DNA of 64,000 nucleotides, taken from the NCBI GenBank assembly GCA_963789985.1, contig CAWBNA010000019.1, positions 400,464-464,463 on the forward strand, given 5' to 3'. The translations under genes and the position numbers were made by a program. Position 1 is the stretch's first letter, and each line of letters begins with the position of its first letter. Positions 1 to 64,000 of this stretch are shown one piece after another. The notes beneath the pieces were generated by a model. It made no database searches, was not told where the DNA came from, and saw only the letters and a list, made by a program, of their open reading frames with translations. This DNA is from an uncultured Bacteroidales bacterium. Lineage in GTDB: Bacteria > Bacteroidota > Bacteroidia > Bacteroidales > VadinHA17.

Positions 1-185
1 CTCCATAAGGTCAGAATTCTCCTGGAACCCACTGAACCTTCCTCATTTAACATAACTTTAACTTTTCTTAACGCATTATTATAACTAGACCGGCTTTTTT
101 TGTGTGGCTTTTTCTAACCAAAGAGGAGATTGTAAACTATTAAAATTAAACAAAAAATTATATTTGCTACTTAAAATTTTAAGCT

Positions 186-1181
186 ATGGAGCAAACTGCT
201 GATATAAGAATACTTAATGAAAAAATTGAGAAAGAAAGCTCTTTTGTCGATATCGTCAGAATGGAAATGAACAAAGTTATAGTAGGGCAGAAACATCTGA
301 CTGATTCCCTGCTGATCGGCCTTCTGGCTAACGGGCACATCCTTCTTGAAGGGGTACCCGGATTGGCAAAAACTCTTGCAATAAAATCACTTGCATCAAT
401 TATTGATGCAAAATTCAGCCGGATACAGTTTACGCCGGACCTTCTCCCAGCTGACCTCATAGGCACTTTGATCTATAGTCAAAAAAAAGAAGAATTCGTT
501 GTTAAAAAAGGGCCGGTTTTTGCAAATTTCATTCTTGCTGATGAGATAAACAGATCACCTGCAAAAGTTCAAAGCGCATTGCTTGAGGCCATGCAGGAGC
601 GTCAGATCACAATCGGGGAATCGACATTCATTCTGGACGAACCATTCATGGTTCTTGCAACACAGAACCCTATTGAACAGGAAGGTACATATCCGCTTCC
701 TGAGGCACAGATCGACAGATTCATGCTGAAAGTAATAATTGACTATCCGTCGATGGATGAAGAAAAACTTATAGTCAGGGAAAACCTGGCTAAGGATTTT
801 CCAAAGGCAAACAGAGTAATCAAAACAGATGACATTATAAGAGCACGGAGTATTGTCAGAGAAGTTTATATGGACGAAAAAATTGAAAATTATATACTTA
901 ATATCGTTTTTGCCAGCCGTAATCCGGAAAAATACGGACTTCCTTCATTTACTCCGATGATTTCTTACGGTGCTTCACCAAGAGCTTCAATATACCTCGC
1001 GATTACTGCCAAAGCCTATGCATTTATCAGACGGAGAGGCTATGTTATCCCTGAAGACGTCAGGGCTGTGTGCATCGATGTGATGCGCCACAGGATCGGA
1101 CTGACTTATGAAGCTGAAGCCGAGAATGTCAATCAGGACAAGATAATTTCAGAGATACTTAATGTTGTTGAGGTGCCCTGA
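186..1181 (+). CDS. MoxR-family AAA+ ATPase
   Basis: 331-aa ORF. Walker A-like GVPGLAKT and Walker B ILADEINR. First gene of the moxR-DUF58-bat order typical of Bacteroidota. Confidence 0.9.
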   Translation: MEQTADIRILNEKIEKESSFVDIVRMEMNKVIVGQKHLTDSLLIGLLANGHILLEGVPGLAKTLAIKSLASIIDAKFSRIQFTPDLLPADLIGTLIYSQKKEEFVVKKGPVFANFILADEINRSPAKVQSALLEAMQERQITIGESTFILDEPFMVLATQNPIEQEGTYPLPEAQIDRFMLKVIIDYPSMDEEKLIVRENLAKDFPKANRVIKTDDIIRARSIVREVYMDEKIENYILNIVFASRNPEKYGLPSFTPMISYGASPRASIYLAITAKAYAFIRRRGYVIPEDVRAVCIDVMRHRIGLTYEAEAENVNQDKIISEILNVVEVP

Positions 1182-1254
1182 TGAAACTGGAGACCGGAAT
1201 TTGTCTGGTGTGCCCGCAGGAGAACGAAGAGCGTGACTATTAAGTTTTCGCAAG

Positions 1255-2118
1255 GTGGAAGCAGTAGAGCTATTAAAAAAAGTAAGAAGGATTGAGATCA
1301 AAACCCGTGGGCTTACCCGGCATATTTTTGCCGGGGAGTATCACAGTGCGTTCAAGGGCCGAGGCATTGCTTTCAGTGAAGTCAGGGAATACCAGTACGG
1401 AGATGATATCAGAAGCATCGACTGGAACGTGACTGCCCGTTTTAACCATCCTTACATAAAGGTTTATGAGGAAGAAAGGGAACTTACGGTAATGCTCCTC
1501 GTCGATGTAAGCGGATCCGGGAACTTTGGAACTGCTGTAAGCTTCAAGAGGGATATCATGACCGAAGTTGCTGCAGTGCTCTCGTTCTCGGCTATATACA
1601 ACAATGACAAGATCGGAGTAATCTTCTTTTCAGATGCTGTTGAAAAATTTATTCCGCCGAAAAAAGGCAGGAAACATATACTTAGAATCATAAGGGAACT
1701 TCTTGATTTTAAGCCTGCAAGCAACAAGACCAGCCTTAGCGAACCTTTGCGGTTCCTTACAAATGCCATAAAGAAAAGATGCATCGCATTCATCATTTCT
1801 GATTTTCTTGCCCCTGATTTTGAGGAAGCTCTGAAAATAGCTTCAAACAAGCACGACATAGTAGCACTTAAGGTGTTTGATCCGATGGAAAAGGCTATCC
1901 CGGATATCGGCTTTATCAAAATATTAGATAATGAAAGCGGAAGGGAAGAATGGATAGATACATCCTCGCGCCATAACAGGGATGCCTATGCAGAGTGGTG
2001 GAATCAGCATGTAGCGAATATCAGCAGTATTTTCAGAAAATGCGGAGTTGATTATACCGAATTATGTACGAGTGAGGATTATGTGAAACCACTCATGAAA
2101 TTGTTTGAGAACAGGTAA
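1255..2118 (+). CDS. DUF58 protein (VWA-like partner of MoxR)
   Basis: 287 aa with an apparent GTG start. Motif DDIRSIDWNVTAR and VWA-like LLVDVSGS. Lies directly after MoxR. Confidence 0.85.
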   Translation: MEAVELLKKVRRIEIKTRGLTRHIFAGEYHSAFKGRGIAFSEVREYQYGDDIRSIDWNVTARFNHPYIKVYEEERELTVMLLVDVSGSGNFGTAVSFKRDIMTEVAAVLSFSAIYNNDKIGVIFFSDAVEKFIPPKKGRKHILRIIRELLDFKPASNKTSLSEPLRFLTNAIKKRCIAFIISDFLAPDFEEALKIASNKHDIVALKVFDPMEKAIPDIGFIKILDNESGREEWIDTSSRHNRDAYAEWWNQHVANISSIFRKCGVDYTELCTSEDYVKPLMKLFENR

Positions 2119-2122
2119 TGCG

Positions 2123-3106
2123 ATGAAGAAATTAATAATCCCTGTAATATTCCTTTTGTTAATATACCCTGTGACGGCAAGCGGTCAGGATATAACTGTG
2201 TCGGCTTCATTCGACACTTCCAGGATCTTTATAGGCGATCAGATTAATTTTTCAGTCTCGATAAATCAGCCAGATGGCATGAGGCTGGAATTTCCATTAT
2301 TCACGGACACGCTTGTTAAAAACATTGATATCCTTTCCGGTCCGAGGACCGACAGCGCAAAAATTTCATCGGGACGGATAAAAATAACTGAAAAATATCT
2401 TGTCACATCATTTGATTCGGGCACTTACAGGGTTGATCCTGTTTTTATTGAACTGAAAGATGCCAGGGGAGTCAAAAGGTTTTATTCCGACTATTCATAC
2501 CTTAAAGTGCTGCGGACCCAGGCAGCGCCTTCCGATACATCAATGAAAATCTTTGATATAGTTAAACCCTACAAGGCTCCTTTGACTCTCGGAGAGATTA
2601 TGCCATACATACTTGCAGCCCTTATAGCAGGTGCACTTATATGGTTCACGATACGGTTCTTAAAAAAATTCAAAAAAGAAAAAAAGATCTCATCCGAACC
2701 TGTTATAAAAGAACCTGCTCATGTTATAGCGTTCAGGGAACTGGGCCTTCTGAAAACCGAAAACCTTTGGCAGAGAGACGAAACCAAGAGATATTATACG
2801 AGGCTTACAGAGATACTGAGGCAGTACCTCGAGAACAGGTTTGGCGTGTACTCACTTGAGCTGACAACTTCAGAGACGCTTGATACTCTGGTCAGAACAG
2901 GATTTAAGAAAGACGAGTCATATAGCAGGCTTAAATCGGTGCTAACAGAGGCAGATCTTGTAAAATTTGCAAAATATAAACCTGAACCTGCTGAAAATGA
3001 AACCAGTTTCAATAATGCGTGGGAATTTGTTTCAGCCACCAGGCTTGATGAACCCATTGCAGACACAGTTGAAGGGAACGATAAAAAAAGTGAGGAAGGT
3101 GTATGA
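2123..3106 (+). CDS. Bat-operon membrane protein (BatD-like N-terminal domain, one TM, cytoplasmic tail)
   Basis: ATG at 2123 (MKKLIIPVIFLL signal) is preferred over the track start at 2105. The N-terminus ITVSASFDTSRIFIGDQINFSV parallels the BatD N-terminus ISVTADYPEVVKSGQQFNITW. Central TM is IMPYILAALIAGALIWFTI. Confidence 0.6.
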   Translation: MKKLIIPVIFLLLIYPVTASGQDITVSASFDTSRIFIGDQINFSVSINQPDGMRLEFPLFTDTLVKNIDILSGPRTDSAKISSGRIKITEKYLVTSFDSGTYRVDPVFIELKDARGVKRFYSDYSYLKVLRTQAAPSDTSMKIFDIVKPYKAPLTLGEIMPYILAALIAGALIWFTIRFLKKFKKEKKISSEPVIKEPAHVIAFRELGLLKTENLWQRDETKRYYTRLTEILRQYLENRFGVYSLELTTSETLDTLVRTGFKKDESYSRLKSVLTEADLVKFAKYKPEPAENETSFNNAWEFVSATRLDEPIADTVEGNDKKSEEGV

Positions 3107-4095
3107 ACAGAATAACTTTTGCTGATCCGCTTTTTTTATATCTTCTGCTGGTTGTACCGGCGATGATAGTTTTTTACATCCTGAAACAGAGAAAAACTTC
3201 TGCTTCTTTCAATGTGCCTGGTCTCCAGCCTTTTGAAAAAACGGAACCTACCTTCAGGATCTACCTGAAGCATATATTTTTCGGCTTGAGAACCCTTGCA
3301 ATGGCTCTTCTGATTTTCATCCTTGCAAGGCCTCAGTCGGTAAGCAGCTACCAGGATGTTTCAACTGAAGGCATCGATATAGTCCTTGCCATTGATATAT
3401 CTGGCAGCATGCTGTCACGCGACTTTAAACCCGACAGACTTGAAGCATCAAAAAATGTTGCAACGGAATTTATTTCAGGACGTCCCTATGACCGGATCGG
3501 CCTTGTTGTTTTCAGCGGAGAGAGTTTTACACAATGCCCACTGACGACCGATCATGCGGTGCTGATTAATTTGCTGAGGGAGATCCACAGCGGAATGATT
3601 GAAGATGGAACAGCAATCGGTATGGGCCTTGCAAATGCAGTGAACAGGATAAAGGATTCACAGGGCAAGAGCAAGGTTATAATTCTGCTTACAGATGGCG
3701 TAAACAACATGGGTGAAATTGCTCCTGCCACAGCTGCAGGGATCGCAAAAACTTTCGGGATAAGAGTTTATACAATAGGAGTTGGCACGCAGGGCACTGC
3801 GCCCTACCCGGTTCAGACGCCTTTTGGAATACAGTACCAGGATATACCTGTCGAGATTGATGAAGGGTTACTTAAGGATATCGCTCAGACTACCGGAGGG
3901 AAATATTTCAGGGCTACCGACAACGACAAGCTTACGCAGGTCTATAAAGAGATTGACCAGATGGAAAAGTCTAAAATTGCTGTCAGGCAATTCAGCACAA
4001 GGGAAGAAAAATATCTGATCCCGGCTGTTATGGCTTTTTGCCTGATTGCAATCGAATTACTTTTAAGAAATACGATTTTCAGGAACATTACCTAA
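3103..4095 (+). CDS. batA: VWA-domain aerotolerance protein BatA
   Basis: 330 aa with N- and C-terminal TM segments and MIDAS motif DISGSM. ATGA start/stop overlap with the upstream gene. Confidence 0.85.
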   Translation: MNRITFADPLFLYLLLVVPAMIVFYILKQRKTSASFNVPGLQPFEKTEPTFRIYLKHIFFGLRTLAMALLIFILARPQSVSSYQDVSTEGIDIVLAIDISGSMLSRDFKPDRLEASKNVATEFISGRPYDRIGLVVFSGESFTQCPLTTDHAVLINLLREIHSGMIEDGTAIGMGLANAVNRIKDSQGKSKVIILLTDGVNNMGEIAPATAAGIAKTFGIRVYTIGVGTQGTAPYPVQTPFGIQYQDIPVEIDEGLLKDIAQTTGGKYFRATDNDKLTQVYKEIDQMEKSKIAVRQFSTREEKYLIPAVMAFCLIAIELLLRNTIFRNIT

Positions 4096-4109
4096 ATAAA
4101 CAGAGCACA

Positions 4110-5150
4110 ATGCAGCTTTTCAGATTTGCAAATCCAGAGTACTTATACCTGTTGCTTCTGCTTCCGGTAATGATCGCATTATTCATCATCAATGAGCACA
4201 GGAAAAGAAAATCAATCAGGAAAATTGGCGACCCTGCATTAGTTGAAAGATTGTTGCCTGAAATGTCAAAATCACGGCCAATAATCAAGTTCCTGCTCCT
4301 TTTGGTGGTTTTCTCTTCAGCACTGATAATGCTGGCAAGACCCCAGTTCGGAGCTAAAATGGAAGAGGTGAAGAAACGGGGTGTAGAAGTCATCATTGCA
4401 CTTGACGTCAGTAATTCAATGCTTGCTGAAGACATCCAGCCCAACAGGCTCACAAGGGCAAAACAGGCGATATCAAGGGTTGTTGACAATCTTGATAATG
4501 ATAAAATCGGGTTGATAGTCTTTGCAGGAGATGCATATACCCAGATACCAATAACAACCGATTATATTTCCGCAAAGATGTTCCTGTCAACGATCAGTCC
4601 GGACATAGTGCCCAAACAGGGAACCGCAATAGGAGCAGCAATAGACCTGGGAAGAAAATCTTTCAGTCCCGGCGAGGGAAAAAGCAAGACAATGATTATT
4701 ATAACCGATGGGGAGAATCATGAGGATAACCCGGTTACTTCTGCAGAACAGGCATCAAAGGAAGGCATTGTGATAAATACTATTGGAATAGGATCAACCG
4801 AAGGAGTTCCTATCCCGTTAATGACCGGCAACAGGCGGGATTACCTCAAAGACAGGGACGGGAACACAGTGGTAACAAAGCTTGACGAGGATATCCTTAA
4901 GAAAATTGCCGCCGCTACCGGAGGTATATATGTGAGGGCCAGCAATTCAAACATTGGATTGGAGCAAATTTTTAGCAACATCCGGAAAATGAAGAAAGAT
5001 GAACTTGAAAGCAAAGTGTTCACCGAATACAATGATAAGTTCCAGATTTTTGCAGGAATATGCCTGATCTTTCTGATTGCCGAATTCCTGTTAATGGACA
5101 GGAAGAACAGGAAGCTTGCGAACATACGGCTGTTTAAGTTTAAGGTCTGA
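4110..5150 (+). CDS. batB: VWA-domain aerotolerance protein BatB
   Basis: Start moved to ATG 4110 (MQLFRFANPEYLYLLLL, parallel to the BatA N-terminus). MIDAS motif DVSNSM and a C-terminal TM. Confidence 0.85.
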   Translation: MQLFRFANPEYLYLLLLLPVMIALFIINEHRKRKSIRKIGDPALVERLLPEMSKSRPIIKFLLLLVVFSSALIMLARPQFGAKMEEVKKRGVEVIIALDVSNSMLAEDIQPNRLTRAKQAISRVVDNLDNDKIGLIVFAGDAYTQIPITTDYISAKMFLSTISPDIVPKQGTAIGAAIDLGRKSFSPGEGKSKTMIIITDGENHEDNPVTSAEQASKEGIVINTIGIGSTEGVPIPLMTGNRRDYLKDRDGNTVVTKLDEDILKKIAAATGGIYVRASNSNIGLEQIFSNIRKMKKDELESKVFTEYNDKFQIFAGICLIFLIAEFLLMDRKNRKLANIRLFKFKV

Positions 5151-5166
5151 TTTGCATTTAAAGAAG

Positions 5167-5907
5167 ATGAAAACTTTTAAAAAAATAAATACAGCAACCC
5201 GTAAAGAGATCCTTCTGATGCTTTTTATGATTTATGGTTCTCTTCCAATCCTGAATGCTCAAAGCGAAAAGAAACATGTACGGGAAGGTAATCGCGAATA
5301 TGAAAAGAATAAATACCCCAAATCGGAGATTTTGTACAGAAAAGCAGTGGACAACAACAAATCTTACCCTGACGCAGTTTTCAATATCGGAGATGCACTT
5401 TACAAACAAAAAAAGTACGACGAGGCCGGTAAAGAGTTTACTGATAATTCTTCAATGAACGATAACAAGCAAAAGAAAGCTGCGGCATTTTACAACCTTG
5501 GCAACTCTCTTCTCTTGTCAAACAAGGTTAAGGAGAGCATTGATGCGTACAAGAATTCCCTGAAGCTTAAACCCGATAACAAGGAGGCAAAATATAACCT
5601 TGCATATGCCCAGGACCTGCTGAAACTGCTGCAGCAGCAGCAACAGCAGAACAATGACAATAACAAGGATAAAGACAAGAAGGATCAGAAAAAAGATCAG
5701 AAGCAGAACGACAAAAAGGATCAGAATAACCAGAACCCTCAGAACAACAGCCAGGACAAGCAGCAACAGCAGCAGGAGCAGGGCATATCAAAGGAAGATG
5801 CCGAAAGACTTCTGAATTCTATTGCCAACGATGAGAAAAATGTCCAGGAAAAGGTTAAACTTGCAAAGGCATCAAAGGAGAAAATCAGGACTTTGAAAAA
5901 CTGGTAA
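5167..5907 (+). CDS. batC: TPR-repeat protein BatC with Q/K/D/N-rich tail
   Basis: Start moved to ATG 5167 (MKTFKK... signal). TPR-like segments (FYNLGNSLLLSNK, AKYNLAYAQ) followed by a low-complexity QQQQQQNNDNNKDKDKKDQKK tract. Confidence 0.75.
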   Translation: MKTFKKINTATRKEILLMLFMIYGSLPILNAQSEKKHVREGNREYEKNKYPKSEILYRKAVDNNKSYPDAVFNIGDALYKQKKYDEAGKEFTDNSSMNDNKQKKAAAFYNLGNSLLLSNKVKESIDAYKNSLKLKPDNKEAKYNLAYAQDLLKLLQQQQQQNNDNNKDKDKKDQKKDQKQNDKKDQNNQNPQNNSQDKQQQQQEQGISKEDAERLLNSIANDEKNVQEKVKLAKASKEKIRTLKNW

Positions 5908-5917
5908 TGACAGTAAG

Positions 5918-7738
5918 ATGAGATTACGGAGGAACATATTGATTTTGATGGCAGCCGCTGCACCTTTGCTGGCAATGGGACAGGATATTTCTGTTACCGC
6001 TGATTATCCGGAGGTTGTAAAATCCGGACAACAATTCAATATTACGTGGACCATTAATTCAGATGAAGGTCAGTTTTCGGCTCCTTCCTTTGAGGGTTTC
6101 TACAAGCTTGCCGGCCCGCAGACATCTTACAGCTCAAGCACACAGATTATAAATGGAAAAATTTCAAGATCAACCTCCTACTCATATTCCTATTATCTTC
6201 AGGCTATAAAAGAGGGCAGGTTTGTGATCCCGCCTGCTACACTCACTTTAAAGAATAAGACTTACAAGTCTGATTCCCTGAGAATTGAGGTGATAGGGAG
6301 TGGCGCATCGCAACAGGCAAATCTCCCTTCAGGAAACTCAGGGCGAACTGAAAACGAGCAGGTTGAGGAATCCGGAAACGATTTGTTCATTACTCTTTCA
6401 TTTGACCGTAAAGAAGTTTATCTCGGCGAACATATTCTGGCCACTGTCAAGATCTACACAAAAGTCGATATCTCAGGGATCAACGAGATCAAATACCCTG
6501 CTTTTGATGGATTCCTGAAAACTGACCTCAATACTCCGCCCCTTACATCACTGAGGCGTGAGAATGTTAATGGGACCATTTACGGGACCGGTGTTGTTCA
6601 GCAATTCCTTCTTTATCCACAGGTTACCGGCGAAATTGCTATTGATCCGGTACAGATATCCGTGATGGTTCAGCAGAAATCCGGCCGGTCTGACCCATTC
6701 TTCGGTGATTTCTTTTCGACTTATACAACGGTCCCCAAAGCGGCCCTGAGCAAAGCTCTTAAGGTGAAGGTTGATCCTCTGCCCGGTGCAAAACCGGACG
6801 ATTTCTCAGGAATAGTGGGCAAGGCTTCAATTTCAGCTACTCTCAGTAAAGATTCAGTGAACGTTAATGACGCTGTAAGTCTGAAGTTTGTAATCTCAGG
6901 GACCGGAAACCTTAAGCTGGCAAATGCCCCTGCAATTAAAATGCCTGCTGATGTAGAAATTTATGACCCGAAAATATCCGACGATCTTAGAAACGGAACG
7001 GACGGCACAACCGGACAGAAAGTTTTTGAATACCTTATGATCCCAAGACATTATGGCGAATTTAAGGTTCCGGCTGTAAGTTTTTCATACTTCAATGTTT
7101 CAACAAAAAGATATGAGAAACTGACGACCAAAGAACTTGCTTTTTATGCAAGAAAAGGAAATGAAAAAAATACCGGAATTACAGTCTATGGAGGCGTTTC
7201 AAAGGAAGATGTAAAGTATCTGGGGAAAGATATCAGGTTTATAAAATCCTCTCCGGGACAACTTTATAAATCAGGAAACCTCTTTTCTTCAAAACGTTCC
7301 TTCTACAGTATTTATGTACTGGCAATTATCCTGTTTCTTGCAATTTTGTTTGCCAGGCGCGAACACATCAGGAGAAATGCTGATATTTCAAGCGTGAAGA
7401 ACCGTAAGGCTGCAAAAGTTGCCGGAAAGAGGCTTAAAGAAGCTTCATATTGCCTCAGGGAAGGAGCAACCGACAAATTTTATGAAGAGATATTGAAGGC
7501 TGTCTGGGGTTATCTCAGCGACAAGCTCAATATACCGGTTTCAGACCTTACAAGGGCAAATGCCGTTAATTCGCTTACTGAAAAGGGCATTGGCGAAGAA
7601 GAGATCAATAACCTTAATTCAATACTCGATAAATGTGAGTATGTGAGATTTGCTCCATCTTCCTCCGGAACAGAAGCTTCGAAAATATTTAATGACACAT
7701 CCGGATTTATAAGTACAGTTGAAAACTCAATAAGCTGA
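5918..7738 (+). CDS. batD: BatD-like oxygen-tolerance protein
   Basis: 606 aa with a signal peptide and a late TM (FYSIYVLAIILFLAILFA). The call rests on architecture and its position after batC. Confidence 0.75.
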   Translation: MRLRRNILILMAAAAPLLAMGQDISVTADYPEVVKSGQQFNITWTINSDEGQFSAPSFEGFYKLAGPQTSYSSSTQIINGKISRSTSYSYSYYLQAIKEGRFVIPPATLTLKNKTYKSDSLRIEVIGSGASQQANLPSGNSGRTENEQVEESGNDLFITLSFDRKEVYLGEHILATVKIYTKVDISGINEIKYPAFDGFLKTDLNTPPLTSLRRENVNGTIYGTGVVQQFLLYPQVTGEIAIDPVQISVMVQQKSGRSDPFFGDFFSTYTTVPKAALSKALKVKVDPLPGAKPDDFSGIVGKASISATLSKDSVNVNDAVSLKFVISGTGNLKLANAPAIKMPADVEIYDPKISDDLRNGTDGTTGQKVFEYLMIPRHYGEFKVPAVSFSYFNVSTKRYEKLTTKELAFYARKGNEKNTGITVYGGVSKEDVKYLGKDIRFIKSSPGQLYKSGNLFSSKRSFYSIYVLAIILFLAILFARREHIRRNADISSVKNRKAAKVAGKRLKEASYCLREGATDKFYEEILKAVWGYLSDKLNIPVSDLTRANAVNSLTEKGIGEEEINNLNSILDKCEYVRFAPSSSGTEASKIFNDTSGFISTVENSIS

Positions 7739-7741
7739 CAG

Positions 7742-8512
7742 ATGAGATTTTCAGGGAAAAACATATTGATCATTATCTTTTTATTAATCTCTTCAACAGG
7801 GGCATTTCCTCAGGGACTTAATAAGCAGAAATTCCAGAAAGGAGTCGAGTATTACACAACATCGAAGTACAAGGAAGCACTTGATGAATGGCTTGATATT
7901 TACAAGACAGGTTACCGGTCGGCACAATTGAGCTATAATATCGGCAATGCTTATTTTAAGCTTAATAACATACCCGGTTCCATTCTTTTTTATGAAAGGG
8001 CGCGCCTGCTTAAACCAGCCGACGACAATATCAATTATAACCTTCAGATTGCGAGATCACTTGTAGTTGATAAGTTCCAGGGGATTCCTGAACTCTTTTT
8101 TGTACGATGGTACGATTTTCTTGCACTTATGCTGTCATCAAACAGATGGGCAGTGATAAGCATTGTTACATTCATCCTGTTTCTTGCGCTTCTTTCACTT
8201 TACATTTATTCATCAAAATACAGGCTGAAAGTCATTGGATTCTGGAGCGCTGTAATCCTTCTTATCATATCGGCTTCATCACTTACCCTTACAATCAGAA
8301 ATAAATCACTTGTTTACGACAGCCATAAAGCTATAATATTTGCGCCTTCCGTCAATGGAAAAAGCTCACCTGACAATAGCGGAACCGACCTTTTTGTTCT
8401 TCATGAAGGATCGAAGGTCAGCGTTGAGGATGAAGTGAGCGAATGGTACGAAATAAGATTGTCGGACGGCAACAAGGGATGGGTTCCTGCTTCCAGCCTG
8501 AGCATTATTTGA
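7742..8512 (+). CDS. batE: TPR + SH3b membrane protein BatE
   Basis: 256 aa with a TPR segment (YNIGNAYFKLNN), TM helices and a C-terminal SH3b-like EWYEIRLSDGNKGWV. Last gene of the bat series. Confidence 0.7.
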   Translation: MRFSGKNILIIIFLLISSTGAFPQGLNKQKFQKGVEYYTTSKYKEALDEWLDIYKTGYRSAQLSYNIGNAYFKLNNIPGSILFYERARLLKPADDNINYNLQIARSLVVDKFQGIPELFFVRWYDFLALMLSSNRWAVISIVTFILFLALLSLYIYSSKYRLKVIGFWSAVILLIISASSLTLTIRNKSLVYDSHKAIIFAPSVNGKSSPDNSGTDLFVLHEGSKVSVEDEVSEWYEIRLSDGNKGWVPASSLSII

Positions 8513-8544
8513 AGGTGATACCTAAATCATAATATACCGCCATA

Positions 8545-9711
8545 ATGAAAAGGAAAACCGTAAATAGTTGCCGGACTCCTGTTTACAGGGATGCAGGTTT
8601 CGAGTTGTACGATGCGGATACCACAAAGAATGCATTTCTGAAAGAGACTGAAAATGAAAGGGAACCTGATCTTTATATTTATTCAAGATACAGAAACCCG
8701 ACAGTTGAATCAGCTGAAGACGAAATAATGAGCATTGAAAAAAGCGCCTGGGCCCTTCTCACCCAGTCGGGGATGTCTGCAATCGACACTGCAGTTTCGA
8801 TCTTCCAAAATGGCAGAGATTCAAAGCCGTGGCTGTTTTTCAGTGAGATTTATGGCGGCACAATTTCATTTACCGCCTCAGTTCTTGTTAAAAGGAGGGG
8901 CATTGATGTCCGAAGCTTTCAGCCAGTGAATGAGAAATATGACCCTGACGGGTTTGAAAGTTTGCTTCAGGCAGTTAATCCTGAAATTGTCTATGTGGAA
9001 ACGATCTCGAATCCGATGCTTATCGTAACTGGTCTTGAGCGTGTGATCAGAGCCGCCCATAATGCAGGATCAAAAGTAATAATAGATAACACCTTTGCTA
9101 CTCCTGTTCTCTGTAGACCGCTTGAACTTGGAGCCGATCTGGTGATACACAGTGCAACAAAGTACTTTTCGGGTCATGGAAATATTACGGCAGGAGTGAT
9201 CTGCGGGAATGACAGGAATATTATGAAAGATGCCGTAGAATACAGGAAATTAGTGGGTCATATGCTTTCGCCCGATGATGCATACAGGCTGACAACACAG
9301 ATCCGGACGTTTGAATTAAGGTTCATGCAGCAATGTTCAAATGCATCAAGGCTGGCCATAGCACTTGAAAAGCTTCCCAACATAAGAAAAGTATGGTATC
9401 CGGGACTGGCGGGGCATGCCACACATGAAGAAGCCGTAAAGCTTTTTGGCAACAAGGGCTTCGGGGGAATGATAACATTTGATATTAATGGTAAATCAAT
9501 GGAGGATAAGAAGGGGAAGCGGGATAAGTTTATCAGATCAGTCAGTGAAAAGATAAAACTGATACCATCGCTTGGTGATTCCAGATCAATCCTGATGCCT
9601 GTTGAATCAGTATGGGGATCCAAATACCCTGAACCGGGAATGATAAGGCTATCCGTTGGCTTCGAAAACTATGACGATCTGGAATCAACAGTTTTGAGCG
9701 CCTTGATATAG
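8545..9711 (+). CDS. Cys/Met-metabolism PLP-dependent enzyme (cystathionine gamma-synthase/lyase family)
   Basis: 388 aa with the PLP-lysine motif HSATKYFSGHG. Length and layout are typical of trans-sulfuration family enzymes. Confidence 0.8.
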   Translation: MKRKTVNSCRTPVYRDAGFELYDADTTKNAFLKETENEREPDLYIYSRYRNPTVESAEDEIMSIEKSAWALLTQSGMSAIDTAVSIFQNGRDSKPWLFFSEIYGGTISFTASVLVKRRGIDVRSFQPVNEKYDPDGFESLLQAVNPEIVYVETISNPMLIVTGLERVIRAAHNAGSKVIIDNTFATPVLCRPLELGADLVIHSATKYFSGHGNITAGVICGNDRNIMKDAVEYRKLVGHMLSPDDAYRLTTQIRTFELRFMQQCSNASRLAIALEKLPNIRKVWYPGLAGHATHEEAVKLFGNKGFGGMITFDINGKSMEDKKGKRDKFIRSVSEKIKLIPSLGDSRSILMPVESVWGSKYPEPGMIRLSVGFENYDDLESTVLSALI

Positions 9712-9733
9712 GATTATTATTTATCGGAGATTC

Positions 9734-10399
9734 CTACGCCCAGTCGATTGGTGCAATCCCGTTACTGATAAGGTATTCGTTGCATCTGCTGAAATGCCTG
9801 TTCCCAAAGAACCCCTTTGCCGCTGAAAGCGGCGATGGATGAACTGATTCCAGCACAAGATTCATGGACCTGTCGATCGATTCACCTTTTTTCTGCGCGT
9901 ATGCCCCCCAGAGGAAATAGACAATATTCTTTTTCTCCTCATTAAGCACCTTTATGACATAGTCGGTAAATTCCTCCCATCCTTTTTTCTGATGTGAGCC
10001 CGCCTGGTGTGCCCTCACCGTAAGGGTGGCATTAAGCAGGAGCACTCCCTGGTTTGCCCACCGTGTCAGGTCACCTGATCTTTTTACCCTTATTCCAAGG
10101 TCGGATTCTATTTCTTTGAAAATGTTTATAAGGCTTGGCGGGAATTCAATGCCGTCCTTGACTGAAAAGCATAAACCGTGAGCCTGTCCCGGTTCATGGT
10201 ACGGGTCCTGCCCAAGTATCACAGCCTTCACCTTTTCAAGAGGGCAAAGGTTAAAAGCATTGAATATCAGCGATCCCGGAGGGTATATTGTTGTACTGTG
10301 ATATTCTTCCTTTACAAAGCCGGTCAGCCTGATAAAATAGTCCTGCTCAAATTCACCGCCAAGTTTCTGCTTCCAGCTTGATTCAATTTTTACATCCAT
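9734..10399 (-). CDS. ung: uracil-DNA glycosylase (family 1)
   Basis: 221 aa with catalytic motifs GQDPYH and HPSPLS. Confidence 0.95.
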   Translation of the reverse strand: MDVKIESSWKQKLGGEFEQDYFIRLTGFVKEEYHSTTIYPPGSLIFNAFNLCPLEKVKAVILGQDPYHEPGQAHGLCFSVKDGIEFPPSLINIFKEIESDLGIRVKRSGDLTRWANQGVLLLNATLTVRAHQAGSHQKKGWEEFTDYVIKVLNEEKKNIVYFLWGAYAQKKGESIDRSMNLVLESVHPSPLSAAKGFFGNRHFSRCNEYLISNGIAPIDWA

Positions 10400-10445
10400 T
10401 TCTGCTTTGTGTTCCCGCTAAATTAATAATTTTAAACGGATTCCT

Positions 10446-10484
10446 GAAAGAAAATGGACTGGCGCCAAACAAACGCCAGTCCAT
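10446..10484 (-). terminator. strong hairpin plus T-rich tail 55 nt upstream of the ung start (terminator or attenuator-like)
   Basis: Perfect 11-bp stem ATGGACTGGCG/CGCCAGTCCAT (10454-10464 / 10474-10484) with a 9-nt loop. On the minus strand it is followed by TTTCTTTC. Confidence 0.5.
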
Positions 10485-10738
10485 ACACTACCAATTACCC
10501 GCACAACCTAAAACTAAATCTATTGAATATTTAAACTGTTTGTAGTTTCTTAATAATTTAGCAGTAAATATCTCAGCAAGAAAAAAACATAAAATCAAAT
10601 TAGTAATTTAATGGCTATGTTTTATCAAATTTATATAATAAGAATGGAAAAAATTAATGTTTTGAAACAATTTTTGAGAAAATTGTTAATAAGTTTTTAT
10701 TCAATCACTTTAACTGATTTAATGACTTTTCAATATTT

Positions 10739-11194
10739 ATGGTCATGGCCAAGGAAATAGAGCGCAAGTTTCTCGTAAAAGGAGAATTCAGGAATCTTTC
10801 AGGGAAAAAGGTAAATATAATACAGGCATATCTGTCTACTGATCCTGAAAGGATCGTTAGGTTAAGGATCGCAGGCGACAGGGCATTTCTTACATTAAAA
10901 AGTTTTGCAACCGGGAAAAAGATATCAAGAAATGAATGGGAGATAGAAATTCCCGTAAAGATGGCTGAAGAGATAATTGATATTTGTGTTCCGGGCAGAG
11001 TAAACAAAACACGATATTATATCCCTTTCGGAATTCATGTTTTTGAGGTTGATGAATTTCACGGTAAGAATGAAGGCCTGGTGGTTGCCGAAATTGAACT
11101 GTCAGATGAAAATGAAGTATTCGAGAAACCTGAATGGCTGGGGGAGGAGGTAACTGGAAGGCCTGAATATCAGAACTCAAACCTGATAAAATAG
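10739..11194 (+). CDS. CYTH-domain protein (triphosphate tunnel metalloenzyme)
   Basis: 151 aa with the N-terminal ExExK signature EIERKFLV. Confidence 0.8.
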   Translation: MVMAKEIERKFLVKGEFRNLSGKKVNIIQAYLSTDPERIVRLRIAGDRAFLTLKSFATGKKISRNEWEIEIPVKMAEEIIDICVPGRVNKTRYYIPFGIHVFEVDEFHGKNEGLVVAEIELSDENEVFEKPEWLGEEVTGRPEYQNSNLIK

Positions 11195-11298
11195 CCCTAT
11201 TTCAGAAACACAAAACAGACATTAATGACCAGATATAAAAGATCAAATAAATATGATTGGCGCCAGGCAGGAGAAAGAGGCATGTCCTGATATCAGGA

Positions 11299-11778
11299 TC
11301 AGAGGACTTTGGAATAGATTTGTTTCGGATCACCGGGCGCATAGAAATCCCTGAGGCTTGCGGCCAGCTGGTATCCGTTTTTCCTGTAGAAGGTTTCAGT
11401 TGGTCCGTAAAGCGGCCTTCCTGAGGTCTCTATCCAGAGTATCCCGCCACCCATCTCCCTTACATCATCCTCAACTGCCTTAAGAATGATAGAACCCAGC
11501 TTTTTGTTTCGTGAGTTATCATGCACTGCGATCCAGTAAAGTTCCCATGAATGAGTTGAAAATTCATTCTTTCCGTAGTTGGCAAATGCGACAAGACCAT
11601 CTTCATCTTCGGCTTTCATCCAATAATACCCGCTTTTTTCAACACCCCTGGTCAATGTTTCATCAGCCAGCTCAAGAGCTGTATCTATCTCAAAATCATA
11701 GAAAAAATCTGTCGATCTTAATATTTCCTCTATGAATTTCCGGTCTTCAGGTTTTATGCCTTTTGAAATCTTTGCCAT
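11299..11778 (-). CDS. GNAT-family N-acetyltransferase
   Basis: 159 aa with acetyl-CoA loop-like SRNKKLGSIILKAV. Last gene of the kamA operon. Confidence 0.75.
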   Translation of the reverse strand: MAKISKGIKPEDRKFIEEILRSTDFFYDFEIDTALELADETLTRGVEKSGYYWMKAEDEDGLVAFANYGKNEFSTHSWELYWIAVHDNSRNKKLGSIILKAVEDDVREMGGGILWIETSGRPLYGPTETFYRKNGYQLAASLRDFYAPGDPKQIYSKVL

Positions 11779-11784
11779 GCAGAA

Positions 11785-12753
11785 TCAGTTTAAATCGTCA
11801 ATAATACGCTCAAGAACCTTTGTAAAAGGAATACCGGCTTCCATAATGGCTGCCACAAGTCCGCTGTCAGGTGAAAGGCATGGGTTTGCATTGACTTCAA
11901 TGACATAAGGGGCATTTTTTTTATCAACCCTCATGTCCACTCTGGCATAACCTTTAAGACCGAAAACTTGCCAGCATTTCAGTGCCATATCTTTTATTTT
12001 TCCGGCAAGGACAAGGTTGAGCTTCTCATGCGGAAATTCCCTTTTTGTATTTTCATATTCAAAGCTCTCTTCCACCCATTTTGCCTTGAAATCCACGATT
12101 TTAGGCTTGTCTTTATCAAAATTATGGAATACCATTTCAGCCGGAGGCATCACTTCAGGCCCGTTTTCTCCTTTCAGAACGCTGATATTAAATTCCCTTC
12201 CGTCGATATAATCCTGGATGATCCAGTGAGAATCGTCAAAATCCTTGAAATGCAGTTCATAGCCAGGTTCAAATGTAAAGACCGATTCTCCCGTAATTCC
12301 CAAAGATCCGTCTTCCCATATTGGTTTTATTATATACCTGTTTCCCGGTTTTAAAAGTTTATACTGTGAAGGCAAAAGAGAGTTGGGAGTGGGTATTCCC
12401 TCCTCATGAAGGATTTTATTCGTGAGTGCCTTGCTGGTCGTTATGAACATTGCCTCGAGAGGATTTCCCGAGTAAGGAATAGAATACATATTCAGAAGTG
12501 CAGGGATGAAATAGCAAAGCTCTCCTTTATTGTTTATCGACTCGACAAGGTTAAAAACAAAATCAGGTCTGAGTTCTGCAACTTCTGAAATCTCATTCAT
12601 GAAATCAGAAGTGATCCCTTTTCTGAATGTCACTATTCCGAGTTCATTGAGATTGGTTTCGATATATTCAACCTGGACCAGAACATCAAGTTCATCAGGT
12701 AATGCACCTTCGCGTGGTAGGTTGTACAGTATGCAACAATTTCTTTTACTCAT
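11785..12753 (-). CDS. ATP-grasp ligase, D-Ala-D-Ala-ligase-like (copy 2)
   Basis: 322 aa with ATP-grasp C-terminal motifs (GYARVDMRVD, YVIEVNANP). 4-nt overlap with the upstream ATP-grasp gene. Confidence 0.75.
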   Translation of the reverse strand: MSKRNCCILYNLPREGALPDELDVLVQVEYIETNLNELGIVTFRKGITSDFMNEISEVAELRPDFVFNLVESINNKGELCYFIPALLNMYSIPYSGNPLEAMFITTSKALTNKILHEEGIPTPNSLLPSQYKLLKPGNRYIIKPIWEDGSLGITGESVFTFEPGYELHFKDFDDSHWIIQDYIDGREFNISVLKGENGPEVMPPAEMVFHNFDKDKPKIVDFKAKWVEESFEYENTKREFPHEKLNLVLAGKIKDMALKCWQVFGLKGYARVDMRVDKKNAPYVIEVNANPCLSPDSGLVAAIMEAGIPFTKVLERIIDDLN

Positions 12754-13724
12754 ATTTCAAGATGATGTCTTTTAAGCGCAGATTTCATAATCATTTCCAG
12801 CAATTCCTGGTATTCTATACCTGTTATTCTGGAGAGGATAGGAAGGTCTGAATCGATAGGGTGCAGTCCTGCAAGCGGATTTATCTCAATCAGGCAGATC
12901 CTGCCGTTACGGTCAGTTTTGAGGTCGATTCTTCCGGCATCCATGCCTCCGAGCGCTTTCCAGGCTTTCAGTGCAACTGTTTGACATTCGGATGTATATT
13001 GGGCTTCCATCGGCTTATACTTGCAGTAAACCTGGTAATTCTCTTTCAGTTCCAGGGAATAAGGCAAATTATCCCGGCACTCAATTTCCATTCCACCGAT
13101 TGCCACTGATTCATCGCCTGAACCAATTACGCCGACAGTAAACTCTCTTCCGGGCAGATATTCTTCGACAAGGGCAGGCTGATTGAATCTTGAAAATATC
13201 CATTCAGACATTTCCTTCAGTTCAGTCCGGGAATGAACAAGGCTTTTTTCCGTAATACCTTTTCCTGTTCCTTCAGAGACCGGCTTTATGAAAAGAGGAT
13301 AATGAAGGTCGCATTTGTCAACGTCACCGGGAGATGAAATAAGCATTCCCGGACTTAAAGGTATTCCGGAGGATGATAATACAAGACGGGTAAGGTGCTT
13401 GTTCAGTGATATACCCAGTACCACTGGTCCGCTGAAAACGTAAGGTATCCTGTATTGGTCAAGAATGGCGGGAACTACCGATTCTCTTCCGTCGCCATAA
13501 AGCCCTTCGGCAATGTTAAAGACCAAATCCCATCTCTTCCCTGAACCAAGGGCTTCAATGAGCTGAAAGCAGTTGCCGATTGATTCGGTTTCGAAGCCCA
13601 TTTTATGAAGAGCATCTCCAATGGCATCAACAGTTCCCTGTTTGTCAAATTCAGCGGTATCCTCCATAGAATAACCGCGATCAAGATACCATGACCGCAA
13701 GTCAAACGTCAATCCGATCTTCAT
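12750..13724 (-). CDS. ATP-grasp ligase, D-Ala-D-Ala-ligase-like (copy 1)
   Basis: 324 aa with motifs LFIKPVSEGTGKGI, EEYLPGREFTVGV and GRIDLKTD...LIEINPLAG. Confidence 0.75.
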   Translation of the reverse strand: MKIGLTFDLRSWYLDRGYSMEDTAEFDKQGTVDAIGDALHKMGFETESIGNCFQLIEALGSGKRWDLVFNIAEGLYGDGRESVVPAILDQYRIPYVFSGPVVLGISLNKHLTRLVLSSSGIPLSPGMLISSPGDVDKCDLHYPLFIKPVSEGTGKGITEKSLVHSRTELKEMSEWIFSRFNQPALVEEYLPGREFTVGVIGSGDESVAIGGMEIECRDNLPYSLELKENYQVYCKYKPMEAQYTSECQTVALKAWKALGGMDAGRIDLKTDRNGRICLIEINPLAGLHPIDSDLPILSRITGIEYQELLEMIMKSALKRHHLEI

Positions 13725-13734
13725 TTATACGAGT

Positions 13735-14976
13735 CTATTTCTCAGGATATTCACACCTGACACCCTTATAGTTACGCAGTACAATATGTTCATCGTTATG
13801 CTCCACCACATAGTTTGGAAGAAGTGGAATTTTACCTCCTCCGCCGGGAGCATCTATAACGAATGTCGGGACTGCATAACCGCTTGTGTAGCCCCTGAGT
13901 CCATGCATGATCTCAAGACCCTTTTTTACAGTGGTTCTGAAATGTCCCGATCCGGGAATCAGGTCACACTGATAAAGATAATAGGGCCTGACCCTTATCA
14001 TTAAGAGTTTGTGCATAAGTTCCGTCATGACCGGAACATTATCGTTTATTCCTTTCAGCAAAACAGTCTGACTGCCAAGCGGAAAACCACCATCAGCCAG
14101 TTTATTGCATGCTTTTGCACATTCTTCGGTTATCTCAAACGGATGGGAAAAATGAAGGCTCAGGAAAAGCGGGTGATACTTCTTAAGGATATTGATCAGC
14201 TTGTCTGTAATACGCATCGGTAATACCACCGGTACTCTTGTTCCGATACGTATGATCTCGACATGCTTAATGCTTCTGATATTATAAAGAATATAATCAA
14301 GTGTTTCATCTGTTAGTGTGAGAGGATCACCGCCGCTAATAAGAACATCCCTCACTTCCTTATGAGCTGCGATATATTCGAATGCTTTTTCGAAATCCTG
14401 CCTTCCAAGCTTGTCGAGCTTGCCTACCGAATGTGAACGTGTACAATACCTGCAGTAATTCGAGCAAACCTGTGTAACCGTGAAAAGAACCCTGTCGGGA
14501 TATCTGTGAACAATGCCCTTTACAGGAGATGATTCCTTCTCATGCAGGGGGTCTGAATGCTCACTGACCGACACAAGCAATTCCTCGACAACAGGAATCA
14601 CATTCCGGCGCAGAGGATGCCCCGGTCTCGTATTATATATCAGTGATGCAAAATAAGGAGTAATCCTCATAGGAAGCCGGCCTTTAAGGTTATTAATGGC
14701 CATAATCTCCTTTTCGGACAATTTCATGATTTTCTTCAGATCATCAATGCTTGTGAAAGCATTTCTAAGCTGCCATTTCCAATCATTCCAGGATTCTACC
14801 GTTGTTAGGGGAAAGAAGCGGCGCATGAACTCCGCGCTTCTGTTGCTAACTAACTGATTTGGGATTACGTTTTGCGAAAAAATCGTGGTTTCCGCGCCAG
14901 GCTCTTCATCAGAAGAGCAACCCACGAGGCGGCCCTCAACGTGAAGGGCTGCGACCTCATTATTGTTAGCATTCAT
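13735..14976 (-). CDS. kamA: lysine 2,3-aminomutase (KamA-family radical SAM/PLP enzyme)
   Basis: 413 aa with radical-SAM motif CSNYCRYCTR, plus WNDWKWQLRN and ISGGDPL motifs characteristic of KamA. Confidence 0.9.
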   Translation of the reverse strand: MNANNNEVAALHVEGRLVGCSSDEEPGAETTIFSQNVIPNQLVSNRSAEFMRRFFPLTTVESWNDWKWQLRNAFTSIDDLKKIMKLSEKEIMAINNLKGRLPMRITPYFASLIYNTRPGHPLRRNVIPVVEELLVSVSEHSDPLHEKESSPVKGIVHRYPDRVLFTVTQVCSNYCRYCTRSHSVGKLDKLGRQDFEKAFEYIAAHKEVRDVLISGGDPLTLTDETLDYILYNIRSIKHVEIIRIGTRVPVVLPMRITDKLINILKKYHPLFLSLHFSHPFEITEECAKACNKLADGGFPLGSQTVLLKGINDNVPVMTELMHKLLMIRVRPYYLYQCDLIPGSGHFRTTVKKGLEIMHGLRGYTSGYAVPTFVIDAPGGGGKIPLLPNYVVEHNDEHIVLRNYKGVRCEYPEK

Positions 14977-15620
14977 AACTGTCGATGAAAATTTTCACCT
15001 TTTTGCTTGATTTTCTAGTTTTAAATCGTTATTAGTTTAAAAATAATCCGACGAAAATATATATTCTGTAAATACATTGTATCATTCGCCCCATATAAAT
15101 ATTAACATGAATTTTATTTTATTAACAATTTTTTATTTAAATTTTTAAAAATAAAATCATATCGTATTGTTAGTCAATATATTAATCATGAACCGACTCA
15201 TGCGATGGCCTTCCTGGAAAACGATATTTTTTTTGCAATTCCTCATGACCGGATTTTAAATTATTATTTGTATAAGTCATCATGATCATCACCCATTTAT
15301 TAAAATTTAAAATTGAATGTTATCAATAATTATGCCAAAATACAACGACATTCTTTTCATATGCTTTTTCATGATCATGTCTTTAATTCCTCAGTCCAAA
15401 AAAATTTGCATTATAACGAACCAATATTGCTTTAATTATTCAGAGTAAGAAAAATCATTGTTTTTATCTGTGTAAATGACAACGAACATCCTGTTTTGTT
15501 CATTTAAGCAGATATGTGAAAAAAGGATAATAAAGTTAAAATGCTTATAATGAGCTATTAATGGCTTAGACTGCCTTTACTCCTGAAAGCTGAGATTCAG
15601 GGAAGCTGAAAAGCAGGATT

Positions 15621-16046
15621 TCAGTCTTTTTTTTCATCCGGGCTTTTCCTTAAAATCTTTTTCCAGCCCTTCCTTCGCTTCTCCTCAAGCCGCCCGGCTT
15701 TTGATTTTTCAGTTGGCTTTGTTGGAATGCGCTCACTCTTTTCTGCAAGCGACTCGGATAGTATCGAAAGCATTTTTTTTGTTGCTTTGTCCCTGTTCTT
15801 TATCTGCGACCGTTCTGATTGTGAAGTGACGACCAGTTCGCCGGAACTATTTATTTTCCTCCTTATGTTCTTAAGGATCAACTCCTTTTCATATTCTGTA
15901 AGAACAGATGATTGCACGATGTTAAACCGTATTTCCACCCTTGTATTTACTTTGTTCACGTTTTGCCCGCCCGGACCGCTGCTTCGGGATGCTGAAAAGC
16001 CTAATTCATTCTCAATGCCTCGTTCAAGAAGTGTTTCGGGATCCAT
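15621..16046 (-). CDS. arfB: alternative ribosome-rescue factor ArfB (peptidyl-tRNA hydrolase)
   Basis: 141 aa with GGQ motif GPGGQNVNKV and a basic C-terminal tail KAGRLEEKRRKGWKKILRK. Confidence 0.85.
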   Translation of the reverse strand: MDPETLLERGIENELGFSASRSSGPGGQNVNKVNTRVEIRFNIVQSSVLTEYEKELILKNIRRKINSSGELVVTSQSERSQIKNRDKATKKMLSILSESLAEKSERIPTKPTEKSKAGRLEEKRRKGWKKILRKSPDEKKD

Positions 16047-16146
16047 TGATTGAAATTTGTTTTAATTTTCTAAGGCAATCAGTTCACTCAAAAGATTGTC
16101 ATTTAACCAAAGTAACATAATTTTGTGGAACATTAAAAAAACCAAT

Positions 16147-16893
16147 ATGAATACTTCAGTTAAAAATCAATTCACTGCGCAGTGGAAAAAGTATTTCAAC
16201 AATTCGGAGCTTCCTATCACATTTTATTACACCAATGAGCCGGTAAATGCCGAAATAGTCAAACCTTCCGGTAAATGGAACTGTATTATATGCCAGCTTG
16301 CCAAAGTTAGGAGCGGCAAATCCCTGGCATTCAGCAAAGAATCTGTTACATGCGCAGGAGGAAAGCGTTTCCTTGGATTCACGGATAAAATAAGGCCAAA
16401 TTTTGAATATTTCCTCTCATGCGGAATAGAAAACAGGATGGAAGGAGAAAGATACATCAGGACACCTGAAATGGTAAAGGAGCTGATGAAGAACCAGAAG
16501 CATCCTGCCATTAACGGCAAATACATCGTTTTTAAAAGATGGGATAATCTTGAGGAACAGGACAACCCGGATGTGGTGATCTTCTTCTGCACACCTGATG
16601 TCCTTTCAGGCCTGTTTACCCTGTCAAATTTTGACCAGGTTGAGCCAAACAGCTCCTTTACTCCGTTCGGGTCGGGATGCAGTTCGACAATTCATTACCC
16701 TTACCTCGAAAAAGATTCTGAAAGGCCCCGTGCGGTGATAGGTATGTTTGACCCTTCAGCCAGAAAATGTGTTCCTGAGGAAGTACTTACATTTTCAGTG
16801 CCAATGAAGAAATTCCTTCAGATGGTCAGCTACATGGATGAGAGCTTCCTCATTACAGAATCATGGCGCCAAATAAAGGACAGAATCAGATAG
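16147..16893 (+). CDS. DUF169-like protein
   Basis: Start moved to ATG 16147. The family call comes from remembered similarity (FFCTPDVLSGLFTL region) and was not verified. Confidence 0.45.
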   Translation: MNTSVKNQFTAQWKKYFNNSELPITFYYTNEPVNAEIVKPSGKWNCIICQLAKVRSGKSLAFSKESVTCAGGKRFLGFTDKIRPNFEYFLSCGIENRMEGERYIRTPEMVKELMKNQKHPAINGKYIVFKRWDNLEEQDNPDVVIFFCTPDVLSGLFTLSNFDQVEPNSSFTPFGSGCSSTIHYPYLEKDSERPRAVIGMFDPSARKCVPEEVLTFSVPMKKFLQMVSYMDESFLITESWRQIKDRIR

Positions 16894-16896
16894 CTG

Positions 16897-19668
16897 TCAT
16901 TTACCGGCCTGTTCCTGAAACTCATATATATAATCACCCGACCCTTTACGGAACCCGGTACTTACCGGTAATTCATTCTCCCGGTCATTTCTTAATTCCC
17001 TGACCGTCACCAGCTCATCTTTGCGCGGGTTGAGAGGGGACCCGTTTTCAGTAACCTTTGAAAAATCATCAACGGGGAGTATCACTGTTGCAACCGTATT
17101 GACAGGGATACTTACCTTAACGACTATCTTCCCGTCCTTTCTTTCCCATCCCGATGAAATGGTGCCGTAAGGGCTGTCAAAAGAGGCTTTGGAATATTCA
17201 AGTTTTTTGGTAATCTGAGGATTGATCCTGAATTGCCTGTAACCGGGCTCCATGACTTCAATTCCTGCCGAAGACCTGTACATCCAGTCACCAATTGCCC
17301 CGTAAGCGTAATGGTTGAACGAGTTCATTCCTGAATCCTGGAATGTGCTGTCGGGCTTTTCACCGTCCCACCTTTCCCATATTGTTGTGGCACCCATTCT
17401 GACGGGATAAAGCCACGAGGGATATGTTTCCTGAAGCAGCAGGTCATATGCAACTTCAGAATATCCTTCCCTGGAAAGTACATGGCACAGGAAGGGAGTA
17501 CCGAGGAACCCGGTGGAAAGGTGGTTTCCCCTGCTCTTTATGTCTTCCACAAGATATTTTGCTGCCTTTTCTCTCAGATCATCAGGAAGAAGTTTGAATT
17601 GCAAGGCAAGTACGTAGGATGTCTGTGAATTTGTTCCTACTCTTCCGGCAGGTGTAACATATTCATTAATAAATACTTTCTTTATTTTTTCAAAAAGATC
17701 TGAATAAAACCTGGCATCGTCTGCTTTCCCGAGTTCCTTTGCTGCATCTGCCAGAATACTGGTGGAATAGGCAAAAAATGCCGTTGCGATGAAATCGTGT
17801 TCAGTATAGCCGTCCGGTTCGGTATGCTTATCTACAGGCGGGTGATAAAACAGCCAGTCACCATACTTGCTTCCACCTTTCCAGATATAGCTGTCACCTG
17901 CTTTTTTCCTGATATATTCAACCCATGCCTTCATGCCGGGATACTGGTTCTCCAGCAGTTTTTTGTCGCCATAAACCTGGTATATAGTCCATGGCACAAT
18001 AACTGCGACATCGCCCCATCCTGCTGACGGTACGGTAGTTGTTGAACCCTGTTTGTCAAGGATATCGGGAATGACATCGGGAACTTCACCGCCTGGTTTC
18101 TGATCAGCAGAGATATCCTTCAGCCATTTTGTAAAAAATGCTGAAACATCAAAATTAAATGCTGCTGTTCTGCTGAAGGCCTGTGCATCACCAGTCCACC
18201 CCAGACGTTCATCCCTTTGCGGACAGTCAGTTGGAACATCCACAAAGTTTCCCTTCTGGCCCCATTGAATATTATGCTGCAACCGGTTCAGAAGTGGATT
18301 TGAACATTCGAAGCTGCCGGTGACTTCCATATCAGAATGAACAACTATTCCCGTTATGTTATCCGCCGTCAGTTCTCCAGGAAAACCTTTGATTTCCACG
18401 TATCTGAAACCCATGAATGTAAACCGGGGCTCATATACCTCTTCCCCTGTGCCTGCAAGGGTATAGGTAAGCTGAGCTTTGGCTGAACGCAGGTTCTCAG
18501 TATAGAACTCTCCATACTTATCCAGCACTTCTGCATGGCGAATTGTAACGACTGTTCCTTTTGGCCCTGAGACCTTCAACCTGATCCATCCGACCATATT
18601 CTGGCCCAGATCAGCAACCAGGCTTCCCTTGAGAGTCCTGAAAATCCTCACTGGCTTTATTTCCTGAATCCTGCGCACTGCGGGTCCCTCCGTCGATATC
18701 AGGTTATCAAAGGAATAATTGCCTGTCCTGACATTTTTCCAGCCTGCATCGTTGAAACCGTTCAAATCCCATCCGGTAAGCTTTTTTGTAGCATCAAAGG
18801 TTTCACCGTTGTAGATATCGTTCATCCTTATAGCCCCGTCATTAATTCCTTTCCAGGTTTCATCGGTGGTAATCAGCGACTCGCTTCCGTCAGTATACCT
18901 GATTCTCATTTGCATGAGCAATCCAAGCCTCTTTCCATAAATGGCCCAGTTGTTGCCCCATGCAAGTGTGCCTCTGTACCATCCGTCACCAAGTACAGCT
19001 CCGACTGTGTTCGTTCCTTTTGTAAGCATCTGAGTGACATCAAATACTTGATACTGAAGCCTTTTAAGATAGGAAGTCCAGCCCGGTGTAAATACCTGGT
19101 CACCAACCTTCTTACCATTTATATGCAACTCATAGAAACCATGTGAAGTGACATACACCCTGGCCGATGCTATGCCTTTTGTAAGAGTGAATTCCTTTCT
19201 GAAATGTGGAGAAGGTGAGTAACGCATAGTATCTCCTTCAAGTTCAATCCATCCGGCTTTCCACCCTGAATGATCCAGAAGTCCTGTTTCCCAGTATGCA
19301 GTCCCGCTCCATTTTGATTCTTTTCCCCTGTTGTCCCATACTTTTACCTGCCAGTAATATCTCTGGCAAGGTTTCAGGGGTGAACCATTATAATCCACGA
19401 GGATTGACCGATTGGATATGACTTTCCCTGATTGCCAGACCATTCCTGAAGATGAGAATTTCGGATCAGCTGATACCTTTACGGAATATGCTTTCTGCAT
19501 TACATTTGATCCTGCAGCCTTAATTTTCCATGAAAGCCTGGGCTGCAGAGCATCGATTCCCAAAGGATTGCTTTTATGTTCGCATGTCAGATCATAAACC
19601 GACAGATCCTGAGAAAAAGAATATGTCGTAAAAAGCATAACTGCAATTATCAATTTAAGTGATTTCAT
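16897..19668 (-). CDS. alpha-L-rhamnosidase (GH78)
   Basis: 923 aa with a signal peptide and the catalytic-domain motif DCPQRDERLGWTGD typical of GH78. Confidence 0.9.
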   Translation of the reverse strand: MKSLKLIIAVMLFTTYSFSQDLSVYDLTCEHKSNPLGIDALQPRLSWKIKAAGSNVMQKAYSVKVSADPKFSSSGMVWQSGKVISNRSILVDYNGSPLKPCQRYYWQVKVWDNRGKESKWSGTAYWETGLLDHSGWKAGWIELEGDTMRYSPSPHFRKEFTLTKGIASARVYVTSHGFYELHINGKKVGDQVFTPGWTSYLKRLQYQVFDVTQMLTKGTNTVGAVLGDGWYRGTLAWGNNWAIYGKRLGLLMQMRIRYTDGSESLITTDETWKGINDGAIRMNDIYNGETFDATKKLTGWDLNGFNDAGWKNVRTGNYSFDNLISTEGPAVRRIQEIKPVRIFRTLKGSLVADLGQNMVGWIRLKVSGPKGTVVTIRHAEVLDKYGEFYTENLRSAKAQLTYTLAGTGEEVYEPRFTFMGFRYVEIKGFPGELTADNITGIVVHSDMEVTGSFECSNPLLNRLQHNIQWGQKGNFVDVPTDCPQRDERLGWTGDAQAFSRTAAFNFDVSAFFTKWLKDISADQKPGGEVPDVIPDILDKQGSTTTVPSAGWGDVAVIVPWTIYQVYGDKKLLENQYPGMKAWVEYIRKKAGDSYIWKGGSKYGDWLFYHPPVDKHTEPDGYTEHDFIATAFFAYSTSILADAAKELGKADDARFYSDLFEKIKKVFINEYVTPAGRVGTNSQTSYVLALQFKLLPDDLREKAAKYLVEDIKSRGNHLSTGFLGTPFLCHVLSREGYSEVAYDLLLQETYPSWLYPVRMGATTIWERWDGEKPDSTFQDSGMNSFNHYAYGAIGDWMYRSSAGIEVMEPGYRQFRINPQITKKLEYSKASFDSPYGTISSGWERKDGKIVVKVSIPVNTVATVILPVDDFSKVTENGSPLNPRKDELVTVRELRNDRENELPVSTGFRKGSGDYIYEFQEQAGK

Positions 19669-19766
19669 GTGTAAATAATTTTAATTTTAATGGTCACATG
19701 GAACCCACATGTTTGGAGAGGTATTTACATTTTTGTTTGTGTCTGGATAGAATGTGGGTTTCATAT
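19662..19766 (-). repeat. ~100-nt conserved leader element, copy A (upstream of GH78 gene)
   Basis: About 8 mismatches per 100 nt against 58386-58490 by eye. Contains an 11-bp inverted repeat (19700-19710 / 19752-19762, one G-T pair). Confidence 0.85.
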
Positions 19767-19782
19767 TATGAATTTTAGGTGC

Positions 19783-19817
19783 GATAAAATTGAATTTGAA
19801 ATTTATCCAATTTTATC
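19783..19817. promoter_or_regulatory. 10-bp perfect inverted repeat in the divergent GH78/rhaT control region (candidate operator)
   Basis: GATAAAATTG (19783-19792) and CAATTTTATC (19808-19817), separated by 15 nt. Confidence 0.35.
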
Positions 19818-19888
19818 TGATTTGGGAAAAGTAAAATGACTAATTTTATAATCTTTGTTTAAAATTGGAAGTTTTGACATCTCAGTAA

Positions 19889-20917
19889 ATGAACCCGGTT
19901 GCAGGAATTTTCTTAATTGCGCTTGGAAGTATAGGAGCAGCGAGTTTTTATGTTCCCCTGAGAAAGGTCAGGGAATGGGCCTGGGAATCATATTGGCTGG
20001 CACAGGGAGTTGCAGCATGGCTCATAGCTCCCTGGTTGTTTGCATTGATTTTCGTTCCGCATGGAGAGTTAATACCAATAATTAATGAATCATCGTCATC
20101 GGCAAAATTGATGGCAGTGTTCTTTGGAGTGCTCTGGGGCTTTGGCGGCCTGACTTTCGGACTGAGCATGAGGTACCTGGGTGTAGCACTGGGGCAAAGC
20201 ATTGCCCTCGGATTATGTGCTGCATTCGGAACCATAATACCTGCAGCAGTATCGGGGCAGAGTCTTTTTTCATCACGGGCAGGGATACTTACAATAATAG
20301 GCGTGGCCCTCACAGTGGCAGGCATTGCCATTATAGGATATGCCGGAGCTCTGAAAAGCAAAGGGCTGAACGAAGAGGAAAAAAAAGCAGCTGTAAAGGA
20401 GTTTGCATTGAAGAAAGGATTGCTGATTGCAATTTTCGCGGGTATAATGAGTGCCTGCTTCAATTTCGGATATCAGGTCGGCAAACCAATTGAGAACATA
20501 GCACTTGCCCACGGAACAAACCCTTTGTTCCAGAAAAATCCCACTTTGATTTTCATACTGTTCGGCGGTTTTCTTACAAATCTTGTCTATTGCGGATACC
20601 TTAACATCAGGAACAAAACCTGGAAAGACTATATCTCGGTTTCAGGAAAAACTATGCTCAATAATCTGTGTTTCTCATTTCTTGCAGGATTCCTCTGGTT
20701 CCTTCAGTTTCATTTCTTCGGAATGGGTTCCAGCAAGCTTCCGGCCGGAATGGCGGTATTCGGATGGAGCATACTTATGGCCCTTAACATTGCCATAAGC
20801 AATATCTGGGGTATAATACTCAAAGAATGGAAAGGTGCTGATGCCAGAACAATTGTTGTTCTGATCAGCGGGATTGTCATTCTTATCCTGTCGGCCTTTG
20901 TTGTGAAATTAACCTGA
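19889..20917 (+). CDS. rhaT: L-rhamnose:H+ symporter
   Basis: 342 aa and polytopic. The N-terminus GSIGAASFYVPLRKVREWAWESYW closely parallels E. coli RhaT. Confidence 0.9.
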   Translation: MNPVAGIFLIALGSIGAASFYVPLRKVREWAWESYWLAQGVAAWLIAPWLFALIFVPHGELIPIINESSSSAKLMAVFFGVLWGFGGLTFGLSMRYLGVALGQSIALGLCAAFGTIIPAAVSGQSLFSSRAGILTIIGVALTVAGIAIIGYAGALKSKGLNEEEKKAAVKEFALKKGLLIAIFAGIMSACFNFGYQVGKPIENIALAHGTNPLFQKNPTLIFILFGGFLTNLVYCGYLNIRNKTWKDYISVSGKTMLNNLCFSFLAGFLWFLQFHFFGMGSSKLPAGMAVFGWSILMALNIAISNIWGIILKEWKGADARTIVVLISGIVILILSAFVVKLT

Positions 20918-20926
20918 ATTTTAATT

Positions 20927-21241
20927 ATGAAAAGATCCGGCTTCAAGATGAAACTTTACCCTGGTTTCCGGGAAGAGTACAGGAAAAGACACACCGAAAT
21001 CTGGCCCGAGCTTGTTGCATTACTGAAAAACGAAGGAATAAGTAACTATTCTATATTCATCGATAATGAAACTAATACCTTGTTCGGGTACCAGGAACAA
21101 TCAGGTGAAAATTCCTCCCAGGATCTCGGACAATCTGAAATAGTCAAGAAATGGTGGAAGTATATGGCAGACATAATGGAAACAAACCCTGATAATTCGC
21201 CTGTTACAATCGCACTTGAAGAGGTTTTTTATTTGGAATAA
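20927..21241 (+). CDS. rhaM: L-rhamnose mutarotase
   Basis: 104 aa. KMKLYPGFREEYRKRHTEIWPEL matches the RhaM N-terminal signature. Confidence 0.9.
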   Translation: MKRSGFKMKLYPGFREEYRKRHTEIWPELVALLKNEGISNYSIFIDNETNTLFGYQEQSGENSSQDLGQSEIVKKWWKYMADIMETNPDNSPVTIALEEVFYLE

Positions 21242-21271
21242 ATTATATAAAATATTGCCGGCTAAAACTGC

Positions 21272-21297
21272 AAAATCAAAATTATTTACACATGAAA
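21272..21297 (+). promoter_or_regulatory. 26-nt start-proximal motif AAAATCAAAATTATTTACACATGAAA shared with leader copies A and B
   Basis: Exact 26/26 match to the reverse complement of 58387-58412, and 25/26 to the copy A equivalent. Includes the rhaA ATG. Confidence 0.7.
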
Positions 21298-22557
21298 AAA
21301 GAAAATGTGAAAAAAGCTTATCAGTTTGCAAAAGAACAATATGCAGAACTTGGAATTGATACTGACAAAGTGTTAACTGAATTGGATAAGCTGGTTATAA
21401 GCCTCCATTGCTGGCAGACTGATGACGTTGGAGGTTTTGAGAGAGAAGGGGCGGAACTTGGCGGAGGGGGCATACAAGCTACCGGTAATTTTCCGGGGAA
21501 AGCCCGCAATATAGGACAGATGAGGGATGACCTGGATAAAGTGATGTCGCTTGTTCCCGGGAAGCAGCGAATCAACCTGCATGCCATTTACGGAGAGTTC
21601 GGCGGCGAAAAGATCGATCGCAACCGGATTGAAATCAAGCATTATCAGGGATGGATCGACTGGGCCAGAAAAAGAGGGATAGGGTTAGATTTTAATTGCA
21701 CATGCTTTTCTCATCCGTTTGCTGATGACGGATTCACACTTTCAAGTAAAAACCCGAAAACCAGGAAATTCTGGATCGAGCATACAAAACGCTGCCGCGC
21801 GATTGCTGCGGAAATGGGAAAGCAGCTGGGAACGCCTTCAGTTCATAACATCTGGATCCCGGACGGTTCAAAGGATATTCCGGTCGATCGTTTCGCCCTG
21901 CGCAAGATTCTTAAAAAATCACTCGACGAAATCTTCTCTGTAAAATACCCGAAGAAATATCTCAAGGACTCAGTTGAAAGCAAGTTATTTGGCATAGGAT
22001 CCGAATCGATGGTTGTAGGTTCTTTCGATTTTTACCTTGGATATGCAATCAAGAACAAGACAATGATAACACTCGACAACGGGCATTTCCACCCGACAGA
22101 ACAGGTTGGGGACAAGATCTCATCAATTCTTCTCTTTGTGGATGAAATCCTTCTGCACCTGACAAGAGGAGTAAGATGGGACAGCGACCATGTGCTGACC
22201 CTGAATGATGAACTATTGCTGATTGCAGAGGAAATTGTCCGTTCAAACTCCCTTCCCAAAGTAAATATCGGACTTGATTATTTCGATGCAAGTCTCAACA
22301 GGATAGGAGCTTATGTTATTGGAATCAGGGCGGCACAGACAGCTTTCATGTATGCAATGCTTGAACCGCAGAAAGCGCTTGTCAGATTTGAAGAGGAAGG
22401 GAAGAACTTTGAAAGGTTGTCATTTCTTGAATTGATGAAAACAAAACCTTTCGGAGCTGTTTACGATTATTATTGTATGATCAATGATACACCTTCAGGC
22501 CAGGATTATATTGAGGAAATTGGCAAATATGAAAAGAAGGTTTTAATGAAAAGATAA
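21292..22557 (+). CDS. rhaA: L-rhamnose isomerase
   Basis: 421 aa with the SLHCWQTDDVGGFE motif. Length and context match RhaA. Confidence 0.9.
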   Translation: MKKENVKKAYQFAKEQYAELGIDTDKVLTELDKLVISLHCWQTDDVGGFEREGAELGGGGIQATGNFPGKARNIGQMRDDLDKVMSLVPGKQRINLHAIYGEFGGEKIDRNRIEIKHYQGWIDWARKRGIGLDFNCTCFSHPFADDGFTLSSKNPKTRKFWIEHTKRCRAIAAEMGKQLGTPSVHNIWIPDGSKDIPVDRFALRKILKKSLDEIFSVKYPKKYLKDSVESKLFGIGSESMVVGSFDFYLGYAIKNKTMITLDNGHFHPTEQVGDKISSILLFVDEILLHLTRGVRWDSDHVLTLNDELLLIAEEIVRSNSLPKVNIGLDYFDASLNRIGAYVIGIRAAQTAFMYAMLEPQKALVRFEEEGKNFERLSFLELMKTKPFGAVYDYYCMINDTPSGQDYIEEIGKYEKKVLMKR

Positions 22558-22596
22558 TTGTGAAATTTTCATTCATCATATTTTGAGAGAATTAAA

Positions 22597-23964
22597 ATGA
22601 AGGAAAAAGTTATAGCAGTATTTGATATCGGGAAGACCAACAAAAAGCTGATCATTTTTGACTATAACCTGAGGCAAATCATGGATGAGGAGAGAAGATT
22701 TACAGAAAGCGTTGATGATGATGGATTTGAATGCGATAATATAGAGATGATCGAAGAATGGCTCACTGATTCCATAATACGGTTGCTGCATTCCGACAGA
22801 TTTGATCTGACAGCGATTAATTTTGCAACATATGGCGCAACCATTGCCTATCTGGGATCTGACGGGAAAAGGATCACCCCTGTATATAACTATCTCAAAC
22901 CGATTGATGACTTGATCCCGGAAAGAATATACAGGAGATACGGGGGACAGGACGAATTTTGCAGAAGGACAGCTTCACCTGCACTGGGGATGCTTAATTC
23001 CGGAATGCAGATAATCTGGCTAAAGACAACAAAACCGCAGGTCTTTTCCAGGGTAAAGCATATTCTTCATTTTCCGCAGTACTTTTCATACCTTGTCACA
23101 GGGAAGACCTATTCGGAACACACTTCAATAGGCTGCCATACAGCACTTTGGGATTTTGATGAGATGACCTACCATCCCTGGGTCAGGGATCATTGCGTGG
23201 AACTTCCGGAACCAGTTCCGGTAAGTACAATTAATGAAGTTGAAGTTGAGGGTAAAAAGATCAAGGTCGGCATCGGGATACATGACAGCTCTTCTTCACT
23301 TGCACCCTACTTTGCAAGCAACAGAGGAAAATTCCTTCTTATTTCAACCGGGACATGGTGCATTAATATGAACCCTTTCAACTCTGAAAAACTTACCGTG
23401 GATCAGCTCGACAGGGATTGCCTGTGCTATATGAGCGTAACAAGCAAACCGGTGAAATCCTCGAGAATATTCATAGGCCAACTTCATGAGACAGGTTTGA
23501 AGATGCTGAATGAGCACTTCAGGACTACCGATGATTTTTACAGAAACGTGTATTTTGACCAGGATCTTTACATTATGCTGAAATCAAGATATAGCGGCGA
23601 CAGAAGAGCTTTCTTCACAAGCGGACCCGGATCGAGGGAATTCAGGGAAAGAATTGACCTGTTTGATTTCAAATCATTTGATGAAGCTTATCATCAGCTT
23701 ATGAGCGAGCTTACTGATCTGACAATAGAATCAATAAGGCTTATTATTCCTCAGAATGATGACACTGAAAATATGTATATTACCGGAGGCTTTGCAAAGA
23801 ACAACATATTCCTTAGGCTGATGGCAAAAGCATTTCCTGAAAAGAAAGTTTATACGTCATTAATAAATGATGCATCAGCTCTCGGAGCAGCCCTGGCCAT
23901 TTATAATCCGGTAACCGGCAAACAGATTGAACCGGAACTCGGACTTACCGAATGTGCATATTAA
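22597..23964 (+). CDS. rhaB: FGGY-family sugar kinase, probable rhamnulokinase
   Basis: 455 aa with an FGGY-like N-terminus AVFDIGKTNKK and C-terminal ITGGFAKN. Function is assigned mainly from its position after rhaA. Confidence 0.65.
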   Translation: MKEKVIAVFDIGKTNKKLIIFDYNLRQIMDEERRFTESVDDDGFECDNIEMIEEWLTDSIIRLLHSDRFDLTAINFATYGATIAYLGSDGKRITPVYNYLKPIDDLIPERIYRRYGGQDEFCRRTASPALGMLNSGMQIIWLKTTKPQVFSRVKHILHFPQYFSYLVTGKTYSEHTSIGCHTALWDFDEMTYHPWVRDHCVELPEPVPVSTINEVEVEGKKIKVGIGIHDSSSSLAPYFASNRGKFLLISTGTWCINMNPFNSEKLTVDQLDRDCLCYMSVTSKPVKSSRIFIGQLHETGLKMLNEHFRTTDDFYRNVYFDQDLYIMLKSRYSGDRRAFFTSGPGSREFRERIDLFDFKSFDEAYHQLMSELTDLTIESIRLIIPQNDDTENMYITGGFAKNNIFLRLMAKAFPEKKVYTSLINDASALGAALAIYNPVTGKQIEPELGLTECAY

Positions 23965-25907
23965 TTCGTAAAGAAAAAGATCATTAATGTCCCTGCAGTC
24001 ATAAGGAAAAAAGCTAAAGGAAGACTCAGCAGAAATTTCTTAAGGGGCTTTGCCTGATATCCATTCCAGGTTCTTCCAATGTTCCTGAGACTTAAATAAA
24101 GTCCGGTAAGTACAAGTACTGCCTGGAACCATGGTATCAACTGAGGAAAAAGCTGATGCCATGGAATATTTGCAGTCCCGAAGAAATCCCAGCCCCAACC
24201 GAAAGGATCAGAGACCGACTGGATTATGAATGTCACATTTACAAAGAACATAGGGATCACAAAAGCGATCCATAGCATGAGTCCCAATGGCAGGAGAGAT
24301 CCTGAGTAGCCCAGGAATATGTATCCTGGTTTTAAATCTGCTTTTGAAATTCGCTTGCCCAGTATTGCAAGAAGATAAATAATTCCGGGAATTACTGCAA
24401 GAACAATAAACCATAGGGAGGCTGAGTAAATGCCGAACAGTCCCCAGTTATGCTTATCCATAATGTTCACGTAATCACGCACTGAAGGCCACGGACCAAG
24501 ATAAAGTATGCTGTATATAATTGATATGGTAAATATTGCTGTCACCAGCCATGCCTCGCTTAAAGAACGGGTCCCTGTTTCAGAGGCAAAAGGTCTTTTG
24601 TAAAGTGAAACGTTGTTATATGTGCAGCTCCTGAAGCACTCAAGGCACAATCCGCAATCAGTGTTCTCCTTGATCCTGCCCACATTAAGTCCGTAAGGGC
24701 AGGCCCACCCATTGATATTTCCGTTCTGACAATAATGGGGTTTGCACTGGTCGCATACTTCCTGGGATCCGCTCCTTAACGCAAGCGGATTCATTCTTGC
24801 AAAAGGGTTTACAAAAACACTTACCGGGCATACGTACCTGCAGAATGCCCTTAGCTCCCAGAAGATCCCCATTATGGCAGGTACAACTATAAGAATAAGA
24901 ACCGCTGTTCCTGAAAGTTTAGGCACTGCAACAAGCGTTGTCGAAAAAGTTGCAAAAACCATAAAGCAGAACAACTTAAGCCATTCATTATTAAGCTTTT
25001 CAGGCCATTTATTGAAGAAGCCGGAGAACCTGTTGTTGTAATCGCCTCTTTTCCCTTTCAGCGGGTTGAAAATTGATCTCCGCTGGATAAGATCTCCGAA
25101 TAAAGGAAGAGGGCATATCGTACACCATATTCTTCCAAAGAAAGGTGTAAGAAGGGCCACAAGAACAAAGAGCCACACCGACCACATCATCAGGACACCC
25201 AGGTTCCTTCCCGACATCTTGGTTCCAAAGAGTGAAGTAAGTATCACAATATAGATAAGCACCATCATCAGAATTGTTATAAAAATCTGGACTCCTCTGT
25301 TTAGTATGACCTTTCTGAGGAATCCACTGCCGAGCTTCAGCTCCCTGTATTTTTCTTCCGGCTGGCCCGATTGTTTATTCCTGCCGAAGAACCCGAGCAA
25401 CCAGATCAGGATTATTCCAGCTATAGATCCAAGACTCATACAAAGCAGGGTATTTGGCAATATAACAAGCTTCCCCTGCTCAAATGCATGCATGGGTCCG
25501 CACCATACATGGCAGCGGTAATTGCTTTTGGAAACAAGTATATTTGCAATTCCTGAATGTTTCGCAGTCAGTACAACTTCTTTGGTTATTTCCGGCTTTA
25601 TTGTCGGATCGCTGGGTCTGAAAACGGCTACTTCATCACGGGCAGGAGTTACCTTTACATCAATGTCGAATTCCTCGAGAAAGAAGGAATGACCTGTATC
25701 ATTGGTTGAAAAAGTCAAATGAAGCCTGTCTCCCCGGTTGCACCTTATGACATATGGAGTCTTGCCATAACGGAAACTGGTGATGTGTATATACCTGTCG
25801 GAAGGTTTTTTTATAAAGAGCTGACATACGACTGCCGGTATCAGGCTGAAAGCTAATATTATCAGGATTTTATCAACGTTTTTCCTTATCTGATCCATCA
25901 ATCTCAA
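23961..25907 (-). CDS. fusion membrane protein: N-terminal cupredoxin-like domain + NapH/NosR-type polyferredoxin
   Basis: 648 aa. Residues ~40-150 look cupredoxin-like (NDTGHSFF ... YRCHVWCGPMHAFEQGKLVILP). Downstream are GRIWCTICP and AFCRYVCP membrane motifs, Cys clusters CDQCKPHYC and CGLCLECFRSC, and multiple TM helices. Confidence 0.65.
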   Translation of the reverse strand: MRLMDQIRKNVDKILIILAFSLIPAVVCQLFIKKPSDRYIHITSFRYGKTPYVIRCNRGDRLHLTFSTNDTGHSFFLEEFDIDVKVTPARDEVAVFRPSDPTIKPEITKEVVLTAKHSGIANILVSKSNYRCHVWCGPMHAFEQGKLVILPNTLLCMSLGSIAGIILIWLLGFFGRNKQSGQPEEKYRELKLGSGFLRKVILNRGVQIFITILMMVLIYIVILTSLFGTKMSGRNLGVLMMWSVWLFVLVALLTPFFGRIWCTICPLPLFGDLIQRRSIFNPLKGKRGDYNNRFSGFFNKWPEKLNNEWLKLFCFMVFATFSTTLVAVPKLSGTAVLILIVVPAIMGIFWELRAFCRYVCPVSVFVNPFARMNPLALRSGSQEVCDQCKPHYCQNGNINGWACPYGLNVGRIKENTDCGLCLECFRSCTYNNVSLYKRPFASETGTRSLSEAWLVTAIFTISIIYSILYLGPWPSVRDYVNIMDKHNWGLFGIYSASLWFIVLAVIPGIIYLLAILGKRISKADLKPGYIFLGYSGSLLPLGLMLWIAFVIPMFFVNVTFIIQSVSDPFGWGWDFFGTANIPWHQLFPQLIPWFQAVLVLTGLYLSLRNIGRTWNGYQAKPLKKFLLSLPLAFFLMTAGTLMIFFFTN

Positions 25908-26038
25908 ATCTTCCTGGTTGGTGCAAATGTTTTTAGGATTTCAATAATAGTTATTAAATTCCGGAAAAACATAGGTAATTCTCATTTTAGGATTTGTTTT
26001 AAAATATATCTTCGTCCGTAAATTCATTTCAATCTTCA

Positions 26039-27436
26039 GTGATGGGAAAAAACTCAAAATCAAAAAGCGGAAAAAACCTCAGAACTGTGATTGCAGTTAT
26101 TTTTGTATTGGCAATTATTGCGGGCATCCCATATTTTTTATTAAGCTATCAGGCAAAGCATCTGGGCATTAAAAGAGGTGAGGTGATTAACAGGGTGTTA
26201 TATAAATCGGGAAACAAGACTATAAAAACTAACGCATCGGCCGGGAATGAGCAGGGAAAGGATGTTGATTTCCTGTCTCCACGGCAGATTGGCCATGGTT
26301 TCACAGAACCCCCGCAGATATCGAATATCGAGGCTGTCGATCTGGATAAGGACGGCCTTCTTGACTTGATCGTCTGCGACTGCAGGAGCAATTCGGTAAA
26401 CTGGATACGGCAATACCCTAAGGGAGTATTCACTGAGACAACTCTTGCATCTGATCTGATAGCACCTGCTCATGCCCAGATCATTGATTTTGACAATGAC
26501 GGTGATAATGATATTATGGTGGCTGTTCTGGGTATGCTTTTTCCGAACAATGATAAGATAGGGTCAGTGGTAATTCTGGAGAACGACGGAACAAACCATT
26601 TTATTAAACACGTGGTTGCAGACAAAATAGCACGGGTTTCAGATGTGAGAGCAGGGGATCTTGACGGTGACGGTGATATGGATCTTGCAGTTGCAGAATT
26701 CGGATATGATGACGGAGAAACGAGATGGATGGAAAACCTTGGTAACTGGAAATTTAAGAGTCATATACTTCAGAGCCTTTCAGGACCCATTAATGTTGAA
26801 ATAGTTGATATTGACAATGATAATGATCTTGATATAGTTTCACTTGTGAGTCAGGAATGGGAAGAAATATACTGTTTCGTAAATGACGGCAAAGGAAATT
26901 TTCAGCCAAAATTGCTTTTTGGCTCAAGCAATGAGGATTTCGGATCAAGCGGCATTTACATTACCGACCTTAACAAGGATGGATATCAGGATATACTTTA
27001 TACAAATGGTGATGCTTTCGATTATATTCCTCCACGCGGACGGCCCTGGCACGGAGTGCAATGGCTCGAGAATAAAGGGAACCTGAATTTTGTCTACCAC
27101 AGGATCTGCAATTTCATGGGAGCATATAATGTGCGACCATGTGATATTGACAATGACGGGGATATCGATCTTTTCGTGGTAAGCGGATTCAACAAGTGGG
27201 AAGATCCCAATGCCCAGAGTTTCATCTGGCTTGAAAATGACGGTAAAATGAATTTTACGATGCACAATATTGCAAGCAACCCGACGCATCTTCTGACTCT
27301 CGCACTCGGTGACTTCAATGGCGACGGATTAATGGATATGGTAACCGGCGGAATGCATACTTACCCGCCATATGACCGGATGGGCAGGATAACCCTGTGG
27401 ACCAATAACGGGAAATTATCAGAGGGGAAACATTGA
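26039..27436 (+). CDS. FG-GAP/VCBS-repeat beta-propeller protein, N-terminally anchored
   Basis: 465 aa with an N-terminal TM. Seven Ca-binding-like repeats: DLDKDGLLD, DFDNDGDND, DLDGDGDMD, DIDNDNDLD, DLNKDGYQD, DIDNDGDID, DFNGDGLMD. Confidence 0.8.
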   Translation: MMGKNSKSKSGKNLRTVIAVIFVLAIIAGIPYFLLSYQAKHLGIKRGEVINRVLYKSGNKTIKTNASAGNEQGKDVDFLSPRQIGHGFTEPPQISNIEAVDLDKDGLLDLIVCDCRSNSVNWIRQYPKGVFTETTLASDLIAPAHAQIIDFDNDGDNDIMVAVLGMLFPNNDKIGSVVILENDGTNHFIKHVVADKIARVSDVRAGDLDGDGDMDLAVAEFGYDDGETRWMENLGNWKFKSHILQSLSGPINVEIVDIDNDNDLDIVSLVSQEWEEIYCFVNDGKGNFQPKLLFGSSNEDFGSSGIYITDLNKDGYQDILYTNGDAFDYIPPRGRPWHGVQWLENKGNLNFVYHRICNFMGAYNVRPCDIDNDGDIDLFVVSGFNKWEDPNAQSFIWLENDGKMNFTMHNIASNPTHLLTLALGDFNGDGLMDMVTGGMHTYPPYDRMGRITLWTNNGKLSEGKH

Positions 27437-27654
27437 TAATCCAGGCATCTATGAATGTTATAGTACTATGTATAACATAGTATTATTAAATAAAAAATAC
27501 CGGAAGAAAGTCGGAACAGCAATTTGCGCCCGGTAATTAACGTTGTTGGTATGTATTATTGGATTGTTAAGAAATCACTGCAATCTTTTCAATTGATTAA
27601 ATAATTTTAACCGAACCAAAGAGATCATTAATATAAATTTAAACTAACCCAAGT

Positions 27655-28062
27655 ATGAAAAGCATAAAATGTTTATTGCCGGTGATTCTCATATTCTTTC
27701 TGAATATTCCGCTGAATGCGCAAAAGCCCGATTCAACGATAAAAGTCAAGAGCATGGTCGTATACCAGGAAAAATATGAGTCCGTGTCACCCAAAAAGTA
27801 CAAGGAGTCGGAGCAGAATTTTGACATAAAAGGAAATCTGATCGAGGATATTTCTTATAAACAGGGTAAAATATCCAGGCATTTCCGTTATGAGTATAAC
27901 TCTGACAACGACAAGATCAAGGAGGAAAAGCTTGATGCTTCCGGAAAAGTGGTAGAGACTTCAGAGTACAAATATGCAAATGGTCTCAGAATAGAAAAGA
28001 CAGTCTATAATGCTGATAAAAAGATCAAATCGAAAAAGACTTACCTCTATTCCATCTATTAG
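27655..28062 (+). CDS. small secreted hypothetical protein
   Basis: 135 aa with a signal peptide (LNIPLNAQ) and repetitive K/Y-rich beta-like segments. No family recognised. Confidence 0.5.
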   Translation: MKSIKCLLPVILIFFLNIPLNAQKPDSTIKVKSMVVYQEKYESVSPKKYKESEQNFDIKGNLIEDISYKQGKISRHFRYEYNSDNDKIKEEKLDASGKVVETSEYKYANGLRIEKTVYNADKKIKSKKTYLYSIY

Positions 28063-28065
28063 CGT

Positions 28066-28848
28066 ATGAATATCAAGCTTATAAATGACCTGTTGTACGT
28101 GTTTTCTCCCATAAACCTCGATGAGCTTGATAAAGTCAGCTTTATGGATCGTATTGACACAAAATACGTTTTCTCGGCCACGAGGCTTCCTGATTTATTG
28201 AAAATACTGAAGGAAGAGTACCGGATACTGGATATAAATGGAGAAAGGATCTTTGCTTACAGTACGATCTATTTTGACACACCTGACCACCAGTTTTACT
28301 TTGAGCATGTAAAAGGTAAGCAGGAAAGGAATAAGCTGAGGTTCAGACATTATGAAATATCAGGAGCTACTTTCCTTGAGATAAAGAAGAGAACACGAAA
28401 GAACCGGACAGTCAAATGGAGGATAACACATGATCCTGACAACAATTTATCTGATGAAAATGCTCAGAAATTTATCAATGAACACCTTGATTGTGACCCC
28501 AATGATCTGTCGCCTGTCATGGAAAACAATTTTAACAGAATGACCTTTGCTGGTATAAATGCTCCTGAACGTGTAACAATAGACGTAAATTTGTCATTTC
28601 TTACACCTGACGGCGCAAAAGCTAAAATCGACGCGGCTGTGATTGCTGAACTTAAGAGTTCCGAAGTAGCTGCAAGATCTCTTTTTTTCAAAATAATGAA
28701 ACAGCTTTCATTCCACCCGACAGGATTCAGCAAGTATTGCGTGGGGAATGCCATTCTTGTTGATCTGCCTAATAAAAATATTCTAAAACAAAATTTACTG
28801 TTACTAAATAAGATTGAAAATGAATACAAACATTTTGGCGCTGCCTGA
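28066..28848 (+). CDS. VTC-domain (polyphosphate-polymerase-like, CYTH superfamily) protein
   Basis: 260 aa. The call rests on remembered family features (FMDRIDTKYVF, RFRHYE, EIKKRT) and pairing with a DUF4956-like gene. Not verified by search. Confidence 0.55.
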   Translation: MNIKLINDLLYVFSPINLDELDKVSFMDRIDTKYVFSATRLPDLLKILKEEYRILDINGERIFAYSTIYFDTPDHQFYFEHVKGKQERNKLRFRHYEISGATFLEIKKRTRKNRTVKWRITHDPDNNLSDENAQKFINEHLDCDPNDLSPVMENNFNRMTFAGINAPERVTIDVNLSFLTPDGAKAKIDAAVIAELKSSEVAARSLFFKIMKQLSFHPTGFSKYCVGNAILVDLPNKNILKQNLLLLNKIENEYKHFGAA

Positions 28849-29524
28849 TGATATAAGTATTGCAGGACTCGACCTGATTGATCCGCCAGGATTCCTGGCA
28901 TTTGTACTGCGATTTGCACTGAATTTTACGGTAATAATGATTCTCGTACGCTGGTTATATTACTCTACGACCAAACGGAAAGATTATCTTTTTACCTATA
29001 TACTGATATCCACGCTTGTCTTTTTGCTCTGCTATCTGCTTGAAAGCGTAAAACTTCAGATCGGTTTTGCACTCGGGCTCTTTGCAATTTTCGGGATCAT
29101 ACGATACAGGACCAACGCGATTCCGATAAAGGAGATGACCTATCTTTTCCTCATCATAGGTGTCTCCGTAATCAATGCCCTCACCAGTGACAAAACAAGC
29201 GTTGTCGATCTTCTTTTTACCAACTTCACAATAATATTCATAACATTCGGACTTGAAAAGCTTTGGTTGCTGAAGAATGAATCATCAAAGCAGGTGCTTT
29301 ATGAGAAGATCGAATTAATCAAGGACGGAAGGTACGATGAACTTGTCAGGGATCTTCAGGAAAGGACAGGCATCAGTAAAATTAACAGGGTAGAGGTTGG
29401 AAAGATCAATTTCCTGAGGGATACATGTGATTTGACTGTTTATTATTTTGAAAAAAAAGGTAAGGAGTACCATTCAGAAGAGAACACGGAAAGCAATAAC
29501 AACAATGACGACGACGACGATTAG
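28814..29524 (+). CDS. DUF4956-like membrane protein with poly-N/D tail
   Basis: 236 aa with several TM helices and a C-terminus ending NNNNDDDDD. Usual partner of bacterial VTC-domain genes. Confidence 0.5.
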   Translation: MKMNTNILALPDDISIAGLDLIDPPGFLAFVLRFALNFTVIMILVRWLYYSTTKRKDYLFTYILISTLVFLLCYLLESVKLQIGFALGLFAIFGIIRYRTNAIPIKEMTYLFLIIGVSVINALTSDKTSVVDLLFTNFTIIFITFGLEKLWLLKNESSKQVLYEKIELIKDGRYDELVRDLQERTGISKINRVEVGKINFLRDTCDLTVYYFEKKGKEYHSEENTESNNNNDDDDD

Positions 29525-29580
29525 GAAAACAGTTCTGGCAATCCCCTGGCTTATATCGTGATGAAGGTTTGAATTTCTAA

Positions 29581-29601
29581 ATTTGATTCAGCAAATCAAA
29601 T
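29581..29601. promoter_or_regulatory. 8-bp inverted repeat just upstream of propeller paralog P1
   Basis: ATTTGATT cagca AATCAAAT, ending 17 nt before ATG 29618. Confidence 0.25.
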
Positions 29602-29617
29602 ATTTACACTATTTTAT

Positions 29618-30976
29618 ATGAAGACGAATTATTACATCCCATTGGCATTCCTGTGTATTTTCTGCCTGGAACCTTACCTTATTGCTCAGGTCAGCCCTCA
29701 GAGGCAATGGACCGGGTATCGAGGCTGCCTGTCATCCGGAGTTCTTGATAATGCTGATTTGCCGGCTACCTTCAGCTTTGAAAAGATGGAAAATATAAAG
29801 TGGAAGATCAGCATACCTGGAATGGGTATTTCGAGCCCTGTGATCTGGGGCAATAAACTTTTTCTTACATCAGCGATAAGTGATGCCGACAAAGCAGGAT
29901 TCAAGCCCGGCCTGTATGGTGATGTCAGGTCCGTAAACGACTCTTCTGTTCATGAATGGAAAGTATTTTGCATTAATAAAAATAACGGCAGAGTGATATG
30001 GGAAAAAACGGCATACAGGGGTGTCCCAAAGATCAAAAGACATCCCAAGTCGACCCACGCAAACACTTCAGTTGCAGTTGACGGAGAGCATGTTGTGGTG
30101 TTTTTCGGATCAGAGGGACTCTACTGCTATGATTTTGACGGACAACTCCTCTGGCAGAAAAATTTCGGGGTGCTCAAAGCTGCATTTTTCATGATGAAAG
30201 ATGCGGAGTGGGAGTTTGCCAGCTCACCAATAATATATGACGGGAAACTGATAATCCAATGCGATGTCCTGGAAAACTCTTTCCTCGCAGCTTTTGATGT
30301 CAATACCGGGAACGAACTCTGGAGGAGTGTAAGAGACGACTATCCCGCATGGAGCACTCCCAATATCTATAAGAACAAAGATAAGGCTTATGTTGTCGTA
30401 AACGGGTTCAGACACATGGGCGGATATGATCTTCTTACCGGCAAGGAGATCTGGAGAATGTCGGGAGGAGGAGACATCCCTATCCCCACACCGGTAATCG
30501 GAGATGACCTTATCTATTTTAACAGTGCTCACGGGAAATTCTCCCCCATAATTGCTGTAAGGAAAGATGCATCGGGCGACATAACACTGCCAGACAAGGA
30601 AACATCAGGTCAGTTTGTGCAATGGAGCAAACCAAGAGGAGGCTCCTACATGCATACATTACTTTTGTACCGTAACAGGCTTTACAATGTAAACTGGAAC
30701 GGAATGATCAACTGCATCGATCCATCCTCAGGCAGGGAAATATTCAATGCAAAACTTGGTAAATCGTCAAGCTTTATTGCCTCTCCTGTTGCTTCAGACG
30801 GAAGAATATTCATTGTCGATGAAACGGGAACCGTTTACATCATTCAGGATGGAGATGCCTTCAGGGAACTTGCCGAAATTCCGATGGATGAGATCTGCAT
30901 GACCGCACCTGCAATAACCGACGGTCTGATCTTCTTCAGAACACAGAACCACCTTTATGCAGTAGGTAAGAAATAA
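29618..30976 (+). CDS. PQQ/BamB-like beta-propeller repeat protein (paralog P1), secreted
   Basis: 452 aa with a signal peptide, post-signal QWTGYRG motif and repeated xxGxxxW blade motifs (NNGRVIWEKT, TGNELWRS, TGKEIWRM). Confidence 0.8.
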   Translation: MKTNYYIPLAFLCIFCLEPYLIAQVSPQRQWTGYRGCLSSGVLDNADLPATFSFEKMENIKWKISIPGMGISSPVIWGNKLFLTSAISDADKAGFKPGLYGDVRSVNDSSVHEWKVFCINKNNGRVIWEKTAYRGVPKIKRHPKSTHANTSVAVDGEHVVVFFGSEGLYCYDFDGQLLWQKNFGVLKAAFFMMKDAEWEFASSPIIYDGKLIIQCDVLENSFLAAFDVNTGNELWRSVRDDYPAWSTPNIYKNKDKAYVVVNGFRHMGGYDLLTGKEIWRMSGGGDIPIPTPVIGDDLIYFNSAHGKFSPIIAVRKDASGDITLPDKETSGQFVQWSKPRGGSYMHTLLLYRNRLYNVNWNGMINCIDPSSGREIFNAKLGKSSSFIASPVASDGRIFIVDETGTVYIIQDGDAFRELAEIPMDEICMTAPAITDGLIFFRTQNHLYAVGKK

Positions 30977-30989
30977 GTTCCGGCCATAC

Positions 30990-33900
30990 TTATTCTCTCC
31001 TTATCCCGGCTATTATATCATCCTTTTTTATAGCCCGTACCGAAAAGACCAATGATGTGATGCCTGTAGTTATAATGAGGATCATCATTATTACAATTGT
31101 TCTCCAAGGTATCGCGTTTCCATTCATCATTGACGGTCTGGTGGCAATCAGAGCTGAAACAAGTCCAGCCGCTGTTCCTGACATCAGTATCATGGCATGC
31201 TCGCCAAGAACAATTCTTCTGATCGTTCTCAGAGAGAATCCTGCAGCCATCATCAGTCCGAAATCGCGCTTTCTCTGGTTAAAATTCCTGATAAGGATGA
31301 ATCCCAGCCCGGCGACACCCAGTATCAGGCCAATCGCTCCAAGAACCGTGAAAACAGACAGATAGGTATTTGTAACGACAAAAAAAGAAGCAAGCCTGTC
31401 GGCAGCAGGCTCAAAATGAGCTCCAAAATCCGATAGTCTCTCCGTCAGGGCATTCTTATAAATTTCTGCCATTTTCGGGTTTCCGTCAACCAGGAAAATC
31501 TGACTTCCGGCGACTGAAGGAAAATATTTAATGAAGTTTTTATTGCCTATTATAACATATCCCTGGAATACAGATGATCTCAATCCGGCGCAGATTATTA
31601 CGTTAAGCATCTGTCCGCTTTCACTTCTTATTTTCAGTGTATCACCCGGCTTGATTTTCAGGCCATACTGAAGCACAGTCTGGTCGGCTATTCCGTAAAT
31701 AGTGCCTTCTCCCGGAGAATAATCCAGTGTTGACCAGGGGTTTGTTTTCTTTATGCCCTCCATTTCAGAAGCAAAAGAAAATGAACCTTTACTTATGAAG
31801 TGCTCAGGATCGACCCCGAGAAGGGGAGGAGTTGTAATATGATTAAGGTTAAGGCAACTTGCATCATTACCTGAAGTTTTCCTTGCCTGCACAAGTGAAA
31901 GATCTTTCAGTTCCTGGTCATCCAGGCCATATTCATTTCTGCCTTCTGAACTGTTAAGATCGTCCCTTTCCGGCAGGGACGATTCTCCCCAGAGAAGAAA
32001 TCCGCCGGTGCCACCTGAAGGCTGAAGCATGCTGTTGGTTAAATTCATCCTGTTAACACCGGTTATGATCACGGCAAAGAGCCCGGCAGCAAGAAAAATG
32101 ACCGGAGCGACAGCCTGGGAAGGATAAAAGGAGAAATAACAGCCTGATATCTGTTTTGCCTTTCTGAAACTGAAAATTCCTGTTCTTTGATTACCGATAA
32201 AATATTGCCTGGTCAGAAGGATCATTGTTGAAAAAACAAATATTCCGGCACAAAATGAAAGCAATGTTGAATTGCGGGTAAGAATAAATGACAGTACTGT
32301 CGATAAAAGAGTAAGAGCAGCAAAAACAATCAGGAAAATAAGATTCTTCCCGGCTGAAGGCTTTTCTGTTTTACCTGTTTCGGGCTTGTTCAGATATTTC
32401 AAAAACCGGCCCGACTTTATTATCAGTATTAAAAATATTATAATGAAAGAAATTGCAAATCCTGTCAGAAGTGACCACGGGTCAAACTCTGAAACCAGGG
32501 TGTTTGTCTGCACAGCACCATGCCATACTGAATTAAGAGCTTTGATTGTCAGGGCATTAAAAATTCCTCCCGCAAAGGTTCCCGTTATGGTTCCGCAGAA
32601 CGCGATCATTGCTGTTTCGTAAATAAGTATTTTTTTGATCTTACGGTTTGCAAATCCAAGGGAAAAGAGAGTATTGACCTGTTCTTTTTTTGATTCAAAA
32701 AAGGTCGATACAACAAGAATGAGGAGGATCAGGGATGAGAGTAGAATGAAGAAGCCAAGGCCCAGAAAAAGTGTGCTGAAATCAACACTTTCATTTGCCG
32801 CTTTTTCCAATTCTGCCGGAAGATCCATAATTGTAAAGCCTGCCTTTTCAGGGTCAATGGATCGGGTAAGTTTTGCAAGTATCTCATTTTTACTCACATC
32901 ACTGCTGAAACGGACTGAGGTAACCGGACCAAAATTATTTCCCCATAATTCCCTGCCTTTTTCGTAGTTTATGAAAGCCTTTGGGGTACCGCCGGACTTT
33001 TTCCAGTATTCCTCATCCTTCGGCCGGATCCTGTCGAAATGGATAGTGGTGCCGGCATCCCAGCTTGTACATGATTTCCTTCCTGCAATTCCTGGAAATT
33101 CAGGCATCAGCAGCGAATCAGACCAGATGCCTTCCATTGGTACCACCTTACTGACAATAAAATTCATATTCTCTTCCCTGAGGTGATTCATCGGATCAGG
33201 GGAATACCATGTAATGTTTATGGTGTCGCCTTCCCGTGCAGACAGGTCATCAGCAATCCATCTGTTTATTACAATTCCGTTATCAGCCGGAATGCCTTTA
33301 TACAACAAAGGGTCAAGAGCAGAAATAAAAGAATAAGGCGTCATCTTTTTATCATGGGAAAAGCTGTTGGCCAGGTAAGTTAATACAGGATGTGGTTGCA
33401 ACCCGAGCTTTGCTATTTCATCGACCTGAACTTTGTCGATAAATATTCTGTCAGAAATAAGTTCATACCCTTTTGTTTCCGGAATAAAACGCAGTGAAAG
33501 TCCTATATCTCCAGGTTTCAGCTCTTCCCGAAGGCTCTTGTAAATGTACGGTACTGAAATTCCTTTCCTGTTTTTAAACAGCAGCCTGTTGACCTTTGGG
33601 ATACTATCCTGTTTGTCTGTCAGATCCTGACGGCGGACAAAAATATTCAGCGGAGTTATCTGACTGATACCCAGAGAAAAATTGCCCGACCTTCCGGAAG
33701 ACATAATTGCTCCGGTTTTAAATACCACTGATTCAGTAGTACCATTTGCCGGAGAGAAAGGGGCATCTGCGGGAATGTCACTCAGGGCATTGAACCGGAT
33801 TATCAGGTCAGTTCCCACATTCAGCCCAAGGTAAGCAGCAAGTCGTTCATTAACTGCAACTTCACCTTTTTTGATATTCATACCTTCAATTCCCTGAAAT

Positions 33901-34259
33901 GAAAAGAAGTTATTATCCACTGCATAGATTTTCAATATGGGAGATGTCTGCCCTGTTGTAAAATTCTGGCAATAACCCTCTGTTTCAAGGACTCCGGCGC
34001 ATTTAATGCCGGTCCTTGATTCCATCCTTCCTGAAAGCGAAGGATCAAAATAACGAATTCCTGAACTGACAACGATCCCCGTATTTCCTGTTTTTTCCGA
34101 GGAGGTTTTTTTCAGGCTGCTCCTGACCGATTTGCCGGTCATTAACGATCCTGTTATTACAGCAGTGAGAATAATTATTATGATGATCTGATAAGCAGCA
34201 CCTTTCAGATTGTGCGATATTGACCTTATGGTTATATGGAAAAGCGACAGCTTCATCAT
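30990..34259 (-). CDS. very large FtsX-family ABC permease (two FtsX modules)
   Basis: 1089 aa with TM clusters at the N-terminus, middle and C-terminus separated by large extracytoplasmic domains. Adjacent to a MacB/LolD-type ATPase. Confidence 0.8.
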   Translation of the reverse strand: MMKLSLFHITIRSISHNLKGAAYQIIIIIILTAVITGSLMTGKSVRSSLKKTSSEKTGNTGIVVSSGIRYFDPSLSGRMESRTGIKCAGVLETEGYCQNFTTGQTSPILKIYAVDNNFFSFQGIEGMNIKKGEVAVNERLAAYLGLNVGTDLIIRFNALSDIPADAPFSPANGTTESVVFKTGAIMSSGRSGNFSLGISQITPLNIFVRRQDLTDKQDSIPKVNRLLFKNRKGISVPYIYKSLREELKPGDIGLSLRFIPETKGYELISDRIFIDKVQVDEIAKLGLQPHPVLTYLANSFSHDKKMTPYSFISALDPLLYKGIPADNGIVINRWIADDLSAREGDTINITWYSPDPMNHLREENMNFIVSKVVPMEGIWSDSLLMPEFPGIAGRKSCTSWDAGTTIHFDRIRPKDEEYWKKSGGTPKAFINYEKGRELWGNNFGPVTSVRFSSDVSKNEILAKLTRSIDPEKAGFTIMDLPAELEKAANESVDFSTLFLGLGFFILLSSLILLILVVSTFFESKKEQVNTLFSLGFANRKIKKILIYETAMIAFCGTITGTFAGGIFNALTIKALNSVWHGAVQTNTLVSEFDPWSLLTGFAISFIIIFLILIIKSGRFLKYLNKPETGKTEKPSAGKNLIFLIVFAALTLLSTVLSFILTRNSTLLSFCAGIFVFSTMILLTRQYFIGNQRTGIFSFRKAKQISGCYFSFYPSQAVAPVIFLAAGLFAVIITGVNRMNLTNSMLQPSGGTGGFLLWGESSLPERDDLNSSEGRNEYGLDDQELKDLSLVQARKTSGNDASCLNLNHITTPPLLGVDPEHFISKGSFSFASEMEGIKKTNPWSTLDYSPGEGTIYGIADQTVLQYGLKIKPGDTLKIRSESGQMLNVIICAGLRSSVFQGYVIIGNKNFIKYFPSVAGSQIFLVDGNPKMAEIYKNALTERLSDFGAHFEPAADRLASFFVVTNTYLSVFTVLGAIGLILGVAGLGFILIRNFNQRKRDFGLMMAAGFSLRTIRRIVLGEHAMILMSGTAAGLVSALIATRPSMMNGNAIPWRTIVIMMILIITTGITSLVFSVRAIKKDDIIAGIRRE

Positions 34260-34268
34260 CGCAGGTTT

Positions 34269-34946
34269 TTACAGCTTTTTCCCCGGAAATAGTTTCCCTT
34301 CTGAAAGGGTCAGCTGAACTCCCATTTTATTTGCAAGATCCTTTGAATGTGTTGCAAGGAGAAGAGTGATCCCGTAGTCTTTGTTCATCCGGACAAGAAG
34401 ATCTCCAAGAGCGTTGGTGTTCTTTTCATCAAGCGATCCTGTAGGTTCGTCTGCCAGCAGGAGAGAAGGCTTGTTTGCAAGGGCCCTGACAAGTGTGGCG
34501 CGCTGAGCCTCGCCTCCCGAAATCTGAAGGGGATATTTATCTGCCAGTCCTGAAATACCAGTCGTTTCCATCAGCTTCAATGAATCATTGACCTTTTGCC
34601 TGAACTCGGAATCTGGCGTTTTTGATGCAATAAGAGGAAGTATTATATTTTCCCTGACGGTAAGATAAGGAAGAAGAAGATGATCCTGGAATACGAAGCC
34701 GATGTTTTTGTTCCTGTAGCGGGCTGATTCATCAGAGTCATAATTAAGGATTGAGACACCCCTGAACAGTACATCACCGCTGTCGGGCCTGTCGAGCAAC
34801 CCTATAATATTCAAAAGGGTTGTTTTTCCTGAACCCGACGGACCTGACACTGAAACCGAATCACCTTCATTAAGAGTAAGGTTAAGATCACTCAGAACAA
34901 TACCTCTCTGGTGATAAGATTTTGACACATTATTTAACTGTAACAT
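34269..34946 (-). CDS. ABC transporter ATP-binding protein (LolD/MacB type)
   Basis: Start moved to ATG 34946 (MLQLNNVSKSY). Walker A GPSGSGKTT, signature ISGGEAQR, Walker B LLLADEPT. Confidence 0.9.
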   Translation of the reverse strand: MLQLNNVSKSYHQRGIVLSDLNLTLNEGDSVSVSGPSGSGKTTLLNIIGLLDRPDSGDVLFRGVSILNYDSDESARYRNKNIGFVFQDHLLLPYLTVRENIILPLIASKTPDSEFRQKVNDSLKLMETTGISGLADKYPLQISGGEAQRATLVRALANKPSLLLADEPTGSLDEKNTNALGDLLVRMNKDYGITLLLATHSKDLANKMGVQLTLSEGKLFPGKKL

Positions 34947-36237
34947 TTTCAGCAGTTTTTGAATACAAACCGGCAAGTCCCTCCGACATCCTTTCAAGCG
35001 ACATTTTCTGCCTGACATTTTTCTTGCCTCTGATACTGAGCTGTAAAAGTAACTCTTTATTTGTTAATACTTTATGAAGGCGTGAAGCAAGCTCAGATAC
35101 CGTATCAGGTGAATAGGTTACCCCTCCTCCTGTTTTTTCAACAATTTCAGGGAACGACCCTGTTGCGGGCTGGACGACGGGAACGCCTGCACTGTTGGCT
35201 TCCAGAAGATACAATCCGTACCCGTCATACTTGTGCACCGGAACGCTGATTAAATCGACATTGCGGAAAAATTCCATCTTTCCGTCTCCCTGGAATTCCG
35301 GATATATTTTTACGCTTTTGGCTATCCCGGCTTCCCTGAGCTTTCTCAGCTGAGCTGAAACAAATGTCCTGTCAGTTCCGGTAAAACCGCCGCATATATT
35401 CAGCTTAAGGTCCGGAATCAGACCATTCCTTTTCAGCTCAATAAATGCATCCACAAGCTTGTCAAATCCGTTATTGTAGTTAACCCGGCTGAAGTATCCG
35501 ATCGCGGGTGATCGTGGAACTGAATCAGGCTCAATATCAAATTCAGGATCATATCCCAGCGGAACAACCATGATATTTTCACCGCTGATCCCGGTTTTGC
35601 TCATGAAGAGATCCTTGTAATAATTGCTTGGCGTGACGAACATATCGACATGAACAGCTTCACGCGAAATCATTTTCCAGGCATTTGAGCGGAAAGGTTC
35701 CGCCATCTCATCTATCCAGTCATCCTCATTAAGCAGGGAGCAGACAACCTTTACATCAATCCTCTTCTTAAGCTGCCGGGCCAGACCAAGAATAAGTGCA
35801 TTTGAAAGATGAATAATATCAGGCTTACCATCGTTAAGGAGGTATTTTACAAGCCTGTCGACCTCTGCCTTTCTGAACGCATTGTCGCCCTCTATCATGC
35901 TGATTGTAAGCTCTTCATATCCTTCAGGATTTGTAGTACCCGCCTGCTTTGCAGCAAACTTCAGTAACAGCGGGGAATTGAAAAACTTATCAAAAACTGC
36001 AGGCATGTTATTCAGAAATCCAACCTTTTCTCTCAGGTACATTGAAATTGCACCGAAAAAAACGTTCCTGTCAAAGTTGTTACCTGCCGTGGTTTTATCG
36101 GGAGGAAGGTAAAGCGGTATTGCCCTGGCGGTCATCCCAGGGACCTTGCGGATAGCTCTTATATAGATCATATCACGGTAACAGTTCCCGCAATAAAATG
36201 AGCCTCCTGATCCTGTAATAAGATATACTATTTTCAT
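34930..36237 (-). CDS. glycosyltransferase family 4-like protein with N-terminal CxxC
   Basis: Start moved to ATG 36237 (MKIVYLITGSGGSFYCGNCYRD). The C-terminal half is GT-B/GT4-like (GLYLLEANSAGVPVVQPATGSFPEIV). The upstream part of the track ORF is a translated repeat. Confidence 0.7.
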   Translation of the reverse strand: MKIVYLITGSGGSFYCGNCYRDMIYIRAIRKVPGMTARAIPLYLPPDKTTAGNNFDRNVFFGAISMYLREKVGFLNNMPAVFDKFFNSPLLLKFAAKQAGTTNPEGYEELTISMIEGDNAFRKAEVDRLVKYLLNDGKPDIIHLSNALILGLARQLKKRIDVKVVCSLLNEDDWIDEMAEPFRSNAWKMISREAVHVDMFVTPSNYYKDLFMSKTGISGENIMVVPLGYDPEFDIEPDSVPRSPAIGYFSRVNYNNGFDKLVDAFIELKRNGLIPDLKLNICGGFTGTDRTFVSAQLRKLREAGIAKSVKIYPEFQGDGKMEFFRNVDLISVPVHKYDGYGLYLLEANSAGVPVVQPATGSFPEIVEKTGGGVTYSPDTVSELASRLHKVLTNKELLLQLSIRGKKNVRQKMSLERMSEGLAGLYSKTAENVTVK

Positions 36238-36407
36238 CCTGACTTTTTTCTCTGTGTCACCCTGTGACTTCTCTGTGGATCTCTGTGTAACAATAAAAAG
36301 TACACACTGATCCTGTAATAACATATATTATATTCATTTTGACATTTTTCTCTGTGTCACTCTGTGACTTCTCTGTGGATCTCTGTGTAACAAAAAACGT
36401 ACACAGA
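36208..36407. repeat. 100-bp tandem duplication (2 units, roughly 11 mismatches per 100 by eye) carrying phased CACAGAG heptads and a duplicated gene start
   Basis: Unit 1 is 36208-36307 and unit 2 is 36308-36407. Each has four CTCTGTG/CCCTGTG heptads at 10-11 bp spacing (36250, 36260, 36271, 36281 and 36350, 36360, 36371, 36381). Each also has a copy of the glycosyltransferase start (MKIVYLITGS versus MNIIYVITGS). Confidence 0.9.
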
Positions 36408-36410
36408 GGA

Positions 36411-37529
36411 TTATTTTTTTCCGAATGCAAGCAGCCTTCCGTCTTCAGTCAGAAAATAAAACCTGTCCCTGGTCACCGCCGGGGAGCTGTTCACTGGGGT
36501 GCCTGCATTAAAGCTCCATATTTTCTTTCCATCCTGTAAATTAAGGATATAAATATGCCCGTCGGCACTGCCAAAGATAACCTTCCCTGGTGTGATCACG
36601 GCAGAACCATTAATTTTTCCGTTTGTTCTGAATTTCCATTTTAACTTGCCGGTAGCCAGATCATAACAATACATATACTTATTCTCATTACCCACGACCA
36701 CCATGTTTTTCCCAACCGCCGGTACGCCAAGGATTGAGCCGGATGTAGCATTTGCCGGCACGTTCCAGACCATCTTCCCTGTCAGCATGTCAATGCAATA
36801 CAGGTTTCCGTCATAGTCCCCAAAGCAGGCTTTCCCGCCAGAAAGGGCAGGAGAGGAGGCAATATAAACACCTACCTGGATCGTGTCCTTCTGCCTGCCG
36901 GAATAGGCGTCTACTATTCTTAAAACGCCATCACATCCTCCAAAGACAATATCATTATTTGCAACAGCAGGTGTTCCATTGATATAATTTTCAGTTTCAA
37001 CCTTCCATAGGAGTCTTCCGCTCGATGGGTCAACCGAATGGAGGAAATAATCGTAACTGCCGATTATTATTCCCGATTTTTTTCCTATCGTCCACGAATT
37101 TGCTGATCCGACAATCTGATTATCAGTCATGTATTTCCAGGCCAGTTTTCCGGTGTTTTTGTCAATTGCCTGCAGCGATCCGTCATTGAACCCGACTATT
37201 ACCCTGTTGCCATAAACAAGAGGAGGAGATTCAGCTGCAGTTCCGCCTTCATACTGCCATCTTATTTTTCCGTTTATTCCGACGGCAATAACTGAACCTT
37301 TATCATTTCCGAAAATTATCAAACCGGAACTGATGACAGGCGAAGATTCTGTCTTGCTTCCTGTTGGCAGACTCCAGATCAGGGAAGGTGATGACGGCAG
37401 TTCCATGGTTGTGAATCCCGACAGGTCGGGTTTCCCCCTGAACACAGGCCATTCCTGATCAGTAGTCTGTGAAAATGCAGATATGGAAATTACAACCATG
37501 ATCAATATCAGCCTGATACGCTTTCTCAT
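36411..37529 (-). CDS. PQQ/BamB-like beta-propeller repeat protein (paralog P2), secreted
   Basis: 372 aa with a signal peptide, then EWPVFRG. Blade motifs TGKLAWKY, SGRLLWKV, TGKMVWNV, TGKLKWKF. ATGA overlap with the upstream Fe-S gene. Confidence 0.8.
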   Translation of the reverse strand: MRKRIRLILIMVVISISAFSQTTDQEWPVFRGKPDLSGFTTMELPSSPSLIWSLPTGSKTESSPVISSGLIIFGNDKGSVIAVGINGKIRWQYEGGTAAESPPLVYGNRVIVGFNDGSLQAIDKNTGKLAWKYMTDNQIVGSANSWTIGKKSGIIIGSYDYFLHSVDPSSGRLLWKVETENYINGTPAVANNDIVFGGCDGVLRIVDAYSGRQKDTIQVGVYIASSPALSGGKACFGDYDGNLYCIDMLTGKMVWNVPANATSGSILGVPAVGKNMVVVGNENKYMYCYDLATGKLKWKFRTNGKINGSAVITPGKVIFGSADGHIYILNLQDGKKIWSFNAGTPVNSSPAVTRDRFYFLTEDGRLLAFGKK

Positions 37530-38593
37530 TTCCCTCTGATTTTATCAAAGTGACCCAGCGCTCCTGTCGGGCAGATATCCACGCATATATCAGCAGAAGC
37601 AGTCAGAATATCTTCAAAATCTTCCGTAAGAGGTTCAGATATCATCGAAACGAATCCCCTGTTTATGAAGCAGAGAGAAGGCTCATCCTTCTTATCGCCG
37701 CAAACCCGGACACATAGTCCGCATTTTATGCATTTGGCATTTTCAAATATAAGTCCGGTCTTCCGGCTGATCTTTTTAAAGACAGGGGCGCTGACAAATT
37801 TCCCCTTTGGATCGCTCAGTTCATATTTCCCTGCCAGTTCCCTCAGCCGGCAATTCTCGGCAGCCCTGCAGTCGCAATGCATGCAGCTTCCGGCTTCAGA
37901 GGCTGCGGACGAAAAGCTGTTTATCTCCCTGTGACGGATTATATTGTCTTTACACTCCTTCAGCCACTCCCTCTGCTCGCTTTCATCAAGACGTCCGATC
38001 CGTGAAGAAAACTTTTTACGCACATCTGCGGGCACATGATATTTTGAAATTCTGTTTCCATCGTCAGGATTTATATTTCGGTAAAGAAACATCCTGATAT
38101 TCCTGATTGAAACCGGAGAGTCAATTTTCTTCCTCCGGCAGGCATTTTCGCAGAAAGCCCGGCAATTAACACACTTAAGCTCATTTCCATTAATTTCTGA
38201 ATGAAGAAGCTCAGCAGCATCGTCTGTCCTGCCTGCAATCAGCAATCTGTTCATCAATGGTATATTATAACCCTCCGGACATACAATCCTGCATTGCGCC
38301 TCGCATTCAGCCCTGTGTTCCGAAAGAAGGAGCATAACTGCCTTCTTTCTCATGCTGATCACTTCTTCCCCCGAAGCGTCAATATCCATCCCCTCCTGGA
38401 CAAGAGCCGAGCACGATGGAATAAAGCTGTTTTTTCCCCTGTCTTTCACCATGCAGACCATGCAGGAGGAATAATGTGGCAAACCATCGTGGTGGCAAAG
38501 AACAGGAATCTCTATTCCCGCCTTCACTGCCGAATTGAGTATTGTCTGACCTTCTTCTGCCTCAATCCCGATATTATCTATCCTTATCTTCAT
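37526..38593 (-). CDS. 2Fe-2S/4Fe-4S iron-sulfur protein resembling the N-terminal ferredoxin part of HydA/NuoG, without a catalytic domain
   Basis: 355 aa. N-terminal plant-type 2Fe-2S fold (EIPVLCHHDGLPHYSSCMVCMV), His/Cys cluster EHRAECEAQCRIVCP, then CVNCRAFCENAC, CMHCDCRAAENC and CIKCGLCVRVC. No H-cluster or molybdopterin motifs. Confidence 0.7.
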   Translation of the reverse strand: MKIRIDNIGIEAEEGQTILNSAVKAGIEIPVLCHHDGLPHYSSCMVCMVKDRGKNSFIPSCSALVQEGMDIDASGEEVISMRKKAVMLLLSEHRAECEAQCRIVCPEGYNIPLMNRLLIAGRTDDAAELLHSEINGNELKCVNCRAFCENACRRKKIDSPVSIRNIRMFLYRNINPDDGNRISKYHVPADVRKKFSSRIGRLDESEQREWLKECKDNIIRHREINSFSSAASEAGSCMHCDCRAAENCRLRELAGKYELSDPKGKFVSAPVFKKISRKTGLIFENAKCIKCGLCVRVCGDKKDEPSLCFINRGFVSMISEPLTEDFEDILTASADICVDICPTGALGHFDKIRGK

Positions 38594-41009
38594 CTTTAAA
38601 ATTCACTGTTTCAACAGCTTTTTCCGGACATACCACCCTGCAGTTGTAGCATTTTGTGCAGAGATCCTGATCGATCTCATGCTTCTCATATGGTCTGAAT
38701 GCGATTGCATTAACCGGGCATTCCTGGGAGCATTTTGTACATCCGGTGCATTTATCTGTAATTCTGTATCTTATAAGGTCCCTGCATCTCTTTGCAGGAC
38801 ACACTCCTCCAGCGTGGGCTTCATACTCCTCCCTGAAGTATTTCAACCCTGTAAGAACCGGATTGGGCGCTGTTTTCCCAAGTCCGCACAGACTGCCGTT
38901 CTTTACCTGTATGCAAAGCCGTTCAAGATCATCAATTTCACCGGGCATTGCCTTTCCCTGACTGAGCCGTGTCACTATGTCAAGCATCAGCTTTGTCCCG
39001 ACCCTGCAGAAGGTGCATTTTCCGCAAGACTGTTTATGAGTAAACTCAAGGAAGTACTTTGCCATGTCGACCATGCAGTCAGTATCATCGAGAACCACCA
39101 TGCCACCTGAGCCCATCATGGCGCCCATTCTTGTAAGCTCTTCATAATCGACAGGAGTGTCAGAGAGCGCTGAAGGGATACATCCTCCCGAAGGGCCTCC
39201 TATCTGCACTGCTTTAAATGACCTTCCGGGAGCAACTCCGCAGCCTGTCTTTTCAACTATATCTTTTATTGTCGTACCCATAGGCACCTCAATGAGTCCT
39301 CCTTTCAACACTTTGCCTGCCAGGGCGAATACTTTTGTGCCCTTGCTTTTTTCTGTACCGATTGCACTGAAAGCCTTTGCTCCGTTATTAATAATCCACG
39401 GCACAAGTGCAAGCGTTTCAACATTATTTACAAGAGTCGGGTGATCTTTATAGCCCTTAACGGCAGGGTAGGGAGGCCTCAGATGCGGAGTTCCCCTTTT
39501 TCCTTCAAGTGAGGCAATAAGTGCCGTCTCCTCACCGCATACAAAGGCGCCTGCTCCCTCAAAAACCTCGATATCAAAAGAAAATCCTGAACCAAGTATG
39601 TCCATTCCTGTAACCCTTTTTTCCAGGCATAATCTGAGTGCATTCCTGATCCTTGAAACTGCAAGGGGATATTCGGCTCTTATATAGAAAATGCCTTTGC
39701 CGGCACCGGTGGCATATCCGGCAATAAGCATTCCTTCAATTACCCTGAATGGAAATGATTCCAGAATCATCCTGTCCATAAAAGCTCCCGGGTCGCCTTC
39801 GTCACCATTACAGACAACATATTTCGGTTTACCTTCAGATCCGGATGATATTTCCCATTTCCTGCCGGTTGGAAATCCGGCACCGCCACGGCCCCTTAAG
39901 CCGCTTTCTTTTATTGACTCAATTACCGACGTGCGGGATAAATCAAGCACCTTCTTCAATGCTTTGAATCCGTCCAGAAGCTCATATTCAACGAATGAAT
40001 CAGGCGACATAATGCCGCTGTTAAGTGTTGCAATATGTATCTGAGCGCTAAGGAAATTATTTAAATTTTGTTCCCTGACCCCTTCCGGCAGATTCACGGG
40101 ACTGTAAAGCATGTCATCCGACAGGAAAGTGTCGGCAAAATTATTCAGTCTGAACTGAAATCTTTTGCTCAAAGATGCCGGCTTTAAATGTTTAAGCAAT
40201 ATCTCTTCAACCTGGTCCTTTCTGACATTTGTATATCTTGAAACGCCATTGTGCGGGTCAACAATCTCAAGAAGCGGAGTCTGACTGCAAACGCCGACGC
40301 ATCCAACCGGTTTAACCCTGATGTTCAGATCATAATATTCCCTGATATCATTAAGCGTTGCCAGTATCTCCCTGCTTCCTCCGGCAACACAACATGATCC
40401 AAGACCTATACGTACTTCAGCATCAAAATCATCCCTGCCGTCGTGTTTTATTTCTTCCTGATGTTTGGCATGCGTACTAAGGAAATTATTTACGATCTCA
40501 TTGACCTGTGTTGGTTTTACATGTCCGTAAGTCTTTCCGTCGATCTGAACCACGGGTGCAAGAGTGCAGCAGCCCAGACATGCCACTTCCTCAATTGAGA
40601 AAAGATTATCAGGTGAACTGTTACGTTCACCGGTGATCCCCAGATCTCTTTTAAAAGCTTCTGATATAAGCTGAGAACCCTTTACGTGGCATGCTGTACC
40701 GGCACATATTTTTATTGTATGAAGTCCTGATGGAATGTGTCTGAACTGGGAATAGAAAGTGGAAACTCCCGATATCTGACCAGGCGTGACTTCAGAAATC
40801 CTGCATATATGCTTCAGGGCTTCCGAAGGCAGGTAATTAAGTCTTTTCTGGACTTCCTGCAGCATCAGGATCACTTTGTCGCTGCATGTGCCTGTCTCCT
40901 TAATAACAGACTCCACAACTGACCTGATTTCATCGTCAGTAAGAACGTCACTGCCACAAGTGCAGGTTTTAATATCTTTTTTTTCTTTTTTCAAATAGCT
41001 GAAATGCAA
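38574..41009 (-). CDS. NuoE + thioredoxin-like 2Fe-2S + NuoF + 2x[4Fe-4S] fusion flavoprotein (HndABC/HydB-like NAD(P)H module)
   Basis: 811 aa. NuoE-like CAGTACHVKG...ACLGCCTLAP, a second 2Fe-2S-like GLGSCCVAGG...GCVGVCSQTP, NuoF motifs GRGGAGFPTGRKW, VVCNGDEGDPGAFMDR and SCGKCTFCR, and C-terminal CTGCTKCSQECP and CTKCYNCRVVCP. Confidence 0.85.
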   Translation of the reverse strand: MHFSYLKKEKKDIKTCTCGSDVLTDDEIRSVVESVIKETGTCSDKVILMLQEVQKRLNYLPSEALKHICRISEVTPGQISGVSTFYSQFRHIPSGLHTIKICAGTACHVKGSQLISEAFKRDLGITGERNSSPDNLFSIEEVACLGCCTLAPVVQIDGKTYGHVKPTQVNEIVNNFLSTHAKHQEEIKHDGRDDFDAEVRIGLGSCCVAGGSREILATLNDIREYYDLNIRVKPVGCVGVCSQTPLLEIVDPHNGVSRYTNVRKDQVEEILLKHLKPASLSKRFQFRLNNFADTFLSDDMLYSPVNLPEGVREQNLNNFLSAQIHIATLNSGIMSPDSFVEYELLDGFKALKKVLDLSRTSVIESIKESGLRGRGGAGFPTGRKWEISSGSEGKPKYVVCNGDEGDPGAFMDRMILESFPFRVIEGMLIAGYATGAGKGIFYIRAEYPLAVSRIRNALRLCLEKRVTGMDILGSGFSFDIEVFEGAGAFVCGEETALIASLEGKRGTPHLRPPYPAVKGYKDHPTLVNNVETLALVPWIINNGAKAFSAIGTEKSKGTKVFALAGKVLKGGLIEVPMGTTIKDIVEKTGCGVAPGRSFKAVQIGGPSGGCIPSALSDTPVDYEELTRMGAMMGSGGMVVLDDTDCMVDMAKYFLEFTHKQSCGKCTFCRVGTKLMLDIVTRLSQGKAMPGEIDDLERLCIQVKNGSLCGLGKTAPNPVLTGLKYFREEYEAHAGGVCPAKRCRDLIRYRITDKCTGCTKCSQECPVNAIAFRPYEKHEIDQDLCTKCYNCRVVCPEKAVETVNFKDEDKDR

Positions 41010-42712
41010 TAAAGGTTATTTCTTCCTCTTATATAAATGTTCTTGTCCGAAAAGGCAGGAGTACAGTCAGCGGGCTCACCTAAAGGAGATTCAGATACAA
41101 GTTTGAATTCAGGCCCTGCATTTACAATATGCATCACACCGCTTCGGTCGAGCATCCACACTTTATTATCTGCAATAACAGGCGATGCATAAAACTGATC
41201 CGTAAAGTAGTGTGTCCAGAGTGTATCGCCCTTCTGTGAATTATAACAAGCCACATCCCCGGTGCCCGTGCAAAGGAACAGGTAATTGTCGGTTGCAACC
41301 GGACTGGAAACATCTGGTGTGAAAGTATTATCCTGCCATACTATTGAAGGACCAGGACCGGGTTTTACTGCTGCCAGGCGTGAATAATCAGTAACTGCAT
41401 AAACCAGGCTGCTGTTGACCGCAAGAGATGGGGCAACATCCCCTGTCAGTACCTCTATCGACCAGAGAGCTTTACCGGTACGCGGATCAAATGAAGTGAC
41501 TTCAGGATTACCGTTAATAATCACCTGCGGCACCCCATTGAAATTTGCCAGCACAGGCGATGCCCAGGTCGCTTTTCCACTCCTTGGCGTTTCCCATTTC
41601 AATTCCCCTGAGTCTGTATCAAAGCCCATCATTGAAATCTTTTCAGTAGCATCGAATTTGACAATCAGTAATCCTTCAAAAATTACAAGTGAACAGGAAT
41701 ACCCATAAGCGTTTTTCGGAATCCCTATGTTTTTTGCCCATTTTTTATTCCCGTCCATACTTAAGCATATCAGGTTTCCGTTCGCAAAGATGGCGCATAT
41801 GGATTTTCCGTCTGTGGCGGCTGAAGGTACAGCAATGCCTGCATCGCTGCTGGTTTCCGGAGGCACTGAAGGCTCTCCCGTGATGCCTGAGGCGGACGAA
41901 CTCCATTCTATCTTTCCTGAATTTTTATCTATGCAATAGACCTCACATGATTTACCATCCGAGCCTGTCACGAAAAGTTTGTCGCCCCATATAACCGGGG
42001 AGCTTTTACCATTTTTGGGAATCTGAATCTTCCATTTGATGTTTTTGCCATTTTCACCGTTCCATTCGGTAGGGAACCCTGAACCTCCCGCGATTGCCCT
42101 GCCGTCCTGGCCTCTGAAAAACGGATAGTTTACAGGATCAGGTTTGTAGGTGTCGGCTTTTGAAGCAAGATTTTTCTTTTTTCCTGTTTTCTTCTCAATC
42201 TTTTCTTCAGCTCTTACCGTGTTTCTGCCTGAAAGGTCGGGAAGGTTGTTCCTCAGAACAAACGAGGTGATTATGCCACCTACGGTCAGTACAGCTACTG
42301 ATCCTGCCAGATATCTTGCATATTTTGCATTTGTATTCACCTGGTCCTGATGCTCACCCGGAACTGATGGAATTGTCCTTTCACTTCCTGCAATTATTCT
42401 CTGACATAAAATAAAGATTGCAGCTCCGGCCAGCAACAGGTACGAACCGGTTTCAACCTGCCGCCTTGATGAAAAGTATGCCTTCCTTGCCATAAGGTCG
42501 AGCGCTCTTATCTGTTCAGCCCTGGCAGTATTTTCAACATCCTTGTCATATTCTTCTTTAATAGTTACAATTGCCTGATTATCCAGCGGATCCATGGTTT
42601 TTAACTGAATCAGACTGTAAAACATAGTTAAGGCAACGACCAGTGTAAATACACCTGCACCTATACTGATTCCTCTGATTGTCTTAATATCTTCTTCGTC
42701 AGGCTTTTTCAT
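40991..42712 (-). CDS. membrane-anchored PQQ/BamB-like beta-propeller protein (paralog P3)
   Basis: 573 aa with three predicted N-terminal TM helices, then NYPFFRG and propeller blades (SGKIEWSS, SGELKWET, TGKALWSI, KGDTLWTH). Overlaps both neighbouring genes. Confidence 0.75.
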   Translation of the reverse strand: MKKPDEEDIKTIRGISIGAGVFTLVVALTMFYSLIQLKTMDPLDNQAIVTIKEEYDKDVENTARAEQIRALDLMARKAYFSSRRQVETGSYLLLAGAAIFILCQRIIAGSERTIPSVPGEHQDQVNTNAKYARYLAGSVAVLTVGGIITSFVLRNNLPDLSGRNTVRAEEKIEKKTGKKKNLASKADTYKPDPVNYPFFRGQDGRAIAGGSGFPTEWNGENGKNIKWKIQIPKNGKSSPVIWGDKLFVTGSDGKSCEVYCIDKNSGKIEWSSSASGITGEPSVPPETSSDAGIAVPSAATDGKSICAIFANGNLICLSMDGNKKWAKNIGIPKNAYGYSCSLVIFEGLLIVKFDATEKISMMGFDTDSGELKWETPRSGKATWASPVLANFNGVPQVIINGNPEVTSFDPRTGKALWSIEVLTGDVAPSLAVNSSLVYAVTDYSRLAAVKPGPGPSIVWQDNTFTPDVSSPVATDNYLFLCTGTGDVACYNSQKGDTLWTHYFTDQFYASPVIADNKVWMLDRSGVMHIVNAGPEFKLVSESPLGEPADCTPAFSDKNIYIRGRNNLYCISAI

Positions 42713-43985
42713 CAGCAGTATTATTATTTATGTGCACCGGGCAATACCGGAAACATCGTCCGCAACTGTAGCATTTGCCTTTATGCGGCACATAACCGGT
42801 TCTCCTTGACCTGGTGGTAAGAGAAACGAGGCTGAGTCCGAACGAAAGTCCGAGGAAAAGCCCGACCCATAAAGATCCGTTCCTGAACCGTCCGGCTATT
42901 TTCAGCTCTTCTTCAAACAATTCCTTTTCGGTCTTTCCTGCTTCCCTGAAAGCCACAGCGGCCTTTGAAACAGCGGGAATGCCTTTTTCCTTTTCTGCCC
43001 TGATCTCCCTTGCCAGCTGAACTTTGCTGTTAAGCCCTGAAAGGGCAGGAGCGAGGTTCCTGAACAGGATTGCTCCTCCGGCAGCGAACAGAGGTATAAA
43101 CAGGATATATATGATAAATCTCCTTCTTTCCATGCGAGGTTCTCCGGAAGGACGGGAAACGTCGGATGGTAATATTGCATCATAAGGGCATACATCTTCA
43201 CAGAGACGGCAGTTTGTACATTCTGCGGGAGTAATTGTAAGATGCCTTGAAGAGAACCGTGAAAATATATTAAGAAGGACACCGTACGGACAGAAGTATC
43301 TGCAATACGGCCTGTTTATGAATATGCCTGCCACAAGCAGCAATGAGCCGAATATTATCATTGTATAAGGCGCATCGAGGCGGAAAATACCCACAAAAGG
43401 ATCGTACCTGCAGATCAGAAACTGGCTCCCGGTAGCTGCCGAAAGCACAGACAGACCAAGATAGACAAACGGGACAGAGATCATTACCGATTCGACAGCT
43501 TTGGGCAGCTTCACAGGACGAAAGCCTGTAAGCTCCTGGATTGCACCGAACGGACAAACCCCGGCACAGAAGACCCTGCCGAATGCCAGAGCAAATATTA
43601 ATGGTATGATAAAAAACAAAAGCGCAGTAAGCGGAATGGCATAATTCTTATTGAACAGCGCAAGGGCGACATTCTGGAGTGATCCGACTGAACAGATACA
43701 TCCTTCCCTGTAAAACCCGAAATATGCGAGCGAGAATACAGAAAGCCAGACAATCCCTTCCCTTGAACGTTTTTTCAGCGCTAACCATGATGCAAGCGAT
43801 AACGCGCCAACGAGAACTGCCAGGTCGATATAATTCCACACCGGGGATCTCTGGAGAGGCAGCTGGTGGTCGGGATAGACATAGCCTGACTCAAATTCCG
43901 GACGCGGAAACCGGTCCTGCGCCACGAGGACTGCATGCCATCCGATCAGCAGGAAAATCAAAATATATGGTAGTTTTTTCTTCAC
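42699..43985 (-). CDS. NapH/MauN-type integral membrane 4Fe-4S protein
   Basis: 428 aa. Two CX3CP motifs (GRVFCAGVCPFG, RPYCRYFCPYG), two ferredoxin motifs (CTNCRLCEDVCP, CYSCGRCFRYCP) and multiple TM helices. Confidence 0.8.
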   Translation of the reverse strand: MKKKLPYILIFLLIGWHAVLVAQDRFPRPEFESGYVYPDHQLPLQRSPVWNYIDLAVLVGALSLASWLALKKRSREGIVWLSVFSLAYFGFYREGCICSVGSLQNVALALFNKNYAIPLTALLFFIIPLIFALAFGRVFCAGVCPFGAIQELTGFRPVKLPKAVESVMISVPFVYLGLSVLSAATGSQFLICRYDPFVGIFRLDAPYTMIIFGSLLLVAGIFINRPYCRYFCPYGVLLNIFSRFSSRHLTITPAECTNCRLCEDVCPYDAILPSDVSRPSGEPRMERRRFIIYILFIPLFAAGGAILFRNLAPALSGLNSKVQLAREIRAEKEKGIPAVSKAAVAFREAGKTEKELFEEELKIAGRFRNGSLWVGLFLGLSFGLSLVSLTTRSRRTGYVPHKGKCYSCGRCFRYCPVHINNNTADEKA

Positions 43986-43994
43986 TCTGTTTTT

Positions 43995-44148
43995 TAATTA
44001 ACCCACCCCTGACCCCTTCAGGGAGGGGAACTTTATGATAATGCTTTTGCTTTTTACTTTTGCCTTTTGTCTTTTGTCTTTAATTAACCCACCCCTGACC
44101 CCTCCCAGGAGGGGATCATCAGGTTTTTACTTTTATCTTTTGTCTTTA
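43995..44148. repeat. composite intergenic element, two tandem copies (TTAATTAACCCACCCCT + GC hairpin + CTTTTG-periodic T-rich tract)
   Basis: Copy 1 is 43995-44080 and copy 2 is 44081-44148. Both begin TTAATTAACCCACCCCTGACCCC and end in (C)TTTTG repeats. Confidence 0.9.
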
Positions 44149-44696
44149 GGCAAATACTGCATCTTATATGGCACCCTGGATATAGCTTCTGACGGGCAGT
44201 TCCTTGCTATCGCGCATTCATTGCAACGAACACAAAGACCCTGGTTTATCTGCAGATAAAGAGATCCGTTGCCGAAATCATTGCATCCCTTGACACATTT
44301 TCCGCATGCGTCGCACAGCTTCTCATTTATTGTATATTCAAAATAGGGTTCTTCCACAAATTTCCTTGTTATAGCTCCCGTGGGACACATCTGGTTTTCG
44401 GCCCCGGTACTGATAGTCGTAACGCCCTGCCTTAGGAATCCGCCGCACAGATCGCAGTATCCGCACATCACAAAAGCGTGGACACACTTTACAGCTGATG
44501 GTGTCAGCACACACTTTGTCTTACATTGCCCGCACTGCGTACACTTATGAGGATCGATCTGCCATACATTTCCTGACGCAGATACTTTCCCCGACAGGAA
44601 TATTGGTACTGCTATGACAGGAGCTGCGATAAGAATCCTTCCTGCATTGCGTACAAAATCCCGTCGTGACTGATATTTGTTTTTATCTTCCTTCAT
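44133..44696 (-). CDS. Tat-exported polyferredoxin (NapG-like)
   Basis: 187 aa with twin-arginine signal SRRDFVRNAG followed by a hydrophobic stretch. Cys clusters CTQCGQCKTKC, CGYCDLCGG, CDACGKCVKGC and CVRCNECAIARNCP. Confidence 0.8.
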   Translation of the reverse strand: MKEDKNKYQSRRDFVRNAGRILIAAPVIAVPIFLSGKVSASGNVWQIDPHKCTQCGQCKTKCVLTPSAVKCVHAFVMCGYCDLCGGFLRQGVTTISTGAENQMCPTGAITRKFVEEPYFEYTINEKLCDACGKCVKGCNDFGNGSLYLQINQGLCVRCNECAIARNCPSEAISRVPYKMQYLPKDKR

Positions 44697-44708
44697 AGAG
44701 AAATCAGT

Positions 44709-44909
44709 TTAATACTTGCTGCAGTCAATTCTCCCTCTGCAAATGCCATTACCAGGACATGTCGAACAGTCTTTCGTCGCAACAACCCTGTTGCCAAGAA
44801 AATATGCAACAAATGCCAGCAAACCCAGCAATCCGGCCTGAACCGATTTTACAATGAAGCTTTTTCTGTCGATCTGCATAGGATTAATTTTAAAATTATT
44901 TTTTCCCAT
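44709..44909 (-). CDS. small single-TM protein with C-terminal 4-Cys motif
   Basis: 66 aa with a possible Tat-like RK motif (DRKSFIVKS), a TM (AGLLGLLAFVAYFL) and the tail CSTCPGNGICRGRIDCSKY. It sits 12 nt upstream of the Tat ferredoxin gene. Confidence 0.45.
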   Translation of the reverse strand: MGKNNFKINPMQIDRKSFIVKSVQAGLLGLLAFVAYFLGNRVVATKDCSTCPGNGICRGRIDCSKY

Positions 44910-44987
44910 TTCTTGCCATAGTTTTCAGAAATCCAAATCCTTTTAGGTTAAAATGCACAATTTGAAAAGTCTCTGATGCGAGTGTGT

Positions 44988-45905
44988 TCATAATTTTCTT
45001 TTAAATAAATAAAGTGTCGAATCAGCGCTGTTTATGGCATAAATTGTTTTGCCATCAGCTGAAGCGACATCCAGCGGTACGGAAGGAACAAAATTATTAT
45101 TTGACGAAACGAATTCAATAAATTCTCCTTCAGGCCCCAGGATTTTTATCCTGTTCAAACCTTTCTCTGCAGTCACAATACCCTGCGGTATAAGTGCAAA
45201 ATGCGCAGGATTGCAGCAACCGCAGAACTTGCCCGGCGCTGTTCCCGGTTCACCGAATTCGGCAATCTTTTTCCCGTCCGTCGTCCATTTCTCGATCCTG
45301 TGATTCCCTGTATTTGCAATGAAAAGAGTCGAACCGGAAAGAGCGACATCAAAATAAGGGCTGGGTATCAGGAATTTCTCATCAGACTGTCCTATCATGG
45401 TCTTCAGTTCCCCGTTCTTTTTCAGCAAGAAGACCTTTTTGCTTCCTGCATCAGCAAATGCAATAACATCTTTCCCGGCCGTAACGGAAGTAATGAGGCT
45501 ATTATCTTCATATGGTCCCCATTCGGCAATTAATTTTCCTCCTGTTGAAGCAAGCAGAATCGTTCCGGCAGTCGAGGCGAAGATTGTATCGCCTGAAACA
45601 GCAAGTGATGTAATCTTCGAATCTGTTTTAAGGTTCCATTTTTCACTAAGGTCAGTGTTGAGCGACCTTATAAATGAATTGCCTGCCAGAAAAACAGTTC
45701 CATCGTCTGAAACAGCTACAGAAGAAGTTTTTCCTCCCGTCAAATCTATTTTTCTGACAACTTCCCATCTGTCATAATAAGAAGTTTCCTGTGAAGCTGC
45801 TTGTTCACTTTTTTTGATTTTTATATTTGATGCATCATAAATGATATATCCCATAAATGCCAGGATAATCAATAATGCAAGGAAAGCTGTAAGTTTCTTA
45901 TTCAT
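44988..45905 (-). CDS. NHL-repeat six-bladed beta-propeller protein, N-terminally anchored
   Basis: Start moved to ATG 45905 (MNKKLTAFLALLIIL), giving an ATGA overlap with the upstream gene. NHL-like repeats (LFIANTGNHRIEKW, AEKGLNRIKILGPEG). Unusual Cys cluster KFCGCCNP. Confidence 0.7.
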   Translation of the reverse strand: MNKKLTAFLALLIILAFMGYIIYDASNIKIKKSEQAASQETSYYDRWEVVRKIDLTGGKTSSVAVSDDGTVFLAGNSFIRSLNTDLSEKWNLKTDSKITSLAVSGDTIFASTAGTILLASTGGKLIAEWGPYEDNSLITSVTAGKDVIAFADAGSKKVFLLKKNGELKTMIGQSDEKFLIPSPYFDVALSGSTLFIANTGNHRIEKWTTDGKKIAEFGEPGTAPGKFCGCCNPAHFALIPQGIVTAEKGLNRIKILGPEGEFIEFVSSNNNFVPSVPLDVASADGKTIYAINSADSTLYLFKRKL

Positions 45906-47368
45906 TGGTTTTGTTTTTTTCCTATGAAAAGGCAAAGCAAATTTCTTGAATCCCTCATAACAAGGTAGTTGCCTGCTAATGCCATCGGTCCCCAGGCCTC
46001 AACCCCTTTAATTATCCTGTGCTGTGTGATCAGTGAAGCCTGTGATCCGTCAATCCTGAACAAATATAAATTTGCATTATCATCCAGCAAAAGCAATTTG
46101 TCATCTTTCATTATATAAGGTCCCAGACCTCTTCCGAATCTCATGTCCTTTCCGCTGCTCCAGAGAGGCTTTTTCAGGTCCGACCTGTTGTAGCAGACAA
46201 GTTGCTTCTTCAGCGGCCCTGCATTCTCAGGCATTACTGTCCATATAAAATCGCCCTTCGGTATAGGGGTCTGCTGGTCGCTTGAAATTCCCTCCATTGG
46301 CTTGTGTGATTCCAGAAGGGTTGCTGAATAAGCTGATCCGTTCAGGCTGATCCTTATTCTGGCGCCTCCTGCGCCGTAACTTCCAAATACCGCGATCTCA
46401 TTATTGCCAAGGTAAACAGGTGATGCGGCTGTAGTTGCCGGGTTCCATTCTTTTGTTTTCCAAAGCAGCTTTCCTGTGTCGTCACCATCAGCGGCCACGC
46501 CAACAACTCCTCCAATGGCATTATAAACGTACATTCTCCTTCCATGTATTTCCATTGGTATAATTGATCCATGCGACATTCTCAAAGAATCAGGATTAGG
46601 GGTCTTCCATATTACCTTCCCGTCAGAGCATCTGACGCCAATCATAAGCGCTTTCCCTCCGGGCGCAAGTACCGCTACATCATTGTCAATAAGCGGACAT
46701 TGACCCGTATAAAAATCCGGAGTGATTCTCCCTTTTATTTTACCTGCAATTCCAAACTCCTTCTCCATATCGATCCTCCAAAGGAGGTTTCCATTAAGCG
46801 GATCAAGACACATTACATGCGATCTTGGGCCAATTGAGACAAGATACTTATCAGTCACTGCCGGTATTGTTCTTGAGTATCCATGGTTACGCTTGAGATC
46901 AACGTTGTACCACCTTCTCCAGAGTTCCAGCCCTGACTTGAGTGAAAAGCAGCGCAGCATGTCGGCTTTCTTTCTTTCATTGTAATCCATTAGATAAACC
47001 CTTCCATTCAGCACTGCCGGACCCGCATAACCTTCACCGAGCGTTACTTTCCACATAACAGGAGTACCGGCTGTATCCCAGGATTCTGCAATTTCAAAAG
47101 TGTCTTTACTGATGTTATCAAAATCACTTCCCCTGAATCTTGGCCAGCTTCCGGGGACCAATCCATCAAATGCAGCCAGAGTGTCAAAAAACTCACCAAT
47201 AATTACACTGTCAGTCCTTGGCACAGTTTTAGGACGGTTATCCATGCCGGGAACGCGCAGAACGATATCAGCGGGATAATGATTACCGGCAAACCACCAG
47301 ATCAGGGCCCCTGATAAAAGAACGGCAGTGATGCCTGTGAACAGTGTATTATTTTTCTTAAGTGTCAT
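45902..47368 (-). CDS. PQQ/BamB-like beta-propeller repeat protein (paralog P4), N-terminally anchored
   Basis: 488 aa with an N-terminal TM, then SWPRFRG. Blade motifs SGLELWRR, NGNLLWRI, DGKVIWKT, TGKLLWKT. Confidence 0.8.
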   Translation of the reverse strand: MTLKKNNTLFTGITAVLLSGALIWWFAGNHYPADIVLRVPGMDNRPKTVPRTDSVIIGEFFDTLAAFDGLVPGSWPRFRGSDFDNISKDTFEIAESWDTAGTPVMWKVTLGEGYAGPAVLNGRVYLMDYNERKKADMLRCFSLKSGLELWRRWYNVDLKRNHGYSRTIPAVTDKYLVSIGPRSHVMCLDPLNGNLLWRIDMEKEFGIAGKIKGRITPDFYTGQCPLIDNDVAVLAPGGKALMIGVRCSDGKVIWKTPNPDSLRMSHGSIIPMEIHGRRMYVYNAIGGVVGVAADGDDTGKLLWKTKEWNPATTAASPVYLGNNEIAVFGSYGAGGARIRISLNGSAYSATLLESHKPMEGISSDQQTPIPKGDFIWTVMPENAGPLKKQLVCYNRSDLKKPLWSSGKDMRFGRGLGPYIMKDDKLLLLDDNANLYLFRIDGSQASLITQHRIIKGVEAWGPMALAGNYLVMRDSRNLLCLFIGKKQNQ

Positions 47369-47498
47369 ACACCATCAGAAATCTCTATATCGTTTTTACC
47401 ATTAAATGGTTATCGAACAGATGGAAATACAATTCTTTTCGAAACCTGCCGAACGGTGTTCATTCGCACGGGCCTTGAGGCAAAAAATGTCACAGGAA

Positions 47499-48806
47499 TC
47501 ACCTGGCAACTCTGACACACTTTAACTGGTTTTGATCCCTGATAAGGAGCTTACCGTCCGCAAGCGCAAGGGGTGCCCAGTTTTGAGTCGAAAATCTTGG
47601 ATCTGCACCTGATGCTACAACAAGCAACTTTGCTGATGCAATGGGCTTAAAGGCTGATGGATCGGGCTCAATAAGGTACAAATTGTTACTGCCGTCGGTG
47701 CTGATCAGCAACCCATCGGCGAGAACCGAGCCACCCTTATCAAATAACGGAGATCTCCCTGTTTTCCATTTAATCTGGCCGTCAATACTCATACAAACCA
47801 GGCCGTCTTTTCTTTCGTTGGTTGTATATTGAGCATAAAAATAGCCGTTATAAAGAACCGGAGGTTGTGTATGCGCACCAAAATCAGCATTTTTATAAAG
47901 TTCTGTAACACCGTAGCTGCCATCCGCTTTTCTTTCAACCTTTATCATTGCAGCTCCGGCCTGGTATCCGCCTGTAAGCAGAACCCTGCCTTCACCGGCA
48001 TCAACTGCACTTGGCACCGGAATACGACATTGCCAGTTCGTATATTCCCAAAGGATCTTACCCGTAAGCGGATCAATTCCAACGACCTTACCTCCAGTGC
48101 CATTTTGTCCGAAGCCACCACCTTCTGAAGCGGTTATCATAACAATGTGATCCTTTCCGCCAACTTTTACAAACGACGGGCTGACATATCCTACAGGACC
48201 AAGAGCCGGAGTTTTCCATTTCACATTGCCGGTAAGTTTTTCATAAGCTACAACTCCCGCCTGTGGCGTCTGTGAAGCCAGAATGACCAGATCGCCATAA
48301 ACCAAAGGACACTGGGTAATTGCCCATCTCGGAATTTCACCACCGCCGAAATCAGTCCAGACGTTCTTTTTCCAGATTGGCTTGTGCGTGTTGATATCTA
48401 TACAATAAAGGTTTCCGTAAGGACCGCATGAATAAATCCGGTTACCGTCCAATGCCGGTACGCTTCGCGAGCCGGGAAACTGAACAGACCCTGGAGCATC
48501 ATAGCTGAACTTCCAAAGTTCTTTACCATTTGAAAGGTCAAAACATCTCATAATATCGCCAGCCTGGTCATTTCTGTCCAGTAAATAAACCTTACCGTCT
48601 TTGATAACAGGTCCGCCAAAACCGATTCCCACATTAGCCGTCCATAAAACTTCCGGACCCTGCTGAGGCCAGGAACGCATAATACCTTTCTGGTCCGACG
48701 CACTATTTCTGTTGGGTCCAAGATACTGGGGCCAGTCTTGGGAGTAGACATTTGTAATTCCAACTAATAAAACAGCCATCAAAACATACATCTTACTCTG
48801 TTTCAT
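47499..48806 (-). CDS. PQQ/BamB-like beta-propeller repeat protein (paralog P5), secreted
   Basis: 435 aa with a signal peptide, then DWPQYLG. DIMRCFDLSNGKELWKF parallels P4 DMLRCFSLKSGLELWRR. Further blades TGNVKWKT, TGKILWEY, DGQIKWKT. Confidence 0.8.
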   Translation of the reverse strand: MKQSKMYVLMAVLLVGITNVYSQDWPQYLGPNRNSASDQKGIMRSWPQQGPEVLWTANVGIGFGGPVIKDGKVYLLDRNDQAGDIMRCFDLSNGKELWKFSYDAPGSVQFPGSRSVPALDGNRIYSCGPYGNLYCIDINTHKPIWKKNVWTDFGGGEIPRWAITQCPLVYGDLVILASQTPQAGVVAYEKLTGNVKWKTPALGPVGYVSPSFVKVGGKDHIVMITASEGGGFGQNGTGGKVVGIDPLTGKILWEYTNWQCRIPVPSAVDAGEGRVLLTGGYQAGAAMIKVERKADGSYGVTELYKNADFGAHTQPPVLYNGYFYAQYTTNERKDGLVCMSIDGQIKWKTGRSPLFDKGGSVLADGLLISTDGSNNLYLIEPDPSAFKPIASAKLLVVASGADPRFSTQNWAPLALADGKLLIRDQNQLKCVRVAR

Positions 48807-48936
48807 TTTAATTACTCTTTGACTTTATTAATAACTAATATTAAATAAATTACAATGATCATTATCTTTTTATTTCTTTCCTTGTGTCTGCCAGCAATTC
48901 GTATAACTCTGACAAAAATAAAACTTATTCTGAATG

Positions 48937-49614
48937 CTAGTTTTTAATACGTCCGTTTTCTATTGTAATAACCCTGTCAGCGAAAGAATCCGGAACAGCG
49001 CCATGAGTTGCGACAATTACTGTCACTTTCTTCTCTTTCCTCAAATGTCTGAGATACCCAAGAATTTCTGAGGCAGTTTCATCATCCACCGAACCGGTCG
49101 GCTCATCAGCAAGAATGAGCGATGGTTGTTTGACAAGTGTTCTGATTATTGCCACTTTTTGCTGCTGACCTGCACTGAGTTCTTCCGGAAGAAGGTGTAA
49201 CTTATCCATTAACTGAAATTGTTCAAAATATGGCATAACCAGGTTCCTTATCTCATTCTGCGCAAGACCCTTAGGTGCCAGAGCTACTTCAATGTTCTCA
49301 AATATGGTGTAGGTAGGAAGAAGATTGAAACTTTGAAAGATTATCCCGATCTGATTCAACAACAGGTTGCTTAATGACCTGTTGTCAAGTTCATTGATCA
49401 TCTTATCTTCAATCCTTATAGTGCCCGATGTAGGTTTAATAAGTCCGTCAATAAGGTTTAACAGGGTGGATTTTCCTGCACCGGATCTGCCCTTCAGAAT
49501 TACCATTTCATCGTGTTGCACCTGCAGATCTATATCTGTAACTGCATTTATCGTATGTCCTTTGCTTTTGTATTGTTTGCTGATGGAGATGCATTCTATA
49601 AATGAATTGTTCAT
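48937..49614 (-). CDS. ABC transporter ATP-binding protein
   Basis: 225 aa with Walker A GRSGAGKST, signature LSAGQQQKV and Walker B LILADEPT. Confidence 0.9.
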   Translation of the reverse strand: MNNSFIECISISKQYKSKGHTINAVTDIDLQVQHDEMVILKGRSGAGKSTLLNLIDGLIKPTSGTIRIEDKMINELDNRSLSNLLLNQIGIIFQSFNLLPTYTIFENIEVALAPKGLAQNEIRNLVMPYFEQFQLMDKLHLLPEELSAGQQQKVAIIRTLVKQPSLILADEPTGSVDDETASEILGYLRHLRKEKKVTVIVATHGAVPDSFADRVITIENGRIKN

Positions 49615-49633
49615 TGTTGCAGTTTTGATTGGT

Positions 49634-50824
49634 TTACAAATAATTCTTCATAATATCCCCTGCTTTTGTACGATAGATTTTTATTATTGGGAAAATACCG
49701 GCAATGAGAGCTCCCAATAAGGATAAGCAGTACAATAGCGGTATACCTGCGTATCGAAACCTGAACTCAATATATTGAAACAAAGGAATATTAATATTTT
49801 TCAAAACCCCGATTACTCCGATCCCCATCAATAATCCGATGGTAACTCCAATTATTGACTGAATAAACGAAACCATAAGAATATGTGTACTGAGATCGAA
49901 GTCTGACCAACCAAGCGACTTTAATATTCCGATTTCCCTGAACCTCTCCATCAGAGCTGTAAGTTGTGTTTTGGCAGAAAAAAGAACCAGGAAAATAAAT
50001 ATCAGGATCGTAAGTCCCAGAGTCGATTTATCTATCATCGCCATTACCTTATATGCAGGTTGGTAGCAGTTGTAGCTTGAAACAGCGAATTTATACATCA
50101 TATTTCTGATACGTTCCATTACTTTATCCTGCAACCTGGAGTCAGCTACTTCAACCAGGATAATATTCATATCATAACTGGGAGAAATGCATTGAAGTTG
50201 GTCTCTCAGGATTGACCTTACAAATTCAATGGGGGCATAAAAATCAGCTTTGACCGGCTTGATCCCTGAATTTACGATGCCTGCCAGAACCATCCTGCCT
50301 CCGAATACATCCAGCGTATCTCCGAGGGAAAGATTATGCGCTACTGCAAAAGACTGTTCTGCGACAAGTTCATCAGAGTTGGCTGAAAGAAATTTACCTG
50401 CAATCAGATTTGTACGGGCACAAACATTATTTTTGGTTGCAATACTTGTGGTATCAATCCCACTTATGGAAATATCCGACCGAAATCTTTCATTATATAT
50501 TTTATAGAGCAGGCAGGGCGCTGCATCCTTTATACCCTCAACATTCTTTACTGTTCTGAGCAGATCATTGTCCAGCATCATTGTCTTGACACCTTCAGCA
50601 TAAACAGTACCATTTGCCTTACTGCCGGAACAGCAGGCTGAATCGGTTGGAATATATACAATAAAATGAGTTCCTGTACTTTGCAATATTCCAAATGAAT
50701 CTTTCCTGTTTGATCCGTTTATGCATAATATTATCAGGATAAAAACAGCAGCGACGGCATATCCGGTTATGCTGAAGATGGTTCTCCAGTAATGCCGGAG
50801 AAGCTCTTTAAAAATATATTTCAT
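49634..50824 (-). CDS. FtsX-family ABC permease
   Basis: 396 aa with an N-terminal TM, a large extracytoplasmic domain and three C-terminal TM helices. Directly upstream of its ATPase. Confidence 0.8.
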   Translation of the reverse strand: MKYIFKELLRHYWRTIFSITGYAVAAVFILIILCINGSNRKDSFGILQSTGTHFIVYIPTDSACCSGSKANGTVYAEGVKTMMLDNDLLRTVKNVEGIKDAAPCLLYKIYNERFRSDISISGIDTTSIATKNNVCARTNLIAGKFLSANSDELVAEQSFAVAHNLSLGDTLDVFGGRMVLAGIVNSGIKPVKADFYAPIEFVRSILRDQLQCISPSYDMNIILVEVADSRLQDKVMERIRNMMYKFAVSSYNCYQPAYKVMAMIDKSTLGLTILIFIFLVLFSAKTQLTALMERFREIGILKSLGWSDFDLSTHILMVSFIQSIIGVTIGLLMGIGVIGVLKNINIPLFQYIEFRFRYAGIPLLYCLSLLGALIAGIFPIIKIYRTKAGDIMKNYL

Positions 50825-50994
50825 TCGTAAAACCTTGTTAAAGCCTGGCGCAATTTAAAGAAAAAACAGGAAAAATTTTCCCATGATTTATTGATTAAAA
50901 TTTCCAGCTTATTTTGGTAAGAAATACCCGCGGTGCTCCGGCACCTCATTCAGGTCATTCCACCCGATGACAATTATATCATCTGCATGCTCCT

Positions 50995-52341
50995 TCAGTT
51001 TCCGTATAACCTTTCGCCGAGAGCTGCCCTTAATCTGTAAATGCTTGCAGCATAATCTATTCTGGCATTTAGCAGCATAAGCCTGCTTTCGGAAACAGCG
51101 GTATTGGAATCAAGAAGCTCCAGATTGGTTATTGCTCCTGCCCTGAAACTTGTTTCAGCGAGTGAATAAGCCTTAAGCGCCTGTTCAAGCTGAAGAGTGA
51201 ACTGTGACACTTTCTGATAGGCTGATTCCAGGTACGACTCAGCTGCAATGACTTCAGAAGTAATGTTTCTCCTGGTATTTTCAGTTTCATAATTTGCACT
51301 GCTGATCGCTGATTTTGCCTGCATCAGGTTGTACCTGGTTTTCATTCCGTCAAAGATCGGAACAGAAATGCCAACACCTACTGTATAATCAGCTTTTATA
51401 ACATTCAGGTCAGGAATATAACCATTCTTTGCTCCGCCTGATGCAAAAAGGCTTATGAGAGGCCTGTTGAGCGACCTTATCAGGTCGTACTTTAATCCTG
51501 CAAGGGAAGCTTTTCCTTTTTCTATAAGCATCTCATCACGGTTGCGCAGTGCATAGATCAGCAATGAGTCCTTGTTTTCAACCGGCAATGTGATACTTAA
51601 TTCTTCTTTTACAACTGGTTTCAGGTTATCCTTCCCAAGAAGAGAACTGAGATATGACTGCTGGATTTCAAGAGAAGAGAGGAGATCGACTTTCTGACTC
51701 TCAGCAGTAGATATTCTAACTTCTGTAGTAAGTATTTGGTAATCAGTCGCTGATCCGGTTGCTTTCATTGTTTTGATATAATCAAGATGCGCCCCAAGGG
51801 TGGAAAGCTGTTCATTCTTGATAATGACTGCCTCCTGCAGAAATGCAATTGTATAAAAGCTGTTTATTGCAGCGAGTGACATCTTTTGCTTAACCTGTTC
51901 AAGAGCCTTTTCACCGATAGTCTTGCTTTCCTGCTCAACATCCACGCTTTGACGTGTTCTTCCAAAATCATAGATGACCTGACTATAATTGACGGAACCT
52001 GTATAATTATTTTGAGGATAAAGCTGGAATGAGCCCAGAGTAGGAATCGTCAGTTTCACAACGGGTCCCATATTGACATAACTTGCGGTGGCATCGACCT
52101 GAGGATAATAACCTGTTTTTGCCAGACCGATACGTGCATCTGCATTTTTCAAAGCTTCTTCAGCATCCTTGACAGTGGGATGGTTCTTCACGATCTCTTC
52201 GATTATTGCACTCAATGAAAGAGAATCATTTACAGACGCTTGTGAAGAAAAATTATTTGCCTGTCCAGGCGCATCAGGGCTGATCAAAATGGAAGCAACA
52301 GTAAAAGGAATTGCCGCAAAAGTTTTAATTATATTATTCAT
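50995..52341 (-). CDS. TolC-family outer membrane efflux protein
   Basis: 448 aa with a signal peptide and a two-repeat coiled-coil/beta-barrel pattern. 8-nt overlap with the upstream MFS gene. Confidence 0.8.
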   Translation of the reverse strand: MNNIIKTFAAIPFTVASILISPDAPGQANNFSSQASVNDSLSLSAIIEEIVKNHPTVKDAEEALKNADARIGLAKTGYYPQVDATASYVNMGPVVKLTIPTLGSFQLYPQNNYTGSVNYSQVIYDFGRTRQSVDVEQESKTIGEKALEQVKQKMSLAAINSFYTIAFLQEAVIIKNEQLSTLGAHLDYIKTMKATGSATDYQILTTEVRISTAESQKVDLLSSLEIQQSYLSSLLGKDNLKPVVKEELSITLPVENKDSLLIYALRNRDEMLIEKGKASLAGLKYDLIRSLNRPLISLFASGGAKNGYIPDLNVIKADYTVGVGISVPIFDGMKTRYNLMQAKSAISSANYETENTRRNITSEVIAAESYLESAYQKVSQFTLQLEQALKAYSLAETSFRAGAITNLELLDSNTAVSESRLMLLNARIDYAASIYRLRAALGERLYGN

Positions 52342-53956
52342 GAATAGGAATTTTTTCAGTTTTAGATTTTCTTGTGTGCATAAAGATAATGGGGATGCCT
52401 CCCAGAAGCGTTATAATGCCGGATATTAGAAAGTCATCATTTATGCCTTCAATGTAAGCCTGTTTGTTCACGTTTGTCATTATTGTGATCTGAGAATATT
52501 CAGCAGTGCCTGAAGGTGATACTCCTGCATCGTGCAGCATATAAAATTTTATTTTGCCTGCAGTTTGCCGATAGGTTTGTGATGTCGATTCAAGTGCTGA
52601 TCCAAATTGCTGAGCATGGTATATGGACCTGGTAGTAAGCATCGTTGCCAGGATGGCAACCCCCAGGCTTCCGCCAAGCTGGCGTATCGAGTTTGAAATA
52701 CCAGATGCCTGGGCCATTTTTTCACGGGATATTTCAAGAAGTGATACTGTGTTAAGCGCAGTGAAGGTGAAACCCATTCCAAATCCCCTGACATACAGTG
52801 AGATCATAATAGATTTCATTTCACTTAAATAGGAAAGTTTTGAATTAAGGTAAAAACTGAATGCCATCAGGAAAATACCAATGATAATCGGTAACTTCGG
52901 ATTTATCTTGTCGGATATTCTTCCTGAAATCGGGGCAATAACTCCCTGAATTATCCCGACCGGAAGAAATACTGACCCTGCCTGAAGTGCCGTGTAACCC
53001 ATTGAATTCTGGAGATAAACAGGAAGGAGAAAAGTGCTCCCGAACATTCCCAGGCTGAAAAATACCATTAAGATCTGAGCAAGTCCGAAGTTATGATTTC
53101 CAAGAAGCCTCAGGTCAATAATAGGATCTTTTACAGTAAACTCAACTGTAATAAATACGGCAAGGGCAACAATTGAAATGGCTGCACATAAAAGAATATA
53201 AGGCGCATGCCATCCTGCAGAATTTGTAGCGGCAGTGGTTTCGGAAAGCGCATAGAGAGTAAGCGGAAGAAAAACTGTAACTGAGATAAACCCAACGGGA
53301 TCAAACTTCCTTTTGACAGGATTCTTGTATTCCGACTGGATTATTATGGTAAAGATCATGGCAAGAATTCCTATGGGGATATTAATTCCGAATATCCATT
53401 GCCAGCTGAAATTGTCTATTATGAATCCTCCGATTGTCGGTCCGAACGACACCGACGCGGCTGCCGCAATGCCCCAGAATCCAAGCGCAAGTCCCCTCTG
53501 TCTGACAGGAAATTCCCTTGATATTATTGCCATTCCCAGGGGCTGAAGTGTCCCTGCACCCATTCCCTGGATTATCCTCGCCGCAATAAGCGCGTTCTCA
53601 TTGGGTGACAGACCGCAAAGCAAGGAACCTGAAGTAAAAAGAAGCAACCCCAGAAAGTACATCCTTTTGTAACCAAACTTGTCAGCAAGCCAGCCTGAAG
53701 TGGGCAGCATGACTGCCATTGCAAGCATATAGGCTGTCACTATCCATTGAACCTTATCAAGACCTATGCCGAATGAAGCCATTATCTTGGGAAGAGAAGT
53801 GTTCACGACGGTACCATCAAGAACAGCCATAAATGTTCCGAACATGACATTGCCAAGCAGCAGCCATTTATATCTCCTGTTCCTGGGATTAAAAGCCGAA
53901 TCTGGTTTCCTCACCAGTTTACGAATCCGATGAGACGGCGTCCTGTTTCTCTCCAT
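52334..53956 (-). CDS. MFS efflux transporter, DHA2 (EmrB/QacA) family
   Basis: 540 aa with about 14 TM segments and the motif LPTSGWLADKFGYKR. Confidence 0.85.
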   Translation of the reverse strand: MERNRTPSHRIRKLVRKPDSAFNPRNRRYKWLLLGNVMFGTFMAVLDGTVVNTSLPKIMASFGIGLDKVQWIVTAYMLAMAVMLPTSGWLADKFGYKRMYFLGLLLFTSGSLLCGLSPNENALIAARIIQGMGAGTLQPLGMAIISREFPVRQRGLALGFWGIAAAASVSFGPTIGGFIIDNFSWQWIFGINIPIGILAMIFTIIIQSEYKNPVKRKFDPVGFISVTVFLPLTLYALSETTAATNSAGWHAPYILLCAAISIVALAVFITVEFTVKDPIIDLRLLGNHNFGLAQILMVFFSLGMFGSTFLLPVYLQNSMGYTALQAGSVFLPVGIIQGVIAPISGRISDKINPKLPIIIGIFLMAFSFYLNSKLSYLSEMKSIMISLYVRGFGMGFTFTALNTVSLLEISREKMAQASGISNSIRQLGGSLGVAILATMLTTRSIYHAQQFGSALESTSQTYRQTAGKIKFYMLHDAGVSPSGTAEYSQITIMTNVNKQAYIEGINDDFLISGIITLLGGIPIIFMHTRKSKTEKIPIHE

Positions 53957-53958
53957 AA

Positions 53959-54966
53959 TTATTTTCTCGTGATCTTTACAACTGCCGACATTCCGGACAG
54001 AATATTGAAAGAGGCTATATCCTTTCCGTTATCAGCACTGTCAATTGATATCCTGATAGGTATCCTCTGAGTAACTTTGGTGAAATTGCCTGAAGCATTA
54101 TTTGCAGGTATCAGTGAAAAAACTGATGCCGTGCTTGACCCAATAAGATACACTTTACCATAAAACCTCACATGTGGAAAAGCATCAATTGAAAACTTTG
54201 CTTTCTGGCCATCACGTATTTTTCCTATTTTGGTTTCCTCCAGATATGCCGATATCCATTTTTCCCTGTCATTTGTTACCGTGAAGACCGATTGACCTGG
54301 CTGAATAACATCCCCGGGAAGAAGCCATCTTTTGGAAATAACTCCGTCAGAAGGGGAATAAAGGTTTACATTTTTTAACTGGGTTATAAGCACCTTTATC
54401 TGTGCGTCTGCCGTTTCGGCAGCAGCAGCAGCTGACTTTATAAGTGCTTTCGAAACTAAAAGAAGCGATTTTGAAGCATCCACCTGTGCTGAAGAGGCCT
54501 CATAGGTTTTTTTGATATGGTCGAACTGCTCCTGAGTGATCACACCACCATCGAGCTGCTTTTGAGCTCTTTCAAGATCTTCTTTTGCCCTTTCGTAATT
54601 AATCTCCACAACTTTAAGGCTCTGCTGATCTGAAGCAAACTTCGTATCTGACTGCCTGATATTTGTAAGAGCCTGTTCCTTCAATGCTATTGCCTGGTTT
54701 TTTTGTGCAACAAGATCAGAACTGTCAAGCACTGCCAGAAGTTTTCCTCTGGTAACCCTGTCGCCTTCATCAGCATAAACAGATATTATCCTGCCGAGTA
54801 TTTTTGAACTCACGGTTATATTATCTGCATCGACATGTGCATCATCTGTTGATATGTAGATTGAATAATCCCTGTACCAATACCATGCTCCGGCTAAAAC
54901 GGCGACTATTACCAGACCTAAAGGAATATAGACCTTTAACTTTCTTTTTGCGGAATCCTGTTTCAT
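53959..54966 (-). CDS. HlyD/EmrA-family membrane fusion protein
   Basis: 335 aa with an N-terminal TM, a long coiled-coil and C-terminal beta domains. Adjacent to the MFS pump. Confidence 0.85.
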   Translation of the reverse strand: MKQDSAKRKLKVYIPLGLVIVAVLAGAWYWYRDYSIYISTDDAHVDADNITVSSKILGRIISVYADEGDRVTRGKLLAVLDSSDLVAQKNQAIALKEQALTNIRQSDTKFASDQQSLKVVEINYERAKEDLERAQKQLDGGVITQEQFDHIKKTYEASSAQVDASKSLLLVSKALIKSAAAAAETADAQIKVLITQLKNVNLYSPSDGVISKRWLLPGDVIQPGQSVFTVTNDREKWISAYLEETKIGKIRDGQKAKFSIDAFPHVRFYGKVYLIGSSTASVFSLIPANNASGNFTKVTQRIPIRISIDSADNGKDIASFNILSGMSAVVKITRK

Positions 54967-54999
54967 CTGTAAATCTTAATTTATCTTTTTGTTATAAAG

Positions 55000-55617
55000 C
55001 TATTTGTAAATCAAACCATTAATAAATATTCCTGTAATATCATTTACTTTTTCCGACAGCATTTTAAATTCATCTTCATCGATTACAAGCAAATCCTTGT
55101 CAGTCATGAAAGTGCTTCTCAGTCCCCTTAAGAGATCAAGAAAAAGCGTGGCAACCCTGTAAGTATCATCAATTGCAAAAAGATCCTCATTCTTACCTTT
55201 TTCAAGAATTTTCATCACAAGATTTTTTTCCTCCTCACGGAAATTAATGAGGGAGTCTGCAATAACCGGCTTTAAGTCTGACAGTGATGCCTGTCTGATT
55301 CTGCTTAAATTTAAAAGCTGCCTGAAATAGGAGAGTCTCGTCATGGCATATTTTCTAAGGCATTCAGCAGGGTCAGTTATACTTGCAATTCTTTCTTCAA
55401 GTATCCTTAGAAATTCTTCCTGCTCCCTTGAAATAACACTGTTGTACAGACTTTCTTTATCCGGGAAGTAATAATAAAGGGAGGCCTTTGAAATATGAAG
55501 ATCGCCGGCTATTTCCCTCATAGTGGTCTTTTCAACCCCGTAAAGTCCAAACCGTTTGCGTGCGGCCTTAATTATTAATTCAGCTTTGTCTTCCCTCGAC
55601 TTTTCCCGGATTTTCAT
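55000..55617 (-). CDS. TetR/AcrR-family transcriptional regulator
   Basis: Start moved to ATG 55617 (MKIREKSRED). HTH region GVEKTTMREIAGDLHISKASLYYYF. Confidence 0.85.
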   Translation of the reverse strand: MKIREKSREDKAELIIKAARKRFGLYGVEKTTMREIAGDLHISKASLYYYFPDKESLYNSVISREQEEFLRILEERIASITDPAECLRKYAMTRLSYFRQLLNLSRIRQASLSDLKPVIADSLINFREEEKNLVMKILEKGKNEDLFAIDDTYRVATLFLDLLRGLRSTFMTDKDLLVIDEDEFKMLSEKVNDITGIFINGLIYK

Positions 55618-55656
55618 CCTGTTAAAAATTTTTAGCTGCAAAAATAACAAACAAGC

Positions 55657-55679
55657 TGACCAAATTGTTAAAATGGTCA
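55657..55679. promoter_or_regulatory. candidate TetR operator palindrome upstream of the tetR-emrA-emrB-tolC operon
   Basis: TGACCAAATTGTTAAAATGGTCA. The 6-bp arms TGACCA/TGGTCA are separated by 11 nt. It lies 40-62 nt upstream of the proposed tetR ATG. Confidence 0.35.
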
Positions 55680-55976
55680 ATTATTTTTAACATTTTTTAG
55701 ATATCACTATCTGTTTCGCTTAACAATATGCAATAAATTGAGATATGACATATTAGTGTCCATGTCGTACAGACAGTTAATTTTAATGATATTTTTCATA
55801 TTAATATTTTGTGTTTTATATGCCGTTTCACTAATATATTTTAAATATTTTATCATTTTTTATAATAATATGTACTTAAATCCTTAACTTTTTTTAATGA
55901 TTTGTTTTTTGTAATTAATTTATTTTTATTTTTGCTGACCAGTTTTTCAGAAAGAATTTTAAAAACTGATTTGATA

Positions 55977-57644
55977 ATGTGCGGAATAATTGGAGTATTC
56001 GACCTTAAAGTAAATCAAGGGGAACTAAGAACAACAGTTCTGAAAATGTCAAAAAAGGTCAGGCACCGGGGACCTGACTGGTCAGGAATATTTTTTTGCG
56101 AGAAGGCGATCCTTGCTCATGAAAGGCTTTCAATAGTTGACCCTCAGTCGGGCAAGCAGCCTCTCTACAGCAGGGACGGGAATCTGATCCTTGCAGTAAA
56201 CGGGGAAATATACAATCACCAGAGTATAAGAAAGCGTTATGAAAAGAGTTATGAGTTTCTGACTCATTCAGACTGCGAGGTCATTCTCCCTCTTTTTCGC
56301 GACAAGGGTCCGGCGTTTCTAGAAGAAATGAACGGTATATTTGCATTTGCTCTTTATGACAAGGAAAAAAACGAGTACTTCATTGCCCGGGATCACATAG
56401 GCATCATTCCCCTCTACATGGGATGGGACCAATTTGGTAACTTTTATGTTGCTTCCGAGCTCAAAGCCCTTGAAGGTGTATGCAATAAAATTCAGGAGTT
56501 CCTGCCCGGCCACTATCTCTATAGCAAAGAAGGGGTGATGAAACAATGGTACACGCGCGACTGGATGAATTATGAAGCTGTTGAAAACAACGCAACTTCA
56601 ATAACCGCCCTGCGTGAAGCCCTTGAAGCCGCTGTTCACAGACAACTGATGTCCGATGTGCCATATGGGGTCCTTTTATCAGGGGGGCTTGATTCTTCAG
56701 TTGTTTCAGCAATTGCCAAAAAGTTTGCCCCGAGAAGGATTGAATCGGGCGACAAGACCGAAGCCTGGTGGCCGCAACTTCATTCATTTGCAGTCGGACT
56801 TGCAGGATCACCTGATCTGGCTGCTGCCAGGAAAGTAGCAAGCCACATAGGCACTGTCCACCACGAAATAAATTTCACTGTCGAAGAAGGACTCGATGCA
56901 ATACGTGACGTAATCTATCATATCGAGACCTATGATGTAACAACGGTCAGGGCATCCACTCCAATGTATCTCATGGCCAGGGTAATAAAATCAATGGGAG
57001 TGAAGATGGTACTTTCGGGCGAAGGAGCCGATGAAATATTCGGCGGATATCTCTATTTCCACAAAGCTCCCGATCCCAGGGCTTTTCATGAAGAAACTGT
57101 CAGAAAAATAAGCAAGCTTCACCTGTACGACTGCCTGAGGGCAAACAAGTCACTTGCCGCCTGGGGTGTGGAAGGGCGTGTGCCGTTCCTTGACAAGGAA
57201 TTCATGGATGTGGCAATGCGGCTTAATCCCAAAGACAAGATGATAACAAAGGACCGTATTGAAAAGTGGATCCTCAGGAAAGCATTTGAGGATTACCTTC
57301 CTTCCAGTGTCGCATGGAGACAAAAGGAACAGTTTTCAGACGGTGTCGGATACAACTGGATAGATACACTAAAGGCTTTCACATCCAGAGAGGTGTCAGA
57401 TGAACAGCTGAAAAATGCGAAATACCGGTACGCAATCAATCCGCCTATGTCGAAGGAAGAATACTTCTACAGAACCATTTTCAACGAACATTTCCCGTCA
57501 GATTCGGCAGCAATGTGCGTTCCTTCGGTTCCTTCGGTGGCGTGCAGCACCGCTGAAGCACTTGCATGGGATGCATCATTCAGAAATATGATAGATCCGT
57601 CAGGCAGAGCAGTAAAAAGCGTTCATATCGATTCCTACAAATAA
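55977..57644 (+). CDS. asnB: asparagine synthase (glutamine-hydrolysing)
   Basis: Start moved to ATG 55977, giving the N-terminal nucleophile MCGIIG. PP-loop motif LLSGGLDSS. Confidence 0.92.
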   Translation: MCGIIGVFDLKVNQGELRTTVLKMSKKVRHRGPDWSGIFFCEKAILAHERLSIVDPQSGKQPLYSRDGNLILAVNGEIYNHQSIRKRYEKSYEFLTHSDCEVILPLFRDKGPAFLEEMNGIFAFALYDKEKNEYFIARDHIGIIPLYMGWDQFGNFYVASELKALEGVCNKIQEFLPGHYLYSKEGVMKQWYTRDWMNYEAVENNATSITALREALEAAVHRQLMSDVPYGVLLSGGLDSSVVSAIAKKFAPRRIESGDKTEAWWPQLHSFAVGLAGSPDLAAARKVASHIGTVHHEINFTVEEGLDAIRDVIYHIETYDVTTVRASTPMYLMARVIKSMGVKMVLSGEGADEIFGGYLYFHKAPDPRAFHEETVRKISKLHLYDCLRANKSLAAWGVEGRVPFLDKEFMDVAMRLNPKDKMITKDRIEKWILRKAFEDYLPSSVAWRQKEQFSDGVGYNWIDTLKAFTSREVSDEQLKNAKYRYAINPPMSKEEYFYRTIFNEHFPSDSAAMCVPSVPSVACSTAEALAWDASFRNMIDPSGRAVKSVHIDSYK

Positions 57645-57658
57645 CAACTCAGGTCATC

Positions 57659-57755
57659 TAATTAACCCACCCCTTCCCGATAGCTATCGGGACCCTCCTA
57701 GAAGGGGATCTCTGTACCCAGGCCTTTTTACTTTTGTCTTTTGCCTTTTGTCTTT
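57659..57755. repeat. third copy of the composite element, with a nested 16-bp perfect palindrome
   Basis: TAATTAACCCACCCCTTC ... GAAGGGG ... TTTTTACTTTTGTCTTTTGCCTTTTGTCTTT. The inserted CCCGATAGCTATCGGG lies at 57676-57691. The copy lies between the convergent asnB and DUF4097 genes. Confidence 0.9.
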
Positions 57756-58392
57756 ATTCAGATTTTCTGAAGAATATATCTCCGCTGATCGTTGCAAGTT
57801 TTATTAACGGGCCGCCATTGTTAAGCTTCTCCCTGAAATCTGAAGAATGTCCTGAAGGCATTGAGTTTGATGATAGTGTATGATTTGTAAAAACACTCCC
57901 TTTGATTGTTGAAAACTCCAGGTCGGCATTTTCTGAACCCGGAACTGCAAGATCGATGAAACCACTTATTGTGTTTACTTTCATTGCCGAAGTCTTACCC
58001 TCAATTGTTATATCCCCGTTAATTGTTTCTACTGAAAATTCAGTTTCAGCAGGTATATAAATTTCCCATCTTATATCGGATTTGGTGCAGCAGTTATTCT
58101 TTTTATCCTGCTTATAGTCTTTTTTAAAGCCAGCTCTTATCTCAGCAGTTTTTCCTGATTCCCCGAACGAGATCTGATATGCATCATTATCCTTATTTTC
58201 ATTTATGTTAACTGATGCAATGGCGTAAATCTCATTCTTGTTCCATGTCCGGATAGTTATTGAGTCAGCTATCTGAATATTCATCTCAATTGATTCCTTT
58301 CCGGAGAAGTCAATGTGCTTTTCGGTTGTTACCTGGGCATTTGCTGAAGCAAGGCACAGCCAGGTTGCAAAGAAAATTGCAATACATTTCAT
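57754..58392 (-). CDS. DUF4097-like putative adhesin/beta-helix protein
   Basis: 212 aa with a signal peptide and repeated SG.I motifs (INGDITIEG, ISGFIDL, IKGSVF, ISGDIFF). Confidence 0.6.
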   Translation of the reverse strand: MKCIAIFFATWLCLASANAQVTTEKHIDFSGKESIEMNIQIADSITIRTWNKNEIYAIASVNINENKDNDAYQISFGESGKTAEIRAGFKKDYKQDKKNNCCTKSDIRWEIYIPAETEFSVETINGDITIEGKTSAMKVNTISGFIDLAVPGSENADLEFSTIKGSVFTNHTLSSNSMPSGHSSDFREKLNNGGPLIKLATISGDIFFRKSE

Positions 58393-58490
58393 GTGTAAAT
58401 AATTTTGATTTTAACGGTCACATGGAACCCACATGTTTGGAGAGACATTTACATTCTTGTTTGTGTTTGGATAACATGTGGGTTTCATAA
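58386..58490 (-). repeat. ~100-nt conserved leader element, copy B (upstream of DUF4097 gene)
   Basis: Same element abutting start codon 58392. Inverted-repeat arms at 58424-58434 and 58476-58486. Confidence 0.85.
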
Positions 58491-58539
58491 TTAAGATTTA
58501 AATTGTTATTAATTCAAATTAAGCAGGGAAGGAAGGGAA

Positions 58540-59316
58540 TCAGTTACCCTTCCTGATGTAAACATTACCGCTGACCGTCGAAATACTGACTTTTGGCCCT
58601 CCACCATTAAGTAAATAGGTAAGCTCATTCCCGACCACCTTTTTCATATTATCCTTTGCCTCGGTAAAATCGAAATCGGAATAAAAGGATCCGCCAACCG
58701 TCCTGAGTTCGAGGCTTGCTGCAGTTTTTGCAGGAAGTGTAATGTCGATTTCGCCGCTTATTGCATTTATTGATACTGGTTTGTCAGGTATGCCGCTGAA
58801 AGTAATATTTACGTTTCCGCTGATTGTTGAAAGAACAAGGGGACCTGTAACATTTTTAAGATCAATTCCCTGGCAAGTCTTAACATCAATTTCATTCTTC
58901 ATGCCTGCAACAGAAATACTGCTTGCCCTCTCGCAGCCGCTCTCAATTTCAAGGGCCAGGTTATCCGGTACCTTTATTTTATAGTCGGCACTTTTTGTGA
59001 TCGGAAGCATACAGGTGACCGAAATTTCGTTACCGTTTTTCTCCACATCGAGCCCCAGCCCGGAATTATCATTACCGCCGGGGTAAATAGGCCTTAATCC
59101 CTTAGCTCTCTCTGGCGGTGTAAAGTCACCATTTGGGGATGTGATTATGATTTCGTTCCCGCTGTATCCTTCAATGGGCAGATCATGGGTGAAATTTTTC
59201 AGAATGAGCTTGCTGTCCTTTGTGTTCTGAACGGTCAGCTTGTATTCCTGACCCGCTGCTATTCCTGCCGAAAGCAGGAAACCCAAAACCAACATGTTTA
59301 TTTTAATCGCTTTCAT
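58540..59316 (-). CDS. DUF4097-like putative adhesin/beta-helix protein
   Basis: Start moved to ATG 59316 (MKAIKINMLVLGF). Repeated ISGNVNI, ISGEIDI and VSGNVYI motifs. Confidence 0.6.
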   Translation of the reverse strand: MKAIKINMLVLGFLLSAGIAAGQEYKLTVQNTKDSKLILKNFTHDLPIEGYSGNEIIITSPNGDFTPPERAKGLRPIYPGGNDNSGLGLDVEKNGNEISVTCMLPITKSADYKIKVPDNLALEIESGCERASSISVAGMKNEIDVKTCQGIDLKNVTGPLVLSTISGNVNITFSGIPDKPVSINAISGEIDITLPAKTAASLELRTVGGSFYSDFDFTEAKDNMKKVVGNELTYLLNGGGPKVSISTVSGNVYIRKGN

Positions 59317-59400
59317 AACTTCATTTTTTTTTGTTTTATAACTTTCCAGGCAAACCCGGTATTCACCTGAACTATTTATTATTGAATTCAATTTCTATAT

Positions 59401-60198
59401 TCATATAAGCTGTTTAACACCGCTCTCGGCAACTGATTTTACTTCTTTCAAAGTCCGGTCGTCTGATATGATCTTCCGGATGGGTTCAACAGCACTCTTT
59501 TCCCTTAATTCAACAAGAATATTTATCAGTGTGACCTGCAGGATTGGATCAGTCTGACCGGGCAATGATTTTACAAGCGAGTCGCGGACATATTGCCTGT
59601 CAGTATATTTTTCGAGGGCATAAGCTGCTGCCATCCTCACGTTTACATTCTTATCGCCGTTAAGTGTCACAAGCAGTGCATTAATAACATTTTCATCAGG
59701 CTTGTCCATTTCATCTGCATAATTGACTGCCTGGATCCTGTAGCTCGACGATCCGTCTTTCAGCATTGTGAACATGGCTGTTTTGCGCAGTGCATTTACT
59801 TCTGACTTCAGCTGGCTGAGCTCCTTCTCCTGTCCCGAACCTGAAATACCTGAATAGATGAGTACGCCAAGGAAAGATCCTGTGATCAATATGGCAATTG
59901 CAGCTGCGATCCTAAAGATTGTACGATCGTACCAGAGTAGCCTCTCGGGTTTTACATCCATGCTGCCAGCCTTTCTGATCTCATTGTGAAGCATGTGATA
60001 AAAATTGATGTGCATTGAATCATCAGGAGTCTCCATTTCCTTCGACGAAATGAGTTGCATAATATGCTGCATTTCCATCATCTCATCAAGGCATCTCTCA
60101 CATGTTTCAAGATGCTTCTCAATTTCAGCCTTTTTATCACTTTCCAGCTTATTGTCAAGGTAATCGATCATTAAGCTCTCTGCTTCTTCACATTTCAT
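59401..60198 (-). CDS. anti-sigma factor (zf-HC2) with TM and extracytoplasmic HEAT-like repeats
   Basis: 265 aa with an N-terminal zinc-finger pattern MKCEEAE...HLETCERC, a central TM IAAAIAILITGSFLGVLIY and a C-terminal helical-repeat region (VRMAAAYALEKY). Confidence 0.7.
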   Translation of the reverse strand: MKCEEAESLMIDYLDNKLESDKKAEIEKHLETCERCLDEMMEMQHIMQLISSKEMETPDDSMHINFYHMLHNEIRKAGSMDVKPERLLWYDRTIFRIAAAIAILITGSFLGVLIYSGISGSGQEKELSQLKSEVNALRKTAMFTMLKDGSSSYRIQAVNYADEMDKPDENVINALLVTLNGDKNVNVRMAAAYALEKYTDRQYVRDSLVKSLPGQTDPILQVTLINILVELREKSAVEPIRKIISDDRTLKEVKSVAESGVKQLI

Positions 60199-60209
60199 AT
60201 CTGTTTCTT

Positions 60210-60752
60210 TTAAATCTGTTTCGCAAAAATAAATCTCAGCTGCCTTATTGCCCTGAAAGTTGACACTTTCACAGCTGTAACAGATTGCCCGGTTATTGCA
60301 GCTATTTCAATGTATTTCAAACCCTGGTAACGGCTGAGTACAATTATTTCCCTTTGTGCCTCATTAAGCTCCATAAGTGCACGGTCGAGTTTTTCATAAT
60401 CCTCTTCAGGATAATTTTCAGGTTCCTCAGGTACTTCGGCATGATAATATTCAGTCTGCGAAAAGAGATCATCATTTTTTTTCTGCTGAATACGGTAATC
60501 AGTGTGAATGTTCCTTGCAATCTGGTATATCCATGATTTAACTGAATTCCCGGCTTTATAGGATTGTCTGTACTTGATCATCCTATAAAACAGGTTTTGT
60601 GTAAGATCCTGGCTGATATCCCTTGTAAGCCCCATCTTCAGAAAGAAATTGAAGAGCCTTACATTGTATCTTTCAAAAATAACCGACATCCTGGCAAGGT
60701 TACCGTCTCTTATCTCAGTCATAATTGTTTCGTCGGGAATATTTTCCGTCAT
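60210..60752 (-). CDS. ECF-type RNA polymerase sigma-70 factor
   Basis: Start moved to ATG 60752 (MTENIPDE). Region 2 (SWIYQIARNIHTDY) and region 4 (VLSRYQGLKYIEIAAITGQSVTAVKVSTFRA). Confidence 0.85.
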   Translation of the reverse strand: MTENIPDETIMTEIRDGNLARMSVIFERYNVRLFNFFLKMGLTRDISQDLTQNLFYRMIKYRQSYKAGNSVKSWIYQIARNIHTDYRIQQKKNDDLFSQTEYYHAEVPEEPENYPEEDYEKLDRALMELNEAQREIIVLSRYQGLKYIEIAAITGQSVTAVKVSTFRAIRQLRFIFAKQI

Positions 60753-61037
60753 TTTTCTCCGGTTTCTGTAATGATTACCTGTAAAGTTAAAAATGGTTAC
60801 AGAAAAAATCCGAAGAAATGTAATATTTATCGGTATTCTCAAACAACTTTACCCGAAACAGACTATTTTTATTTTTATTTCTCATTTTTTATGATAACCG
60901 GAGTCATAAAGAAAAACCTAATCCCTTCTGAAGATTTCATATTCGGATTTGCTTACCTGCATGGACTGATCAATAAAAGATTCTGAACAATAATATGTTA
61001 TCATTTAAAACAAAATCATCAAAAATATTCTAAAAAC

Positions 61038-63302
61038 ATGAAAAGAACCGGGTCAGTTTTAATTGTCCTGCTGATTATTCTTGCCAATTTTCTCAAGGCA
61101 CAGGAAGAGCCTGATAAAAAATTACTTACAGTCGACAGGATTTATAATTCGGATGAGTTTACACCTGAAAGGCAGAAGCCCATTCAGTGGATCGAAAACG
61201 GGTCGGCTTATGTGACTGAAGAGCCGTCATCATCTGTAATGGGCGCCATGGAACTGGTCAGGTATTCTGTTGAACCATATACAAGAAAGATTTTTATCCC
61301 GGCTGAAGCATTGCTGATCAATGGCAAACAGATCGACGTTGAAAGTTTTTCATTATCTCCCGACGGCTCAAAAGTTCTCATATTTACAAACTCAAGCCGC
61401 GTGTGGCGGACAAATACAAAAGGCGACTACTGGGTTTATGACCTTGCCGCTAAAACATTGAGACAGATCGGAAAACAGTTCAAACCATCTTCCCTTATGT
61501 TCGCAAAATTCCAGCCGGGAAATAAATATGTCGCTTACGTTCACGACTTCAATATTTATACAGAGGATTTTGAATCAGGTGCTGTTAAAAAATTAACAGA
61601 AGACGGCAACGGAAAAATAATCAACGGAACATTCGACTGGGTTTATGAGGAAGAGTTCGGCAAAAGGGACGGGTTCTCCTGGAGCCCTGATGGTACTAAA
61701 ATAGCATTCTGGCAGCTAGATGCATCAATGATCGGCACATTCTACATGATAAATAATACGGATTCAGTCTATTCAAAAATAATCCCCATCCAATATCCTA
61801 AAGTAGGACAGGAGCCTTCAGCAGCAAAGGTCGGGATCATTAACATATCAGATGGCCATATCCGCTGGATCAGTCTGGAAGGGGGCGAAAAAGAGAACTA
61901 TATACCTGGAATGCAGTGGGTTGATGCCGACTTTCTCCTTATCCAGCAAATAAACCGCAAGCAGAATCAGCTTACTGTCTGGACGTACAAGCCAGCAACG
62001 GATCTTCTTGACAAAAGATACGTGGAAAAAGATGATACATGGGTCGATATTCTTTATCCTGACATTGTTTCAAGCCCATGGGCCGACGACGATCTCTTGA
62101 TCACTGATGCCGGAAAAGCATTTTTAAGAATGACTGAAAATGACGGATGGCGTCATGTTTATAAGATAAATATTGAAACGGGAGAGAAGGCTCTTCTTAC
62201 TCCCGGAAACTTTGATGTAGCAGCCATCGTCAACGCCTCAAAAAATGATCTTTATTTTATTGCTTCGCCGACTAACAGCACACAGAGATATCTGTACAGA
62301 ACCGACCTGAAAGGAAAGGGGAATGTCAGGCGCGTGACTCCCGACGGATATCCCGGCGTAAACAGTTATGATATCTCACCCGACTGCCAGTATGCCGTCC
62401 ATACCCACAGAAGTGCAACTATTCCTCTTACTTCAAGACTTGTAAAGCTTCCCGATCACCGGACGCTGAAAATGCTTGTTGAAAATCTTGCATACAGGGA
62501 GAAACTGTCATTGTTGTCGCTTCCCGAGATCAGGTTCCTGAAAGTGAAAACCGCCGATAGCGTTGAGATGGATGTACGTATGATAATGCCTGTAAATTTT
62601 GATCAGGCTAAGAAATATCCGGTGTTGTTCCATGTTTACGGGGAACCATGGGATCAAATGGCAACCGATTCTCCTGTCGGCCTGTTCAACATAATGCTTG
62701 CACAGAAAGGATATGTGGTTGTTGACATGGACAACCGCGGCACACCCTGCCTTAAGGGAAGTGAATGGCGCCACTGCATATACAGGAAAATAGGATTGAT
62801 CAATGCCAGGGATCAGGCAATGGCCGCAAACGAATTGCTGAAGCTCGGTTATATTGATAAAGACAGAACTGCTGTCTGGGGTTGGAGTGGAGGAGGTTCA
62901 ATGACCCTGAACCTGATGTTCCAGTATCCGGATATTTACAAGACAGGCATGGCAGTAGCGCCAGTTTCAAATCAGCTGCTCTACGACAATGTTTACCAGG
63001 AACGTTACATGGGACTGCCCCAGGAAAATATGGAAGATTTTATAAAGGGGTCACCTGTCACCTATGCAAAAAATCTAAAGGGAAATCTGCTTATTGTCCA
63101 CGGCACAGGCGATGACAATGTTCATTTCCAGAACACTGAAGTTGTTGTGAACGAATTGATCAGACAGAACAAGCAGTTCAGCCTCATGATATACCCCAAC
63201 AGGTCGCACGGCATTTATGAGGGAGAAAATACCACAAGGCACCTTTATACGCTTCTCCTGGAATTTCTGTTGAAGAATACACCTCCCGGGCAGTCAAAAT
63301 AA
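61038..63302 (+). CDS. dipeptidyl-peptidase IV (S9B serine peptidase)
   Basis: 754 aa with a signal peptide, an N-terminal DPPIV propeller (FDWVYEEEF) and a catalytic serine motif GWSGGGSM, with later GTGDDNVHF and RSHG. Confidence 0.9.
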   Translation: MKRTGSVLIVLLIILANFLKAQEEPDKKLLTVDRIYNSDEFTPERQKPIQWIENGSAYVTEEPSSSVMGAMELVRYSVEPYTRKIFIPAEALLINGKQIDVESFSLSPDGSKVLIFTNSSRVWRTNTKGDYWVYDLAAKTLRQIGKQFKPSSLMFAKFQPGNKYVAYVHDFNIYTEDFESGAVKKLTEDGNGKIINGTFDWVYEEEFGKRDGFSWSPDGTKIAFWQLDASMIGTFYMINNTDSVYSKIIPIQYPKVGQEPSAAKVGIINISDGHIRWISLEGGEKENYIPGMQWVDADFLLIQQINRKQNQLTVWTYKPATDLLDKRYVEKDDTWVDILYPDIVSSPWADDDLLITDAGKAFLRMTENDGWRHVYKINIETGEKALLTPGNFDVAAIVNASKNDLYFIASPTNSTQRYLYRTDLKGKGNVRRVTPDGYPGVNSYDISPDCQYAVHTHRSATIPLTSRLVKLPDHRTLKMLVENLAYREKLSLLSLPEIRFLKVKTADSVEMDVRMIMPVNFDQAKKYPVLFHVYGEPWDQMATDSPVGLFNIMLAQKGYVVVDMDNRGTPCLKGSEWRHCIYRKIGLINARDQAMAANELLKLGYIDKDRTAVWGWSGGGSMTLNLMFQYPDIYKTGMAVAPVSNQLLYDNVYQERYMGLPQENMEDFIKGSPVTYAKNLKGNLLIVHGTGDDNVHFQNTEVVVNELIRQNKQFSLMIYPNRSHGIYEGENTTRHLYTLLLEFLLKNTPPGQSK

Positions 63303-63378
63303 TCCTGTAGCCGGGCATTTGTTCCCGTTTTAGTGAATTGAACTGAATTAAACATAACAATAAACGTAATGAAGAATT

Positions 63379-64000
63379 ATGCTTAAAAAGATCCTGCCTG
63401 TAATCATTCTGCTTATGCTGACGTACTGTTTTGCCCTGCCGCAAAATGTAACCATAAATAAAGCGAAATTGACTTCCGCGATCGAACAGCTCGCAGTTAA
63501 ATATAAAATCCCGGATTATTCAGTTGGTATTATTTACGGTGACAGCCTGTGCTTCTCAATAAACAGGAACAAGGAGAATGAGGGTAAAAACTACCTCATA
63601 GGATCATGTTCAAAATCCCTTACCGCACTTGCAGTTTTAAAGCTGGCCAGGTATGATAAAATAGTTTTGGACAAACCGATAAGGGAATATCTTCCGTGGT
63701 TTGAGATGAAAAATAAGTCGTACACCGACAGTGTCACTGTGCGGCGCCTTCTTAATCATAAAAGTGGTTTTGAGAGGCAGTATGGTTTTTTTGATCCCGG
63801 CGTAAAGGATGCGGCCGGTTATGAGAAAAAGTTGGCAGAATACATTAAAGGAATAAAGGTGCGATTTGCACCGGGTTCAGCATTTCTTTACAGCAATCTC
63901 AACTATGTTCTTCTGGGAATAATAATCAGGAAGGTCACCGGAATGGCATACTCTGATTATATGGCCGAAACAATTTTGCCCGCTGCCGGTATGAAGAACA
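63379..64000 (+). CDS. beta-lactamase-family serine hydrolase (5' part, runs off the window)
   Basis: Not in the ORF track because it is open-ended. My translation from ATG 63379 gives MLKKILPVIILLMLTYCFALPQN..., followed by the SxxK motif IGSCSKSLTA. Confidence 0.7.
   Translation, partial: MLKKILPVIILLMLTYCFALPQNVTINKAKLTSAIEQLAVKYKIPDYSVGIIYGDSLCFSINRNKENEGKNYLIGSCSKSLTALAVLKLARYDKIVLDKPIREYLPWFEMKNKSYTDSVTVRRLLNHKSGFERQYGFFDPGVKDAAGYEKKLAEYIKGIKVRFAPGSAFLYSNLNYVLLGIIIRKVTGMAYSDYMAETILPAAGMKN

Follow-up and report, generated by a model that had tools for sequence, protein, structure and literature searches.

Organization of the locus

The analyzed window is a 64,000-nucleotide stretch of the genome of an uncultured Bacteroidales bacterium. 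Four genes, kamA, AG1, AG2 and a GNAT gene, lie tightly packed on its minus strand (Table 1). In the open reading frame listing, kamA and AG1 are 10 nt apart, AG1 and AG2 overlap by 4 nt where the start of AG2 meets the stop of AG1, and 6 nt lie between AG2 and the GNAT gene. Domains were assigned with Pfam and NCBIfam models. These coordinates and junctions match the packed four-gene operon of the original prediction, and the motifs CSNYCRYCTR and WNDWKWQ that it named were found in the 413-aa KamA protein. Its two ATP-grasp paralogs of about 320 aa are proteins of 324 and 322 aa, each with a Dala_Dala_lig_C domain; they are distant paralogs with 26% mutual identity. The reported absence of kamDE, kdd, kce, kal and epmA next to these genes is true even genome-wide (99.6% completeness). 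An adjacent KamA, two mutually distant Ddl-like ligases whose reading frames overlap or nearly do so, and usually a small 2R7H-like GNAT are the components by which we recognize the cassette KamA-AG1-AG2(-GNAT), and all of them are found at this locus. No description of this cassette was found in the searchable literature.

Table 1. Genes and upstream features of the kamA locus (positions in the window)
Feature	Position	Strand	Description
kamA (KamA family radical SAM/PLP enzyme)	13735-14976	minus	413 aa; Radical_SAM + LAM_C
AG1, Ddl-like ATP-grasp ligase	12750-13724	minus	324 aa; Dala_Dala_lig_C
AG2, Ddl-like ATP-grasp ligase	11785-12753	minus	322 aa; Dala_Dala_lig_C
Small GNAT acetyltransferase	11299-11778	minus	159 aa; Acetyltransf_1
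Conserved non-coding block directly 5' of kamA	14977-15127	minus	Candidate promoter, operator or 5' leader
Two direct repeats TGTTAATA	15120-15127, 15100-15107	minus	20 nt apart, in the upstream block
Conserved block ACAATGTATTTACAGAATATATATTTTCG	15052-15080	minus	Within the kamA upstream block
Hairpin GGTGAA-N4-TTCATC	14984-14999	minus	Ends 8 nt before the kamA ATG
Sigma-54-type -24/-12-like motif TGGCAT-N5-TTGA (tentative)	15323-15337	minus	361 nt upstream of the kamA ATG

Upstream region

The block upstream of kamA reaches at least 90% identity at many columns across 54 species and is unique within the genome (nhmmer E 2e-28). It has no Rfam match, and RNAalifold gives no overall structure for it. 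The start-proximal hairpin is 95% paired, and three of its pairs are changed on both sides. Farther upstream, 37 of the 54 loci share TGGCAY-N5-TTG at one position of the alignment, while its flanks and the N5 spacer vary. Genome-wide, motifs of this type are enriched only about 1.5 to 2 times. The genome carries rpoN and several sigma-54 activators, and the sigma-54-type assignment of the motif is tentative.

The KamA enzyme

By score, KamA is closest to the AblA/KamA model. It reached 498 bits with TIGR03820 (KamA/AblA), below the curated equivalog cut-off of 525.4; the match spans model positions 3 to 360 of 417, and the shortfall arises because 57 C-terminal model positions are absent. The KamA-family subfamily model TIGR00238 was passed (371 versus a cut-off of 199). 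In an alignment (E 1e-132) with PDB 2A5H, the solved lysine 2,3-aminomutase of Clostridium subterminale, KamA keeps C125, C129, C132, R134, D293, D330 and K337. In 2A5H, the CxxxCxxC cysteines hold the radical-SAM cluster and K337 the PLP, with R134 binding the lysine carboxylate and D293 and D330 the epsilon-amine. It is the single KamA-family gene of the genome. The kept lysine-binding residues and the genome content suggest that KamA is a lysine-type aminomutase dedicated to the cassette.

Two other roles of KamA-family enzymes were rejected. The EpmA/EpmB/EpmC system for beta-lysylation of EF-P also employs a KamA-family aminomutase without the long C-terminal domain, but it has an EpmA partner. 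In this genome, the best match to EpmA (GenX) was a 515-aa LysRS-like open reading frame with 232 bits against a cut-off of 287. KamA itself scored 255 bits with the EpmB model (cut-off 369) and is 33% identical to Escherichia coli EpmB, the branch of which is very long in the tree. These scores and the lack of epmA place KamA outside the EpmB clade, an outcome in favor of the original prediction, which had named the EpmB clade as a refuting condition. The EF-P of this genome has a KPGKGPA loop, which we take to be the type reported to work unmodified. The lysine fermentation cluster (kamA-kamBCDE-kdd-kce-kal) likewise opens with a lysine 2,3-aminomutase, but its downstream genes are all missing here: tblastn with a verified query set found no kal, kce, kdd or kamBDE anywhere in the genome. 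Nothing in the genome would degrade the beta-lysine expected from KamA.

KamA also differs in architecture from the fermentative enzymes. Fermentative KamA (629 bits) retains the CxCxxC region at its C terminus and carries no tail at its N terminus. The protein from this locus lacks the C-terminal approximately 50 aa that include the CxCxxC motif and carries a 58-aa N-terminal tail (RLVGCSSDEEPGAKT) that is 86% conserved across 61 species. An acidic E-E-P-P/G motif in the tail is common to cassette KamAs from loci of 42 to 66% GC and absent from the fermentative KamAs compared; this locus has both cassette-type traits, the acidic motif and the missing C-terminal region. A plain small-molecule pathway gives no explanation for the strong conservation of the acidic tail, which counts against the reading that we favor below.

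The AG1 and AG2 ligases

AG1 matched Dala_Dala_lig_C with an E value of 4e-25, and its best Ddl model gave 131 bits; the best Ddl score of AG2 was 104 bits (cut-off 243 for both). Ddl-type catalytic residues are kept in AG1, AG2 and their families. In AG1, K109, K147, E187, E194 and K227 correspond to K97, K144, E180, E187 and K215 of DdlB, and R265, D267, E280 and N282 to R255, D257, E270 and N272. AG2 keeps the catalytic set K108, K143, E187, K225, R271, D273, E286 and N288. Both proteins share the fold of DdlB (PDB 2DLN/1IOV) and MysD, and with DdlB they share the ATP/Mg/acyl-phosphate residues K97, K144, E187, K215, R255, D257, E270 and N272. Judged by these residues, AG1 and AG2 look catalytically intact.

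The substrate positions, in contrast, depart from Ddl. AG1 has a deletion at DdlB Y216 and a conserved Asp (D293) in place of L282; in AG2, Y216 is an invariant Trp, G276 a Cys and L282 a Gly. The alignment of the N-terminal domains to Ddl is uncertain by 1 to 2 positions, and residue differences were used for the substrate assignments. The D-Ala site (Y216, S281 and L282) is intact in neither ligase, and we rejected both as true Ddl. We conclude that AG1 and AG2 are mislabeled as D-alanine-D-alanine ligases and hence as cell-wall enzymes. AG2-type ligases alone comprise 969 representative clusters at E<1e-30.

A cell-envelope role, in which a beta-lysine dipeptide would be built into peptidoglycan stems, cross-bridges or a lipid head group, appears very improbable. 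Although Ddl is the nearest relative of both ligases in sequence, and the depositors of 2R7H, the PDB ortholog of the GNAT, titled it "putative D-alanine N-acetyltransferase of GNAT family", AG1 and AG2 fall far under all Ddl and Van cut-offs. The genome has a normal housekeeping Ddl at another locus, linkage to a mur, fem or lipid-transfer gene was seen in none of the contexts read, and the cassette occurs in only 17% of Bacteroidales genomes.

The GNAT and accessory genes

The GNAT matched Acetyltransf_1 (E 2e-10) and, over its full length, PDB 2R7H (E 5e-28). It is not AblB: the score with TIGR03827 was 18.3 bits against a cut-off of 205.1, the protein has 159 aa versus about 266, and no AblB was found anywhere in the genome. 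KamA and a GNAT in one operon recall ablAB and kamA-yodP (PMC3543383, PMC9337991). A simple KamA-plus-GNAT pathway of that kind is hardly probable at all, however, given this score and length; moreover, the GNAT is the least constant part of the cassette, whereas the ligases are always present and occur in fusions, either with one another or with the GNAT. In about one-fifth of close relatives, the GNAT is absent or a DMT_6 membrane protein stands in its place, and therefore the conserved core is KamA-AG1-AG2 and the GNAT is an accessory part. In 25 close loci, a fifth gene encodes this small DMT_6 permease. In several cassettes, the GNAT is fused to a domain of the histone-deacetylase (HDAC) family, which includes acetylpolyamine amidohydrolases. 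An MscS-type channel adjoins one cassette.

Conservation and distribution of the cassette

About 60 related species retain the gene order KamA-AG1-AG2(-GNAT), a recurrence far beyond chance, and the predicted co-conservation of the neighborhood thus held, with the genes fused in places. Mean identities were 86% for KamA, 74% for AG1, 70% for AG2 and 74% for the GNAT, compared with 77% for the neighboring ung and 51% for arfB; the cassette proteins are conserved at the level of their housekeeping neighbors. Natural AG1-AG2 and AG2-GNAT fusions occur within KamA-containing cassettes, and the same parts were found in loci of 49 to 66% GC. The four genes are thus strongly conserved as a unit, the product of which is most likely a small beta-lysine compound. 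Most of the relatives originate from fens, lake sediments and digesters and not from saline sites, a point that weakens the osmolyte role considered in the original prediction.

Among 301 Bacteroidales genomes, AG2 was found in 50 (17%). KamA was present in 47 of these 50 and in 63 of the 251 AG2-negative genomes (Fisher p 1e-20), and it adjoins AG2 in 36 of the AG2-positive genomes. The three AG2-positive genomes without a visible KamA are all drafts of 160 to 290 contigs; in one of them (G297), AG2 starts 210 nt from a contig end. Of the 8 genomes in which the AG1-AG2-GNAT trio has no KamA of its own, 7 contain a fermentative KamA, and in some Bacteroidales the KamA of the fermentation cluster appears to supply the trio. 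Two loci (L080 and L085) retain only a decaying remnant of the cassette KamA (dN/dS 0.70 to 0.75), while AG1, AG2 and a GNAT-HDAC fusion are under purifying selection (dN/dS about 0.1). Genomes with a decayed cassette KamA contain a fermentative one, and the ligases depend on a KamA somewhere in the genome.

These cases bear on a protein-modification role, in which the ligases would put beta-lysine on protein carboxylates, either on the E-E-P-P tail of KamA or on small acidic-tailed proteins. LysX/LysW, RimK and the tubulin ligases are precedents for ligation onto proteins. Such targets would fit the retention of the tail motif in cassette KamAs only and a locus (L105) that encodes a 131-aa protein with a hyper-acidic tail just before KamA. 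The tail-bearing remnants of L080 and L085 are nevertheless near-neutral while the ligases stay constrained, and in seven genomes the only KamA alongside the ligase trio is a fermentative one without the tail. Small acidic proteins occur sporadically and are missing from this clade, the Ddl-type group is generally known for small substrates, and permease and deacetylase accessories suit a small molecule better. We consider protein modification distinctly improbable.

Spermidine synthesis genes were found in 9 of the 50 cassette-bearing genomes and in 114 of the 251 other Bacteroidales genomes (p 3e-4, uncorrected for phylogeny). In KamA-positive genomes without the cassette, they were at background (27 of 63). 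The present genome carries nspC as well as the cassette. This depletion, the DMT_6 permease, the GNAT-HDAC fusions and the MscS channel are cues for a small, probably cationic molecule.

Proposed pathway

On balance, we think it probable that the four genes make up a dedicated and self-contained route to a small amide or peptide that contains beta-lysine; its ligase substrates, step order and product are our inference. KamA would convert L-lysine to beta-lysine. AG1 and AG2 would then probably act as a pair, each forming one ATP-driven amide bond via an acyl-phosphate. Because the two have substrate loops unlike each other's and unlike those of Ddl, two different bonds around beta-lysine are expected. 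One would join the beta-lysine carboxylate to an amine and the other a carboxylate to a beta-lysine amine, or a short beta-lysine chain would result. The GNAT, as an accessory step, may acetylate a remaining free amine and so tune the charge. The product that we prefer is a soluble polyamine-like cation, zwitterionic once acetylated, the synthesis of which is regulated and possibly sigma-54-dependent. The original prediction was of an N-acetylated product more elaborate than N-acetyl-beta-lysine. The greater elaboration fits a GNAT that is not AblB (18 versus 205 bits) and two apparently intact ligases; the acetylation is not a fixed trait, as the loss or replacement of the GNAT in close relatives indicates.

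In an alternative, AG1 would start and AG2 extend a short homo-oligomer or polymer of beta-lysine. GNAT acetylation would control the toxicity or charge of this polycation, joined in some lineages by HDAC-like deacetylation and export. Beta-lysine chains are known from streptothricins. The conserved core contains no gene for a second building block, acetylation, deacetylation and permease accessories do exist, and acidic tails or small acidic proteins adjoin cassettes, all as an oligomer would have it. We still judge it unlikely, since two ligases with 26% identity and unlike substrate loops are more than a homopolymerase needs, and since vertical inheritance and housekeeping-level conservation are unlike those of antibiotic clusters.

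An extended form of the pathway to a small cationic product is doubtful. In it, two sequential Ddl-like ligations would yield a previously unrecognized beta-lysine polycation that takes the place of spermidine in many anaerobes. GNAT acetylation would switch the charge of this polycation, as would HDAC-like deacetylation in some lineages; DMT_6 would move it, control would be of the sigma-54 type, and the E-E-P-P tail of KamA would be a product-sensing or docking element.

Relation to known systems and implications

The AblA/AblB pathway to N-epsilon-acetyl-beta-lysine operates in methanogens and green sulfur bacteria, with kamA-yodP as its counterpart in Bacillus. It shares with the cassette a biosynthetic rather than fermentative lysine 2,3-aminomutase encoded with a GNAT, and a small beta-lysine derivative is expected in both. 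The cassette differs in that its GNAT comes from a different, much smaller family and is dispensable, the two ATP-grasp ligases are constant partners, and KamA has the extra acidic N-terminal tail and no C-terminal domain. Ngg/AsnO makes N-acetylglutaminylglutamine amide (NAGGN), a small solute of the acetylated dipeptide kind, without ribosome or NRPS. Ngg is an ATP-grasp fused to a GNAT, as in the AG2-GNAT fusions of the cassette family, but the domain order is reversed, the cassette has no amidotransferase partner, and the amino acid supplied is beta-lysine. No Ngg-type model was among the best 25 of the 36 to 38 NCBIfam matches per ligase.

If the proposed pathway is correct, an as yet unnamed beta-lysine compound is produced by many anaerobic bacteria, here by a Bacteroidales clade that is common in fens, sediments and digesters. 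Since four genes suffice and an NRPS is not required, the pathway is directly testable by expression and mass spectrometry. It would correct the widespread annotation of both ligases as D-alanine-D-alanine ligases, and both the structural-genomics protein 2R7H and DUF486/DMT_6 would acquire a function. A testable link to polyamine physiology is raised by the scarcity of spermidine synthesis genes in genomes that carry the cassette.

Organization and conservation of the cassette

The four minus-strand open reading frames were found just as the original prediction describes them, and their families were confirmed with Pfam and NCBIfam: KamA, a lysine 2,3-aminomutase family radical SAM/PLP enzyme; AG1 and AG2, two Ddl-like ATP-grasp ligases; and GNAT, a small acetyltransferase. 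KamA and AG1 are 10 nt apart, AG1 and AG2 overlap by 4 nt, and AG2 and GNAT are 6 nt apart. Scanning a single genome for each species gave 80 loci. The proposed conservation of the four-gene neighborhood was borne out, as the KamA-AG1-AG2 order is retained in approximately 60 Bacteroidales species, with GNAT usual rather than constant, and AG1 adjoins AG2 wherever the contig allows.

Coordinates of the cassette and related features (positions in the window unless a contig [C], locus [L], or surveyed genome [G] is named)
Feature	Position	Strand	Remark
KamA	13735-14976	minus	413 aa
AG1	12750-13724	minus	324 aa
AG2	11785-12753	minus	322 aa
GNAT	11299-11778	minus	159 aa
CYTH-domain gene	10739-11194	plus	
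ung	9734-10399	minus	
Sigma-54-like motif	15323-15337		-361 from kamA
Conserved block	-150 to -1 of kamA		
Repeat pair upstream of kamA	15100-15127		
Repeated element, five copies outside the window	C14:298224, C15:359013, C18:166208, C18:178448, C35:68436		
EF-P gene	C13:410455-411000		
KamA remnants	L080:4719-5192, L085:4564-5031		155-157 aa
Acidic-tail protein	L105:5112-5507		131 aa
Solitary AG2-like protein	L111:8001-9263		420 aa
Further KamA-family forms, examples	G246:C24:19457-20500, G086:C39:34122-35192		

The cassette proteins are conserved (mean identities of 86% for KamA, 74% for AG1, 70% for AG2, and 74% for GNAT) at or above the level of their housekeeping neighbors (Ung, 77%; CYTH, 62%; ArfB, 51%). 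These identities, together with the stable synteny of arfB, the cassette, the CYTH gene, ung, and a PLP enzyme, argue for vertical inheritance under strong constraint and against a mobile secondary-metabolite island. The CYTH gene is convergent with the cassette and, followed by ung, is syntenic with it in most of the approximately 60 related species; neither gene showed any sign of a functional link to the cassette.

When 1.84 billion representative proteins were searched exhaustively, 969 AG2-like clusters were obtained at E < 1e-30, among them fusions of AG1 with AG2 (640 to 730 aa) and of AG2 with GNAT (510 to 530 aa). Several were examined in their genomic context: KamA, fused AG1-AG2, and GNAT-HDAC (a fusion protein of GNAT and a histone-deacetylase-family domain) at L104; KamA, AG1, and fused AG2-GNAT at L105 (49% GC) and L109 (58% GC); and KamA, AG1, AG2, and GNAT at L110 (66% GC). 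Cultured carriers include the Ancylomarina isolate with locus L081 and a Desulfovibrio that has the 2R7H ortholog of GNAT.

Identity of the aminomutase

KamA aligns at E 1e-132 with lysine 2,3-aminomutase from Clostridium subterminale, whose structure is solved (2A5H), and retains all three cysteines of the cluster, R134, K337 (the PLP lysine), D293, and D330. The last two residues bind lysine at its epsilon-amino group, and both are replaced in glutamate 2,3-aminomutase. The best NCBIfam model was the AblA/KamA equivalog, with 498 bits against a cutoff of 525. The match ends at position 360 of 417 of the model, and the score falls below the cutoff because the C-terminal region is missing, not because the core has diverged. 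Scores against the glutamate (442 bits; cutoff, 650) and arginine (395 bits; cutoff, 600) 2,3-aminomutase models were also below threshold.

The source genome (99.6% complete) has only one KamA-family gene. A role in EF-P modification was ruled out: KamA failed the EpmB model (255 bits; cutoff, 369), and no EpmA above its cutoff was found genome-wide, so the placement in the EpmB clade with epmA elsewhere that the original prediction had named as contrary evidence was not observed. Identity of KamA to E. coli EpmB is 33%, and in a small tree the E. coli protein occupies a very long branch. The EF-P of the source genome has the loop KPGKGPA, the type reported to be active unmodified, which fits the absence of EpmA. 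A role in lysine fermentation was likewise ruled out, as verified queries detected no kal, kce, kdd, kamB, kamD, or kamE genome-wide. In the small tree, fermentative KamAs (the aminomutases of lysine-fermentation clusters) of other Bacteroidales formed their own supported clade, apart from the cassette-type proteins. AblB-type acetylation was also rejected, since the GNAT is not AblB-like and no AblB was found genome-wide. With EpmA, AblB, and the fermentation genes absent, beta-lysine would have no known sink except the neighboring ligases.

The order-level search of Bacteroidales long open reading frames also revealed two further KamA-family forms, which match neither the cassette type nor the fermentative one, of approximately 600 to 690 aa (290 to 324 bits) and 515 to 550 aa (220 to 254 bits).

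The two ATP-grasp ligases

AG1 and AG2 are 26% identical, a distance similar to that of each from the Ddl of the same genome, a normal enzyme whose gene lies on a different contig. They scored 131 and 104 bits, respectively, against a Ddl cutoff of 243, and the only structures and models that they matched were Ddl and Van. We aligned both families with E. coli DdlB, the D-Ala-D-Ala ligase, using MAFFT and profile-profile hhalign. Both retain the DdlB residues for ATP, Mg, and acyl-phosphate (K97, K144, E187, K215, R255, D257, E270, and N272). On the substrate side, the two depart both from Ddl and from one another: AG1 lacks DdlB Y216, for which AG2 has an invariant Trp; AG2 has Cys for G276; and L282 is replaced by a conserved Asp in AG1 and by Gly in AG2. 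Around DdlB E15, at the first-substrate site, both families have a conserved acidic cluster, but a residue-level reading of this site was dropped because MAFFT and hhalign differ by one position. From these residues we conclude that AG1 and AG2 are probably active ligases of differing specificity, which would suggest that each forms a bond of its own rather than duplicating the other. A solitary AG2-like ATP-grasp protein at L111, with no KamA, AG1, or GNAT nearby, may have a different function within the wider family.

Probable dependence on a supply of beta-lysine

In a survey of 301 genomes sampled evenly across the Bacteroidales, AG2 was present in 50 (43 genera and approximately 35 families) and a KamA-family gene in 110. 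KamA was found in 47 of the 50 AG2-positive genomes, in 36 of them within 4 kb of AG2, compared with 63 of 251 AG2-negative genomes (Fisher P = 1e-20, uncorrected for phylogeny). The three AG2-positive genomes without KamA are all draft assemblies of 160 to 290 contigs, and in one of these (G297) AG2 begins 210 nt from a contig end.

At eight distant loci, AG1-AG2 has no full-length KamA beside it; GNAT is present at seven, and the eighth contig ends at AG2. KamA is encoded elsewhere in seven of these eight genomes, and in the one examined it sits in a complete lysine-fermentation cluster. Two of the eight loci, L080 and L085, still bear open reading frames that are N-terminal remnants of a cassette KamA; both genomes retain a fermentative KamA. 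The dN/dS ratio of the remnants is 0.70, compared with approximately 0.1 for the adjacent GNAT-HDAC, AG1, and AG2, indicating that the ligase set is still selected after the loss of its own KamA, with another KamA apparently supplying beta-lysine. This contrast in selection is the best evidence obtained that beta-lysine would be the shared substrate. As decaying pseudogenes, the remnants would be entered by gene callers as hypothetical proteins.

N-terminal tail of KamA

Cassette-type KamAs have an N-terminal extension bearing an acidic E-E-P-P/G motif, which in the source genome reads RLVGCSSDEEPGAKT (86% conserved in 61 species) and also occurs in cassette KamAs from loci of unrelated GC content. 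Fermentative KamAs lack this motif and have a C-terminal CxCxxC region, whereas the cassette type shows the reverse. A stand-alone tail carrier protein, as which the open reading frames at L080 and L085 might be read, was ruled out by their decay. Because the remnants are near neutral while the ligases are constrained, the tail is also excluded as an obligatory carrier for the ligases. It may instead serve in docking, channeling, or product sensing. At L105, the gene for a protein whose C-terminal tail is extremely acidic and studded with aromatic residues (DDYDDEDYEDDEDFDYDDDDDDDFDDDDDDFDEDFEDKDDYR) lies just before the cassette KamA, with a sigma-54-type promoter-like site on its other side.

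Upstream region

The 644-nt spacer upstream of kamA had no Rfam match. An alignment of 54 related kamA upstream regions revealed two conserved elements. The first is a sigma-54-like motif, TGGCAY-N5-TTG, which 37 of the 54 loci share at one position of the alignment, with the surrounding DNA otherwise unconserved. Use of sigma-54 is supported by rpoN and several sigma-54 activators in the source genome, by the genes for a histidine kinase and an NtrC-type activator that come after one distant cassette, and by L105, which has a nearby sigma-54 activator and one good GGCAC-N5-ATGC site. However, GA or GT mostly takes the place of the -12 GC in the kamA loci, genome-wide enrichment of the motif is weak, and a strict pattern found no such motif in distant cassettes.

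The second element is the block immediately preceding kamA, in which many columns are at least 90% identical across the 54 loci. Within it lie two TGTTAATA repeats, spaced 20 nt apart, an invariant 29-nt stretch, and a hairpin that stops 8 nt short of the ATG (95% paired, with a few compensatory changes). RNAalifold gave no consensus structure for this block, and two hand-drawn hairpins upstream of kamA had modest support. The block may function as a promoter plus operator or, alternatively, as a 5' leader. A regulon search with leader motifs found it to be unique in the source genome, and outside the block the TGTTAATA pair had matches only in five identical copies of a repeated element. This element resembles an insertion sequence in appearance, is identical over the 320 nt read, and bears in each copy TGTTAATAAATTCATTTTCTGTTAATATTTAT, close to the kamA upstream repeat pair. 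The common motif may reflect a shared promoter or protein-binding architecture.

Accessory genes and polyamines

The GNAT has a full-length ortholog of solved structure (2R7H) and is missing from approximately one-fifth of close loci. A DMT_6/DUF486 permease, a 122-aa membrane protein, is encoded 3' of the cassette in 25 close loci, either after GNAT or directly after AG2 where GNAT is lost; the source genome has lost it. More distant cassettes have an inserted GNAT-HDAC, and in one case YitT, TerC, and an MscS-type channel are encoded after the cassette. These parts would suit a small molecule that bears an amine and undergoes acetylation, deacetylation, and transport.

In the order-level survey, carboxy(nor)spermidine decarboxylase (nspC) was present in 8 of 50 AG2-positive and 108 of 251 AG2-negative genomes, true SpeE in 1 of 50 and 7 of 251, and either spermidine route in 9 of 50 and 114 of 251 (P = 3e-4, uncorrected for phylogeny). 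At the family level, the counts for either route were 7 of 35 versus 54 of 113 (P = 0.003), and genomes with KamA but no cassette were at background (27 of 63). Contrary to this trend, the source genome bears both nspC and the cassette. We treat the depletion as a lead and not as support.

Relation to known systems

The nearest described systems are AblA/AblB, Ngg-type solute synthesis by GNAT and ATP-grasp enzymes, and Ddl. The cassette shares their chemistry but falls short of defining features of each. A full-text literature search found no publication that pairs an aminomutase with such ATP-grasp ligases, and papers on beta-lysine solutes describe aminomutase-acetyltransferase pairs only (PMC3543383, PMC9337991). 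The cassette is a real, strongly conserved pathway that is apparently undescribed in the literature, and, judged from its genes, its product is most likely a small beta-lysine amide or peptide.

Follow-up and report, generated by a model that had tools for sequence, protein, structure and literature searches.

Three sequence blocks in the window, the whole 64,000-nucleotide stretch of DNA analysed here, are probably copies of a miniature mobile DNA element without genes, found in uncultured Bacteroidales; two are full and one is 5′-truncated. We put this reading at roughly 70%. The full copies, A at 19669-19764 and B at 58393-58488 (both minus strand), are 90% identical as 96-nt units, and the two stretches of about 100 nt to which they belong have 90.4% identity across a 114-nt alignment. 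As the first-pass annotation had noted, the genes downstream are unrelated: Pfam identified a GH78 rhamnosidase at 16897-19668 and a DUF4097 protein at 57754-58392, both on the minus strand. Each full copy is, as also noted, oriented like its own gene and continues into the ATG. The earlier description of a leader that ends at the ATG needs correction, since the common block takes in the start and the second codon (ATGAAA) and another ATGAAA opens the block.

Copy A (nhmmer match C19:420228-420127) extends from the first ATGAAA, the native GH78 start, to the base before the present ATG. The left ATGAAA (ATG1, 19759-19764), placed at the native start codon by its sequence and by comparison with empty sites, is the 5′ end of hairpin arm 1, ATGAAACCCACATT (19751-19764), which is near-invariant in 63 diverse copies. 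Arm 2, CATGTGGGTTCCAT (19698-19711), was located from the sequence and the copy alignment and includes the 'anti-start' TTCCAT. Directly 3′ of arm 2 is a covarying triplet NNN (GTG, 19695-19697), which pairs with the covarying triplet N′N′N′ (CAC, 19669-19671) at −3 to −1 of the gene's ATG. The A/T-rich tail ACCATTAAAATTAAAATTATTTA (19672-19694) is now the gene-proximal leader, and its TTAAAA..AAATTAT is at least 90% conserved in alignment A2. The right ATGAAA (ATG2, 19663-19668) now provides the GH78 gene with its first two codons. A putative uORF of 25 codons, MKPTFYPDTNKNVNTSPNMWVPCDH and a stop (19687-19764), opens at ATG1, and its stop codon begins 21 nt before ATG2. All these features are on the minus strand.

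Copy B (nhmmer match C19:458952-458851) is located at the start of the second DUF4097 gene in an operon with the order ECF-sigma, anti-sigma, DUF4097, DUF4097. On the minus strand it has hairpin arm 1, ATGAAACCCACATG (58475-58488), with ATG1 at 58486-58488; arm 2, CATGTGGGTTCCAT (58422-58435); a triplet GTG (58419-58421) pairing with CAC (58393-58395) by covariation and folding; a right ATGAAA (58387-58392) that is the gene's present start; and a putative uORF, MKPTCYPNTNKNVNVSPNMWVPCDR and a stop (58411-58488). Copy C (21272-21297, plus strand) is the truncated one. It consists of ATGAAA preceded by the 20 nt that end the tail, an exact 26-mer within the 50-nt rhaM-rhaA spacer, and gives rhaA its start. 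The 26-mer AAAATCAAAATTATTTACACATGAAA matched the window three times (0, 0 and 1 mismatch) against 0 expected from 100 shuffles.

Sister species supplied the corresponding empty sites. The kdpB-kdpC junction reads '...gagattatt ATGAAAACACAAACG' in G007 and G010, and the filled junction of this genome reads '...gagattatT ATGAAA[cccacat...tttacac]ATGAAAACACAAACG'. Eleven sister species have the conserved block upstream of the GH78 gene joined directly to ATGAAATCA, with the element absent. It is likewise absent before the DUF4097 gene in six sister species, in which a 35-50-nt spacer separates the stop of the upstream gene from the start codon, ATGAAA in five species and ATGAGA in the sixth. The rhaM-rhaA spacers of eight sister species are without the sequence of copy C. 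Thus the left ATGAAA of a filled site is the gene's original start, still attached to native upstream DNA, and the right ATGAAA, which follows a conserved A/T-rich tail of about 30 nt, leads into the remaining gene and is now its start. Because the same upstream DNA abuts ATGAAA in the element-free sisters, the filled sites record a recent 96-nt insertion with ATGAAA on either side. The empty and filled pairs for kdpC, GH78 and DUF4097 show an oriented insertion beside a fixed short target, with no extra host bases duplicated. Among the assemblies that an exact-protein look-up found to carry the DUF4097 gene, gene layout and spacing around it were identical, with no insertion polymorphism.

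The genome-wide copy search proposed in the first-pass annotation gave about 25 copies before functionally unrelated genes. The 26-mer does recur, but it is not confined to three places: nhmmer detected 23 copies in the 5.1-Mb genome, in addition to two tail-only copies (rhaA and ilvN). Each of the 25 finishes with ...ATG(A/G)A, whose ATG is for about 20 of them the start of a long ORF; the functions of these ORFs are unrelated. The downstream genes include GH78, DUF4097, kdpC, aroQ, ilvN, rhaA, peptidases and GH3, and every copy has the orientation of its downstream gene. The repeat is therefore dispersed, as the earlier annotation had considered it might be, but a lack of preference in orientation or in distance from start codons does not apply, both being strict. 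The second codon is AAA in 109 of 121 copies. ATGAAA occurs 9308 times in the genome and 906 of these occurrences are crude gene starts, so the position of about 80% of the copies at starts represents a strong enrichment. The left flanks of copies have the A-rich start context usual for the genome.

The family was present in 23 of 41 relatives, at 0 to >20 copies per genome, and in >120 Bacteroidales MAG contigs. Full-length copies of the main subfamily here are 92-99% identical to the query consensus, and the best match in other species is at most 88%. Judged by these identities and copy numbers, amplification is patchy and lineage-specific. At four loci (L010, L073, L095 and L162) copies are stacked in tandem, exactly at the right-hand ATGAAA of the one already present. 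Besides copy C, the genome has six further 5′-truncated copies, giving seven 5′ truncations against one 3′ truncation, and two truncated copies have the same junction, ATG|ACCATT. In a check for a bias towards the lagging strand, the GC skew of the element strand was positive for 11 copies and negative for 14, the genome skew being too weak and noisy for replichore assignment.

The inverted repeat reported earlier exists, but is longer than the 11 bp with a loop of about 41 nt given for it. It covers 14 positions, with the left ATGAAA and 8 further nt facing the internal CATGTGGGTTCCAT across a 39-nt spacer, and includes one conserved A·C mismatch. Only one hairpin is formed, and the second helix uses a strand in common with the first. 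Compensatory changes are missing from the near-invariant 11-bp stem to which the first-pass annotation had pointed, but they are found in a 3-bp extension whose partner bases immediately precede the gene's ATG. The triplet after the hairpin (TTCCAT-NNN) is perfectly complementary to the triplet before the ATG in 96 of 121 distinct copies, with 10 triplet types. In alignment A2, double changes numbered 16 for pair 74-105, 27 for pair 75-104 and 19 for pair 76-103; copies in one subfamily share ancestry, and the covariation as a whole therefore represents about ten independent compensatory events, not about a hundred. The covariation score was 0.176 compared with 0.045 in shuffles, a value that 0 of 500 shuffles reached, and it dropped when the partners were slid. 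When the junction-permuted sequence was folded as single-stranded DNA, one long stem was obtained in all four subfamilies tested (z −2.7 to −4.9), and 0 of 200 shuffles were as stable. If the ends are joined, as in an excised circle, the covarying pairs lengthen the hairpin across the junction, an arrangement indicative of a single-stranded intermediate.

Movement would most likely proceed via a single-stranded circle. With the ends joined in the excised circle, the pairs are expected to make one continuous stem of about 18 bp with two closing loops, a dumbbell. The internal TTCCAT probably reads the target ATGAAA via base pairing, like the guides in the 'peel-and-paste' transposition of IS200/IS605, and the mobilising enzyme would be supplied in trans. 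Base pairing between guide and cleavage site in IS608 is a precedent (PMC3201880). In sequence, TTCCAT-NNN is complementary to ATGAAA at both ends of the element, with a geometry unlike that of IS608. The bottom-strand ATGGAA pairs fully with TTTCAT through one G·T wobble.

Like IS200/IS605 and the gene-less PATEs, which are moved by the Y1 HUH TnpA through an ssDNA circle, the element is small and without terminal inverted repeats at both tips. It also shares with them a hairpin as the chief structural feature, one-orientation insertion beside a fixed short asymmetric target, nothing duplicated beyond its own content, and a single-stranded intermediate, here implied by covariation. As in IS608, an internal sequence is complementary to the end and the target, comparable to guide and cleavage site (PMC3201880). 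However, in the element the left tip pairs with an internal segment to give one hairpin, whereas IS608 has two subterminal hairpins, and the guide-like TTCCAT-NNN lies 3′ of the hairpin, where a single guide would serve both ends. Unlike IS200/IS605, it has a 6-nt target (ATGAAA) that coincides with start codons and is without a TnpB/omega-RNA partner, and Y1 genes do not track its copies. Integron attC sites and gene cassettes also resemble it, having an imperfect hairpin that gains its complete base only once the circle ends are joined, arms of the form ....AAC / GTT.... (ATGAAAC / GTTCCAT in the element), a conserved unpaired stem position and a folded single-stranded substrate. In contrast to them, the element has no attI, cassette array or ORF, its insertions are scattered at gene starts, and no integron integrase was found in 41 genomes.

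Other small repeats are less similar. Like REP/BIME/REPIN sequences with RAYT (TnpA-REP), the element is a short palindromic, high-copy, non-coding, lineage-specific repeat, and REPs are possibly mobilised by a domesticated Y1 enzyme (PMC3333891). But REPs are 20-40 nt long, lie mostly 3′ of genes or between convergent genes, are not tied to start codons and cluster around the RAYT gene as REPtrons, while the element is 96 nt long and abuts 5′ gene starts, and in G000, the genome analysed here, no copy flanks a Y1 gene. Correia elements of Neisseria and other MITEs are, like it, gene-less, dispersed and co-transcribed with their neighbours, at about 100-150 nt; they can alter expression and their copy number differs between related genomes. 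DDE-derived MITEs, however, have inverted repeats at both termini, a short generic TA duplication and insertions in either orientation. In the element, arm 1 is terminal and arm 2 is about 32 nt inside the right end, insertion has one orientation, and the target is a start codon. Its flanking repeat is always ATGAA(A) and is therefore a specific target or core, not a generic duplication. The palindromic elements of Rickettsia (RPEs) are also small mobile repeats that survive since their insertion permits expression of the host gene; unlike the element, which sits at the start codon with an in-frame stop and a new start, they are in frame inside coding sequence and are translated in the protein.

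The search for a partner enzyme was made in several ways. No autonomous protein-coding relative with the same ends (arms 0.3-4 kb apart) turned up among about 170 fetched loci, in G000 or in the complete-level G004. Of the 41 relatives, 38 have Y1 transposase genes, and four of these 38 belong to the same genus but are without any copy of the element; in G021, with at least 23 copies, no Y1 gene was found. Y1 presence does not track copy number. PF01797 had five matches in G000, where stand-alone Y1 genes of about 150 aa are present. The flanks of four G000 Y1 genes contained no element-like sequence, the sole match being a chance 9-mer at a Y1 gene on contig C3 that starts ATGAAACCC. The Y1 genes of G000 are surrounded by other, unrelated repeats. 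TnpB (PF07282) was absent in all 25 genomes of the genus. Integron integrase (TIGR02249) was above cut-off in 0 of 41 genomes (best 125 bits, cut-off 265), with generic tyrosine recombinases only.

An insertion of this kind may be nearly harmless to the host gene. Transcription would still start from the native promoter, and ribosomes from the native ATG would translate a short uORF through the hairpin. This translation would end 21 nt before the new ATG or overlapping it, and restart there may follow. Copies would then survive at gene starts, both because insertion there does little harm and because those that break a reading frame inside a gene are lost. Translational coupling between a native start codon that opens a short uORF and an element-supplied start near the uORF's end is plausible from the sequences. 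In about 60% of 121 copies the uORF stops within the interval from −21 to +1 relative to ATG2, and 37 of the 121 have a UGAUG overlap. In about a fifth the uORF is short (4-13 codons), and length and frame vary between subfamilies. Although the full copies here have diverged by 4-16%, 11 of the 13 keep an intact uORF, a proportion not clearly beyond chance. Substitutions in it are mostly non-synonymous, so any role lies in its being translated and not in the peptide.

The helix CAUNNN : N′N′N′AUG may also be kept for work in the mRNA, masking the new start until a ribosome on the uORF melts it, with the native initiation region keeping control. Such a double use of a mobile element is compatible with our main reading, and we consider it possible but rather unlikely. 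RNA folding predicted hairpin 1 and a 6-bp helix containing AUG2 in three of the four copies folded, both window copies among them. This helix covaries, the uORF crosses its 5′ strand in most copies, and insertions are tolerated within operons (kdpB-kdpC, ilvB-ilvN, DUF4097-DUF4097). However, hairpin 1 continuing across joined ends explains the same pairs more economically, the helix is weak, with 6 bp around a loop of about 24 nt, and neither the variable length and frame of the uORF nor its early stop in about 20% of copies fits well. An extension of the main reading, which we hold just as tentatively, is that the element homes to start codons and perhaps represents a new class. The anti-start TTCCAT would find the target, the commonest gene start of Bacteroidota, for a single-stranded dumbbell circle of about 96 nt, moved by an enzyme other than the tracked Y1 TnpA, TnpB and IntI. 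Insertion would then be translationally 'transparent', the native start driving a uORF that hands ribosomes to a pairing-masked element start. If this is true, it implies new transposition chemistry or a new partner, and a natural module that adds sequence at gene starts without silencing.

Movement through RNA is improbable. A SINE-like retro-element co-transcribed with host genes would anneal its 3′ AUGAAA to nicked TTTCAT and prime reverse transcription there, and ATGAAA microhomology would join the other end. The ATGAAA at each junction, the constant sense orientation to a transcribed gene and the excess of 5′ over 3′ truncations agree with this, and the covariation suits RNA as well as ssDNA. 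But selection explains the 5′ truncations equally, as the 3′ part holds the gene's start and leader and cannot be lost, and the junction shared by two truncated copies fits slippage across the hairpin between TGA microhomologies. We know of no bacterial element of the SINE-like retro kind.

A cassette that spreads by bringing a promoter to the genes behind its landing site is less probable still. Homologous upstream DNA before non-homologous genes is the operational definition of putative mobile promoters, and the GH78 copy lies in a divergent promoter region. Nevertheless, the consensus has no Bacteroidetes −7 motif (TAnnTTTG) on its sense strand, a promoter is unneeded at the several copies located inside operons, between neighbouring genes (kdpC, ilvN, DUF4097), and the native upstream region is kept intact. 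A portable promoter or leader cassette was the nearest of the three options first proposed, and what holds of it is portable DNA that gives a gene its start codon and the ~30 nt of leader before it. An antisense promoter was rejected: the bottom strand of the tail has a near-match, TAATTTTG, whose G is not conserved across subfamilies in alignment A2. An invertible promoter in the 39-nt loop was also discarded, the segment being far too short and no inverted-orientation variants being seen.

The remaining proposals, a conserved cis-regulatory RNA leader or an operator of co-regulated rhamnose-related genes, are very improbable: for two of the three copies in the window the downstream gene is a rhamnose gene, the block keeps a strict position relative to the start codon and the structured, covarying helix takes in the AUG, but the genes downstream across the genome are functionally unrelated (kdpC, aroQ, ilvN, peptidases, GH3 and others), the GH78, rhaA, DUF4097 and kdpC orthologues of sister species are without the block, copy number ranges from 0 to >20 among congeners, and loop positions free of structural constraint are 84-96% identical within the genome, as in recent copying. 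Rfam gave no family match at gathering thresholds over the whole window, and at permissive E-values the element gave only chance miRNA-hairpin matches far below threshold. Element copies carry their own ATGAAA, and the shared sequence is therefore explained without common regulation of the genes.

Identical 'leaders' before unrelated Bacteroidales genes should thus not be annotated as regulons, riboswitches or operators, and start-codon calls at element loci face two candidate ATGAAA sites, 96 nt apart. Targeting and regenerating a start codon would be an unusual route to insertion without killing the host gene. At the level of sequence, the covarying stem at the junction speaks for a single-stranded circular intermediate in this family, for which the searches made found no transposase. 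A literature search found no published description of the element or its arm sequence, and for Bacteroidetes MITEs turned up only unrelated Porphyromonas elements. Bacteroidota do not use Shine-Dalgarno sequences. The dozens of natural constructs with a native start, a uORF and a new start provide a test set for re-initiation and leader sequence requirements. The copies can also serve as lineage-specific markers of recent genome change in uncultured Bacteroidales of digesters and sediments. Two IMG/VR contigs each carried a copy of the element.

On the minus strand, the DNA upstream of the GH78 gene (ORF at 16897-19668) is 90% identical over 114 nt to the DNA upstream of the DUF4097 gene (ORF at 57754-58392, also minus), and the two genes are unrelated by Pfam. 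The 26-mer AAAATCAAAATTATTTACACATGAAA occurs at three sites in the window, with 0, 0 and 1 mismatches, and was not found in 100 shuffles; the third site, identified by sequence match, lies at the rhaA start at 21292. Both leaders contain the inverted repeat ATGAAACCCACATG / CATGTGGGTTCCAT, and the block common to them has ATGAAA at its beginning and at its end. The first-pass annotation was thus correct in describing near-identical leaders before unrelated genes, a 26-mer in three places and an inverted repeat. The three blocks are recent insertions of one mobile element, two of them full and one 5'-truncated. The DUF4097 copy is located between the two Toastrack DUF4097 genes of an operon (57754-60842, minus strand) that also encodes an ECF sigma factor and a zf-HC2/HEAT anti-sigma factor.

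Orthologous loci in sister species of the same GTDB genus are empty. The kdpB-kdpC junction reads '...gagattatt ATGAAAACACAAACG' without the element in two related genomes (G007 and G010) and '...gagattatT ATGAAA cccacat...tttacac ATGAAAACACAAACG' in this genome. GH78 begins ATGAAATC without the element in 11 sister species, in several of which it is preceded by the conserved block ...gataaaaatagataaatttcaaa... that here adjoins the element's left ATGAAA. In six element-free species the upstream DUF4097 stop codon is followed by 35-50 nt and then the DUF4097 start codon, which is ATGAAA in five and ATGAGA in one. The aroQ orthologues begin ATGAAAAT with no element, and the 20-nt tail is absent from the rhaM-rhaA spacers of eight species. 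At each locus compared, the left ATGAAA (ATG1) is the native start with its native upstream DNA, the right ATGAAA (ATG2) is joined to the gene body, and the net insertion is 96 nt. Judged from these comparisons, the block is an insertion and not an ancestral leader. The rhaM-rhaA spacer of another relative (G001, locus L199) has ...TTAAAATCAACAAAATAAAAATTACATCTATGAAA before rhaA, beside a different G+C-rich repeat; it may be a decayed tail of the element family.

Using BLAST and iterated nhmmer, we found 23 copies and two tail-only copies in the source assembly (5.1 Mb, 40% G+C), where the window occupies C19:400464-464463. Thirteen copies are full-length and of one subfamily, twelve of equal length being mutually 84-96% identical; a second subfamily, with a loop of its own, accounts for three, and truncation affects the 5' end in seven copies and the 3' end in one. 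The right end, wherever intact, is ...ATG(A/G)A in every copy. A long ORF begins at the element-borne ATG in about 20 of 25 copies; among them are DUF4097, kdpC, GH78, GH3, aroQ, ilvN and rhaA as well as ORFs for M13 and S9 peptidases and for ASPIC/UnbV-like, thioredoxin-like and HlyD-type proteins. Two others, also oriented like the gene that follows, are separated from it by about 105 nt. Since only 906 of the 9308 occurrences of ATGAAA in the genome are crude gene starts (1452 are non-coding), the association with starts is far greater than the hexamer alone would give. This enrichment exceeds the expectation from mere purging of coding insertions. On contig C15 (182211-182559), a single 873-aa gene has two copies upstream of it, one of subfamily CCG/CGG and one of GTG/CAG; they are 150 nt apart, with a 62-codon ORF of doubtful reality between them, and record successive insertions at one gene start.

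The anatomy of the element was derived from 121 distinct copies in about 60 genomes. Its 5' part consists of [N] ATGAAACCCACATG (arm 1), a loop of about 40 nt with a ACACAAACA core, CATGTGGGTTCCAT (arm 2, containing TTCCAT) and a variable triplet NNN; its 3' part is ACC(A/T)TTAAAATCAAAATTAT(A/T)TA(C), a second triplet N'N'N' and ATGAAA. The arms, which form hairpin 1, are nearly invariant, partly by construction of the sample, and compensated arm changes were seen by eye in a few divergent members (e.g. L015, L023). In some copies from other genomes (L013 at about 1501-1623, L105, L124, L144) an extra small G+C hairpin of about 20 nt (CCCGCTTGAGCGGG-type) is present, always at one fixed point directly after the GGGTTC of arm 2; such copies represent either a separate subfamily or the result of a nested mini-insertion. 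In 96 of the 121 copies, the NNN that follows TTCCAT and the N'N'N' that precedes the gene ATG are exact reverse complements. Ten triplet types occur, with GTG/CAC in this genome and CAG/CTG, CAT/ATG, CCG/CGG, CTG/CAG, ACG/CGT, TAT/ATA, AAT/ATT and GCG/CGC among those elsewhere. The three triplet pairs show 16, 27 and 19 double changes in a 63-sequence alignment, and the covariation score is 0.176 versus 0.045 in shuffles, a value reached by 0 of 500; sliding the partners makes it collapse. Common descent within subfamilies leaves about ten independent events, and pairing is kept in all ten.

Covariation requires base pairing and therefore a single-stranded form. In RNA folds of the integrated linear form, TTCCAT pairs with the left ATGAAA at the base of hairpin 1, and the triplets form a second small helix with the gene start codon, CAUNNN : N'N'N'AUG. 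If the two ends meet, in an excised circle or at a tandem junction, the sequence across them would read ...TTATTTACAC|ATGAAACCCACATG..., with N'N'N'-ATGAAACCCACATG in unbroken pairing with CATGTGGGTTCCAT-NNN. When junction-permuted sequences from four subfamilies were folded as ssDNA, each gave a single stem of about 18 bp interrupted by one conserved A.C mismatch, predicted to be closed by the loop of about 40 nt and an A/T loop of about 24 nt (z-scores -2.7 to -4.9; none of 200 shuffles equally stable). In 62 of 63 sequences this A.C of the sense strand corresponds to a bottom-strand G.T, and on the bottom strand the whole stem and the pairing to the target TTTCAT would be complete, at most a hint that this strand may be the active one.

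The best-supported reading is that the element is non-autonomous and has a single-stranded circular intermediate that reads ATGAAA by pairing with the internal TTCCAT. The ends of the element would join in an excised single-stranded circle, whose internal TTCCAT would recognise a target ATGAAA by base pairing. We found no long autonomous copy in the genomes and fetched loci scanned. RNA-mediated spread is possible: 5' truncations outnumber those at the 3' end seven to one, but selection is an equally good explanation, the gene's start being carried by the 3' part. Two independent 5'-truncated copies (C4, 154711-154746; C15, 75671-75703) show an identical junction, ...ATG|ACCATTAAAATC... (ATG|ACCATT), consistent with the hairpin having been skipped by slippage; it would result from deletion of hairpin 1 between TGA microhomologies, or from the spread of a hairpin-less short form.

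In IS200/IS605 'peel and paste' transposition, cleavage and target sites are recognised by guide sequences adjoining a hairpin (PMC3201880). An internal sequence of the element reading its target by pairing would follow the same logic, but the element has one hairpin, not two, and its geometry differs; membership in this family is not established. GC skew in this genome was too weak to show any strand bias of the copies. Y1 transposase genes are near-universal in the order, species without any copy included; no Y1 transposase was detected in one genome (G021) with 23 or more copies, no element-like sequence flanks the Y1 genes of this genome, and TnpB is absent from the genomes searched. The stand-alone Y1 genes of this genome include a 157-aa ORF at C3:44141-44614. 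The region C3:43990-45600 holds an intact Y1 (IS200-like) gene amid repeats of 100-350 nt, 92-99% identical, which recur at no fewer than 8 loci and have relatives on C13, C39, C14, C15 and C22; these repeats are a different family, unrelated to the element and possibly REPtron-like. The element resembles attC sites in its ....AAC/GTT.... arms and in a stem that would be complete only in the circle; no integron integrase was found to back this likeness. Small non-autonomous hairpin elements are a known general kind; in the literature searched we found no start-codon target, no regeneration of that codon, no covarying stem across joined ends and no mention of the arm sequence, and Rfam has no family for the element.

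Of 41 related genomes, 23 carry the family; scored copies range from 0 to 21 or more per genome, and the subfamilies differ from species to species. Relative to the query consensus, the full-length main-subfamily copies here show 92-99% identity and the best foreign copy 88% or less. An exact-pattern scan of GTDB species genomes gave at least 120 contigs with the element, nearly all from uncultured Bacteroidales MAGs. Tandem stacks, in which a new copy lies exactly after the ATGAAA of a resident copy, were seen at four loci (L010, L073, L095, L162). This patchy distribution, the species-own subfamilies and the stacks argue for a mobile non-autonomous element and not a conserved regulatory leader. 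Among the explanations in the first-pass annotation, a portable leader cassette came nearest, while a rhamnose-linked leader, riboswitch or operator is rejected, given the empty orthologous sites and unrelated genes, which genome-wide vary in function and form no regulon; the location of the window copies at GH78, rhaA and DUF4097 is happenstance. Two predicted viral IMG/VR contigs (L223, 7500-7600; L224, 6289-6390) carry an identical copy before a small ORF of 112 aa (MKQKTYIQLSLFNES...), and the element may be carried from host to host by phages or prophages.

We infer that insertion does not disturb the native promoter, leader or ATG1. A uORF now begins at ATG1; in this genome it is 25 codons long, its stop codon begins 21 nt ahead of ATG2 and, the insert being 32 x 3 = 96 nt, it shares the frame of the gene. 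It is intact in 11 of 13 full copies here. In about 60% of the 121 copies the uORF stops at a position from -21 to +1 relative to ATG2, the largest foreign subfamilies (37 copies) end the uORF with UGAUG overlapping the gene start, and about 20% have a uORF of just 4-13 codons. The sense strand of the element has no Bacteroidetes -7 box and hairpin 1 is followed by no U-tract, so that the element is unlikely to bring a promoter and the hairpin is unlikely to terminate transcription. A reasonable possibility is that ribosomes starting at ATG1 would terminate and then reinitiate at ATG2, a coupling that would keep the gene under native translational control. It would also explain the tolerated copies inside operons (kdpB-kdpC, ilvB-ilvN, DUF4097-DUF4097).

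Separate from the mobile element, the GH78-rhaT divergent spacer contains an AT-rich block at 19790-19860 (GH78 sense ...agtcattttac...gataaaattggataaatttcaaa...). Its position and sequence are kept upstream of GH78 in several sister species (L190, L191, L194, L195), and it is a candidate operator or promoter common to the divergent rhamnose genes.

Follow-up and report, generated by a model that had tools for sequence, protein, structure and literature searches.

A gene in the window, the 64,000-nucleotide stretch of DNA from an uncultured Bacteroidales bacterium analyzed here, raises the question of what a protein does when a domain with the Cys/His spacing of a CuA copper site is fused to a NapH-like membrane protein with Fe-S cluster motifs, and whether the neighboring gene for an FG-GAP β-propeller belongs to the same system. 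To our knowledge, CuA centers have been described almost exclusively in heme-copper oxidases and N2O reductases, where the axial ligand is invariably Met. Tuning of CuA by its axial ligand has so far been studied mainly in engineered mutants, and a large natural clade with Glu in place of this Met and a covarying His would allow it to be examined in a variant that arose in nature. A cupredoxin fused to a NapH-type Fe-S membrane protein would moreover constitute a direct Fe-S-to-copper link across the membrane. We know of no bacterial FG-GAP propeller with an established redox role, and we found no description of the cupredoxin-polyferredoxin protein and FG-GAP pair in the literature.

Gene and domain architecture

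The open reading frame, encoding 648 amino acids, was found exactly where the original prediction placed it (Table 1). Its product, whose translation includes NDTGHSFFLEEF and YRCHVWCGPMHAFEQGKLVILPN, has three parts, beginning with an anchor helix at the N-terminus, continuing with a domain of 120 residues and ending in a NapH-like membrane core. The listed start codon is the TTG at 25907, while public gene calls for the identical protein (P0001) begin three codons downstream at ATG 25898 and yield 645 residues. Orthologs align from the Met of this ATG, which appears the more likely start. Residue numbers used here refer to the 648-residue form beginning at TTG 25907, as in the original prediction.

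Table 1. Features of the cupredoxin-polyferredoxin locus, with positions in the window.
Feature	Residues	Positions	Strand	Basis
Whole gene, CuA-like cupredoxin and NapH-like polyferredoxin membrane protein		23961..25907	-	ORF list
TM1 anchor helix ahead of the cupredoxin domain, as in COX2 subunit II	14-32	25812..25868	-	Hydropathy 2.73
CuA-type cupredoxin domain, predicted periplasmic	33-152	25452..25811	-	Profile, AF2, Foldseek
His73 codon (DTGHSF), equivalent of the first CuA His ligand (Thermus H114)	73	25689..25691	-	Alignment to PDB matches
Ligand loop C132-H133-V-W-C136-G-P-M-H140-A-F-E143-Q144	132-144	25476..25514	-	Aligned to Thermus C149/C153/H157/M160
First membrane-edge Cys motif, WCTICP	261-266	25110..25127	-	Pfam Fer4_5 match at residues 241-279
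Second membrane-edge Cys motif, FCRYVCP	355-361	24825..24845	-	C356, C360 and P361 invariant
Two ferredoxin-type Cys clusters, presumed 2x[4Fe-4S], predicted cytoplasmic		24624..24755	-	Invariant Cys, topology, NapH precedent
C-terminal five-helix membrane module	452-648	23964..24554	-	TM segments
Highly conserved, predicted periplasmic loop SDPFGWGWDFFGTANIPW	566-583	24159..24212	-	Alignment A3
Divergent intergenic region between polyferredoxin and FG-GAP genes, 131 bp		25908..26038	.	Two copies of TTTTAGGATTT
Partner gene, membrane-anchored seven-repeat FG-GAP/VCBS β-propeller protein, 465 aa		26039..27436	+	Pfam FG-GAP_3 E 2e-41, 7 stretches

Evidence for a CuA-type cupredoxin fold

A profile made from diverse family members (A4) and compared with the PDB matched the CuA domain of Thermus ba3 oxidase with E-values of 9e-17 to 1e-14 and that of NosZ at about 1e-9. 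The AlphaFold (AF2) model of the domain is of high confidence (pLDDT 92.7, pTM 0.84), and its best Foldseek matches are CuA domains (probability 1.0, TM 0.62-0.68). Indeed, the top 50 are all CuA, NosZ or cupredoxin chains at probability 1.0, as expected of the cupredoxin Greek-key β-sandwich. A model of the full-length protein places a helix at residues 2-30, in the region of the TM1 anchor. The Pfam comparison proposed originally gave a divided result: neither COX2 nor Cupredoxin_1 matches the window protein even at E ≤ 10, leaving it short of the COX2 gathering cutoff, but two distant orthologs of the same architecture exceed this cutoff of 22 bits (P0215 with 28.6 and P0218 with 24.3). By these profile and modeling results, the N-terminal domain is a genuine CuA-type cupredoxin fold, in which copper would be the expected metal.

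Ligand conservation and a changed axial position

The pattern C132-x3-C136-x3-H140-x2-E143-Q144 (nt 25514-25476) reads as had been written, and together with His73 it reproduces the CuA ligand pattern His...Cys-x3-Cys-x3-His. Three residues after the second His, at the position of the axial Met, the window protein carries Glu143, and His133 directly follows the first Cys. We compared 386 complete domains, drawn from the family of the window protein and from related ones; H73 occurs in 380 of them, C132 in 379, C136 in 380 and H140 in 384. This conservation of 98-99% across six phyla is far beyond chance.

Position 143 is Glu in 256 of the domains and Met in 125, and the ligand sets separate into two clean classes, HCCHE (251) and HCCHM (125). 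The Met class is canonical and is mostly encoded by standalone or split genes, whereas the Glu class is the clade of the window protein. Replacement of Met by Glu had been noted, and it is present, but it is not the sole change. H133 and E143 covary perfectly with each other, against Ser/Met (255 H/E versus 110 S/M), and compared with canonical CuA the covarying set comprises Ser to His at the position after the first Cys and Gly to Ser after the first His. The Glu-type clade also carries an insertion of about seven residues near the ligand site.

Such covariation, along with the insertion, might indicate that the Glu-type site is not a dicopper CuA center but another metal center, such as a mononuclear Cu, Fe or Zn site in which H133/H140/E143 are the ligands and the Cys residues may or may not take part, or that the domain serves mainly for docking of the propeller or as a structural element. 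A subclade from Acidobacteriota adds to this, as Q, N and N have replaced H73, C132 and C136 there while four of six sequences retain H133, H140 and E143. These degenerate proteins keep the fusion and the FG-GAP neighbor, which suggests that a thiolate-bridged copper site is not indispensable to the role of the pair there. However, over 98% of Glu-type sequences retain all four equatorial CuA ligands, exactly spaced as in CuA and accompanied by the CG at the second Cys, and the modeled fold superposes on CuA domains. Engineered CuA variants in which the axial Met is replaced by Glu or Gln keep a dinuclear site. We therefore regard a non-CuA site as plausible but unlikely.

Membrane core and topology

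The Cys motifs expected in the membrane core, WCTICP, FCRYVCP and two Cys clusters, are all present. Residues C262, C265 and P266 of WCTICP are invariant across the family, down to 28% identity, and FCRYVCP lines up with the CxxxCP motif of another Fer4_5 protein encoded in the window. The first cluster is formed by C385, C388, C393 and C403, the last followed by Pro, and the second by C418, C421, C424 and C428; all are invariant except C388, which varies in the most distant members. The closest curated family is NapH/MauN (TIGR02163), in line with the NapH-type core first proposed, through a weak match over residues 248-433 that scores 21.7 bits against a curated cutoff of 213. Two ferredoxin-type four-Cys motifs follow the last core helix as in that family, and both counterparts of its Cys-x3-Cys-Pro motifs occur, though WCTICP has x2 spacing.

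Hydropathy reveals 10 clear transmembrane segments, and an eleventh (about residues 590-612) is a helix in the full-length model, bringing the total to about 11. The resulting topology puts the cupredoxin domain and the Fe-S Cys clusters on opposite sides of the membrane: the number of helices between a K/R-rich loop (residues 173-207) and the Fe-S region is even, and a single helix lies between this loop and the cupredoxin domain. The Fe-S clusters of NapH lie in the cytoplasm, and fusion of NapH to a periplasmic redox domain has a known precedent (PMC5449189). If the clusters of the window protein are cytoplasmic as well, the cupredoxin domain is periplasmic. None of the three outcomes that would have refuted the original prediction, a non-cupredoxin fold, unconserved Cys/His residues and a domain predicted to be cytoplasmic, was observed.

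Residues 450-648 have no Pfam match, and the five-helix module that they encompass is conserved in Met- and Glu-type proteins alike. Within it, the loop at residues 566-583 was selected by automatic pattern picking as the most conserved peptide pattern, with S566, D567, P568, W571, G577 and W583 invariant.

The FG-GAP partner and the gene neighborhood

Of 70 Glu-type loci, 63 have an FG-GAP gene next to the polyferredoxin gene, in divergent or co-directional arrangement and across six phyla, as do all three degenerate loci. An FG-GAP gene is adjacent in none of five Met-type loci, where a gene for a COX2-cytochrome c protein is found instead. The suspected link between the two genes is strongly supported by these arrangements. 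The wider propeller cluster fared differently, as linkage to the PQQ_2 cluster holds only within one Bacteroidales subclade, whereas that to the FG-GAP gene is broad.

The partner, called publicly as 464 residues from ATG 26042, carries an N-terminal anchor helix. FG-GAP proteins of these loci are 48-75% identical, and hence more conserved than the polyferredoxin. An alignment of 13 sequences contains about 120 invariant positions, including only three His, and one Cys that is nearly invariant; the loop surface is strongly conserved and bears acidic, aromatic and His residues. In the intergenic region, the TTTTAGGATTT copies begin at 25931 and 25985. The repeat is found nowhere else in the window and is not retained at orthologous loci.

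No nap, nos or heme-copper oxidase genes are present in the window or at conserved positions, and neither an oxidase subunit I partner nor NosZ is encoded in the window or conserved in 80 loci.

Distribution and a Met-type sister group

More than 966 homologs were found, and relatives are encoded in at least 555 species genomes of at least six phyla. Those with a paired FG-GAP gene belong to Bacteroidota, Planctomycetota, Desulfobacterota, Acidobacteriota, Calditrichota and Gemmatimonadota. We define the Glu-type pair by the loop CH-x2-CG-x2-H-x-FE, the SDPFGWGW loop and an adjacent FG-GAP gene of about 465 codons, all of which the window locus possesses. Prolixibacter bellariivorans ATCC BAA-1284 is a cultured carrier. 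Pairing with a very conserved FG-GAP protein across six phyla points to a periplasmic redox function in common anaerobes of sediment, soil and wastewater.

A sister module consists of a small Met-type CuA cupredoxin, a polyferredoxin of about 480 residues and a COX2-cytochrome c fusion (loci L081, L082, L087 and L088), and it also occurs with cupredoxin and polyferredoxin fused (L083, L084, P0200 and P0215). Its cupredoxin is homologous to that of the window protein (E 1e-8 to 1e-13 against the profile of the window domain), as is its membrane core, including the SDPFGWGW loop, and the domain order is the same. In contrast, it has the canonical Met ligand with Ser after the first Cys, its cupredoxin is often a separate gene, and a CuA-cytochrome c protein takes the place of the FG-GAP propeller as its partner. 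The best NCBIfam match of the Met-type domain is the CuA domain of L-NosZ, the clade III form of NosZ.

Some Met-type loci adjoin genes for NosL, a P-type ATPase, and PCYCGC and HMA proteins, which raises the alternative that the protein handles copper rather than conducting electrons. A CcoG-like Fe-S core would then alter the oxidation state of copper that binds the Cys/His/Glu site transiently, with the FG-GAP protein as copper acceptor, donor or scaffold. The precedent is CcoG, a Fer4_5-type [4Fe-4S] polyferredoxin with cupric reductase activity that converts Cu(II) to Cu(I) (PMC8267372), and the extra His133 and Glu143 would fit a more open, exchangeable site. However, the copper genes of the sister loci could equally mature CuA sites, and no copper-related gene is conserved beside Glu-type loci. 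Moreover, the window protein has Fer4_5 only, with neither Fer4_18 nor FixG_C domains and no CcoG NCBIfam match, and exchange is normally excluded by the rigid CuA fold (PMC6115626). Copper handling consequently seems improbable.

A proposed electron-transfer role

The cupredoxin-polyferredoxin protein and the FG-GAP propeller are probably an undescribed two-protein redox module of hundreds of mostly anaerobic bacterial species. Our leading interpretation, to which we assign a probability of roughly 0.55, is that the former is a membrane electron-transfer subunit connecting Fe-S clusters with the periplasmic FG-GAP partner through the predicted copper site. By homology, the NapH-like core would carry its two [4Fe-4S] clusters of the ferredoxin type, and likewise its two Cys-x(2-3)-Cys-Pro motifs, facing the cytoplasm, and the CuA-type cupredoxin, anchored by a single helix, would be exposed to the periplasm. 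Residues H73, C132, C136 and H140 most likely hold a thiolate-bridged dicopper center in which Glu143, accompanied by His133 next to the first Cys, would take the place of the canonical axial Met. With carboxylate as a harder ligand, the potential would be expected to drop and approach that of Fe-S or quinol donors. The copper domain may give electrons to the co-encoded propeller, or accept them from it, and the conserved loop surface of the propeller is a probable substrate or metal site. The pair would then act as a two-subunit periplasmic oxidoreductase, wired as NosR/NosH is to NosZ or NapH to NapG. Of the two directions, we consider the reductive one more likely, with electrons flowing from the cytoplasm or quinol to the periplasm.

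Besides the fold, conserved ligands, core motifs, topology and FG-GAP linkage described above, electron transfer is favored by the sister loci, where Met-type genes are accompanied by those for a polyferredoxin and a COX2-cytochrome c fusion. Several observations count against it. The degenerate Acidobacteriota proteins keep the FG-GAP neighbor despite the loss of three of the four equatorial ligands, and Pfam COX2 and Cupredoxin_1 give no direct match to the window protein. No transmembrane electron-carrying cofactor is evident in the protein, and the FG-GAP partner has no recognizable redox cofactor motif and no enzymatic relative among solved structures. Copper chaperone genes are absent from the window and none is conserved near Glu-type loci, and most host lineages are anaerobes that live in sulfidic, copper-poor habitats. 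That the protein is an ordinary NapH/NosR-type accessory of nap, nos or cytochrome oxidase, beside an FG-GAP gene by chance, is suggested by the weak NapH/MauN similarity and by the occurrence of CuA domains in COX2 and NosZ, but is very improbable and largely refuted by the score far under the NapH cutoff, the gene content described above and an FG-GAP linkage maintained in two gene orders across six phyla.

A bolder version of the electron-transfer reading is speculative but conceivable. The Glu/His-variant CuA polyferredoxin and the FG-GAP protein might form an unrecognized, widespread periplasmic oxidoreductase in at least six phyla and more than 500 species, a "split" counterpart of NosZ/L-NosZ with a catalytic, possibly metal, site on the His/acidic/aromatic face of the propeller, and with the Met-to-Glu CuA tuned to low potential for anaerobes.

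Comparison with known systems

Subunit II of Thermus thermophilus ba3 oxidase (PDB 2cua, 1ehk_B) is the best sequence relative of the domain among solved structures. In both, one N-terminal anchor helix precedes a cupredoxin of the same fold (Foldseek TM about 0.65) with H...C-x3-C-G-x2-H spacing, which is predicted to be periplasmic in the window protein as it is in Thermus. The Thermus protein has axial Met160, whereas the window protein has Glu, a His after the first Cys and the insertion of about seven residues; it also lacks a subunit I partner, and its domain is fused to a polyferredoxin instead of forming the end of the protein.

The core resembles NapH/MauN in its membrane-edge Cys-x(2-3)-Cys-Pro motifs, C-terminal ferredoxin Cys clusters on the cytoplasmic side and Fer4_5 match (PMC5449189). 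However, NapH/MauN proteins have four transmembrane helices rather than about 11, the cupredoxin and the five-helix module are additions, and no NapG, nap or mau genes were found near the window gene. The MLMS-1 polyferredoxin, a NapH-NapG fusion with dual Sec-Tat insertion, likewise joins a NapH core and a periplasmic redox domain in one polypeptide, but in that fusion the periplasmic part is the C-terminal Fe-S protein, which follows a twin-arginine motif and is exported through Tat (PMC5449189). In the window protein, an N-terminal cupredoxin instead follows a signal-anchor helix, and there is no conserved twin-arginine motif. CcoG/FixG/RdxA proteins are also Fer4_5 polyferredoxin membrane proteins linked to copper (PMC8267372), but differ in transmembrane count and have no cupredoxin.

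In its proposed form, the pair shares with the nos system a polyferredoxin membrane protein bearing a periplasmic redox domain, a CuA cupredoxin (that of NosZ is significantly related to our domain) and a β-propeller as the catalytic part. A second polyferredoxin in the window has a NosR NCBIfam match. The window protein has neither this match nor one to FMN_bind, and it carries a cupredoxin where NosR/NirI have an FMN-binding periplasmic domain; the nosDFYL genes are absent from Glu-type loci. NosZ provides seven His for CuZ, whereas the FG-GAP propeller has Ca-loop repeats and only the three invariant His. Finally, CuA resides on the propeller protein in NosZ, while in the pair described here its counterpart resides on the polyferredoxin.

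Identity of the N-terminal domain

The predicted open reading frame is present, yielding 648 amino acids from a TTG codon. An identical public protein (P0001) is called at 645 amino acids from an ATG three codons downstream, and ortholog alignments begin at the Met encoded there, suggesting that the true start is probably 25898. Despite this probable later start, residues are numbered here as in the original prediction, all of whose quoted motifs were found in the protein (see table). Hydropathy reveals ten clear transmembrane segments, to which the full-length model adds an eleventh helix at approximately residues 590-612. Public sources label the protein "4Fe-4S binding protein" or "polyferredoxin", and none gives these exact proteins a specific name.

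Searched directly against Pfam and NCBIfam, the protein matches only Fer4_5 and, weakly, NapH/MauN. The N-terminal 150 residues have no family match in these collections, and neither the protein nor the isolated domain matches a cupredoxin family. Thus, the proposed cupredoxin gives no direct match in family scans, but two distant proteins of the same architecture (P0215 and P0218, 28-31% full-length identity) exceed the Pfam COX2 gathering cutoff. The only PDB matches of the single sequence or a shallow profile are the CuA domains of Thermus ba3 oxidase, with marginal E-values of 0.03-0.3. These alignments pair H73 with H114, and C132, C136, H140 and E143 with C149, C153, H157 and M160, respectively.

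Cupredoxin homology becomes visible only via a profile that takes in distant relatives. A domain-profile search of a representative library of 1.8 billion proteins uncovered 297 relatives, which fall into three tiers. The first comprises close, full-length proteins whose loop reads CH-x2-CG-x2-H-x-FE; the second, a small tier, lacks the Cys residues; and the third has the canonical CuA loop CS-x-TCG-x2-HPFM, in many proteins of 150-190 amino acids and a few of 640-820. When both loop types were included in a profile of 59 sequences, the Thermus CuA domain was matched over the entire domain with E-values of 9e-17 to 1e-14, followed by NosZ CuA domains at approximately 1e-9 and then other COX2 chains. 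AlphaFold2 modelled residues 33-152 from the 59-sequence alignment (pLDDT 92.7, pTM 0.84), and the best Foldseek matches of this model in the PDB are CuA domains, from ba3 oxidase and from NosZ (probability 1.0, TM 0.62-0.68). Profile matches, model and fold search all indicate CuA rather than a non-cupredoxin fold and, together with the distant proteins that pass the COX2 cutoff, they identify the modelled domain as a CuA-type cupredoxin, a fold assignment that we consider solid. A full-length AlphaFold model based on 28 close homologs (pLDDT 54.6) was left out of the fold search, and a PDB search gave no solved structure matching the membrane core.

The N-terminal segment and loops 173-207, 255-309, 350-451 and 517-537 are rich in Lys and Arg, and the CxxCP motifs and ferredoxin-type Cys clusters sit within such loops. 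One helix separates the cupredoxin domain from the 173-207 loop, placing the two on opposite sides of the membrane. The [4Fe-4S] clusters of NapH are reported to be cytoplasmic (PMC5449189). The cupredoxin domain is thus predicted to face the periplasm, as in COX2 and in agreement with the original prediction. Because none of the helices follows a conserved twin-arginine motif, export of the Fe-S region by Tat was rejected.

A coordinated variant of the CuA ligand set

The Cys and His ligands are conserved, as expected: among 386 complete domains, H140 is present in 384, H73 and C136 in 380 each, and C132 in 379. Position 143, which corresponds to the axial ligand of CuA, is Glu in 256 domains and Met in 125. 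The HCCHE class (H73, C132, C136, H140 and position 143) comprises 251 domains, 234 of them in fusions of at least 600 amino acids, and the HCCHM class comprises 125, of which 118 are proteins of fewer than 260 amino acids. Glu143 covaries almost perfectly with His133, the residue following the first Cys (255 H/E versus 110 S/M), and also with Ser instead of Gly following H73. These covariations argue that the Glu-type site is a coordinated multi-residue variant of CuA and not a single substitution. In natural CuA domains the potential shifts when the axial ligand changes, and that of Thermus CuA is close to 280 mV (PMC6115626). A carboxylate at position 143 would be expected to lower the potential of the Glu-type site.

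A degenerate subclade from Acidobacteriota (L075 and L077; P0148-P0153 and P0156) carries H73Q, C132N and C136N, mostly keeps H133, H140 and E143, and is still a fusion with the FG-GAP gene downstream.

Pairing with an FG-GAP propeller gene

At least 555 genomes encode a relative in a scan of one genome per species. Carriers include Bacteroidales and Prolixibacteraceae, among them the cultured Prolixibacter bellariivorans ATCC BAA-1284, as well as Planctomycetota, Calditrichota, Desulfobacterota, Acidobacteriota, Gemmatimonadota and Marinimicrobia. Within 80 retrieved loci, an FG-GAP gene adjoins the polyferredoxin gene in 63 of 70 Glu-type loci (43 divergent, 20 immediately downstream and co-directional), in all three degenerate loci and in none of five Met-type loci. 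Five of the seven Glu-type loci without this neighbor end at contig ends. Another exception, L032, is not truncated in this way and is a second copy, whose linked counterpart (L018) lies in the same genome; this genome, MAG MFD02416.bin.1.315, thus carries two Glu-type polyferredoxin copies with an FG-GAP neighbor at one only. The linkage is solid, and because it survives in either of two gene orders and in different phyla, it strongly supports a functional pair. The suspected connection to a propeller system holds for this FG-GAP gene, but not for the wider PQQ_2 cluster, which is found in subclades only.

In the 465-residue FG-GAP partner, seven FG-GAP repeats follow an N-terminal anchor helix. 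Its conservation exceeds that of the polyferredoxin, with identities of 54-62% against 40-50%. An alignment of 13 sequences from six phyla contains approximately 120 invariant positions, including H242, H338 and H417, and dense acidic and aromatic motifs that include QFGYDDGETRWMEN, LVSQEWEE and TNGDAFDYIPP-x-PRPWHG. Judging from the known repeat layout, most of these positions presumably fall in loops on one propeller face. The propeller carries no recognizable cofactor motif, and matches to solved structures are to generic FG-GAP proteins only (E ≥ 0.005).

A Met-type sister group

Met-type loci often encode the cupredoxin on its own, directly upstream of genes for a polyferredoxin of approximately 460-500 amino acids and a COX2-cytochrome c fusion (L081, L082, L087 and L088). 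In fused Met-type forms (L083 and L084) the downstream partner is again a COX2-cytochrome c fusion. This conserved module is apparently undescribed. Some Met-type loci lie near copper-handling genes, namely two NosL genes, a P-type ATPase, a MacB/FtsX ABC system, and genes for PCYCGC and HMA proteins; the L081 module is beside genes for a bc-type complex and a GltD-like Fe-S flavoprotein. Among NCBIfam models, the Met-type domain scores best against the CuA part of L-NosZ, the recently defined "lactonase-type" N2O reductase of clade III; 36.7 bits against a cutoff of 700 indicate a relationship at the domain level only. The Met-type gene contexts show an ancestral module that would be a copper-based periplasmic electron-transfer device on a polyferredoxin. 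In the Glu-type clade, the FG-GAP propeller takes the place of the CuA-cytochrome c partner.

Other neighbors

PQQ_2 propellers, the FtsX/ABC pair and a TPR protein were rejected as universal partners because each is confined to subclades. The PQQ_2 propeller and FtsX/ABC genes are neighbors in the window's Bacteroidales subclade; the PQQ_2/FtsX/ABC/GT4 order beside the pair recurs in related Bacteroidales (for example L003, L004, L007-L009, L012, L015 and L016) and is absent in other phyla. In about 40 loci, a membrane-anchored TPR-repeat protein of approximately 600 amino acids adjoins the pair; it does so in Bacteroidales and Calditrichota, and the matches from Acidobacteriota and Desulfobacterota are weaker. 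The window has no copy of this possible third component.

Between the FG-GAP and PQQ_2 genes lies a trio that accompanies the pair in a subset of Bacteroidales only. In the related genomes of L003/L008, L009 and L064, the trio instead flanks the polyferredoxin gene on its opposite side. The rhamnose neighborhood is common to some Bacteroidales and unrelated to the pair in other phyla; its FGGY kinase gene is convergent with the polyferredoxin gene, their 3′ ends overlapping by 4 nt (23961-23964). The window also has a Bat (aerotolerance-type) operon; such operons are typical of Bacteroidota, in keeping with its taxonomic assignment. Both window copies of the 11-nt direct repeat lie in the divergent intergenic region (mean expected by chance, 0.22 per window); the repeat was rejected as a family feature because orthologous loci of other species do not conserve it. 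Rfam detects no RNA families in the window.

A second redox/propeller cluster might serve membrane polyferredoxins as a cytoplasmic NADH-to-Fe-S donor module. Its Fer4_5 protein was rejected as a paralog of the cupredoxin fusion, since only generic motifs are common to both.

Features of the window and of related loci, with residue numbers from the 648-aa form
Feature	Position	Strand	Remarks
Bat operon	186-7738	+	MoxR-type AAA_3 ATPase, BatD-like protein
Rhamnose utilisation cluster	16897-23964		GH78 alpha-L-rhamnosidase, RhaT, RhaM, RhaA, FGGY kinase
Cupredoxin-polyferredoxin ORF	23961-25907	-	
DTGHSFF			contains H73
YRCHVWCGPMHAFEQ	nt 25514-25476 (C132-Q144)	-	C132, C136, H140, E143, Q144
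WCTICP	residues 261-266		
FCRYVCP	residues 355-361		
Ferredoxin-type Cys group 1	C385/388/393/403		
Ferredoxin-type Cys group 2	C418/421/424/428		
TTTTAGGATTT, exact direct repeat	25931-25941, 25985-25995		54 nt apart
FG-GAP partner	26039-27436	+	
Gene trio	27655-29524	+	135-aa secreted protein, VTC-domain protein, DUF4956 membrane protein
PQQ_2 propeller	29618-30976	+	convergent with FtsX gene
FtsX permease	30990-34259		1089 aa; convergent with PQQ_2 gene
ABC ATPase	34269-35018		29618-36324 group
GT4 glycosyltransferase	34930-36324		29618-36324 group
Second redox/propeller cluster	36411-48806	-	
Four PQQ_2-type propellers	47499-48806, 45902-47368, 40991-42712, 36411-37529	-	
315-aa ORF	44988-45935	-	no family
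Second Fer4_5 polyferredoxin	42699-43985	-	NapH/NosR-like matches
NuoE+NuoF-like NADH flavoprotein fusion	38574-41009	-	811 aa
NuoG-N-terminal-like ferredoxin	37526-38593	-	
Met-type module	L081:8004-11287		
Met-type module	L083:7866-10803		
TPR-repeat protein	L005:6711-8540		

Proposed mechanism and relation to known systems

The best-supported reading is that electrons would arrive at two cytoplasmic [4Fe-4S] clusters, cross the membrane core, and pass through the periplasmic CuA-like center to the FG-GAP partner, although the reverse direction is also possible. Genes for NuoEF-like and NuoG-like proteins lie 13 kb from the polyferredoxin gene. Against this mechanism stand the degenerate clade, in which the pair persists although the Cys ligands are gone, the propeller's lack of a recognizable cofactor motif, the absence of conserved copper chaperone genes near the pair, and the fact that no carrier for electrons across the membrane is evident. 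One alternative is that H133, H140 and E143 form a metal site other than CuA or serve in docking. Another is a copper-processing role like that of CcoG (PMC8267372); CcoG has Fer4_18 and FixG_C domains that the fusion protein lacks.

Literature searches, which also covered FG-GAP with 4Fe-4S proteins, NapH-like proteins with CuA, and FG-GAP or polyferredoxin proteins in Prolixibacter, found no published description of the cupredoxin-polyferredoxin fusion, the Glu/His CuA variant or the FG-GAP pairing. Electron transfer from fusion protein to FG-GAP partner would follow the same logic as that from NosR/NosH to NosZ, from NapH to NapG, and in the known NapH-NapG fusion (PMC5449189). However, the protein scores below the curated NapH cutoffs, lacks the FMN domain of NosR and, unlike classical CuA proteins, has neither an axial Met nor an oxidase or NosZ as partner. 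It would work like the NapH, NosR, CcoG and CuA systems, yet is a member of none.
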